NCBI GenBank assembly: GCA_964019425.1
Contig: OZ025791.1
Coordinates: forward strand, 620,001 to 684,000
DNA from: Flectonema sp. DT1601
Taxonomy: Eukaryota
Direction of reading: 5' to 3'
Length of the DNA stretch: 64,000 nucleotides
The translations under genes and the position numbers were made by a program. This document shows, piece after piece, positions 1 through 64,000 of the stretch (position 1 is its first letter; each line of letters opens with the position of its first letter). The notes below the pieces were generated by a model that saw only the letters and a list, made by a program, of their open reading frames with translations, made no database searches and was not told where the DNA came from.

Positions 1-123
1 CAAAACTCTCCCGCCCCGTTTCACCCTACAGCACACGGAAAACGATTCTACTGCGACGACAGCGTAGGACGGTGTGGAAGCTAATTACACGAGAAGGGTA
101 TGTTTCAGTTCCCTGTGTTGACA

Positions 124-206
124 TCAGTGCGAGGAACAACGAGAGGGTCTTAAGCTCCGTTAAATGCTTCTCGCTAATAAACACGGACCAGGGTTATGAT
201 CATCAT
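124..206 (-). ncRNA. Putative box C/D snoRNA, U18/snR18-like (one per C module, 9 copies in window)
   Basis: Minus strand reads ATGATGA (C box), 9 nt, TGGTCCGTGTTT, ATTA (degenerate D'), ..., CCCTCTCGTTGTTCCTCGCA, CTGA (D box); 83 nt. The first guide is antisense to the conserved LSU motif AAACACGGACCA, as in U18. The second resembles antisense to SSU CGAGGAACAAnnnGAGGG. Confidence 0.6.
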
Positions 207-266
207 TAATCAGGAAAGGTTGGCATCGAACAGAAGAAGTGATGTCTCTCAAGGGACAAAACAATA

Positions 267-335
267 AGATCTCGCCAAGCATCCGTGGCATGCAACTCAC
301 AGTAATTAGGGCTGCCACCCGGTGTTGCCGGCTGT
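267..335 (-). ncRNA. Putative single-hairpin H/ACA-like (AGA box) RNA, A2 half of module A
   Basis: Lower stem GCCGG/TTGGC, upper stem GTGGCA/TGCCAC, internal pocket, ending in AGA+3 nt; ~68 nt. No target identified. Confidence 0.4.
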
Positions 336-353
336 AATAAGGATTAATAACAA

Positions 354-425
354 AACTCTCCCGCCCCGTTTCACCCCACAGCACACGGAAAACGGTTTCT
401 GCTGCGACGACAGCGTAGGACGGTG
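354..425 (-). ncRNA. Putative single-hairpin H/ACA-like (AGA box) RNA, A1 half of module A
   Basis: Lower stem CCGTCCT/GGGGCGG, upper stem TCGCAGCA/TGCTGTGG, pocket GCTGTC + GGTGAA(AC), AGA box 15-16 nt below the pocket top. The G-U pairs favour the minus strand. Confidence 0.5.
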
Positions 426-1459
426 TGAATAATATTGGAACACGCACAAGTGTGCAGCTCTATGTTGTAGAAGGAAGAAGATCTCGCCAAGCATCCGTGG
501 CATGCAACTCACAGTAATTAGGGCTGCCACCCGGTGTTGCCGGCTGTAAGAAAGATTAATAACAAAACTCTCCCGCCCCGTTTCACCCCACAGCACACGG
601 AAAACGGTTTCTGCTGCGACGACAGCGTAGGACGGTGTGAATAATATTGGAACACGCACAAGTGTACAGCTCTATGTTGTAGAAGGAAGAAGATCTCGCC
701 AAGCATCCGTGGCAGGCAACTCACAGTAATTAGGGCTGCCACCCGGTGTTGCCGGCTGCAATAAGGATTATTAACAAACTCTCCCGCCCCGTTTCACCCC
801 ACAGCACACGGGAAACGATTCTACTGCGACGACAGCGTAGGACGGTGTGGAAGCTAATTACACGAGAAGGGTATGTTTCAGTTCCCTGTGTTGACATCAG
901 TGCGAGGAACAACGAGAGGGTCTTAAGCTCCGTTAAATGCTTCTCGCTAATAAACACGGACCAGGGTTATGATCATCATTAATCAGGAAAGGTTGGCATC
1001 GAACAGAAGAAGTGATGTCTCTCAAGGGACAAAACAATAAGATCTCGCCAAGCATCCGTGGCATGCAACTCACAGTAATTAGGGCTGCCACCCGGTGTTG
1101 CCGGCTGTAATAAGGATTAATAACAAAACTCTCCCGCCCCGTTTCACCCCACAGCACACGGAAAACGGTTTCTGCTGCGACGACAGCGTAGGACGGTGTG
1201 AATAATATTGGAACACGCACAAGTGTACAGCTCTATGTTGTAGAAGGAAGAAGATCTCGCCAAGCATCCGTGGCATGCAACTCACAGTAATTAGGGCTGC
1301 CACCCGGTGTTGCCGGCTGCAATAAGGATTATTAACAAACTCTCCCGCCCCGTTTCACCCCACAGCACACGGAAAACGGTTCTGCTGCGACGACAGCGTA
1401 GGACGGTGGGAATAATATTGACTGCTAGCTAAAAATTAGCAAACTCATGTGATACATAC

Positions 1460-2575
1460 CTTAGGATCGTAAATGTGAACAAATGCTCCCTCTTCAATTA
1501 AAGTAGCGCAGATACTAATAGCACAAGTTTCACGAGTATCACCTGTATCCTTTTTGAAAGCAAATCCCAGAATAGCAATCTTCTTGCCGGATACGGTGTC
1601 GAACATAGTTTGGATCATTTTTTGTGCGAATCTCCTCTTCTGGTACTCGTTGATGTCGATAACGGACTTCCAGTACTGAGCGACCTCTTCAAGACCAAGA
1701 CACTCAGATAGGTAAACAAGGTTTAAGATATCTTTTTGGAAACATGATCCACCAAAACCAACAGAGGCTTGCAAGAACTTTGGTCCAATACGAGTGTCTT
1801 TACCAACAGCACGTGCGACTTCAGAGACGTCAGCACCAGTTGCTTCACAAACAGCGCTGATAGCGTTAATTGAACTAATTCTCTGAGCTAAGAAAGCATT
1901 AGCAACTAATTTAGAAAGTTCTGAAGACCAGAGATTTGTTCTAATAATTTGTGAGTCAGGTACCCAACTTCTGTAGACTGATGCTAACTTCTCAACAGCT
2001 GCTTGTCCAGCCTCATCATCTCCTCCTCCAATGAGTACTCTGTCAGGATTATTCAAGTCCTTCATTGCTGTTCCTTCAGCTAAGAATTCAGGGTTTGAAA
2101 GAATTTGAAAGTTTGCTCCACTTTCTTCAGAACAGGCGCCTAGGATTGTTCTGATAGCGACACTGCATCGGACAGGAACGGTACTCTTTTCAACAATAAT
2201 TTTAGATCCTGTTTTGACAACTTCTGCGATACGTCTTGCGGCGGATTCGATGAATTTCAAATCAGCTGCTCTACCTTTTCCCATTCCATAAGTTTTAGTT
2301 GGAGTGTTGACGGATATAAAGATAATGTCTGCTTCCTGCAGATGCGGTAGCTCTTCAGTCGTAAAAAATAAATTCTTCCCCCGGGTTCTCTTAACAACTT
2401 CATCAAGACCTGGTTCGTATATTGGAAGCTTGTCTGAATTCCATTGATCGATTCTACTTTGGTTCAGATCGTAGACTGTTACTTTTATATTTGGACACTT
2501 GTCCGCAATAACAGCCATCGTTGGTCCTCCTACATACCCTGCTCCGATGCAGAGAATTTTAAGACCGTCACTCAT
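1460..2575 (-). CDS. UGDH: UDP-glucose 6-dehydrogenase, exon 1 (remainder beyond window start)
   Basis: [11 protein letters not shown]ossmann motif, [15 protein letters not shown] and [10 protein letters not shown] catalytic motif. Homology stops at YDPK, followed by a GTATGT donor. Confidence 0.95.
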
Positions 2576-2946
2576 GGTTGTATTTGTAGTGGTTTATTGC
2601 TTAGTAAAAAGAATTAAAGGTCATGATGTAGATGTCATTGTTTAAATTAAAAAAAGAAAGAAAACATCGGATACAGGGTGATTTGGTACCACACAAACAA
2701 TCACTGCCGTGAGGAGATACAATGGGGGAAATGAAATGTTAGAAACAAACGTAACAAATTAGTTCTTCGGATGAATTATTCGATTCGTTCAGAAAACAAC
2801 AAACAGAAGCGTTCAGCTCTAACAAGAAAGATAGTTTTGTGTATTGTGAGCGTTGCTGAGATAACTACTCTTACTAAGGACAGTATCTGGATAGCATCCT
2901 AGATGTGTTTTGGAAGGAATCTATTTTGTTAATATAAACATGTTTG

Positions 2947-5900
2947 TTATGAAATAGTGCAGCAACTACAGCATTTCTTTTCACCGGCTGTACTAGACTT
3001 TACTGAAGAGCGGTGTGAATTACTGTCAGAAATATCTAAGCGATTAGCGCTGTCAGCAGCAGTATCAACACCAGCAACATCAGGTGGTATGTCAACAATT
3101 GACTTCGTAGATCCTTGTGGTTTAGGCTCTGTGGGTCTCACTCCAAGAGCTTGAGCTGCAGGAACAGAAGCTTGAACCTTTGCTGCTGGTTCAGCTGAGT
3201 TTGCTAATGGAGGAGGCGGAAGTGAATCAACAGGTAGTGTCATGCTTCTACTCTGACGAAGACTTTTCGAACCATACGACAATCCACTTAAATCACCACT
3301 ACTCGCATGAGATAATCCAGGAGATGATGGTGATGTCTTACAACCATAAGATATACGATTAGAAGAAATAGGAGACGTTACAACCGGTTTTACAACACTT
3401 GTTTTTGTATTTCTCGAGGGGACAGGTGATCCCACCTGACCATTACCAGATTCAGTTTTCGGAAAATATTCCACTGCTGGGGGTGAAGGCGGAGGAAGCG
3501 CTGCACTCCCTGTGTATGATATAGGAATTAAATCATTACTCTCTTGTTCTTTTTCCACGACGGGTAAGTCCGGTGGCGGAGTCATTATCCTGCTTCGGGG
3601 ACTCAACCGCGGACTTCCTAATACAGGATCGGCTGTTGAAAGAAGCATCGGACTTATCTGTTTGTGTTATTTATATTTAATTATTGCTTTCTATTTTACA
3701 CAATCTTGTAATCTAACAAACCTTCGAGACAACACCGTTAAATTGATAATCTTTCACTGCAATGGGTGTGTCGTTTATTTGAATAACTTTACTTTTGTCA
3801 TCGAAATTCTGTTTTTAGTTATTGTTTTCCGTAGTTATATTCATTGACACATTCCACGTTCTTTATTGAGCTGTCACAAGTGGAGTGGGCCGGGGGTAAT
3901 TTGATACTGCATTCTTAAGTCGGGGAGTGAAACTTTGACAATGTAAAAACAGTAACAACCTTAGGTATAACAACCTGCAATAACAAACAGAAGATCACTT
4001 GTAACTTTCTTACGCACAGAAGCGTGGAAGCTAATTACACGAGAAGGGTATGTTTCAGTTCCCTGTGTTGACATCAGTGCGAGGAACAACGAGAGGGTCT
4101 TAAGCTCCGTTAAATGCTTCTCGCTAATAAACACGGACCAGGGTTATGATCATCATTAATCAGGAAAGGTTGGCATCGAACAGAAGAAGTGATGTCTCTC
4201 AAGGGACAAAACAATAAGATCTCGCCAAGCATCCGTGGCATGCAACTCACAGTAATTAGGGCTGCCACCCGGTGTTGCCGGCTGTAATAAGGATTAATAA
4301 CAAAACTCTCCCGCCCCGTTTCACCCCACAGCACACGGAAAACGATTCTGCTGCGACGACAGCGTAGGACGGTGTGAATAATATTGGAACACGCGCAAGT
4401 GTACAGCTCCAGGTTGTGGAGGGAAGAAGATCTCGCCAAGCATCCGTGGCAGGCAACTCACAGTAATTAGGGCTGCCACCCGGTGTTGCCGGCTGTAATA
4501 AGGATTAAAAACAAAACTCTCCCGCCCCGTTTCACCCCACAGCACACGGAAAACGGTTCTGCTGCGACGACAGCGTAGGACGGTGTGGAAGTTAATTACA
4601 CGAGAAGGGTATGTTTCAGTTCCCTGTGTTGACATCAGTGCGAGGAACAACGAGAGGGTCTTAAGCTCCGTTAAATGCTTCTCGCTAATAAACACGGACC
4701 AGGGTTATGATCATCATTAATCAGGAAAGGTTGGAATCGAACAGAGGAAGTGATGTCTCTCAAGGGACAAAACAATAAGATCTCGCCAAGCATCCGTGGC
4801 ATGCAACTCACAGTAATTAGGGCTGCCACCCGGTGTTGCCGGCTGTAATAAGGATTAATAACAAAACTCTCCCGCCCCGTTTCACCCCACAGCACACGGA
4901 AAACGGTTCTGCTGCGACGACAGCGTAGGACGGTGTGAATAATATTGGAACACGTACAAGTGTACAGCTCTATGTTGTAGAAGGAAGAAGATCTCGCCAA
5001 GCATCCGTGGCAGGCAACTCACAGTAATTAGGGCTGCCACCCGGTGTTGCCGGCTGTAATAAGGATTAATAACAAAACTCTCCCGCCCCGTTTCACCCCA
5101 CAGCACACGGAAAACGATTTCTGCTGCGACGACAGCGTAGGACGGTGTGAATAATATTGGAACACGCGCAAGTGTACAGCTCCAGGGAAGAAGATCTCGC
5201 CAAGCATCCGTGGCAGGCAACTCACAGTAATTAGGGCTGCCACCCGGTGTTGCCGGCTGTGATAAAGATTAAAAACAAAACTCTCCCGCCCCGTTTCACC
5301 CCACAGCACACGGAAAACGATTTCTGCTGCGACGACAGCGTAGGACAGTGTGGAAGTTAATTACACGAGAAGGGTATGTTTCAGTTCCCTGTGTTGACAT
5401 CAGTGCGAGGAACAACGAGAGGGTCTTAAGCTCCGTTAAATGCTTCTCGCTAATAAACACGGACCAGGGTTATGATCATCATTAATCAGGAAAGGTTGGC
5501 ATCGAACAGAAGAAGTGATGTCTCTCAAGGGACAAAACAATAAGATCTCGCCAAGCATCCGTGGCATGCAACTCACAGTAATTAGGGCTGCCACCCGGTG
5601 TTGCCGGCTGTAATAAGGATTAATAACAAAACTCTCCCGCCCCGTTTCACCCCACAGCACACGGAAAACGGTTCTGCTGCGACGACAGCGTAGGACGGTG
5701 TGAATAATATTGGAACACGTACAAGTGTACAGCTCTATGTTGTAGAAGGAAGAAGATCTCGCCAAGCATCCGTGGCATGCAACTCACAGTAATTAGGGCT
5801 GCCACCCGGTGTTGCCGGCTGTAATAAGGATTAATAACAAAACTCTCCCGCCCCGTTTCACCCCACAGCACACGGAAAACGATTCTGCTGCGACGACAGC

Positions 5901-7857
5901 GTAGGACGGTGGGAAGTTAAATATATTAAAAACAACTTAAGTAGTAAAACAAAACCTTTAATGGGGTGAAATATTATTAAATACATACCACTGACTTGAC
6001 TGGACTAGCAGCTCGTTCTACAAACATTAGAGTGTATTCCTTTTTGTTGTTTTTATCTGCGAAGGTTAGATTCGGAGAAATTCTTACTGGAGACATCTGT
6101 GAAGATGTTGGAGAGATACTGCAGGCTACCATATCACCCTCGTTAGGAGATCCATAAGGAAGTCTATCTGTGTTGTAGCGATTCGCAGGTGAAGCAGAGA
6201 TGCTCTTATTTCCAGGGAGTCTCGTTGGATAACCTTTCTGAACGAGTTGTGGAATTGGATAACTATGTCTAGAAGTAGGAGGGCTTTTGTTACGAAGACT
6301 ACCTGTGGGTGCTTTCCTCGTTAGTCCATTACCTGGTGTTTGTGGTGGACTTCTAAGTGAATTTCGTGGTGATGAGATCGGTGATTTCACAACCTGATGC
6401 GGTGGTGACTTAACGGCAAACCCATACGGTTCTCCCCTGTATTCCCCTTTTGGATATTTATTCATTCCATTTGGTACTCTACCGGGACTCGAGCTTGGTG
6501 ACTTACTGTAAGAAAGAGACCCAGCCGTCTGTTGGATGTGTCGTATCATTTGGAGGTCTTTTATATTTTGTTCATACTCAAGACGGTCAGCATCCTCATC
6601 GATAACAACAACAGTTTCGATATTTAAAGGGATTGATGCAGATCGTTGTAATCGAACAGGTTCATGAGGTGATAGACCGTTACCATGATATTGAACAGGA
6701 TCCCAAATGTCAGCAACGACTTCAGCATTCTCAAAGTTATGCTGAAGGGTGTCTCTCAGACCTGACTCAGTACCGCTAACATTATTTGGCAATCTTAATT
6801 TCTTTCGTCTACTAATAATGGGTGCATCTTGAGCATGAAAAGTAGGAGTTACTGGTGAAGGAGGTTGAAGAGGTTTGCCATATTGAATTGATGTATCAAG
6901 TTCTTCTCCACTGTTCGTGTAATATCCACGTGCAGGTGACCTTGAAGTACTTCTGTTTACTAAACTACTAGCTCTAGTTCTTCCTATACTTGATGAGTAG
7001 TTAAGGTCTTTTGTAATTGATTTTATTCTGGTAGGCGATCTATGAGGACTGATACTGACCCCACTTCTAGAAGTCATCGTGTGATGAGGAGATCCAACAA
7101 CCTCATGAGGATTAAATGTCGGTAATTGTAGTGTTTGACGACGAGGTGCGGCAATTTTCAACGGCAAGCTTTGCTCTGCTCTATTGCCAACTTCAGTTCT
7201 ATGATGGGTTTCACTGGATCGGCCAACTTCCTTTCTATAATGAGTTTCATTGTATTGGTTAATTAACTGACTAAATGGTCTGTCATCGTAATGATTAGAA
7301 GTTGGGGAGCTTCGATCATTTGTTTCGATGAAATCGAATTTATGACTTGAAGTTTGAGGCAAAGCAGTTCCATTCTCACCAAGTAACCAACCAACCTTTG
7401 GTGTTATAGGTGCGTGATGAGTTGTATTGTTATATTGAATGTGACTATATTGAGATTCATCATCAATCTGGTCTCCTAACAACATCTCTGCAACTTCAGT
7501 TTGACGAGGTGGCGATTGAGGTTTTACTGATTGTTTTATTTTTGTATTGGCATTTACAGTCTCTGGGTCAATTTTCAGTAAAGCTGCTGCGACTTCTTTT
7601 CTTGTTGTTGTTTCATCTGACTCACAGTCATCGTCGTACTGTCTTACAACGCCGTAATCGTAATTATCAAATTGTTTTACGTGAGAATTCCCTCCCTTTC
7701 CCATACTTAATAATCCTATAGTTGTTGTTCCGTCAACCTGCTTTGATTCACTATTTGATACTGGTGATTGAGATCGCAAGTAACTTGACCGTTGAATTGC
7801 TTCACCCTCTCCCTCATCCATCATGTCCGTGAGTGACCTTTCCTTTCTGGCCATCAT
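2947..7857 (-). CDS. Ser/Pro-rich low-complexity protein, ~859 aa, 2 exons (7857-5989, 3657-2947), with C-terminal CCSCCTIS lipidation-like motif
   Basis: Donor GTG|GTATGT at 5988 and acceptor AAACAG|ATAAGT at 3658 join the 626 aa and 233 aa ORFs in frame (SPVKSV-ISPMLL). Confidence 0.75.
4024..5920 (-). repeat. Modular tandem array 2 (7 A, 3 C, 4 B) in intron 3658-5988; putative snoRNA cluster
   Basis: Modules are near-identical to array 1. Confidence 0.9.
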
Positions 7858-8260
7858 CCTACTACATGTCTATTATATTTATAAGGGAAAAAATAGTAAT
7901 AATTTCAGATTGCGACAGAAGGATAACTTTTTTAAGAATGAAAAAAAAAACACGGAAGAGAGGTTCAGCGAATGTCCATAAAAGGATACTCGCTGGGTAG
8001 TATTCTCTCTTCTCCCCAAAAGAAAAGGAAAAATTAAAAATAAACAACAGGAAAACAATAACCAAACCCCATCAACGTCAGCAGCTCAAGGTGTACCGAA
8101 GCGATGGCAATTGCGTTATCAGTAAAAGTAAAAAGGGGGATGTACATTTAAGATAAAAAAGTTTTTCTTCACAACCATTCTGAGAATGGCAGCAAAAACA
8201 AGGAGAGAATATAGAGGGGGGAATAGGGAATGTGATTTTTTTTTAGAATTTATTTCAGTT

Positions 8261-10092
<1,832 letters not shown>

Positions 10093-10643
10093 TTATTCTT
10101 TGAACTCTTCTTCAGACTGGCCAGCTAATCTCCAACATGTAAGTAAAGGAAACACCTGACAATGGAAACTATAAATTATCACACATCCTATCTGACTAAA
10201 CGAAGCACACATCAGAACTAATTTTGCTGAGCGAACGTCGGCTCGGAAGACTAAACTCTTTTCGCTTATTTTATTTTTTCATTTTCCTTCTTTTTTTTAA
10301 ATTTTTCATTGTTTGTGTTTTGTTTTGTTTTTTTTTTCTCATGTACCGGACTTTAAAAGAAATACATCAAAACGTAACGAGATCAGCAGTCCGGTCGTTT
10401 TTAACTAAAGTTGGCAACCACTACAAGATTGCTACTGTGTTGGGTACTAAAACATGACTACAGCTTGTAGTTTCAAGTAGACCACTAGCAGGCAAGGCAA
10501 GTCTGACAGCTCAATAGATAGGACGATACATTCGTCTCTTTTGTTATTTTTTTTTTTTTTTAATTTTTTTTTATCTTTTCCACTATATCATATCCTTTGG
10601 ATGAGGGCTATCAAGATGTTAATATCTCACAAGGTGAGGAAGA

Positions 10644-12053
10644 TTAACGAACACATTTAATCCATCGAATGCTGACCCCTGACAGCGTAAAGAAGATCGC
10701 AGCTAGTGAGAATACGACTGCGAATCCAGCGCTCGAATACGATGTTACACCGCCAACGTCAGTCGAGTATATGTCTAGCACAGCTCCGTACAATACTTGA
10801 CCCATAACAGATCCAAGCGATGCAGACATACTAAAGATCCCCAAGTCTTTTGCTGCATCAACCGGCGCTGTTCCTTCTTCAGTTTCTACCTTTGGCAGTG
10901 AAGCAACACCAACAGCATAATCAACAGATAAGTAAGCGATGTTGCCGACACCATAATAAATTCCTAACAGTAGCAAAGTCTCCATTGACGTTAGTACCAA
11001 GAATAGTAAGATAGCTGTCACACATATTGCAATACCAGTATAAATAACAGGTTTCTTACCAACCCGATCAGACAGAAGTCCTGCGGGTAATGCTGCCATA
11101 GTACAACCAACTAGTGACATTACAGCGACCATGGAAACCATTTTAGTTGGGTCAGGAGACTTTAAGACATCTCTGAAGTAATAAGCCATGTAAACCTGTG
11201 CAGCTAGTCCACTATTGAATAGCAGTCTTCCAAAACATGCAAATGAAAAGTCAGGATATCGGGATGGCGATGGCAATGATACAGCTGACAATACCAAATT
11301 TGAAAACTTAGTACTCGCGACATCGTGGTTATTCCCAGCTGGTGTATTTGATCGAAGCTGTTCAGCAGCATGGCTGAGCATAGCATCCAAATTCGACGGT
11401 ATAAACAACAATGAAATTCCCAAACAAACTAAGCAGGATATAATATAACACGTGTATGTATATTCCAACGGTAGACCAGCAGCAAACATACTGTAACCAC
11501 ATCCGGATCCTATCGTGCCCAGAATTGCGAGAGCGCCAGACCCTGCACCAACTTGCTCTGGTAAAATGCAATCGTTTAATAAGACGCAAAGCATGCTGTA
11601 TATTATAGCTAGGCCTACCATTGTTACGAGGTTTGACATGAATAGCATTGCCATGGAATTTGTAAACCTAACGAATATGAATCCGAAAATTCCAATTATT
11701 GCTAACAGAGTTCCATAAACTAAAATTGAAACTCTTTTATTAGTTCGATCACTCCAAGCTCCTATGACTGGAGACGCTAATTGAGACACGGCACCGCCTC
11801 CCATTATTAACGAGACCCAGACACTTTGTTTTTGTGGTGATAAACGTTGAACTTCTACGGGAATCACCAATATTAAGATTGAATTATATATAAATCCGTA
11901 TGACAATGACAAAGCGAATAATCCAAGCATCTCTCCCAGTGTATGTCGCCTCTGGGTTTTCTTTGTTGAACCATCAGTTTGAAGCCCACTGCTCGCTAAT
12001 ATAACTTCCTGTGCATTATCATCATGAACTGAGGTCATATTGTAGGTTGCCAC
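10644..12053 (-). CDS. Major facilitator superfamily transporter
   Basis: ~12 hydrophobic segments; motif A copies GAWSDRTNKR and GLLSDRVGKK. Confidence 0.85.
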   Translation of the reverse strand: MATYNMTSVHDDNAQEVILASSGLQTDGSTKKTQRRHTLGEMLGLFALSLSYGFIYNSILILVIPVEVQRLSPQKQSVWVSLIMGGGAVSQLASPVIGAWSDRTNKRVSILVYGTLLAIIGIFGFIFVRFTNSMAMLFMSNLVTMVGLAIIYSMLCVLLNDCILPEQVGAGSGALAILGTIGSGCGYSMFAAGLPLEYTYTCYIISCLVCLGISLLFIPSNLDAMLSHAAEQLRSNTPAGNNHDVASTKFSNLVLSAVSLPSPSRYPDFSFACFGRLLFNSGLAAQVYMAYYFRDVLKSPDPTKMVSMVAVMSLVGCTMAALPAGLLSDRVGKKPVIYTGIAICVTAILLFLVLTSMETLLLLGIYYGVGNIAYLSVDYAVGVASLPKVETEEGTAPVDAAKDLGIFSMSASLGSVMGQVLYGAVLDIYSTDVGGVTSYSSAGFAVVFSLAAIFFTLSGVSIRWIKCVR

Positions 12054-12302
12054 CCCCCAATGTGGATGAATGTACCCGTACCCATTACTTGTTGGGGGAA
12101 AAAATTATTAACTCATCTTCACAAACAATTATAATACTCGTAAAGGGTAATCACAATAAAGAAGAGAGCGTCGCCGTTGTCATTCGGTACTGGAAAGAAC
12201 AGAATAACCTCGGAGAGGACGGAACGTACATTTTTGAAAAAATAAATAAAAAAACAAAAAAATAATATTTATAAAAACTAAAAACCAGATTATCGGAAGC
12301 TG

Positions 12303-13183
12303 CTATTCCGAAACAAAATTATCCTTCGCAGTGTTTTTACTGACGTTGAAGAAACTTCTCTCAATGTCAGGTGCAGTTTTTGCAGCACGGAATCTGAGAT
12401 GCCAAGACTTACGTGTTTTACGATCTTTCGGTTTATCATGAACTAAGTGATTAGGATGCTTTGAATTAATAAGAACACTCGCAGCCTGATTAGCTGCCAG
12501 CATAGGACGAAGCGCTTCATAATCGTTGATCGCATCATTCAAGTCAAGAGCGACACAAGCAGTAGCAACAGATACAAAACCACTAATGACTGCAAACGCT
12601 ACCTTCGCCTGAGCTTCTGAAAGTCTTGCTGAGCAACCAGAAGAATACCCAGCATCAGTCACCACTGGTGAACATAACTTTAATTGAGTTTGTTCCTTAT
12701 CAATTCCAATGTAGAGGTAGAGAGTTGCGGAGTTCAAAACCCACATTTGACAAATAAAAAATAGTCTCACTGTGAACTCACTCGTTGTCACTGCAGCATA
12801 CACTCCTAGTATGCCTGATAGAAATCCGATGATGCCGCAGAATATATTTGTGAATACGAATTCACCAGATGAATCATTGCGTGTATCCAACCCAGCGAAT
12901 ACAAATAACACACAACACATAACAACCTGAGTGACTGATAGTATTCCTTGCGTGTGTGTTAATCGTTTTATCCTTGCGTCTGGTCCTTCAGAGTCGTTCC
13001 ATATTTCTAAAAACTTTGCAGTCAGAGCAGCTTGTTCTTTATTACCTTCTTCATAGATGGGTTCCTCAGCGATATTTGATGTTTCCTCACTTACGGCTTC
13101 GAATGCTCTTGGACTTGCAGGTTCGCTATCACTTTCATATTGTGTGATGTCGTATCTTTGAACACCTTGTCTTTCCCAAGGCA
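12303..13183 (-). CDS. Hypothetical 4-TM membrane protein (probable start MPWERQ)
   Basis: Long ORF with four hydrophobic helices. The ORF-track N-terminus upstream of 13201 looks intronic (ends AAACAG). Confidence 0.65.
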
Positions 13184-13332
13184 TGAGTTTGGGTAGATCC
13201 CTGTTTATAAAAATGATATAATTTTTATAATTAAAACAAACAAACAAATAGACTCATTCACATCTGTAAAGCAGTGATGAACCCCTTAGTTAGATTTTAG
13301 TGTAAATGACCTGAACATTACTACTGAGCACT

Positions 13333-15153
13333 TCACCGAGAATCAGATCTTTGTGGAGGATCCATCTCTCGAAGAGCAAATTGGGCGATGGATGATAAGT
13401 GACCAGCTGCCATTCTTGATAAACTGGTACGAGATTCAGTGGCTTTCGAAGCAGCATAGATATATTCATATCTGTCTTTGATGTGTTTTAGTTGTCGAGG
13501 TGATGGTAAAAATGATGGTGTTGAAGCCATAAAGTCTACATAAGTATAGTCATCTGATCGAACTGCCAACGGACCTTTTCGCTTTGCTGCTTCCATTGAT
13601 GATACGAACGATGAGCTTAATTGAGGTGTCTGTAATTGCGAGTAAACTGTTTTTCCGAAACCAGGAATAGAACCTAATGTCTTCTTTCGTTGTAAGATCA
13701 CAGAGTGTGTACCAGCGACATGCATTTTTCCGTTTACAAAAGGACGACCAGCTGGGGTAGCTACTCTCGGCTTTCCCTCCCACCTTGCCATTTTCTTAGA
13801 TAACAAATTACTATTCTTTTCAATATTGGTATCGCCTGCATCACTTTGTCGATAATCACTATGATCAGAAAGAGGAAGTCTTACAGAAGTCGCATGACTT
13901 GCTATCACACAAGGTGCTTTATTAAGACCAATGAAAGTAACATTCTTAGAGAGAACTTGTCTTTTAATCGTCTCTGGCTCAGGAGACGAAGAATTTAAGA
14001 AATCTGAAAGAGTTGTTTTGTTGGTATTGTGTAGTTTCTTTGTTGATTTTCTAAAAGGAATAGGAGACAAAGACGTTGGGAATATTAAATGCGGAGATTC
14101 AACTTGTGGAATGGAAGATAAATTAGTACCTCCATGTTGTCTGAGGTCACACTCATCGAGTTGTCTTTTTATTTGTAAACCATGAGGAAGTTCTTGATGT
14201 TGTTCCGCCCCAGATGCGAACACCTGATTATGCAAAAGCTCTTGTAAGTGAGAGAAGTCTTGTAGAGAGGGAGAACCTCTGGTCACGTTTAGGTCAACAA
14301 TTTCAGATGTTTTACTTTTTGATTCCGAGTGTTCGTTTTTAGCATGTCTACCATGTTTTGATAGTCGTTCTGGTGCACCCGTAGTACAACTATTCTTGTC
14401 AATATTCCCGCCTGGTAGTAATTGACTGAAGGAAGGAACAGATCGGACCTTAGAGGGATACGGCCAATTTGCTCGCTGAGATTGAATGACGTTGGCGTCG
14501 ATGTCGTTTTGATTGCCGTCGTCAGTATGATCGTCTGACCTTGACTCTACTGTGAGTGAATTTGATGTGTTGTCGAACATTGCAGAGAATTCACCAAATT
14601 CAATTAAACCACTTCCGTCTTTATCAACTTCTTGAATCATAGCATCAATATCTATTGTTAATTCAAAGGCCTGAACTGCTCCTCGTAGAATCTCAACATC
14701 GACTCCGCCTTGACGGTCTTTTCTTCCTCCCAAGGCAGCGAATGCTTCGACAGTGTCAGGGACTACGCTGTCGTGGTGTCGTCTTTTTAGTGTTTCCATA
14801 ATTCTTATAAGACGCTCCAGTGACATGTGGGAACCTATTTTAAAACAAGTTGTTCCAAGTATCTCTTCTAACTCACCATTCGATACTGACTGTCCTAGTT
14901 GTCTGAGAAGCTGAAGTATTTTCTGTGGAGTATCTAGTGCTGGAGTAGCATTGTGAAGTCCTTTTATTGTTTCCAATTCCTGTGGTCGCAGTGGCATTCT
15001 CGTCCTTTTTTTCATCTTTCTTATTGCTCGCTTTACTAGTAGGCTCATGATTGCTATTTTTTCAAATCGTCTTCGACCTCTGCCTCTGCCGCGACCCCCT
15101 TCGAGTCGCTTCTTCTCATGCAGCTGTTCTCGAGGTTGATCAGCTCCCGACAT
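13333..15153 (-). CDS. EF-hand protein with a calmodulin/dynein 18 kDa light chain-like domain and a long disordered tail
   Basis: DTVEAFAALGG...FELTIDIDAMIQEVDKDGSGLIEFGEF, a canonical EF loop. Confidence 0.75.
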   Translation of the reverse strand: MSGADQPREQLHEKKRLEGGRGRGRGRRRFEKIAIMSLLVKRAIRKMKKRTRMPLRPQELETIKGLHNATPALDTPQKILQLLRQLGQSVSNGELEEILGTTCFKIGSHMSLERLIRIMETLKRRHHDSVVPDTVEAFAALGGRKDRQGGVDVEILRGAVQAFELTIDIDAMIQEVDKDGSGLIEFGEFSAMFDNTSNSLTVESRSDDHTDDGNQNDIDANVIQSQRANWPYPSKVRSVPSFSQLLPGGNIDKNSCTTGAPERLSKHGRHAKNEHSESKSKTSEIVDLNVTRGSPSLQDFSHLQELLHNQVFASGAEQHQELPHGLQIKRQLDECDLRQHGGTNLSSIPQVESPHLIFPTSLSPIPFRKSTKKLHNTNKTTLSDFLNSSSPEPETIKRQVLSKNVTFIGLNKAPCVIASHATSVRLPLSDHSDYRQSDAGDTNIEKNSNLLSKKMARWEGKPRVATPAGRPFVNGKMHVAGTHSVILQRKKTLGSIPGFGKTVYSQLQTPQLSSSFVSSMEAAKRKGPLAVRSDDYTYVDFMASTPSFLPSPRQLKHIKDRYEYIYAASKATESRTSLSRMAAGHLSSIAQFALREMDPPQRSDSR

Positions 15154-16459
15154 TAGTAAGCATCAGTGAAATGTATCTTAAAAATAAAAATAACTGATAA
15201 GACACAATATTGTTAATAATTGCTGTACCCTAATAACAAAGCAGACCCATGAAACGGTGATACCTGTCAAAGCAATTGAAGTAAAGTAAAGTAACTAATT
15301 AACACACATATTCGACGCTTCTTGCCATGGCTTTTCCGACTATCGACAGTAATTGATGCCATGCGATAGGTGAATCAAGAGGTACAATTGGGACTCTGGC
15401 TGAATTTCCTCAAGCCTTTTCTCGAACAGTCGGAAGGAAATATTAAAAAAAAAGGGGAAAAAAAACACAAAAACTAACCCCCTTATGGGAGCTGTCTTTG
15501 CTTCAAATAAGTTGTCTGAAATGCTTCCTATTAAAGGAGTGCTTTTGTGTGATTTCTTAATACGGTATTTGCTTTATCAGTTAAACCAGAAGTAAAACTG
15601 TATTTGCGATATACTTTTTTCGTATGTGGATCTTGACCGTTTTCTCCGAAGCACTCAAGTCCGGGCAACGGGGAATCACGGACTACATCCCCATTTAAGC
15701 AGCCAGATCACCACTTGTATAGACATTAGAAATACGTATTCATATAATAGACTGCTACTATCATCTCATAAAAGGTACAAATGAAAGTTGGGAAGAACAT
15801 ATTTTAAATTGGTTCGCGTTACTCAATTCGGGTGATTGGCTTCGTGAAGAAAAAGATAAAAGAAAGAAGAAAAAAAAACAACATACCAACGAGTAACGGA
15901 AAAAAAGAAACAGGTATAAGTAATAAGGGAACATTTTTTTTAAAAAAAAAAATATAAAAAAAACAATACTTCCTATTACTTTTGGATTATTATTATTTTT
16001 TTCCCCCTTACAATCTGCTATCAAGTTGTTAGCGGGAAGGGAACTTGCTACATAAAATAATTGGGATACTTTTAATGAGTGAATTATAATAAAAAACAGG
16101 GGGGGGAATGCGATACAAACAAGGGGGATGAACGTCATACAAATACAAGAAGCATTTTTCGAAAAAAACAGAATAATGCTTTGACTGGTACATATGACCA
16201 GTGTGTGCTGTCAGCAACGCAACACGCACATGCTGACAAAAAAATAAAATAGAGGGGGAACATAAAAGGTCCACATCAAAAGACCCGGATTTAACGTTTG
16301 CGTGATCATACCCGACGGTGCAAGTCTGAACCTCTCCCGTACCTCAAGACGATACTTTGCTATGCTCGAAAGAGATTCATTCTTACTGTTGAGCATAACA
16401 CAAAAGTAAAAAGGGGAGAAAAAAAAAATAATAATAATAAAGGAACAGGGAAAGAAAAA

Positions 16460-16499
<40 letters not shown>

Positions 16500-16712
16500 A
16501 GGTAAAAAAAGCAAAATATTTTTCACTCCTTAATGCAAAACGGATTCTGTAATCACTACTTAGCAATCCAGTCCGTACGTACTGTTCAGGCTCTGTCGCT
16601 ATGTTTACTACAAGCAAACAATTGGACTTGTACCGCCTTTTAATATTTCCACGTGTGAATAAAAGCGGTACCTTCTTTTTTTTTACCACCATTTCTGTAG
16701 CAGTTATCGGGT

Positions 16713-18194
16713 TCAGTGACCTTGAGGGTGAGCAAGAGCTCTCATCCTAGGAGGTGAATTAGGGTTCATTGGTGAGTTGTGAACTGCTCCTGGTCTCACC
16801 TGTTATTGTTATATAATATTTTCCGATTACGATGGATATGTTCACTAAGATACACATCATATAAATATTCATACCTTCTCATCTGTGTTTGCTTGATACA
16901 GACGGGAGTTACTTGCGCGGAGCATATCTTCACGTTCGCGGTAGTCGGTGACGTTGTGTTGGAGGCGACGAAGTTCGCTCATCATTCGATCTTCATTAAG
17001 TTTACCACTCTTTAGTTGACTTTCTAATTCTTTAATAGCATTTGTTAGTCTTTCTTCACGAATGGCTGTGTTCTTAATGTAATCCTCAAGACGAGTCTTC
17101 TCTGTTTGAAGAATTTCTTCACGAGCAGCAGACTCTTTTAATTGTTGTTGAAGTTGAGCTCCCCACTTACGAAGTTCCTCAACATTTTGAATTGATTGTT
17201 TTAGCTTCTGCTCCAATCGCTGAATAGTTTGGTGAAGCTGTTTCTCTCTCGCCTCCTGTTCTCTCATTTTATTCTCTAATTTGGAAACTGTTGCCTGTAG
17301 TTGTTTTTCCTTCAGTCTTGATTCAGTTAATTTTGCTTCAAGTCTAATGGCATCACCCCTCGCTGAATCTTCGCGTTCCTTAGCCGATTTTAGCTCTGCT
17401 TCCTTCTCACCCACGATGGTGTTGCATCTCTCCTTTTGACGCTGAATTTCTTTCTCAAGCTGAGCAATTTGATCCTCATAAGGAGCTTTTACCGCGTGGA
17501 GTCTGGCTGATACCCAAGGTTGAAGGTATTTGCACGAAGTTTCCCATAAATTTGGGTTTGCAGTGTTGACACTCTGTCCCTGTTTAACATCCAATCGAAT
17601 AGTAAGCAGAAGTTCAAAAGACTTATCTTTCTTATCATCTCCAGAGGCATTGAAAAGATTCCTTGCGAAGTCTGATGGGGTTTTGTGCCACCAAAACTTT
17701 CCAAATTTGTTTTTATTTTGAACCTGTCCACAAGGGTTTAAAGTATCAATATCTTCACCAACTAGTTCTAAATCACTACCTCCCATAATAACAGTGTTTG
17801 GTCGATATAAGTCAATCCTTGTGTAAGCAGTAATTGGAGTTGGTAGGTTGTTACAAACACCAATCCACATACTTGAGCGTCCTCCTTCGCTCTCCATTGG
17901 CTCGACTCCAAAGAACAACATCCACTCAGAGTTGTTAACGTGGAATGTTTCGGACCATAAAAATGGTTTTGTTTCAGGACAAGGATTTTGCAAATAATAT
18001 TCAAATGGAGCCCATGGAATCTGAAACGACCACAAAGCACAGTTGTACCCTTCTGGAAGAACAGGTCTCTGTCTCTCAGATATCTTTGCATTACTGGCCA
18101 ACTGTAATGCCCGTCGTTGCTGCACTCTTGGGTCAGATCCGTCTAATCCTTTTGGTGAGCGATTCTCATTCATAAATGAATTTACGGTATTCAT
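16713..18194 (-). CDS. Coiled-coil protein with a possible N-terminal MATH/TRAF-like beta domain; 2 exons (intron 16800-16874)
   Basis: WSETFHVNNSEWMLFF resembles a MATH motif; long heptad region. AAG|GTATGA...TAACAG|GTG gives an in-frame last exon. Confidence 0.7.
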
Positions 18195-18370
18195 ATTGTA
18201 AGTAACCTAATGAAGAGGGGTTGAGATTAAATAAATAATTATTATCATAACTGAGTACCATAATAAGTATTTCTATGAAGTATCGATTGGTTGTTAGAAA
18301 GTAAACTCAATCGGATCGGAAGAAACAAAAAATAACTATTCAAGAAGTGTAAATAACTAAAACAGGCAGA

Positions 18371-19685
18371 TCAACTTACTTTGAATTCTCTGTGAGGCTC
18401 ACCAGGCCAACAAATAGGCCTTCGGAGTCGATCGCCACAAATAGATTTGAATGGAGTAAGTTTGTATCCATTGGTGGGCATGCCATTAGTTTTGAGACCA
18501 ACGAAGTTCATAAAAGAGAAATCCATATGATATGCAACCTTGAGTCTTTCCATCACAGACTTTGTGAAATACCTCTCATAACTGGAGTTCGATGCTCCAG
18601 TTCTATGGCGAGAAGCCTCCTGCATGAAACCACCTCTTGCTGACCAACCAACAGATCCATATCTCTTCCATAGGTTATATTTTTCAAGCATCAGTCGTAT
18701 GTGGTCACCGTTTGCCAATCCAATAAAATCAAAGAGAGGAAGAAACTTATATAAATTCCCGATCAGTAGCTGCTTTCGGTAATGCGGATTCACCATCGGA
18801 CCAGTTCCGTATGGAGGAGGCCCCTCACGAGCAACGTATGATACGAATTGATCCCAACTAGTTGATTCTTGTTTAAAATGTTTACTGAAGGATTCTCTTT
18901 TTTTACCCAACCTCGCCTTTAATAAAAACAGATGCAAATAGCAACTCAGAGCTCTGGTTGCAGGATCTCGAAAGAAGACGACTTTTCTATAACGAGGATC
19001 GTTCATTAATTGAGTCATGATATTTTTATTTAAAGAAGAAAATGAGATCCTTTCACCTCAACAAATGGTTGGTTATGTTCATGAGACCAGTTCTTAACCG
19101 CCAAGGTGGGTTGGTCCCATTTCAGTATCCTTTTGTATTGTTCAGGAAGTTCTGATGACATATTACTTCGATTAGCTTTAAGTATACTAATGTCAATAAG
19201 ATCATCGTGTAGCTTCTTTAGTAAATTTAATTTCTGTGGTGTTCTAGGAATTATAACATAAACAGTTGCGTATTCAAATGGTATTTTATTTACTGCTTTT
19301 AATAATCAGCAGTGCGAGAATTATCGGTATATAGGAATGTGGGGGATCAAACCTGCCAGTGTAAACTCCGCTTTAAAATCATGTGTCAAACACCCTCTGT
19401 GTCACAGCGTGTCGTGTACAGCTATTGGTTGTTTATTGAATGTTGCTGCGTGTGTGTTGCAGTCTAGTCGAATGCCACATGCGAAGGCTGCTGCGGGCTT
19501 CAATTGTGGCATCGATGTAGTTGACGACGTCGTTTGTTAAGTTTCGATTTCTCAATGATTCCTCAACGACATCTAAGACTGATGGAGGGATTCTAATCGG
19601 GGTCATTTAAATCTGGTCCAAAGAAACTAAAACTCAACAATGTCATTGCAACTACAACAACAATTCTACTTCGAGAAATTATCAT
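18371..19685 (-). pseudogene. Rearranged sulfotransferase paralog (internal inversion 19266-19479, ~200 bp deletion near 19054, frameshifts)
   Basis: Direct comparison with copies 21298-22818 and 23038-24573. Confidence 0.85.
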
Positions 19686-20048
19686 TTTGTGTAATAAATT
19701 GAAATCTGATATTTATGTGATGAAATAATTGTCTTCTATAATCAGTTTGATAATCACAAACAGAACAGACAGATATGTGTAATAAATTGATATTTGATAT
19801 TCCAACAGAAAGAACCTTATTAATCGATTAGAGATGAATAAATCAACAACATTAGTAAACACAACTGAGTACTAAACATTTGAACAAGAAAGTCAACTCA
19901 ATCGGATTAGAAGAAAACAAAAAGAAATAACTATTTAAGAAATGTAAATAACTAAAACAGGCATATTTATTTTCTTCATGAGTGGTAGTAAGAAAGTAAT
20001 AGCAAACAGATGATTAAAAAGTGTAAATAACTAAATAACTATTGATTT

Positions 20049-20220
20049 AAGGAAAATCAGATAGCCTGATTTTCACGCGTGGGTGGGTTTTTACCGATCA
20101 CGAGCGAAGAGTGAGTTAAATAAACGAGGTGAAAACCCATCCACAAGTGAAAATCTATATCCAATTTTGCATCTAAAACCATCGTTTTATTTACTATAGA
20201 AGGCTTCAAAGGGAAAAATA
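20049..20220. mobile_element. Palindromic ~175 bp insertion, copy 1
   Basis: Long inverted repeat GATTTTCAC..GTGGGTGGGTTTT / AAAACCCATCCAC..GTGAAAATC; interrupts the minisatellite unit. Confidence 0.55.
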
Positions 20221-20385
20221 AACAGGCATATTTATTTTCTTCATGAGTGGTAGTAAGAAAGTCATAGCAATCAGAGTCAGAAATGTAAATAACTAAAAAA
20301 GGTATATTTATATTCTTCTTCAGTGGTAATAAGAAAGTAATAGTAATCAGATGATTAAAAAGTGTAAATAACTAAAACAGGCAGA

Positions 20386-20507
20386 TCAATTTACCCTAAA
20401 ATTCTCTGTGAGGCTCACCAGGCCAACAGATTGGTCCTCGAGGTCGACTGCCACAAATAGATTTGAATGGAGTAAGTTTGTATCCATTGGCGGGCATGCC
20501 ATTAGTA
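20386..20507 (-). pseudogene. Isolated 3' fragment of sulfotransferase gene
   Basis: Near-identical to 21298-21417 (…PRGPICWPGEPHREFRVN*). Confidence 0.8.
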
Positions 20508-20596
20508 GGTCATTAGGGTATATTTATATTCTTCCTCAGTAGTAATAAGAAAGTAATAGCAATCAGATGATTAAAAAGTGTAAATAACTAAATAAC

Positions 20597-20770
20597 TAAG
20601 GAAAATCAGATAGCCTGATTTTCACGCGTGGGTGGGTTTTTACCGATCACGAGCGAAGAGTGAGTTAAAGAAACGAAGTGAAAACCCATCCACAAGTGAA
20701 AATCTATATCCAATTTTGCATCTAAAACTATCGTTTTATTTACTACAGGAGGCTTCAAAGGGAAAAATAA
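20597..20770. mobile_element. Palindromic ~175 bp insertion, copy 2
   Basis: Near-identical to 20049-20220. Confidence 0.55.
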
Positions 20771-20941
20771 ACAGGCATATTTATTTTCTTCATGAGTGGT
20801 AGTAAGAAAATCATAGCAATCAGAATAAGAAATGTAAATAACTAAAACGGGCGGGCATATTTATATTTATTTTCTACATGAGTGGTAGTAAGAAAGTCAT
20901 AGCAATCAGAATAAAAAGTGTAAATAACTAAAACAGGCATA

Positions 20942-21155
20942 TCAGTCAAAATTATTTTTTGCGACCAAAAACACAACCATTTTTCTCACTGCCTGAGGAA
21001 GGTTACACAAAAAAGCAATATTTGTGTAAAAAAAAATTGCGGGTTTGGAATCGGGGAGCGCATAAAATGCCGCTTCGAATTTTTTACTATTTTTTTTTTT
21101 GAAAAAGAAATTTTCATTGTCCAAAATTTGGTCGCAAAAAAATAATTTTGACTGA
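20942..21155. mobile_element. MITE (214 bp) with ~30 bp TIRs and TA flanks, Tc1/mariner-like
   Basis: TA|TCAGTCAAAATTATTTTTTGCGACCAAA ... TTTGGTCGCAAAAAAATAATTTTGACTGA|TA. Confidence 0.8.
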
Positions 21156-21297
21156 TACTTATTTAGTAGTAAGAAAGTCATAGCAATCAAATCAAGAAAT
21201 GTATATAACTAAAAAAAGGTTATATTCTTCTTCAGTGGTAATAAGAAAGTAATAGTAATCAGATGATTAAAAAGTGTAAATAACTAAAACAGGCAGA

Positions 21298-22818
21298 TCA
21301 ATTTACCCTAAATTCTCTGTGAGGCTCACCAGGCCAACAGATTGGTCCTCGAGGTCGACTGCCACAAATAGATTTGAATGGAGTAAGTTTGTATCCATTG
21401 GTGGGCATGCCATTAGTTTTTAGACCAACGAAGTTCATAAAAGAGAAATCCATATGATATGCAACCTTGAGTCTTTCCATCACAGACTTTGTGAAATACC
21501 TCTCATAACTGGAGTTCGATGCTCCAGTTCTATGGCGAGAAGCCTCCTGCATGAAACCACCTCTTGCTGACCAACCAACAGATCCATATCTCTTCCATAG
21601 GTTATATTTTTCAAGCATCAGTCGTATGTGGTCACCGTTTGCCAATCCAATAAAATCAAAGAGAGGAAGAAACTTATATAAATTCCCGATCAGTAGCTGC
21701 TTTCGGTAATGCGGATTCACCATCGGACCAGTTCCGTATGGAGGAGGCCCCTCACGAGCAACGTATGATACGAATTGATCCCAACTAATTAATTCTTGTT
21801 TAAATTGTTTACTGAAGGATTCTCTTTTTTTACCCAACCTCGCCTTTAATAAAAACAGATGCAAATAGCAACTCAGAGCTCTGGTTGCAGGATCTCGAAA
21901 GAAGACGACTTTTCTATAACGAGGATCGTTCATTAATTGAGTCATGATATTTTTATTTAAAGAAGAAAATGAAATCCTTTCTCTGGTTATATCGAAATCC
22001 CTGTGATGCATTTCGATAACACTGTTGGAGTCGAGTGTGATGTCCTCATGACCTACCAGTCTGTCGTATAATCTGCGTAACCCTGTTGACGCTACCTTGG
22101 GAATGACAAACAACACAATCTTGTGAATGGGATCTACGTATCCAGGAGGGTCTCTGAGCTTCCTAAAGTCCCTCGACGTCACCTCAATAAATGGTAGGTT
22201 ATGTTCATGAGACCAGTTCTTAACCGCCAAGGTGGGTTGGTCCCATTTCAGTATCCTTTTGTATTGTTCAGGAAGTTCTGATGACATATTACTTCGATTA
22301 GCTTTAAGTATACTAATGTCAATAAGATCATCGTGTAGCTTCTTTAGTAAATTTAATTTCTGTGGTGTTCTAGGAATTATAACATAAACAGTACTGTGTG
22401 GCATTCGACTAGACTGCAACACACACGCAGCAACATTCAATAAACAACCAATAGCTGTACACGATACGCTGTGACACAGAGGGTGTTTGACACATGATTT
22501 TAAAGCGGAGTTTACACTGGCAGGTTTGATCCCCCACATTCCTATATACCGATAATTCTCGCACTGCTGATTATTAAAAGCAGTAAATAAAATACCATTA
22601 GAATACGCAATGCGAAGGCTGCTGCGGGCTTCAATTGCGGCATCGATGTAGTTGACGACGTCGTTTGCTAGGTTTCGATTTCTCAATGATTTTTTAATAA
22701 TGTTCAAGACTGACGAAGACGTCCTAATCTCTGAATCATTTAAATCCGGTTCGAATGAATTAAAACCCAACAACGTTATTGCAACTACAACAACAATTCT
22801 ACTTCGAGAAATTATCAT
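21298..22818 (-). CDS. Type II membrane carbohydrate sulfotransferase (Sulfotransfer_2-like)
   Basis: N-terminal anchor; IPKVASTGLR (5'-PSB), FFRDPATRALSCY (3'-PB) and HYRKQ. Confidence 0.8.
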   Translation of the reverse strand: MIISRSRIVVVVAITLLGFNSFEPDLNDSEIRTSSSVLNIIKKSLRNRNLANDVVNYIDAAIEARSSLRIAYSNGILFTAFNNQQCENYRYIGMWGIKPASVNSALKSCVKHPLCHSVSCTAIGCLLNVAACVLQSSRMPHSTVYVIIPRTPQKLNLLKKLHDDLIDISILKANRSNMSSELPEQYKRILKWDQPTLAVKNWSHEHNLPFIEVTSRDFRKLRDPPGYVDPIHKIVLFVIPKVASTGLRRLYDRLVGHEDITLDSNSVIEMHHRDFDITRERISFSSLNKNIMTQLMNDPRYRKVVFFRDPATRALSCYLHLFLLKARLGKKRESFSKQFKQELISWDQFVSYVAREGPPPYGTGPMVNPHYRKQLLIGNLYKFLPLFDFIGLANGDHIRLMLEKYNLWKRYGSVGWSARGGFMQEASRHRTGASNSSYERYFTKSVMERLKVAYHMDFSFMNFVGLKTNGMPTNGYKLTPFKSICGSRPRGPICWPGEPHREFRVN

Positions 22819-23037
22819 TTTGTGTAATAAATTGAAATCTGATATTTTATGTGATGAAATAACTATTTGTGTAATAAATTGATATTTGATATTCCAACAG
22901 AAGGAACCTTATTAATCGATTAGAGATGAATAAATCAACAACATTAGTAAACACAACTGAGTACTAAACATTAAGCAAGAAGGTCAACTCAACAAAAAAT
23001 AACTATTTAAAAAGTGTAAATAACTAAAACAGGCAGA

Positions 23038-24573
23038 TCAATTTACTTTGAATTCTCTGTGAGGCTCACCAGGCCAACAAATAGGCCTTCGGAGTCGATC
23101 GCCACAAATAGATTTGAATGGAGTAAGTTTGTATCCATTGGTGGGCATGCCATTAGTTTTGAGACCAACGAAGTTCATAAAAGAGAAATCCATATGATAT
23201 GCAACCTTGAGTCTTTCCATCACAGACTTTGTGAAATACGTCTCCAAACTGGAGTTCGATGCTCCAGTTTTATGGCGAGAAGCCTCCTGCATGAAACCAC
23301 CTCTTGCTGACCACCCAACAGATCCATATCTCTTCCATAGATTATATTTTTCAAGCATCAGTCGTATGTGGTCGCCGTTTGCCAATCCAATAAAATCAAA
23401 GAGAGGAAGAAACTTATATAAATTCCCGATCAGTAGCTGCTTTCGGTAATGCGGATTCACCATCGGACCAGTTCCGTATGGAGGAGGCCCCTCACGAGCA
23501 ACGTATGATACGAATTGATCCCAACTAGTTGATTCTTGTTTAAAATGTTTACTGAAGGATTCTCGTTTATCTAACGTTGATTTCAACAAAAACAGATGCA
23601 AATAGCAACTCAGAGCTCTGGTTGCAGGATCTCGAAAGAAGACGACTTTTCTATAACGAGGATCGTTCATTAATTGAGTCATGATGGTTTCATTCAAAGA
23701 AGAAAATGAGATCCTTTCTCTGGTTATATCGAAATCCCTGTGATGCATTTCGATAACACTGTTGGTGTCGAGTGTGATGTCCTCATGACCTACCAGTCTG
23801 TCGTATAATCTGCGTAACCCTGTTGACGCTACCTTGGGAATGACAAACAACACAATCTTGTGAATGGGATCTACGTATCCAGGAGGGTCTTTAAATTTAG
23901 TGAAATCCCTCGACGTCACCTCAATAAATGGTTGGTTATGTTCATGAGACCAGTTCTTAACCGCCAAGGTGGGTTGGTCCCATTTCAGTATCCTTTTGTA
24001 TTGTTCAGGAAGTTCTGATGACATATTACTTCGATTAGCTTTAAGTATACTAATGTCAATAAGATCATCGTGTAGCTTCTTTAGTAAATTTAATTTCTGT
24101 GGTGTTCTAGGAATTATAACATAAACAGTACTTTGTGGCATTCGACTAGACTGCAACACACACGCAGCAACATTCAATAAACAACCAATAGCTGTACACG
24201 ATACGCTGTGACACAGAGGGTGATTGACACATGATTTTAAAGCGGAGTTTATATTGACAGTATCACTTCCCGGTATTTGGATGACGCGATTGTTTTTGCA
24301 CTGCTGATCATCAAAGGCAGTAAATAGAATACCATTAGAGTATGCAATACGAAGTTTGCGAGTACCTATTGCGGTATCACTGATGTAGTCGACGACGTCG
24401 TTTGTTAGGTTTCGATTTCTCAATGATTCTTCAACAATGTTTAAGACTGATGAAGATGTTCTTATCTCAGCACGAAACTGAGAATGAGGATCATTTAAAT
24501 CTGGTCCAAAGAAACTAAAACTCAACAATGTCATTGCAACTACAACAACACTTCTACTTCGAGAAATTATCAT
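23038..24573 (-). CDS. Type II membrane carbohydrate sulfotransferase, tandem paralog
   Basis: Same motifs; highly similar to the adjacent copy. Confidence 0.8.
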   Translation of the reverse strand: MIISRSRSVVVVAMTLLSFSFFGPDLNDPHSQFRAEIRTSSSVLNIVEESLRNRNLTNDVVDYISDTAIGTRKLRIAYSNGILFTAFDDQQCKNNRVIQIPGSDTVNINSALKSCVNHPLCHSVSCTAIGCLLNVAACVLQSSRMPQSTVYVIIPRTPQKLNLLKKLHDDLIDISILKANRSNMSSELPEQYKRILKWDQPTLAVKNWSHEHNQPFIEVTSRDFTKFKDPPGYVDPIHKIVLFVIPKVASTGLRRLYDRLVGHEDITLDTNSVIEMHHRDFDITRERISFSSLNETIMTQLMNDPRYRKVVFFRDPATRALSCYLHLFLLKSTLDKRESFSKHFKQESTSWDQFVSYVAREGPPPYGTGPMVNPHYRKQLLIGNLYKFLPLFDFIGLANGDHIRLMLEKYNLWKRYGSVGWSARGGFMQEASRHKTGASNSSLETYFTKSVMERLKVAYHMDFSFMNFVGLKTNGMPTNGYKLTPFKSICGDRLRRPICWPGEPHREFKVN

Positions 24574-25004
24574 TTTGTGTAATAAATTGAAATCTGATAT
24601 TTATGTGATGAAATAATTGTCTTCTATAATCAGTTTGATAATCATAAACAGAAATAATCCAATAACTAAGCAACAGTTATTCAGAAACAATTCTGATAAC
24701 ATATGACAAGAGTTACTCGTACAGAACATTAACTTGATGATAACTATTTTCTAACGTCGATCTCCCTTCGACGTCTTATAGCATAACCGCTACTTACACA
24801 AAGACACATTAAAGTTAGAATGATTGTGTCAACAGCAACAGACAGGTGTACTCCTGCGACTAAGCACAGTATGACTTCTCTCTTAGTTAGGGAATAATAT
24901 CAACGAAATCCTGAAATACAGACCCTCACAAAAAGCCGTAGAATATAAACGGCATCAACGAATACAAAACGAACAGCAACAGCAACAAACAACATCGTTG
25001 AACA

Positions 25005-36170: not shown

Positions 36171-39100
36171 TCAAAATGGTTGCTGGGAACCGTCTCTCTT
36201 GATTGCAGATCTGCTTTTTAAAATATTACCCACAGTATTCGGTAGGATTCCATCCGTATCACAATTAAAAGTTGTCGGGTATTTATGACGCTCACCAATA
36301 ACACGAAGGCAGAACTGCGACATTGGTGACCAAAACCGGACGGTAGTATCAGCAGACCCTGATACTAATATGTCATGTTCCACTCCCCGAGAACTTTTTG
36401 ATAATGTTAATGAAGTAACAGCATCAGAGTGTCCTAGGAACGGTGATGGTGGTGAGTCTGGAAATGAAAGATCAAAACGAAGAATTTTATCCGAGTATGA
36501 AACACAAATGAAATTATCATCCCTGGTGACGACAATACTCGAGTTCAATAAACAATTATCTGTTTCGAAATTATAATCTAATCGACTAACTGGGATCATA
36601 TCGTTTGTTATTACGTAAGTATTTATTGTGTTTGAAATGTCATCAGTCGGGTCATCTCCAAATATTGTTATCGCTCCTTCGAATGGTGTTTTTTGATAAA
36701 CTTCATTAGACATTAATTCTTCAGCTTTTTCAAATAATTCTGAAACAGACCACAAAAGTAATCCACGTTTACTATGAAGTCTTGATGGTGAACCACTCGT
36801 ACCTGTATCTGAACTTAGAACAGCAATTAAATCAGTTCCGAGGCTGCATCTGACATCATGATTTCCATTTGAGATTCCAGGATACGGGAGACATATTAGA
36901 GTTGCTATGGATGGATTTGTTTTTATGCAATCAGTTATCTCTGTTATGGTTTTCGTTTTGAAGATCCACAGTTCAATTCCGGCACTGGTTAGACAAATGA
37001 TAGTCTGTCGAATATCAGATTCACGAACACACATATCAAAGTAGGTTGATGTTGATTTATCATTTTGATCGCTCGAATGCAGTTCATGTGTGTAGCACAG
37101 TTCAGAGTTGGGATCGTTTCCGACCTTCCAAAATAACAATCCTCGTTGACTGAGTCCGATTAAGATTGCAGAGTCCTCTGAAAACACAAATTTTGAACAT
37201 TTTGGCTGCATCACTGTCGGTAAACAGATTGCTTCATTATTTATTGACCAAAGAGTTAGTTTATAACCGTTATCAACGTGTGCTATGATATTTGAATTTG
37301 ATGACAGTGCGCAGATTGTTGCTGGAATTAGAAGTCGACTAGCTCCAAAATTATCTTCAAAAATAGCACCAGACTCAGTTGGTGGATATTTCCTTATTGG
37401 CGTGTTGTGAGATTTGTTATATGGAGGGGGTTTGGTTGGTTCGACTTTTTTGACAGGTTTTGTGCGAAGTTCCCTACCAGTTGTTACTTCCCACAACCTG
37501 ATAGTTGAATCGCACCAAGTTAGGACAGCCGTTGATGACGCACAAGAACCGTTTATCTTAGCCGTGTGATATAACTTCTTCTCTGTAGTAGTTTGAGCGA
37601 CTGTATCCCAGATACGAATGGTACCATCTTCTGATGTTGATAGGATTCTTGAATTCGATTCAAGAGGACTCTCTCTTGAACTACTACGAGGTCTGTTTGG
37701 AATATGAATCGTATTGTGACTAATTGGAGCTATACATGTGATTGGTCCATCGTGATTACCAAGTCTAAGACTCTCAACTTGTTTATTATCATAAGTAGTT
37801 GATATAAAGATAGCACTTCCAATAACTGATACGATCTGAAGTGATCTATCAGTTAGTAGAATAGTCAAAGCTGTTACTCCAACAAGTGATTTTGTATAGC
37901 GGGGATGGTGTTCAACTGTTGCTTCAGGTTCGTAGAATCGACGGTCGTTGTTTAAATCAAAATAACCAAAATCTGAAACCTGTCCGTTAGAATATGACAT
38001 ATTTTCCATGACTTGTTTATAATGCATTTTCGACGGTATTATTGTGGAGATTGCCATAGCAGGTGCTCCACTTTCCAGCATGTGAACGAGGATGGTTGCA
38101 CATCGAGTTCCCAGAATTATTTTATTACTCGAACACGCTACGACATTAGGTAATGATCTAGCCTCGTGGACGATCGTAGAAAACGATTCCGACCTCCGTT
38201 TTTCACGCAAATTCCAAACTCTCGTAGTACAGTCTTCACCACAAGTCACTAAGAATTCATTATTAGCAATAGTAGCAGTTAGAATGTGTTTTGTATGTTC
38301 ATTGTCGATAACTTGAATGAGTCTGTAGTGTTGTAAGCACCAAATCCTCGCATAGTTATCACCACCGTAACTCATTAGATATTCTAAATGGTCTTCTTCA
38401 TAAGTAGACATACCAGAAATCCAATGACTTGGTCTGAATTCATCTGTATCTCTTCGTTCTTTTGAGTCCGATAATATAGAAAGTAGTTCTGGATAACCTC
38501 CGTCTTCTGGTATTTTCCAAACTTGAACAGAAGAGTCTGTGCTGGTTATAAACCTATCACTACCAACAGTTCCTATGATACACCCTGACCAGTCAATTGC
38601 CATACTTGGAGGAAGCCTTATACAATCAGGTTGAGGGTAGTTGGGTGTCGGAGAAAAGTCGCCGGTTGAAGTCGGATTTTCAGCTAAAAATGGTCTCCAA
38701 AGACGAACACAACCATCACCACCAATACTAAAGATAGTGTCGTCGATACAACAGGCAGCTGATATTACTGATCCTCCGTGATTTGCGACAATTGATGACA
38801 ACCCAAAAGAACAACTTCCCAAATCCCAATGAGTCTTTGATAGTTGACAGTCATTGAAGATTGCGCCTTCCATTGAAACGAGTTTGAACACACAATTCTC
38901 AAAGTTTGCCTCGTTGAGTAATGCTGATCTGAAGTCTACTCCAGTCACAGTAAGTCCATTAAACTTCCCAGTAATTGGAACCTCACAAGCAGCTACCAAA
39001 CACAGAGCGTTGCTTCTAACCTTTGCTGGAAACATCTTGCTGGTTGCAATTTTAAGAAGTTTTTTACAATTCTCATCACGTTTTGATGTTTGATCTCCTC

Positions 39101-42100
39101 TTTTTGCTTCTTTTCCAAAATAATGAACAACATTAGGATATTGGATATACAAAGACAACCCATCCATTGCTGATGTTAATATCTCAGGGTTACGCCAGAT
39201 ACCAATAGCAGCAAAGTACTCATGAATAGATTTATAACTAAATCTAAATGGAGACGTATTACTGCTGCCTTCAACATGAACTGGTAAGTGTCTAAAACAC
39301 TGTTCTACTAGTTCTTTGATACCAGAAAGCTTTCTCTTAGACAATACTGGAATACTGTCGAGAACAGTAATTGCTTCAGCCGAGGCATCTTCAATTGTGA
39401 TCACCCAGGTCCTTCTTTGTAACATGACACAAGCAATAATCTCTCCTAAGGCGTTGGTTATTTCCTCTACTTCAGCACAACTAAGGTCTTGTTGAACATT
39501 GTAGTAGTTTGCAACTCGATTGCGTATGCATTTTTGAATGTGAGTATGGAATATTAAATTATCCAGAGTGGTTGTGAATTTCTTATTCTCAGAACAATCT
39601 CTAATCTCATGAAATACATTAAACGCGATAGTCATAAGAAACGGATTGATGAATAATAAATTTCTCATTGCGAGGTCTTCGAAAGGATTTCGTAGGTCAG
39701 TTGAGGCTTTACGTGATTGGATCGCAGCTGCTTTTAATCTACTTTTTAGAGACAGGTCATTGGTATCACATTTGAAGTGTTTTTGTTCAGCTATTTTTGC
39801 TTCGTTATTTAAATCCATTTGTAGCCTTCTAAAAAGACTATTAACTAACAGTTGCGTTTCTGCTCTTTCGAAGGACACTATTTCGATCTGTGAAATGACA
39901 GGCGCTAGATTCATAGGTGTTTTATTATTTAGGAGGAGATAATCTTTTCTTAATGTGAAAACAACAAGACAGTTTTCGTGACACCAAGGATGAAGCTGAA
40001 TGAATGATTTATTTTTAAAACTTCCATCCCATTTCAAGTCACACTCATCAAGGGAATCTAAAAACAAAACAACTTTATATTTTTTAACAAGCAAATCTTT
40101 TTGTTGTTCTGATAGGTTGAATGTTTTAAATATAAAATTATCTAATCCGTTCTTTAATTCTAATACTGACCTGGGAGGATCTCCAACAGTAGGAAGAGAT
40201 ATAAAAATTGGGAATAACTCTTTCCCTTGTCTTCCACGATTTTCAACAAAACAATGCGCCAAACAGTTCAATGCAGTAATAGTTTTACCGCTGGAACTAC
40301 CACCCTGAACACACATAGCATTCGGTGGATTTGTTTCATTGAGCCACTCACTAATATGAGTTCGAACTTTAATAGGATAGTCAGATATGGTTATGCCAGG
40401 ACAATCAATGTATGTTTGACGTGCTTTTTTAAAATAACCCGTCAGAGACCTGATCACATCTCGTATTCCATCTACAATTGCGGAATCGATATAGGGAAGC
40501 TCAGCTGTTCTTACATCTGACGGTAATTGTTGTAATGTCGTATTTATAACATCTTCTCTAAGTACTAACATGTTACTTGGAGAGTCCATCATTCGAAGAA
40601 GTGATCGAGATACCTTCCATGAGATGTCGAATTTTGTATTTACAGGAACCACGTATTCAACTTCACCTTCGTATGGTGAACAAAAACTAATACTGCCTGC
40701 TGTGAATACCAAGCCTACTAGTGTCGTTCCTTCTTTTCCGTATCTAAAATCGGAAGCAACTTGTGGTTTTAATGTTGTTGAAGTAAATTCAGTCCAAACC
40801 CATGCATTCGATTGAAAATGATCACCAGTTATATCAGCTGAGTTACCTCTATATACTACTGCTGGTCGTCTTGGTAATGAATGTAACAGTACTTGTATCC
40901 TTTCAATTAATATCCCAAAGTGTTTCACAACTCTACGAGATGCATCATTCCCATCAGGCCATTTCCTCATAGCATTATTCATAACCCAATAAGGCGCTAG
41001 TCCCATCTTGCCTTGGAAGAGTTCGTGGGTTCCTACGCCAAAGGCTGCATGCACCTTAGGGTCAGAAGATTTATTAACTGTTTGTTGTGTTGTTTTATTT
41101 TGTTTATAGTTATAAAGTATCAACTAGTAGATAAAAACATACCACCAGGTTTGTCCTTGTCTTCGATATCTGTGGTGTAGATGTGACCAGCCAACAGTAG
41201 TTGGAACGCGTATTCTCCCGGAAATACCGACAGCGCCGCCACCCACGACATTGTCTCCAAGTCGAAAACGTTTGTGGAAGTCGATTCCATGAGAGGGGAA
41301 CCGGCCTTCACGAGTCTGGAAAGAGTCGTTCTTGCTCTTTTAATTAAGTTATTGACATGATAAGCGGTGTACGCTTCTGGGTATGTACTTGGTAAGTTCT
41401 CAAGCCACGTAATAAGACTTTGTTCCTTTCTTTCTGTCTCAGAGTAGACTTTTTTATTTGAAGAAGTCCCCTCAGTGAGTGAACGCAACTCACTTCCTGA
41501 CATCACTCGGCTGAGTCTTCGTGACTGTTGATCGTCTTGTAGAGATTCCCACAGGGATGGGTCTTCCTTTCGTAGTTTGTAATCTTTTCCTTCATAAGCT
41601 GGTTGTTCTTGTGAATCAATTAAGTCATTCTGTCCAACACTATCAGAAGGTTGTTGTACTTCAGATTTATCTTTAATTGTTAGTGGTAATTCAAAACTGC
41701 TGCTGCTTTTGCAAAACTCTTGAATCTTATCCTGCAACACTTTGACATTCGATTGGTGATAACGTCTCGCAAATAGATGTCGAATTGTATGTTTTCGACG
41801 TTCAACGTATTCGTATGGAATTCTTTGATTTTGACCTTCGTCTTCATCATCACTACTGTCTGCATCAGTAGACACGACACTTTGATATATAGGAGTTAGT
41901 TTAGAAGTACAATGAAGTGCATATGTCATTGGTAGCGCACCAGAACTATTACGAACTTCTACTAAACTCGGATCCCTTTCTATTAACTTTCTAACGAATT
42001 CATGTCTGCAGTAGAATGCAGCAATGTGAAGGGCAGTCATTCCTGATTCTGGCATCTTCATTGAGACGTCAACACTCAGGTCTAATAACAGTTTGAATAT

Positions 42101-45100
42101 TAAAGAACATCCTTTGCGTGCTGATTCGTATAAAAATGTTTTCATAACAGATTCAGAGAAAGGACTAGAATGTGATACGTCGAACTTATATAACATTCCT
42201 GCGATGTGTCGTTGGACGTCAGGTTTATCATCTTCGAAGATGTATTTTTTAAAATCTTCCAAACAATTGTCAGAAAGTTCTTGAAATGGACTGCGAGGTG
42301 GTTCCGCAGGTTCAATTTGCTTCAATTCTTCAATAATTTTATGTTCTACTTGTTCATCTTCCTTCTTTCCCCCTTCGGGGTATAACGCTTCTACGATCTC
42401 ACTGCGCTTAGCTTTCTGGGATCGAATCTTTCCAAATGATGTCGTCTTTTTCTGAAGATTTATTAATTTTTTTAACCCGTCTCCATTACCGTAAGGTTTC
42501 CAATACTTCTTATATTTTGATAATGATCGAGCGAAGAGTGCTTCAGTGTAATCCGCTATGTCTGTCGGACCTTTCTTTATCTTATCTTGAGATGTGTGAT
42601 CCGAATTCTTACTAATCAAAGCAGTTTCCTTTAGAACTCTACTTGTGCTTTTTAACAGTGATGCGGCTACGCTTTCTGGAAGAATGGCAGCAGATTTTTT
42701 ATGTTTTCTCGGAGGTGGAGGAGTTGGGTTTATTAATAATGTATTTGAAGGAATCACTATTGAAGATTCATCATGAGGTGTCACTGAATAATCATCAAGT
42801 ACTTGCTGTGGTACAGGACAATCTGAAACATCATTCGTGTTGAGGGTGTCGCCCAACTCCCACGAAACATAAATTGACGTATGTTGATGACCTTCCGAAG
42901 TAGCGGAGTTAAAAGAAAGAGCGAATTCATCTTCTTCTTCTTCACTAAGACTCTCATCAGAGCTGCACTCTGTTGATAGTATTCCGTGATCAATAACTGA
43001 GTTAACCGGTTCGTGTTTGTGGTAGTTTCCGTCTATTAAATCCCAATTTATTTTAATTGGTTTCCATGTTTTTGATGATTCCATTTCTTGGATTACTTCA
43101 CGAACCTCTTTCATAATAAGTGTCTTTATGTGAATTCCGATGGCTATTCTGGCACATCTAAACAAATCAACACAAGCAGCTATCGGCCTTCCACACCTCA
43201 TTGGATATAAAGAACACGAAAAAGGAATAATACTTCCGCCGGATGCACTGAGATGTACAAATGAAGGTTTCTGAAGTCGCTCAAAAGAGATGTAGTGATT
43301 GTTAGTAGTCATGTCGAAAATATTTTCTGATACGGGTGTTTTAGTGGATGAGTCAATTACCGCAAGTCTTATTGACAAGGTTTGTTGTAGGTATGCGTGT
43401 CTTCCCTTTGAGTCTAAAATCTTCACCTCACCCGATACAAAAAACATATTTGAGAATCGTCGATCCTCTTCAAAAGTAATACAAGTTGGAGTACCTGATC
43501 CAATAGTGAATTGCTTACTTTTAGCAATGTTTGGTCTTCTCGCGATGGTTTCATCTTCACAACTAACTTCACAGTAATAGTCACCCGGAACACTCGGAAG
43601 TGCAACTTGAACGTTAGATACATGACATTCAATTGCCTCACAAGGCTGTACTGTACTTTCCTTTTTAAATACTTTAACACAAAAAGGTCCTTCATGATCA
43701 CAACGAATTCTAACATGTATGATCCCACTGTGGTATTTACCGTCTTCAGTCCCTGGAGGATCAAGATCGATTCCCAGTCTGGGAATTTTTTTTAGTGATT
43801 CGTTAACATCTGATTCTAATATTCGGCATCTTATCAACGAGAATTTTTTGTTTAGTAATCCTAAACAAATCTTATTCGAAGTGTGTTTTGATTTTGGAAG
43901 ACGAAGTTCGAAGAACACTGGATGTAAAGTATCAACCATATGAGATGTTGGTAGGAAGTCACTTACCTTGTATGATCTGACTGTGATATACTCACCTGGT
44001 GACGACGTCGATATCAATCGTGTTGTACTAAAATTCTTAGATCGTAATTGAGATATTTTATGATAACAAGTTTTCAATGCTATCCAGACTTTATACGTCG
44101 ACTCAATCTCCTTAATGTCTATTTTAGACTGAAAAATAACATAGAGACAATCAGTATTAGCAATCAGCGTAACATCAGACAGAGGTTTCAACTTCCTCAT
44201 ACGAACATCAGGAATAGTTAGAGTATTCTTAATTGGAAAAGTGTTTTTATACTGTAGGATGTTTCCATTTAACTTAACTCCGTCTGAGATAAGTACTTTA
44301 ACATGCGAACTATTTCCACTTAAATGTGATATGGTATTGGATGGGACGAGTATATCGTTCCAGGTGTTTGAAATTTTTAAATTAACTTTATCACTTGTGA
44401 CGATCCTCTTTGAAAATATGATTGACGTCGACAACTGTCCGAACACAACATCTTGTCTAAATGAGTAAGTAACGTTCTCACTGTCATCGATTTCCTCAAC
44501 ATAACTCAAATCAGATACACAAATTATCGATGTGACTATTTCAAAGTTACCATCATTCTCATGAAGCGTCAATCCCCGTAAAGGTATGCTATAAGTATTT
44601 TTCTTCGATCCAACAAGAGGACGATGCCCCACTAAAACACCATTGTGATAAGCAGCAAGACATAACTCGGGTGTTTCTAAGTGAGGTAATAAGGTACAAT
44701 TTATCGATAAAAAGGTGTCAGTATACTCCTCAGTAATAACACATTTCAAAGAATAAGTCACATTTTCAACGAATGAAAATGACAGTAATTGCATAGAACT
44801 AATATCCTGAGAGCTTATCGTGAAATCTGTGAGTAGGGTTTTTCCAGCAATCTGAACTTCATAACGACAACAACAAACATGTTTTCTCGAAGCTGTTATG
44901 AATTCACTTATATTTTCAAGTTCTGCTGACGATAACGTTGATGACGTATAACTGTATTCCTGTCCTTCAGTTATGAGTGTGTTAATATCCTCTACTAAGG
45001 GAGTATTTTTTCGTATTGTAACACCAATAGTAGATCTTTCTCCCTTCACAAAAAGTGATACCAGCGGAACTTCAAGCTGTCCAACACCAAATTGTCGACT

Positions 45101-48100
45101 TGCGTAGAGAAAAAGTCTACCAGTGCAGTCTTGTGAAAACACATCAAAATTAGAATCAATTTTCCCAGACACAGCAGTACAGTGTTGTGGTATTATAACT
45201 TTTTGAGGAATGCAAAGATTTGATAAAATACTTTTCGGAGATTGGTAATTCAAGTGAGGAATTTCTTTTCCACGAAACCAAACTGAAACTGTGCAACTTT
45301 CACAGAAATTAGGCAGTATAACAAATTTCATTTCATTATTTATAAGGTGCGAGATCCCGTCAACGAAAGCAAGTTCATTACCCCTGCTGTCCTGAGCTGT
45401 AATAAAGACGGCTTCTCCGTCCAGAATGGTCGGTTCTTTTTTTAACTTCGAATTTAAAAATTTTAATTTGTAACGTGAGAATGAACGCATTGGTGCACCC
45501 AGCAGATACACAGCCAGCTCACATTGTGTTATCGGAGAGGAGTCTTTTTCTAAATAAAATCCAAACTCAGAAACGTCATCTAACCCTTCACTAGTATTCA
45601 TCAATAACGGAATAATAACAGGTTGGTGAGTAGTCAGGGATAGTTTTATTGTTTTTCTGTTGATTTTAATATTTTCATTTTCAAAGGATTCGACCACTGA
45701 AGAGTCCACTGTGATCGGAAATAGTCCATTTTGAATATCTTGATTAGCTCTCTCAACGGCAACGTATCCTAAGAAACCTGTCTTCACGTGAGGCGCAGTA
45801 CATATTTCATGTTTTTGTAATTGTTCTTGTTGAATGAGGTTACAATCACCAACAGAAGCTATCAAGTACAGGCCATGCATGTGACTGACCTGAATACCTT
45901 CTACGGATCTTATTGACATCCACAAAGTGTGTGTTTCTGAGCAAAACTCCTCCAATCGAACGTCAAACGGTGGAGTAGTTTGTCTAAATGAGATTTCCTT
46001 CTTTTTTAAAATACCTTTTTGACGAATGATAGCTTCGTATTTTACTACTGAAATCCCATCTGTTCCCGTTCCAGGTTTACAACCAACAGCTGATTGAGCA
46101 GAAATCAATATTTGATTATTATACTGATCGGCTGCAGGTAATCCAACTGAACGAAAAGCTGCGATGTTCGGAATGAGTATTCCTTCTTTAATGAAATATG
46201 GTTTTTTAATTTTAGTAGTGTTGATATTCCCACCAACACTAAAACAACAGCTATACCAGTTTTCATCTCGTCCACCACTTGAAATTGTTAGTAATAAATA
46301 GTACGTTCCAATGCTATGGATTTCAATCTCTGATTCGATGGTGTTCGTTCTCTCTTTTCGTTTTATTGAGAGGACGTGATGAGAGTCTTCGTCTCTTCCG
46401 ATTTTGAAGCAACTCATTGCAACCTCTTCTTCACACAGCTGTGAATGAATATTATATATAGATACGGATACGTTAAAGGCCACACCAGCTGTAACGGTTC
46501 CGATGTCTGAGAACTTTACTCTGCGTACTCCTCCACCAGTTGCGAGAACTGAGAGTTGTCGAAGGATTGCTATTTTGTGATTTATTTTGATTTTTTTTTA
46601 TTTTTTTTTTAATGTAATGTACACAATAAGATTATATCTACACACCAATAACTACTTCAGATTGGTCTTCACTATTACTTTCTGTTGAGGTTACAACAGT
46701 CGGTTGAAATATCCAATAAAGAGACACAAAGAACCAGGCAGATGGTGAACCCAAACCGCCACCCTTCACAGTGGAGTCGATTGGAGGAGAGAAACGACCA
46801 TTACAAACTTGTTTAAATCTTCGATGTAACTCTTGAATTGAATAATACGAGTTAAAAGATAGTAGTTGAGTAACAATGGCTTCAAACTTTATCATAAGTT
46901 GAGTTTCAGATACGTGTTCTGGATATCCGGCATCTAGTTTTGGAACAAAAGAAGCAATCCAGGGATGTGCTTCCAGCTCTGTCACACACTTTTGTGATAT
47001 CTTTCTCACCAAAACCCACAATTGATGTACCTTGTTAAGACTGTTTGACAAGTACAAAGCTCGGTTACGTATCTTATGTCGGGTTGCGTTTACTTTCTTT
47101 CCAAGCTGAAGTTCTCGAGGAACTCTTGTTGCAGTCTGTTGCATGCTGTGATAACGACTTTCTGCTTCAAGCATGCATTGGAGAGCTCCAAATGATGAAA
47201 TTAACTTCGAATAACCGCCGCTTACTTCATTCAAGTGTGCTGCGAGTAAACACAGATCTGGTTTTTGTAAAGACTGCCAAGTCCAGTCTTGTGGAGTACG
47301 CAGGCACACAGTGGATTCACCAATACATATCTTTGAGTCATCGTGAATGTCAGATGAGTGTTCCCAAACTGTAACATATGCGAGGCAGTTTTGTTGAGTG
47401 AAAACTCCTTCGCATGAGCCCCAAAGCATAAGAGTGCCGCCAAGAGTGCATTTAAAAAAACCTCTCGCTGACTTCATGTCTGATGATGGAACTTGAAGCT
47501 GACTACCTTTTAGTTTATAAAGTTTTGTTCCTCTTGGATAAGCTACTACTATAGAATAAGGTTTTCTTTTGTGAATATTTCTAATTGATCGAAATCGAAT
47601 ACAAGATTCTCTCGGGATACTTGTTTCATGATAGAATGACCAGGCTATCAACACTCTTGTTTTGTTTGAGTTCTTTGAGCTACTCCCTGGCAATGAGACA
47701 TATTTCCATGAGCATCCAGTTGTTTCTTCACTGTCAATAGGAACTACAACTGTACCCATCTTAAATTTTCGTTCCGAAAAAATATCCACAGTAAACGAGT
47801 CTTGTGGAGGTCCTACCTTCTTAAAGGAATGTTGGTGAACAAATCCATCGTGATGACTGGTGTTGTCTGATGTGTTTTCAAGCATTCTGTGTTTCTCATC
47901 ATTCATAATTGATCGAAGAGTCTGATCTTCTACAACATAACCACTCTGAGAAATACTCATGTAGGATATTTTATAAAATGAAAGGCTGTGGCTTAACACT
48001 GTTCTTATACTCTTGATTGTAACGCCAAGCTTTCCCTTGCACGAGTGAACTTCAAAAGGGACTTGTGATGTAGTTGGTGTCGCCCACATAAAGTAAGTTG

Positions 48101-49367
48101 TCAAAGCAGTGATAATTGCAGACGGTATTGCGGCAGAGAGAACTACTCGGCGGATGCGAGAGACGGCGGATGGGAGGAAAACATGTTTTGAAACCAGAAT
48201 CTGAGATTCCGCATCAGCAGAAACACTTCCAATGTCAATCTCAAAAGCGGTAGAAGAAACTGTTGTACTCGAATCAACGATGTCACGTAGTCTGTCAGTA
48301 GCACTGATTGGAGACAAATCAACTGAGCTACCAGTCGCTGCCATACCAAAACTTGTTTCCAATCTCGTGGATGGTAATGGCTCAGATGGTAATGGCTCAG
48401 GGTACAGTGCAGCAACGTCATGTCGGAACATGCATTTCAGTTCCTTAGTTCTGTGTGATTCTTCAATAAAACTAAACCTTGCTACTCTTAGTCTATAACT
48501 TTTCGCCTTCTCTACTCTCTCCGATCTTGACACCCTATCATGAGCTGTGTCGTTGTGTATGTAGTAGTAGGCTCCTCCGAAATTGACCTTTTTCGCTGCC
48601 TTTTCCATGAGTGTTCTTCGAGGATTTTCGATTTCAGATTTATTTTCATCGAAATATCGTTTTGAGAGTTCTTCATTTACGTATCTCCTCTCAAATGCAT
48701 TTTTCACTTTATCGTCAAATTCAGTCATCGCTAAGTCTGATCTCTGCATTGGAACGTCTTGTTGTTGCTGTTGTCGTTGTTGTGGGTGTAGGTGTTCTTT
48801 TAAGTGAGAAAATTTGTTTGCGCGTTGTTCTTGTAAGACTTTATCGTCACGATGAAGGTAGGCTGCTAGAGCGTTATAATTCTGTTCTCGTTTTACTATT
48901 GCGGCATTGAATCTGGCAGGATCCCAATCAACAGAATGCCCATCAGGTTTGTTTTGAAGTAAATCCTTAGCATGATCACTTCTTGATCGAGTGTACTCTA
49001 ATCGCTCATCTTCGTTGTTGTTTTCAAGTGACAATCGTTCGACTACTTCTGGTGGGAGTAGCCCTTCGTGATGTCTATTCTGACGATCACTTTCAGTATC
49101 ATCTTGAAACCGTTGTCTTGCTTGCTGTAAGTGATCTGGTAATCTTTTATTGTATAAAACGTCTTGTTTCTTCTTCTTTCCAGTATGTACATTCATTGTA
49201 GTACTCGTTAACTCTAGTGTACTATCTGGTGTGTAATCATCTTCTGTTTCTTTTATTGTCCTGACTTTGATTTGTCGTTTCTTGAGCTCCATGCAACGAG
49301 ACTTTATCTGAGAATAGTCTGCCATCCTTCCCGAGCATTTTGGAGTGACATATTTGCGGCGTTGCAT
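36171..49367 (-). CDS. Giant NLR/STAND-like protein, ~4351 aa, 3 exons (49367-46646, 46569-41143, 41077-36171): C2-like regions, ankyrin, ADP-ribosyltransferase, NACHT, pentapeptide, WD40
   Basis: Two short phase-1 GT-AG introns (46570-46645, 41078-41142) join the three ORFs in frame. Motifs: GMTALHIAA (ankyrin); VYRG/FTSTT/EGEVE (ART); GGSSSGKT and VLFLDSLDE (NACHT); GHSDAVTSL...SGSADTTVRFW (WD40). Confidence 0.8.
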
Positions 49368-50247
49368 TCCGCAGATTAGTCAGTCAGTATCATTTGTTTT
49401 GTATTATTGGAATCTGATATTCTGAAGTGGTTGTTATAAAATGCTAATGAGGTGTCTTTTTTAAGTGACAGTCCGTAACATCATTGTCATTAGTGTTGTC
49501 TGGTTTAAATTAGAGTCTAAGTAAGGGACGTGTCACTTGCATACGTTTTACACCAAAAAAAAAAGAAAATATTTGACTTTTGGGTTTTCTTTTTTTTTTT
49601 TTTTTTTTTTTTTTTTTGGCTTAATTCTCATTCCGTTCATTCCCATGTTGCTGTTGCTGTTGCTGTGTTTGTGCAACAATTACAAAAGCAACTGTTCTCT
49701 GTTCCCATTTAACAACGTACAGCCAGGTGCCGCGTTGCCTCACACATGTTCCGATAGAGAAATCATTTAAACCCTGTTTTTCCCACATTTACTGTATCGA
49801 CCTTATGAATATTTCCTTTTTTCAGACAACTGATGAATACCTTGTAATGTGCCAGGTGATATTTCACCAATGTCGTAGGAGTAAAAATAAAAAACTTTAA
49901 AAAATGCATAGCTGTAAGAGCAGTAAAGCGAAAACGAGATGCGAAGAAGGACATTGGGCAAACCTGCACACCCGAAATCCCTCCCCAAGGAGGCTGCAGC
50001 ATTCCTACAGCTAAAAGATTACGAAAATCAAAAGGGGGGTGAAAAGGACAAAGCAAAGCCTACCGAGCCCGCAAGAAAAAGGAACTTAAGCGGACAGGTC
50101 AAACAAAACGGCCAATGCTCTTCGAGAGAAGAGACCAAATAAAAAAAAATAAAAAAAATAAAAAAAAAAAAAAAAAAAACCACTCCCACTCCCACTAATG
50201 CACTAGTTTTTTTGACGGATAAAGAGCAGCAGTGAAATATCGACATG

Positions 50248-50281
<34 letters not shown>

Positions 50282-53200
50282 ATTCATTATCCCTTCTTTT
50301 CTTTCTTTCTTATTATTTATTTTGTCTTAAATTGGTAATCGCTTCGCTTTCGGCAACTGAGGAGAAACTAAAGAGGTACACAACTCACGGTAGGAGACTG
50401 AAACAAAGCTTGGTCACACCCATCAGATCACTTAATTAAAAGGTTGGGGAGCGGGATTAGTGTCGATAAACTAATGGATAAAATATGGGGAATTTCTATT
50501 TCTTTTCTAAAATAATTGTCTTTGCTACTCTTCTTCCCTTTCTGAGGAGGAGGGTGGGGGGAAAAATCCCAATTTTGATCGGTTATTTGGTTGTTTACTT
50601 CCAGATTGTTCCTCGCAAGGGTGGAAGGGAGGCGTGTCAATGCATGAAGCTATGTTCTCTTTTTTTTTTTAATTTTTTTTTAATCTCTTCGTTTCGTTTT
50701 TCAGATGCAAAAAAAGGGGGAAAAGAAAAACGAGAGAAGGGGAACAATAAGAAAAGAAAAAAAAAAAACAGAATAAGATCCACTTCAATCCTCTCCCTCC
50801 TTCTACCACCAGCGAGAACAAGGGGTGGAAACCATTCCTTAAGTGACAGAACCACTACTGACACCTTGTGGCAGCTGTAATTTATAACCCACGTTTCTCA
50901 AGAGTCAGTAGCATTGTTGATCTTGGTCCAAGCCACTACAAGAATTATTTCTGAACACTTTAAATACGTTAACGTAACACAAAACTAACGGGGTAAGGAA
51001 CGATGAGGTACTCAAAACAGGGACACCGGTGCGTGTTTCGCAAAAAAGCAGGACCTCATCACACAGTACCTTCGTTTTGTGTGTAATCACACCTCCATTT
51101 AAAAAATTACTGCTGCACGATTCACAATTGTGATGCGGATTTTCGCGAATACAGCAGCGTTGCATATCATCACTTGTAATACGCGCTGTATGGAGGGCGA
51201 GCACCGGTGCATGTTTTTTTTTTTTTTTTTTTTCGCAAAAAAAAAAAGGGGGGGGGGGTGAAAAAAGAATAGTGGTGAAAAAAAAAATGGAAAAAGAAAA
51301 TATATTAAATGCTTTGTGTCAAGTTGTTTGTTACTGTTATCAAAGTTAGACGAACAGAAGCTCACAGTTGTCTCATTGCTTTCACTCGACAGTATCACAT
51401 CTACGTCACATTTCACTGTCAAATACGAAGCGAGAAAACTGCTTGATCGCAATTACTTATCTTTGAAGGATGATGAGGACACGACTATTTCTTTTTACAA
51501 GTCACTCAGAAGCAGCTATCCACTGGGGGAAATTGGGTTTTTTTTTTTTTTTTTTTTTTTCCTTCGTCACACTCACACTCAACACATCAACATGTATATT
51601 TTTTTCTCTTTCCGCGATATACCTCATCAGCAGAAGTAATGAAATGACATATGATGTAATTGAGTAAAAATAACCAAAACAGCGGAGAAAAAACCACAAC
51701 TAAGCAGGAACTTATCCCTTCCTTTAATAAATAGATAAGAGAATATGAGAAACTCCGCATCAATACCCAGTCTTTGATGCGAACTCGATACCCATTTTTT
51801 ACTTTGTGATGAATTCTCTACAAGGTATAGAGAAAACAACAGACTTGAGTAGTTTCTTTTTCCATTTTGGCGCTCATTCCTCAGGGAAGGGGGGAGTTTC
51901 GGAGACAAATCAAAAAAAGAAAGAAAAAAAAAAGTAAATAATAATAAAAGATTTACCACAGAAAGGAACCTTCACATATCGTACCAGATTTGTAACATTA
52001 CAATGGGGAGAGTAGAAGAAAAAAAAGTGTCACAAAAAAGAAGAACCAAAAAAGAGGGGAGCCTAAGACTCAAGGCTTGTATTCTTGCTAGTAAAATGGA
52101 GAACACATCTCCCAAGTGAAAAGATAGCTGCCTTCAATGCAGTAAGGTAGCTCTCTTCTAAAAGAGAAACACTACAAAGGAAAATAGCTACGCTAACAAA
52201 AAGGTATCGGAAACCGGGTTCACTTTGCGATGCACGTTGCTATTCAAAGCGAGACTCCAATACTAGTGGACCGTAGTGAGGGAAGCAAGTTATTTTATCC
52301 CGTTTTTTTTTTCTCCTCCCTTCTCTTTTGTATCTTCTTTTTTTTCCCAATCGCACGGATTTTTTTTTTTTTTTCCATTTTTTTTTAAGTTTTTTTTTTT
52401 TTAATTATTTTTTTTATCTTAGTTCGTACGTACTCCGCACTCGATAGAAGCGACGGACTACGACAAACTCAATTTACCTTAAATAAGGAACTGTATGAAA
52501 AGAGGGGGGAAAAAAAAAAGCAGAAAAAAAAAAAAAGAAGAAAAAAAAACCCACTACTGCAGCGTTTCAAAAGACACAGACGTAACATTTATCTCTGAAT
52601 GTGTTGACGTCTACTTATTGATTGGCGTAGCAAAAAAAATAATAAATATCATCTAGCTGTGAAAATATAGACAGAATCAAGTTCTCTTTCTTATATATTT
52701 TTTTTTTTTAATTATGTATATTGGTCCCTTGGCTGCGTCTTGTTTTTTTTTTTTTTTTTCTCCTTTTCTGTCTTTTTTTTTTTTTTTTTTCAACGGTTTT
52801 TTTTAATATGCCAGACAACATAAGTAGTTTTTTTTCTTTTTTTTTTTTTTTTTTTTTTCAGTGTATCACCATTAATCAAACACTCGATTACAACACCCCT
52901 TTTTGAATGTAGGGAAAAAAAATAATAATAATTAAAAAAAAAATTAAAAAAAAATGGAATTAAAAAAATAACATCTTCACATCTTGCCTTGTAATGCTTT
53001 AAAAAGTGATTTAAGAATAAAGTAAATACTGCAATGAAACCACAGTAGGAAAAATAAAATTGAGATAATAAGTCTGATGACGAGATGTGAAGGGGAAGTT
53101 GAAAGCGAGTGCCCATGGTTCAATTACACTGACTTCTGGATTTGTTCACAACTCACTCTTGTTCTTTTTTTTTTTTCGTTCTTTTTTTTAAAATTCAGGA

Positions 53201-56200
53201 ACAGGAGGCGGATATTTGTTAAAACGTAAAACATTTTCTGACGTGGATACGCAAAATTTTTTTTATTAATTTCCCGTATTTTTTTCTTTCTTTTCTTTTT
53301 TTTTTCTTTTCGTTTAAAAAAAAAAAAAAAAAAAGAACTCTGAATTCACAAATTGCTAACAACTTGAACAACACGAATCACACCAATGCCTAAAAGCTGA
53401 GACGTGACCTGGAATAAAACGAAACGCCTTTTAAGCCGAACGACTACCAATTAGAACAATTTTATTATTATTTTTTTTTGAGAAGGAGGAAGGAAACTCA
53501 CTTTTAGTAAGATTCCAACCTGTAAAGGCATCTTTCTTCGTCATTGACATAAGCAGTCTTTCCTCTTGTCTGTGACTTCCAAGAAAGGATATTTTTTATA
53601 ATCGAAAACTAGTGAACTCAGGGAAATATTCAGGGTAATAAACTGTTAACAAGATACGTCAACAAGAACACAACAAAGGCTGCAGCATCCTCACTGCACG
53701 AAGCTATTTAAGCGTGCCATTTGAGGCACTTTCTGACTTGAGGATTAGGGAAGGGTTTGCTTTTATGTTCGCTGAAGGGATTTTTTTTTAATTATGAAAA
53801 AAAAGACACAAAAAGACACAAGCGTATCAATCCAATGCTAAGGTGATACGTATTTTTTTTTTTTTTTTTTTTTTTAAAGATTTAGTGGTTCAAGGCGCCC
53901 GGTTTCGGACCGCCAGAAATTCACAGGTAACCAACCTATGATAGATGGGAGGGAAGGAAATGAGGGCAATATAGTTAGCAACGCCAACAAAAAAAAAAGC
54001 GCGTAAAGCTTCGTGAACCAACGAGCAAATGAGCTTCGAGGGATTAAGAAGTAAAAGAAGGGGGGAAGAAAAAAGATAACTAAGGCTTTATGCACCACAA
54101 TAGTTTCTTGTGGTGTCGTATTCTGTATCCATAACCGGTGCGGCAACACCAAGGTTGCCGCACTGGTTGCCTGTAGTTTTGACTTGTTAGTTCACATGTA
54201 TTTTTAGTTTGTTAGGTCCCCAATGTCCCAAGAAGATTTGTGCCACAGAAAAGTGAAAAATTTTGTTCTTGTTGGGACTTATTGAAAATTTCAAGAAGAA
54301 AAAAAAAAAAAAAAAAAAAAGCTCGAGGTTCACTATGACTAAAAAGATGCAAGTTTCTCGGTTTCTGAAAATTTAAGAAAACGAGCGAATGGCAAATACA
54401 AAAGTCACCCGCTAACCAGAATTAACTGGCTATTCACTTTCTAAGGTTCCCAGAGATTCACTTCATTTCTTTTTTTTTTCCCCATAATTGCGTGTGTGAT
54501 TTCTATCTTAATAAAGAAAAACTACTTTATTTATTTATTTTATTTTATTTATTTATTTATTTATTTATTTAATTTTTTTTTTTTCCCGTCTTCATACTTA
54601 GTGGCCAAGCAATGTTTTTTTTTTGTTTTTTTTTTTCCCCTGCATCTTGGAACGCAGAAAAATAATGTGGCAGTAATGGTTTCACTGGAAGCGAGAAATA
54701 GTGTACACACCAATCAGCGAGCCCGTCAAAAGCAGAATTAGCAGGGCATGTTTGCCGTACTAGTCGAACCCTCGAAATTGGGAAGCACATTACAAGTTTG
54801 TTGGTTTGAAAGTTGGGGCTAAAACAAAAAAGGCGAATCCTAGTAGAACACCAGGGGAAATGGGAATAGGAGATTGAAAAAGGGGGAAAAAAGAAAATCA
54901 TTCCACAATAACGTAGACGCGAAATCTTAAAAACATGAATAAAATAAAAGAAAGAACTTTAGTCTTCAAAGGCTGAAGATAGAAAATAGGTTTGTTATAA
55001 AAATGTCATTTTAAAAGGAATACAATAACAGCAGTTCTTCTGCCGTCTACACTTGTCTGCAAAGTTCTGATCAACGGCTGGAAATTCAGAGTTACAACGC
55101 CAAGAGCTGGCTTTGTTTTTTCTTGTGGAAGCATTTCTTGACACTCGGAGTGATATGGAAAAGACAACAACGAATCAAAAGAAGTGGACACTAGGGCTAC
55201 AAAGCGTTTCCCTAAAATTCCCCACCCCAGACAGTGAAGAAAACAGCAAGAAAGAAAATATCAAAAAAAAGGGGGAAAAAACAGAAGGGGAAATAAAAAA
55301 GGGCGGAAATTTTTTGATGATTGTCTGGAGGGAAAGGACAGCGTTAAAAAACCCTTTTTTTTTTTTTTTTTTTTTCTTTTCCCCCTCCCCCGTAAATTAC
55401 CTTTATCCTCCCCCTCGTCGTTATTTGTTTTGCTGAAAACGTACGCTACCCCCCAACTGGAAAAACTAACGGATGCTTCGGAAATGATAAAAGTAGCCCG
55501 CAACCTATGAAAGCAACAAGGACAATACGGCAAACCCATCGCAAATCCGTAACTAAATTATTTTTCAAAGAAAAATATGTACACTGCTAGCCACGAAAGC
55601 TTTTTTACCAAGCAGCTGCTGGAAGCGAGCGAGCATGCGTGTGCATTGGTGTCATTTATGAGTCACCTCATCCTCGATCTGGCATCACAGAGATTCAAAA
55701 ATATATATAATAATAAACAATAAAAAAAAAATTTAAAAAAAAAAATAACACTTTAATTGCTCAAATAATGTAACGAACGTTTACCAAATCAATGGCATTG
55801 GCGCATTCCAAGTACCACTCATCAGGGAGAGTGACGTCGAGTAAATTGAATTTATTGCAGTTTCTGGCTTAGGTAAGGCAATTTATATCTCCGCTAAGTA
55901 TGGTTCAACTTATTTATATTATTTTCCTGCTTGGGTCACTTGGTTAATTCTTTTTTTTTTTTTTTTTTTTTGATATTTCTGTAAGTGATTTAATTATCCA
56001 AAAGGCTTCTTTAGGATAAAACGTACCAATCGGCATTATTATTTTTTAAAAACTCTTTTTCGGTCACTGCATGTAGGCTAACAGTCTTGTGAAGGGTTTT
56101 ACTCACAGACGGTAAAGCTTGCAGTGTCCCTCAAGTTATGAAAAACTATTGCCCATGATCAATGTATTCTAGTTCAGTAAAAAGTCTACCCTGCGTATGT

Positions 56201-57645
56201 AAATCGGTGTGCTTGCTTTTTTTTTTTTGTTTTTTTTTTTTTTGCTTCTTTTTTTTTTTTTTTTTTAAAACAGACAAAATAATAAACGGGGGCGAAGGAA
56301 ATGGAGGGGGGTGAAAAAATAAAATAATAATAAAAGAAACACAGCCAACGGGACTAACAAAAGCGCACAAGCGTTAAAGAAAGAAAAAACAAGAGGGGTG
56401 AAAATAACAGAGGTGAGTAGGTAAATAAAAAAAGGGGGGGTGGAGAGGGGAGTTCCCTGTTAAACAAGTTCCCTTTATTCATTTCCTTAAAACAAAGTAT
56501 CAACAAGTGTAACTTGCCTCAAGCTACTTTGTGTAGGGGATATGGGAATGTGGGTGCGACCAAGCTTTGTCTTTTCATTTCTCTTTCTCTGTCCTCTTCC
56601 CAAATTCCCATTCTAGGGAACTGAGGGGGGTCGAGGGGAAGGGAGGTTTTTGTTTTCCTTTTTTTCTTTTTTTTGGGAGGTTTTTTTGGGGGGAGAGAAA
56701 AAAAAAAACGACAACTATAAGATAGCAACAGATTATTTTCAGATAAAAAAAAATTTTTTTTCTTTTTTTGGAATCGGGAAGGGTATTTTGATTCGTTTTC
56801 CTTACTTCTTTCTTTTTTGATTATTCCGTACCTTTATTTGATTTCAAAATGAAACTAAGAAAAGAAACACAGAAAGCCGATGCGACTGCGCACCATACTC
56901 AATGTTAGTACGCATATAGTAAGAAAAAAAAAATTAATTTTTTTCTCCCTTTTTTTTCCGTTAAGAAATTCCTTGAGGATCTCTTTGATTTCTCGTTTAT
57001 TTTATTTTTATTTCTAAGTTTTTTTTTTTTTTTTTTTTTTTTCTGCTGCTTTTCGTTTTTTTTTTTTTTTTTTTTAAAACACTTTAACTGCATATTTCCC
57101 ATCATTCTTCCTTATTTTCTTCTTTTTTAATTTCCTTGTTTTTTTTTTTTTTAAATCTTATTTGTTTTCTCTTCAGAAAAATTGGTTAAGAAATACATGC
57201 GCGCAGTCTCACAATCCGGTGGTACCATCGGGAAAAAAAAATCTTTCAGAGGTGCACGTTTCTTCTCCCTACATCCCATAAAGAAGTAAGCCTCCATACA
57301 GTTGTACAAAAAGAAAAAGAATAGAAGTGAGACTATTTGTTAAACAATTACTATTAAAAAAGGCCTAATGGACAAATACACCACTGGATTATTTTGTTCG
57401 TTTTTTTTTTTTTTTTTTGGTTTGATTCAAACGCCGAAATAAATAACGATGGGAGACGGAAAGCAGTCACACAGCAGAAAAAGAAATAGGGACAAAAAAA
57501 AAAAAAAGAAAAGAAAATTATTATAAAAGAAAAAAAAGAAACCACCCTTTGGGCCGTAAACCTTTTTATACAGGGGTGAGAAACTAAGGAAAGGGGAAAT
57601 TATCAATTTTTTTTTTTTTTTTTTTTTAAATTAGCTGATGGAAAC

Positions 57646-59250
57646 CTACAGATCCTCTTCGTCAGAAGAGGCGGCGGCAAAGTCGTTCATTTCTGCCTGG
57701 TCGAAGGTCTCGTATCTCTGGTTGTTTTTGTTGAGCTCGAGCTCGTTCTTGTTCTTCCAAATAGCGTATCCGAGGGCTCCGAGGCAGAGAGCCATGAGAA
57801 GCCAGAGAAGGATAAACAACCAAAGGTACAGGCAGAATCCGATGTCAAGACCATCACAGCAGTCACTGCTACCACCTTCACCACCAGCAGCTCCTCTGAC
57901 ACTTGGTGACTGAACTTCATCAATGACGAATCCCTCATCTCTCTTGTCAACAAATTCATTGTGGCTGTCAATACGTCTCCACACTGGAGTACCTCCCAAA
58001 CTCATTTCCTGTCTGCATACCATGTAGGCAGCCTTGTTAATACCAGCCTCGGTATTAATCATCATCTCTCCATCAGCAACATCCATTGATGATCTGTCAA
58101 AGATGAAGTCTGTGATGGTGGCTCTGTTGTCACCACTCATTACAACACCTCCATCAATCATTACACCCTTTGGACATGCAGTTGTTGGATTAATAAACTG
58201 TCTGGTCTCATTGAAGCGACAAGTTGCAACGAAATCTCTTTCGTTGTTGTTTTCACACTCGTTTGGGGTTTCAGTGTTTCCAGATTTGTATTGTGGAACG
58301 ACGAGGTACTTATCAGTCCTATTTTGTTTAGTTTGGTTTGATTTCACTAATACACGCTTGCTGATGATACTACTACAACATAAACATAAACATAAACATA
58401 AACATAAACATAAACATAAACATAAACATAAACATAAACATAAACATAAACATAAACATAAACATAAACATAAACATAAACATAAACATAAACATAAACA
58501 TAAACATAAACATAAACATAAACATAAACATAAACATTACATACTCCTTTAGATCACAACCTACAACAAGGACGTTGAATCTGTTTCCTGTCACCGGACG
58601 GTTAGGAAATGGAGTGTACATGTGAGGACCTGTTTGAGTGTTATTTCATTAAAAAACTGTTACGCTATTTAATTACTACTATAAAGTAAAGTAATAAAAG
58701 AGGGAAAAGATTATTCCCATTACCCCCCTCTTCGAAAAGCTATTCCAGTTGTGCAGTTTAAATAAAATAATCACACCATTTGGTAGACAATTCTTTGGGA
58801 ATCTGCAGTAAGTAACAGGGTCCAGAGTACTCTTTCTGCAAGTTGCGCATGGGAAGACATCTGTTCCATTAACGTTTCCACAAACACCTTCTGCTCCACA
58901 TCCGTATGGTGCAGGTCTTCCGTTGTAGCAAACAGATCCAGGCCTTGTGTCTGTGTGTGTTTTGTTTTGTTTTGTTTTGTTTTTTTTGATTTTTTTTTTT
59001 TCAATAATAACGGCTATACTGTAAACGTAGACATACTAGTACAAATACCCTCCTCGATACCTCCATAGAAACCCTTGGCACAAACGGTACACTGACGTGC
59101 CTCGTCAAGATCCCATCCCTTATGGCAGACACAGCACCCGTTTACTTCATCACCGCGATTGCAGCTTAGAGTCGTTGCTGGAGACACACCCATGGCCATT
59201 TGACTCAGGCTAAGCCCCAAGATGACGAACAAAACACTAGTGAGCTGCAT
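57646..59250 (-). CDS. Type I membrane protein with signal peptide and Cys-rich EGF-like N-terminus, 4 exons
   Basis: CVCHKGW...CTVCAKGFYG. Donors GTATGT, GTGTGA and GTATGT with CAG/TAG acceptors keep the frame through to a C-terminal TM and acidic tail. Confidence 0.75.
58377..58537. repeat. (AAACAT)n microsatellite, ~26 units, intronic
   Basis: Perfect hexamer run immediately after the donor at ~58543. Confidence 0.95.
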
Positions 59251-60548
59251 ATTAATAATTAACTACTTCGAGTTTAATACAACACTGTCGAAAAGAATTG
59301 TATGGAAATTTAAAAAAAAAAAAAAAAATTTAAAAAAAATTGCCGTACTGGATATTTATATCAAACAAACACAACAAAAACACATCAACTCACACCCGGT
59401 GTGGAATAATTCATGGGCGGGATTCTGAATTTTTAGTTTTTTTTTTTTTTTTTTATCTCAAAATGATCGATAATCGTTGTGATCGTAGTTGCGACAGGAG
59501 TTTGACAGGTAAAGCTGGGGTAAGCTAAACACTGGAAAAAAGAAGGGAAAAAAGAGACAGAATAAAAAAAAGGGGAGTTCCGTAAAAATGAAGTTCCTCA
59601 GCAACTTGACTACAGCTCGAACACAGTGGTCGTTGACAGCAACGGAACACGGCCACCCCTTCAAAAAAAAAGGAACGAAAAAGGATACAATAAGTGAACC
59701 GTATAATAATTGCGATATATATTTTTTTTTTTTTCCATTTCTTTCCTTTCTTTGGTTCACTCTCTGGTTTTTATTATTATTATTTCGTTCTTTTTTTTTT
59801 CCTTGTTCATTTTATTATGTGTGTTGTTTTTCGGAAATGAACACCAAACAACACGACAAAAAAAAAAGCTATTTTCTCTTTTCTTTTTTTTTTTTTCCCT
59901 TTGAATTCTTCGGAACAATACCTGCCTGCAGTTGCAGAAGAGATATTGTATGTAGTCAGTTCACGGCTATATTTCTCCCTCTATCCATGAAGGTGATCGC
60001 CGCTTGACCAAAGTGGAATGCTGCTATAAATTGACCTTTTTTTTTTTTTTCTTTCGCTATCTGATGCCAATTAGCAGCAGCCTGTTTCACACTTAAAAAA
60101 AAAAAAGTCTCCATAATAAATGAAGAGAACAAAATCACTGGCGGCTTTTTAATAATAATTTATCAAAGCCTTTATCGGCAGTGAAAAGAGTAGCTTCAGG
60201 CAGGATACTAATCTCTACATAGCAGAGGAGCTCGATGTGGTGCAGTTAGGCTTCTTCCAAAAAGGTTTCCAGTTGTTGGATTCTTAACAGAGTGACTTCG
60301 AACTGTTGGAATTTATTATTTCCTGCGATAAGATGTTAATCTCCTCTACTTACTACTGGTTAAGTACAATACAAAAACATACATTTTGCAGATCTCGAGG
60401 GAGGAGACTGCACCATGGTATTCGCGCTGCGAGCACTTCGGGATCGGTTCAGCGACTTTGACGATGCGGATCGTTTTTTACGAGGGGTACTCCCGAGTGA
60501 TTTGGTGGTACTTCTGTTTGTGTTAAATTTTTTTTTTTTTTTTTAAAA

Positions 60549-61928
60549 TTAACTTTTGAAAGAAAAAGAAAATAATAATTCATACCCACAACTGTCAGCG
60601 GTAACCGACGGAGGTGCAAGTTGCTGTTTTAGTTGTTCGGACTTCTTCTTTTCGGCTTCGAACAAACTTTTCATTTCAAGCATTTCTTGTGATGCCGCAA
60701 AAGATTCAATTTCTAACCTCCGAATTACTTTATCTCGATCTCTAATATTCAAGCGAAGGGTTGCTTCTGTTTCTTTTGCAAATTGCATACTGGCAGTGAG
60801 TAGTTTACTTTGAATATGATGATCTTCTAAATCCTGTTTGAGCTGTAGATTTGTTTGTTTCATATGTCGATGTTGAGCAGCTTTGGTAGATAGTTCCTGC
60901 TCCAGTTTTAAAACAAGTTTTTCAGTTGCGTCTAACCTTCCCAAAACAATACTGTACTTGTGTTCCGATTCGTTAGCAATGCTACCTTGGGGTGTTGTCG
61001 CAGACTCAGGTAAGAAAACTTCTCTTCTGGGAGATCCAGTTGGTGATCCGTTAATGACAAGTGATAAGATGCTTTCCTTTTCGCTCACAAAGACTGGTTC
61101 TGCGAATTTCTTTAATGCTTCAAAACAGTTTGGCACGCCAGCATCCAGAAGCAGAAAAATAATCGGAATCCCGCAACCGGGATCGGAAGTCCCATTCTGT
61201 ACATCATTATCATCATCATCATCACCACAGTCTTCATCAGAAAGAAAGTAATGAGATAGAAGTTCATTCAGGTCTGAGTCTCGGTAGCTTTTAGGATTCT
61301 GAAAAGGTGTCAACGTCGTTAGCTGTTCTCCACCAACCGGATCGAAGACATCTAAATGAGCGTCAAGCCTTTGCATTCCGTAGTATAAAACAAAATTAAA
61401 TCTTACTAATAAGGATTCCTTATCTGTTTTTCTTGCGTTTAATGCTGTCTTTAGGATATCAAGGAAGGAATCAGTTGATTCAAGTAGCTTTTCTGAAGCA
61501 CCAATGATTCTGGTGTAGCCTGAGTTGCTTGTTCGAAGTTTTACTTTTGATGTTATTGGAGGGTGTTTTAAGAGGAGATCAGCAAATGAATAATGATCGC
61601 TACCATGACTCAGAATCGAAACTGTTATAGTGCTGTGACGTGCATCAGCTTGTCGAGCTAAGAGATCGGTGGCTAATCGCATGACTAGTCCAAACGGACT
61701 AAAAACATCATTAGCTCTCGTGCTTCCACCTCCGTTTACAATAAATAATGAACTGGTTCTGTCCCATAATCTATCAATCGCTTCTTTACAAGTCTTTCCC
61801 CAATTTCCTCTTCCTCCAGTTATCACTTCGTCAACTTCGAACTCCTCACCTTCAGCACAAACTCTGTTATTTTCATTAAAAGTGATATCACCACCTACAC
61901 GAGCAACCACCCTATGGTGTTGGGGCAT
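60549..61928 (-). CDS. Degenerate kinesin-like motor domain plus coiled coil; probably continues in a short exon below 60513
   Basis: RVVARV, FDPVGGE (cf. DLAGSE) and SYRDSDLNELL (cf. PYRDSKLT); no intact P-loop. A GTATGA donor lies near the ORF end. Confidence 0.65.
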   Translation of the reverse strand: MPQHHRVVARVGGDITFNENNRVCAEGEEFEVDEVITGGRGNWGKTCKEAIDRLWDRTSSLFIVNGGGSTRANDVFSPFGLVMRLATDLLARQADARHSTITVSILSHGSDHYSFADLLLKHPPITSKVKLRTSNSGYTRIIGASEKLLESTDSFLDILKTALNARKTDKESLLVRFNFVLYYGMQRLDAHLDVFDPVGGEQLTTLTPFQNPKSYRDSDLNELLSHYFLSDEDCGDDDDDNDVQNGTSDPGCGIPIIFLLLDAGVPNCFEALKKFAEPVFVSEKESILSLVINGSPTGSPRREVFLPESATTPQGSIANESEHKYSIVLGRLDATEKLVLKLEQELSTKAAQHRHMKQTNLQLKQDLEDHHIQSKLLTASMQFAKETEATLRLNIRDRDKVIRRLEIESFAASQEMLEMKSLFEAEKKKSEQLKQQLAPPSVTADSCGYELLFSFSFKS

Positions 61929-62260
61929 TAAGAACCCTATTTACAAACAGAACATAAAATATGAATAATGAGGTACTGTGAAAAGTAATTATTTATCTTT
62001 ACGTGGACACAACAAGAAATGGCAAAGTTCTCACAAGTCTAAAAATAGGTTTTGGTAGCATACAAAACACAACACAGAAGGGACACAACTGCTATGACCA
62101 GGGAAAGGGGGATGTGATCTAATGGCGCTACAGAATCTAAGAAAGCTTCTCAATTGAAAACTTTAAAAAAGCCAATTTTTAAAAAAAATAATTCTACGAA
62201 ATGAAACAATATAATTCCTATCCTCCATAAAAAGAAGGATGGCGGCAGGGATTATTATTT

Positions 62261-64000
62261 TTATCCAACTGGGGTCAAGGGTCTCATTTTCAATCCGTCT
62301 TGGTTGGCTTGATGATCTTTCTGAATGGCAGCATACAACCCTCCGAGAATCGCATGTCGCTTTGACGTTGCCTCAATAACTTTTACGGAAACACCCTGTA
62401 GGTAGTCTCTAAGATCTTGATTTTCTTTCGTAAATTGATTTTGAAAACTACTGACTTGATTCTCAACGTTTTCTACTCGTTTTTGAGTTGCCGAATGCAC
62501 TTCAGAAAGTTCCTTTACTTGATCGTCTTCTTCTTGTTTTCCTTCGAGACAGACAGCCTTATTAAGAGGGAAGAATGACAGATCACTTTTACGCATCATT
62601 GAATGAACGTATGATTCTTGTCCAGTAAACTCGTCGGGATCTTTTTTTTGAAGATGATGAATAAAAAAGATGTAATTCCACATGTTGTGATCATTCTTAA
62701 TGTGATGTTCAAAACCGTCAGCTTGACGATCAAACTGACTCGACTCAATTCCGCAGATGAAACAACGAGATCTGATGTCTTCCTCAACTTTTTGTTTCTC
62801 AGAACGCAATTCAGCAAACGTATCAATGATTACACCAAAAATAATATTCAACAAAATAACAATCACGACAACAAAAAACGTAAAATCAAAAATTGTTCTC
62901 GCAGCTGCATACGGACTCTCCCAATCTAACGGCTGCATTAAGTCTCCAATACCGCCACCAGCACGAATACCTGCTGATACAGCAAAAATAAAGCATCTAA
63001 AAAGAGTGTCACAATGGTAATCTTCACAGTTTGGTTCTCCTTCACACGGAGGTTCCCTATTCTTAAAACTATCTCTAAAAAGAACAAATCCAATCACCGA
63101 GAATAAATAGATAATAATAATACCAAGTAACACTGTTAACAATAGTGACCTTCCGTTCTTTGTAACAGCTTTGATTACATTTTGAAGTAAAGCAGATCTA
63201 TTGATGATTGATACCAAGTGAAGAGCTATAAAAAACGGTGAAATAAACAATCCGGCAAGAGAAAAGATAACAGAAGCAGTTAAGAAGATGAAGTGAGTAT
63301 CGTATCGAACACTTTTAACAGTGTATTGCCAAGAGTAATTAAAAGTTAAAAGACCTCTCTCAGGGTCATCGAGGTGTTCAGGCTCGATTGGGAATAGCCC
63401 AAGATCATCTCTGTCATTGTTGATGTCAGCTGAGGCAACAGAAGAAGCGACTGCTCCGAATGAACCGCCGATACCTGCAGGTGTTCCCGATCTGTCTGCG
63501 AATTTCTCTTTTAGAATATCAAATGCTTTTTCTTTATTATTACCTCGAACTGTACCCGTCGTTTCATTTAGCGGACCCTGTCTACGATCAAGTTCCGGAT
63601 GATCGACGGCAAACATTTCAATGTATCGTTTCAGACTAAACTTCTTACGTCTTCTCTTCATCATTAATTGTCGTTCTTTCTTCCATGTTCGGTGAGCGTT
63701 GAGAGGAGCTTTTGCGACCCAAAAATCAAACAACAAAAACAAACAAACGAAAAACTGAACTGCAATAAGCGCATTCAACACAAATAAAACTATTTCTGAC
63801 TCAATATGAAATCCTTCCAAAGGAGCTCTGACGATATCTACGGAAGTGTTGGTAACGTAATTCATACAAACGATTCCGTTAATAAGAAATGCCAAAACAA
63901 TCATTGCATTCTCCCACCAGTTTATGGTACTGTTGATCAGATATTTGCACTGACGAACTCGTTCATTCCTCGAAGGGATCCAAGCTCCTGGAGTCGGTTC
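62261..64000 (-). CDS. IP3 receptor/ryanodine receptor-family Ca2+ channel, C-terminal pore region (5' part outside window)
   Basis: GIRAGGGIGD filter, LNIIFGVIIDTFAELR, CFICG and HNMWNY. Confidence 0.93.
   Translation of the reverse strand, partial: EPTPGAWIPSRNERVRQCKYLINSTINWWENAMIVLAFLINGIVCMNYVTNTSVDIVRAPLEGFHIESEIVLFVLNALIAVQFFVCLFLLFDFWVAKAPLNAHRTWKKERQLMMKRRRKKFSLKRYIEMFAVDHPELDRRQGPLNETTGTVRGNNKEKAFDILKEKFADRSGTPAGIGGSFGAVASSVASADINNDRDDLGLFPIEPEHLDDPERGLLTFNYSWQYTVKSVRYDTHFIFLTASVIFSLAGLFISPFFIALHLVSIINRSALLQNVIKAVTKNGRSLLLTVLLGIIIIYLFSVIGFVLFRDSFKNREPPCEGEPNCEDYHCDTLFRCFIFAVSAGIRAGGGIGDLMQPLDWESPYAAARTIFDFTFFVVVIVILLNIIFGVIIDTFAELRSEKQKVEEDIRSRCFICGIESSQFDRQADGFEHHIKNDHNMWNYIFFIHHLQKKDPDEFTGQESYVHSMMRKSDLSFFPLNKAVCLEGKQEEDDQVKELSEVHSATQKRVENVENQVSSFQNQFTKENQDLRDYLQGVSVKVIEATSKRHAILGGLYAAIQKDHQANQDGLKMRPLTPVG

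What the first reader, a model, noticed from the sequence alone, without database searches (positions are those of the whole stretch)
36171..42150. NLR-like STAND protein with an apparently intact ADP-ribosyltransferase effector in a protist
Seen: HIYT...YWVMNNAMR (split by the 65 bp intron, which supports the join), then VYRG, FTSTT and YEGEVE. These are followed by Walker A GGSSSGKT, Walker B VLFLDSLDE, a pentapeptide-like stretch (~38835-38965) and many WD40 repeats; ankyrin repeats lie upstream. Known: R-S-E with ExE marks cholera-toxin-like, often Arg-specific, ARTs, and effector-NACHT-WD40 is the layout of fungal HET-E-type and bacterial anti-phage NLRs. Inference: a sensor-activated toxin or immune receptor in a euglenozoan, a candidate innate defence or cell-death system.
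Basis: partly seen in the sequence, partly recalled or inferred. Interest (0 to 1): 0.8.

Follow-up and report, generated by a model that had tools for sequence, protein, structure and literature searches.

The report
Protist sensor-switch ADP-ribosyltransferase receptor family
This gene encodes an immune-receptor-like switch protein (NACHT ATPase plus repeat tail) fused to an ADP-ribosylating enzyme domain with all catalytic residues in place; relatives occur in all three main groups of euglenozoan flagellates, where the family likely acts as a sensor-triggered defence or cell-death receptor, a role not yet tested.

Summary
A minus-strand gene joins, across a 65-nt GTATG..CAG intron, ankyrin repeats, an R-S-ExE ADP-ribosyltransferase (ART), a NACHT module, pentapeptide repeats and a degenerate WD40 region. 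A model (pLDDT 83) matches NOD2/NLRP3 (Z 15) and ART2.2-type ARTs (Z 12-13). The gene is larger than reported: at least 3,400 codons, perhaps about 4,340. It belongs to a family: 68 of 85 relatives carry ART and NACHT together. All 8 named relatives (of 22 looked up) are euglenozoans: diplonemids, prokinetoplastids, Euglena. The catalytic triad is almost invariant, while N-termini and C-terminal repeats vary. Likely mechanism: ligand binding to the repeats flips the NACHT switch and frees the ART to modify a target or consume NAD+. Defence is inferred, not shown. This copy is atypical: long branch, 3 clear WD40 blades against 12-14, Tyr for the winged-helix His. It is not HET-E. Ten literature searches found no description of this architecture; a key ART review and preprint supplements were unavailable. 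The scan noted this family before on another genome (e1-7216601). Verdict: new variant of a known kind.

The parts
46646..49367 (-). ORF A (about 905 codons): charged N-terminal half, one weak hydrophobic stretch at aa 412-430. Possible first exon, or a separate gene.
   Evidence: Open frame; no Pfam or NCBIfam match; hydropathy 1.73; no match among the relatives.
46570..46645 (-). Candidate 76-nt intron joining ORF A to exon B (uncertain)
   Evidence: In frame, GC 0.17, A-rich 3' end, but GTGTG donor and TAG acceptor are off-consensus. The 50 codons before exon B's first Met score as coding.
42998..46569 (-). Long N-terminal extension of exon B, possibly Ig/filamin-like repeats (lead only)
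   Evidence: Atlas hits of 0.83-0.87 to filamin/invasin/Ig clusters, below the 0.9 bar; fold model unusable, pLDDT 29; no match in relatives.
41903..42139 (-). Ankyrin repeats
   Evidence: Pfam Ank_2 E 4e-14 on the piece; ankyrins also precede the ART in P0002, P0003, P0004, P0016, P0037.
41153..41551 (-). N-terminal helical part of the ART domain, with HIYT
   Evidence: Relatives-only ART profile positions 18-150, E 9e-14; BLAST to P0003, E 7e-7.
41078..41142 (-). 65-nt phase-1 intron inside the ART domain
   Evidence: G|GTATG..ACAG, GC 0.23; one of 6 such short introns found on this strand, the other 5 at ends of other ORFs; matches published Diplonemidae splice signals.
40551..41003 (-). 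ART catalytic core: R (VYRG), S (FTSTT), E-x-E (EVE), then a family-specific WK-S--LLRM helix
   Evidence: structural matches Z 12.2-13.2 to 6drh, HopU1, ART2.2, Vis.
39054..40418 (-). NACHT module: Walker A GGSSSGKT, Walker B LDSLDE, sensor TLR, NPF, winged-helix FSYKSIHEY
   Evidence: Pfam NACHT above cut-off; motifs; Foldseek top hits NOD2, NLRC4, NLRP3; Z 15.2 to NOD2.
38823..38969 (-). Pentapeptide repeats
   Evidence: Pfam PF00805 22.4 bits, cut-off 20.2.
36171..38798 (-). Degenerate WD40/beta-propeller region to the stop codon; putative sensor
   Evidence: Pfam propeller families to E 4e-18 and WD40 51 bits; 3 blades above 5 bits against 12-14 in close relatives.

Best explanation
The gene encodes an ART-NACHT-pentapeptide-WD40 protein of a euglenozoan family that likely works as a ligand-gated, NLR-like defence or cell-death receptor, with the ART predicted to be its output enzyme. 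Shown: domain order, both folds (as a prediction matched to solved structures), conserved catalytic and nucleotide-binding motifs, family breadth, faster change in the C-terminal repeats. Inferred by analogy with NLRC4, APAF1 and bacterial NACHTs: at rest the repeats hold the NACHT in an ADP-bound closed state that restrains the ART; a foreign or damage ligand binds the repeats, ATP exchange opens and oligomerises the NACHT, and the ART mono-ADP-ribosylates a cellular or invader protein, probably on arginine, arresting or killing the cell. The variable N-termini (ankyrin, SAM, RCC1, myristoylation-like starts, here a long extension) would localise the receptor or recruit targets.
For: 68 of 85 relatives have ART and NACHT, 67 in that order. 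In 70 aligned ART regions: R 70, S 69, catalytic E 68, E/Q at -2 in 69. In 62 NACHT regions: Walker A K 59, Walker B second D 62, sensor R 61. Model pLDDT 83.1, pTM 0.83; NOD2 Z 15.2 (rmsd 4.3, 393 aligned) and ART2.2 Z 12.6 (rmsd 3.6, 141 aligned). C-termini are WD40 in many, LRR in P0033, P0058, P0067, ankyrin in P0049. The C-terminal region was the least conserved of ART, NACHT and C-terminus in 14 of 16 hand-picked pairs; the closest pair is 96/95/78%. Seven named relatives are transcript products, so the family is expressed as one chain. No strongly hydrophobic N-terminus in 20 of 20 checked (maximum 1.51), consistent with a cytosolic protein.
Against: No activity, ligand, target or phenotype was tested. 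The query held both domains, so their co-occurrence among hits is partly built in, and the profiles were made from the same proteins. WD40 repeats drift faster than enzymes in general, and no dN/dS test was possible. A fixed effector with variable prefixes differs from the effector swapping of bacterial and fungal NLRs. This copy has Ser at a Walker A position that is Gly in 61 of 62 relatives, Tyr where 47 of 62 have the winged-helix His (10 gaps), few clear WD40 blades and a long branch. No paralogue or defence cluster lies in the window.
Confidence: 0.58

Rival explanations
1. An endogenous signalling switch. The same chemistry serves reversible regulation (cytoskeleton, flagellum, nutrient or stress sensing), not defence, as with non-immune STAND proteins.
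For: The ART-NACHT core is fixed across three lineages. N-termini look like localisation modules: 11 of 86 begin with a myristoylation-like motif; ankyrin, SAM, RCC1 and PDZ occur. Neighbours are housekeeping or surface genes. Eukaryotes have reused toxin ARTs as regulators (PMC3417536 passages).
Against: Many divergent paralogues, lineage-restricted clades, swapped repeat types and a near-identical pair that differs mainly in the repeats fit conflict-driven families better.
Confidence: 0.2
2. The family is a receptor, but this copy is a degenerate or specialised member (scaffold, helper, or switch-uncoupled enzyme).
For: Longest-class branch, 1.84; Walker A Gly to Ser, winged-helix His to Tyr, 3 clear WD40 blades, a unique extension of 1,500-2,400 aa.
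Against: Frames of 913, 1,825 and 1,650 codons are open with coding-like codon use. R, S, E-x-E, Walker A K/T, Walker B and sensor R are all kept, and the model is confident.
Confidence: 0.13
3. The output is NAD+ hydrolysis (or modification of nucleic acid) and not transfer to protein arginine, making it the functional equivalent of TIR-STAND and SIR2-STAND receptors.
For: NADase effectors are common on STAND proteins. 8 of 70 relatives have Q-x-E. Human ARTC5 may act mainly as a hydrolase (PMC10789625).
Against: This copy and 61 of 70 relatives have E at -2, and the best structural matches are enzymes I recall as arginine-specific transferases (specificity recalled, not from a call).
Confidence: 0.09

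Closest known systems
Bacterial NLR-related NACHT proteins (bNACHT; Kibby et al., 10.1101/2022.07.19.500537)
   Same: Enzyme effector, NACHT, repeat sensor; beta-propeller and pentapeptide sensors are listed; NAD+-targeting effectors are common.
   Different: ART is not in their effector list (Supplementary Discussion; tables not seen). Here the host is a eukaryote and the effector is fixed across the family. No relative was confirmed in GTDB genomes by a two-pattern scan, a weak test.
Fungal NLRs of the HET-E/NWD type
   Same: Effector-NACHT-WD40 order.
   Different: No HET, HeLo, SesB or other canonical fungal N-terminal domain (list in PMC12258605); pentapeptide linker present; no near-identical WD40 repeats in this copy.
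Animal NACHT receptors NOD2, NLRC4, NLRP3, and TeTIR-NACHT-WD40 proteins (TEP1, NWD1/2)
   Same: Best structural matches of the NACHT part; TEP1-type proteins couple an NAD+-consuming enzyme to NACHT-WD40 (10.64898/2026.09.21.753143 passages).
   Different: About 11-13% identity; no CARD, PYD or TIR; the effector is an ART fold.
ARTC (R-S-E) mono-ADP-ribosyltransferases: rat ART2.2, HopU1, Vis, 6drh toxin; Pfam ART PF01129
   Same: Fold and R-S-E-x-E triad; 18 of 23 members of alignment A2 match PF01129.
   Different: Not secreted or GPI-anchored as far as seen, no delivery domain, embedded upstream of a NACHT, with an extra conserved WK-S--LLRM helix near the end of the fold.

Membership tests
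ARTC / R-S-E ADP-ribosyltransferases | Split beta-sheet ART fold | tested here: met
   Predicted model residues 20-170 match 6drh Z 13.2 (rmsd 3.3, 138 aligned), HopU1 12.7, ART2.2 12.6.
ARTC / R-S-E ADP-ribosyltransferases | R, S and catalytic E at the three motifs | tested here: met
   VYRG, FTSTT, EVE; 70, 69 and 68 of 70 relatives agree; triad defined in PMC10789625 and PMC3482391.
ARTC / R-S-E ADP-ribosyltransferases | NAD+-dependent transfer; arginine specificity | not testable with these tools
   E-x-E suggests arginine (recalled rule); no assay.
NACHT-clade STAND NTPases | NACHT profile, Walker A GxxxxGK[TS], Walker B hhhhD[GAS]hDE, sensor R | tested here: met
   PF05729 28.5 bits above cut-off 26.7; motifs. 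Walker A position 4 is Ser here, Gly in 61 of 62 relatives.
NACHT-clade STAND NTPases | NBD-HD1-winged-helix architecture | tested here: met
   Foldseek top hits NOD2 (E 9e-11), NLRC4, NLRP3; Z 15.2 over 393 residues.
NACHT-clade STAND NTPases | Conserved winged-helix histidine that stabilises the ADP-bound state | tested here: not met
   Tyr in this copy; His in 47 of 62 relatives, 10 gaps. Role of the His from Kibby et al. passage. Met for the family, not for this copy.
NLR-like immune receptors (functional class) | Effector-STAND-repeat tripartite layout | tested here: met
NLR-like immune receptors (functional class) | Ligand-induced oligomerisation | not tested
NLR-like immune receptors (functional class) | Role in defence or cell death | not testable with these tools
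   Inferred from architecture and family variation only.
Fungal HET-E/HNWD | N-terminal HET domain | tested here: not met
   No HET family in the Pfam scans of the regions upstream of the NACHT; an ART fold occupies the place.
Fungal HET-E/HNWD | Near-identical WD40 repeats (feature recalled) | tested here: not met
   No DNA repeat inside the gene among the families shown; only 2 strong blades. One relative, P0007, has a repeat pair at 96% identity, mean 31%.
Named bacterial anti-phage systems (Avs, bNACHT) | Match to curated system profiles; bacterial host | tested here: inconclusive
   No PADLOC or NCBIfam match for the window protein; one weak DS8_antiphage match (E 7e-5) for the Euglena relative. 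The host is a eukaryote with spliceosomal-type introns.

The most novel reading that the evidence does not exclude
Euglenozoans have an ancestral, lineage-expanded NLR-like innate immune system whose executioner is a cholera-toxin-fold ADP-ribosyltransferase: a class of NLR output not described in animals, plants, fungi or bacteria, in a protist group with no known receptor-based immunity, and testable in Diplonema papillatum and Euglena gracilis.
Probability: 0.5. Interest if true: 0.85.

Novelty: new variant of a known kind. Interest (0 to 1): 0.68.

Why it matters
How free-living protists sense viruses and intracellular bacteria is largely open. Diplonemids are among the most abundant marine eukaryotes (PMC10161547 abstract). 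A family of dozens of divergent ART-NACHT proteins across diplonemids, prokinetoplastids and Euglena gives concrete candidates for receptor-based immunity or regulated death in these cells. It would also add an effector class to STAND biology and a cytosolic R-S-E ART family to eukaryotic ADP-ribosylation, where human ARTCs are luminal or extracellular. Named members exist in species that can be cultured, so enzyme and knock-out tests are direct.

Tried and rejected
No whole genome was held, so no paralogue census for this organism. No sequencing run was listed: no evidence either way on splicing or expression. The single-sequence fold of the N-terminal extension was unusable (pLDDT 29) and was not searched. 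An internal-repeat test of ORF A and the extension stayed within the shuffled range (best 49, null maxima 41-68). Word-indexed homologue searches were insensitive: 3 hits, none among longer proteins, 5. No relative was confirmed in viral contigs, phage records or GTDB genomes; these are pattern-limited and weak negatives. Two metagenome loci, L001 and L002, hold one ART-NACHT gene with frame breaks at different places. Trees disagree on this copy: the NACHT-only tree puts it with 6 NACHT-only sequences (0.938; its profile included the window sequence), the ART-only tree is unresolved, and the concatenated tree puts it in the diplonemid clade (0.925). PDB sequence search with the ART piece gave nothing significant (best E 0.66); the profile search was filled by WD40 proteins. 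'HET-E' rows in the D. papillatum proteomics supplement could not be tied to this family (file cut when stored). Rejected: frameshifted pseudogene or two unrelated ORFs at 41.1 kb (collinear profile, intron signature); secreted toxin (no signal-like N-terminus, no delivery domain seen); HET-E membership.
Full report
Observation. The region holds three consecutive minus-strand frames: A 46638-49379 (913 codons), B 41120-46597 (1,825) and C 36171-41123 (1,650). Pfam gives ankyrin in B, and ART (E 0.0037 on one exon, below cut-off), NACHT (above cut-off), pentapeptide and WD40 in C. The Atlas placed the ART piece among ART clusters at 0.96.

Gene model. The B/C intron 41142-41078 is 65 nt, in frame, G|GTATG..ACAG, GC 0.23. 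A scan found 6 short AT-rich GTATG..CAG introns of 59-86 nt on this strand; the other 5 sit at ends of other ORFs. PMC12621601 (section 5 read) reports (G)/GTATG donors, CAG acceptors and A-rich tracts in Diplonemidae. An ART profile built without the window maps its first half to B 1683-1815 and its second half to C 41-191, and relatives carry both in one chain. The join is therefore well supported, though no RNA was available. From B's first Met the protein has 3,393 codons. The 50 codons before that Met score as coding (0.30; maximum 0.03 in 94 non-coding blocks, which also served as background, so the gap is inflated). That suggests an upstream exon. A 76-nt in-frame GT..AG gap would add ORF A, for 4,337-4,351 codons, but its signals are off-consensus and many in-frame pairs exist by chance. 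I put this join at about 0.6. The extension has no match among relatives and only a weak Ig/filamin lead.

Folds. An AlphaFold2 model of 752 residues with a 26-sequence alignment had pLDDT 83.1 and pTM 0.83. Foldseek ranked NOD2, NLRC4 and NLRP3 first. The wide structural search gave NOD2 Z 15.2 (rmsd 4.3, 393 aligned) for the middle, and for residues up to about 175 the ARTs 6drh (Z 13.2), HopU1 (12.7), rat ART2.2 (12.6) and Vis (12.2).

Family. A full HMMER search of 1.84 billion representatives returned 85 proteins besides the query. With profiles built from these hits, 68 have ART and NACHT (67 in that order), 8 ART only (all under 500 aa) and 9 NACHT only. The query favoured such fusions. 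Among 70 aligned ART regions of 86 proteins, R is kept in 70, S in 69, the catalytic E in 68, and the -2 position is E in 61 and Q in 8. A WK-S--LLRM-like helix near the end of the ART is shared by most. Of 22 proteins looked up, 8 are named: Diplonema papillatum KAJ9461234.1, Lacrimia, Flectonema, Namystynia, an 'Hpha' transcript (Hemistasia, recalled), Apiculatamorpha, Papus and Euglena gracilis; 14 are unnamed ENA records. Assigning Apiculatamorpha and Papus to prokinetoplastids is recalled. Seven of the 8 are EukProt transcript products. The other 64 proteins were not looked up, so members outside Euglenozoa are not excluded. In a midpoint-rooted FastTree of 65 proteins with both domains, the window's protein falls in a clade with D. 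papillatum, Lacrimia and Hpha (0.925) on a long branch, and the two kinetoplastid names share another clade (0.945). Single-domain trees did not confirm this placement. An origin in the euglenozoan ancestor is an inference; no donor or root was tested.

Variation. C-termini are WD40 in many members (12-14 blades in 9 of the 19 relatives scored), LRR in three and ankyrin in one of the 26 scanned individually. N-termini fall into many unrelated clusters, with ankyrin, SAM, RCC1 and, in 11 of 86, a myristoylation-like start. In 14 of 16 hand-picked pairs the C-terminal region was the least conserved; one pair went the other way and one had no alignable C-terminus. This fits sensor diversification but is not a selection test.

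This copy. It keeps R, S, E-x-E, Walker A K/T, Walker B and the sensor R. It has Ser at a Walker A position that is Gly in 61 of 62 relatives, Tyr at the winged-helix His (47 of 62 His, 10 gaps), and 3 clear WD40 blades. Kibby et al. describe that His as stabilising the ADP-bound inactive state of NLRC4. So this copy may be regulated differently from typical members, or be drifting.

Mechanism. Best reading (0.58): ligand binding to the repeats drives nucleotide exchange and oligomerisation of the NACHT, which frees the ART to ADP-ribosylate a protein target, in defence or regulated death. Only the architecture, predicted folds, motifs and family pattern are shown; gating, oligomer, target and role are inferred from NLR biology (PMC12258605 and PMC7159879 passages). 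Rivals: endogenous signalling (0.20), a degenerate or helper copy (0.13), NADase or nucleic-acid output (0.09).

Literature. Ten searches listed no paper on ART-NACHT proteins in euglenozoans. Seen: Kibby et al. preprint, passages and the whole Supplementary Discussion, which lists no ART effector (tables closed); PMC10161547 passages with no 'ADP-ribos' or 'WD40' in the main text and supplements, which list two 'NACHT domain-containing' orthogroups, one with 26 Hpha members, and no ADP-ribosyltransferase term; PMC7052976 term search, 0 hits; PMC12697944 supplement search; passages of PMC10789625, PMC3417536, PMC3482391, PMC12258605, PMC7955679, PMC7159879, PMC8195603, 10.1101/2024.10.26.620412 and 10.64898/2026.09.21.753143. 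The 2015 review on ART natural history was not held; it, or bioRxiv supplements, may already note such fusions.

Verdict. A real, apparently intact gene; a divergent member of an apparently undescribed euglenozoan ART-NACHT family. It works like an NLR by architecture, is a NACHT-clade STAND and an R-S-E ART by tested features, and is not a HET-E or a named bacterial system. New variant of a known kind; interest 0.68.

Noticed in passing
window 34884-36078: 57-nt inverted arms (91% complementary) enclose about 1.08 kb holding a eukaryotic LSU rRNA fragment (Rfam 141 bits) and a tRNA-like stretch near 35900-35970 that ARAGORN did not call; looks like a MITE-type element carrying an rRNA piece, 93 nt past the gene's stop.
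   Followed up: partly
window 1-1420, 3860-5920, 25700-27830: Arrays of an approximately 211/350-nt repeated unit; the first begins just after a GTATGT donor in the UDP-glucose dehydrogenase gene, so it probably fills an intron.
   Followed up: no
window 18371-24600: Three tandem sulfotransferase (Sulfotransfer_2) paralogues, 95-98% identical in parts, with a 214-nt segment present in both orientations.
   Followed up: no
window 30043-31977 and 33020-34594: A leishmanolysin (M8) gene with intron-split low-complexity tail and a ferroportin gene lie just downstream; all long ORFs in the window are on the minus strand, as in euglenozoan gene arrays.
   Followed up: no
window 58365-58540: Perfect ATAAAC hexamer array of about 170 nt that produces a spurious open frame.
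   Followed up: no
L001 4214-7070 and L002 3628-6482: The same ART-NACHT-pentapeptide-WD40 gene in two metagenome contigs, with frame breaks at different positions, more likely assembly errors than real lesions.
   Followed up: partly
P0026 (6,012 aa) and P0032 (4,513 aa): Giant family members; P0032 from Papus has about 3,500 residues after the NACHT with WD40 and ankyrin matches.
   Followed up: no
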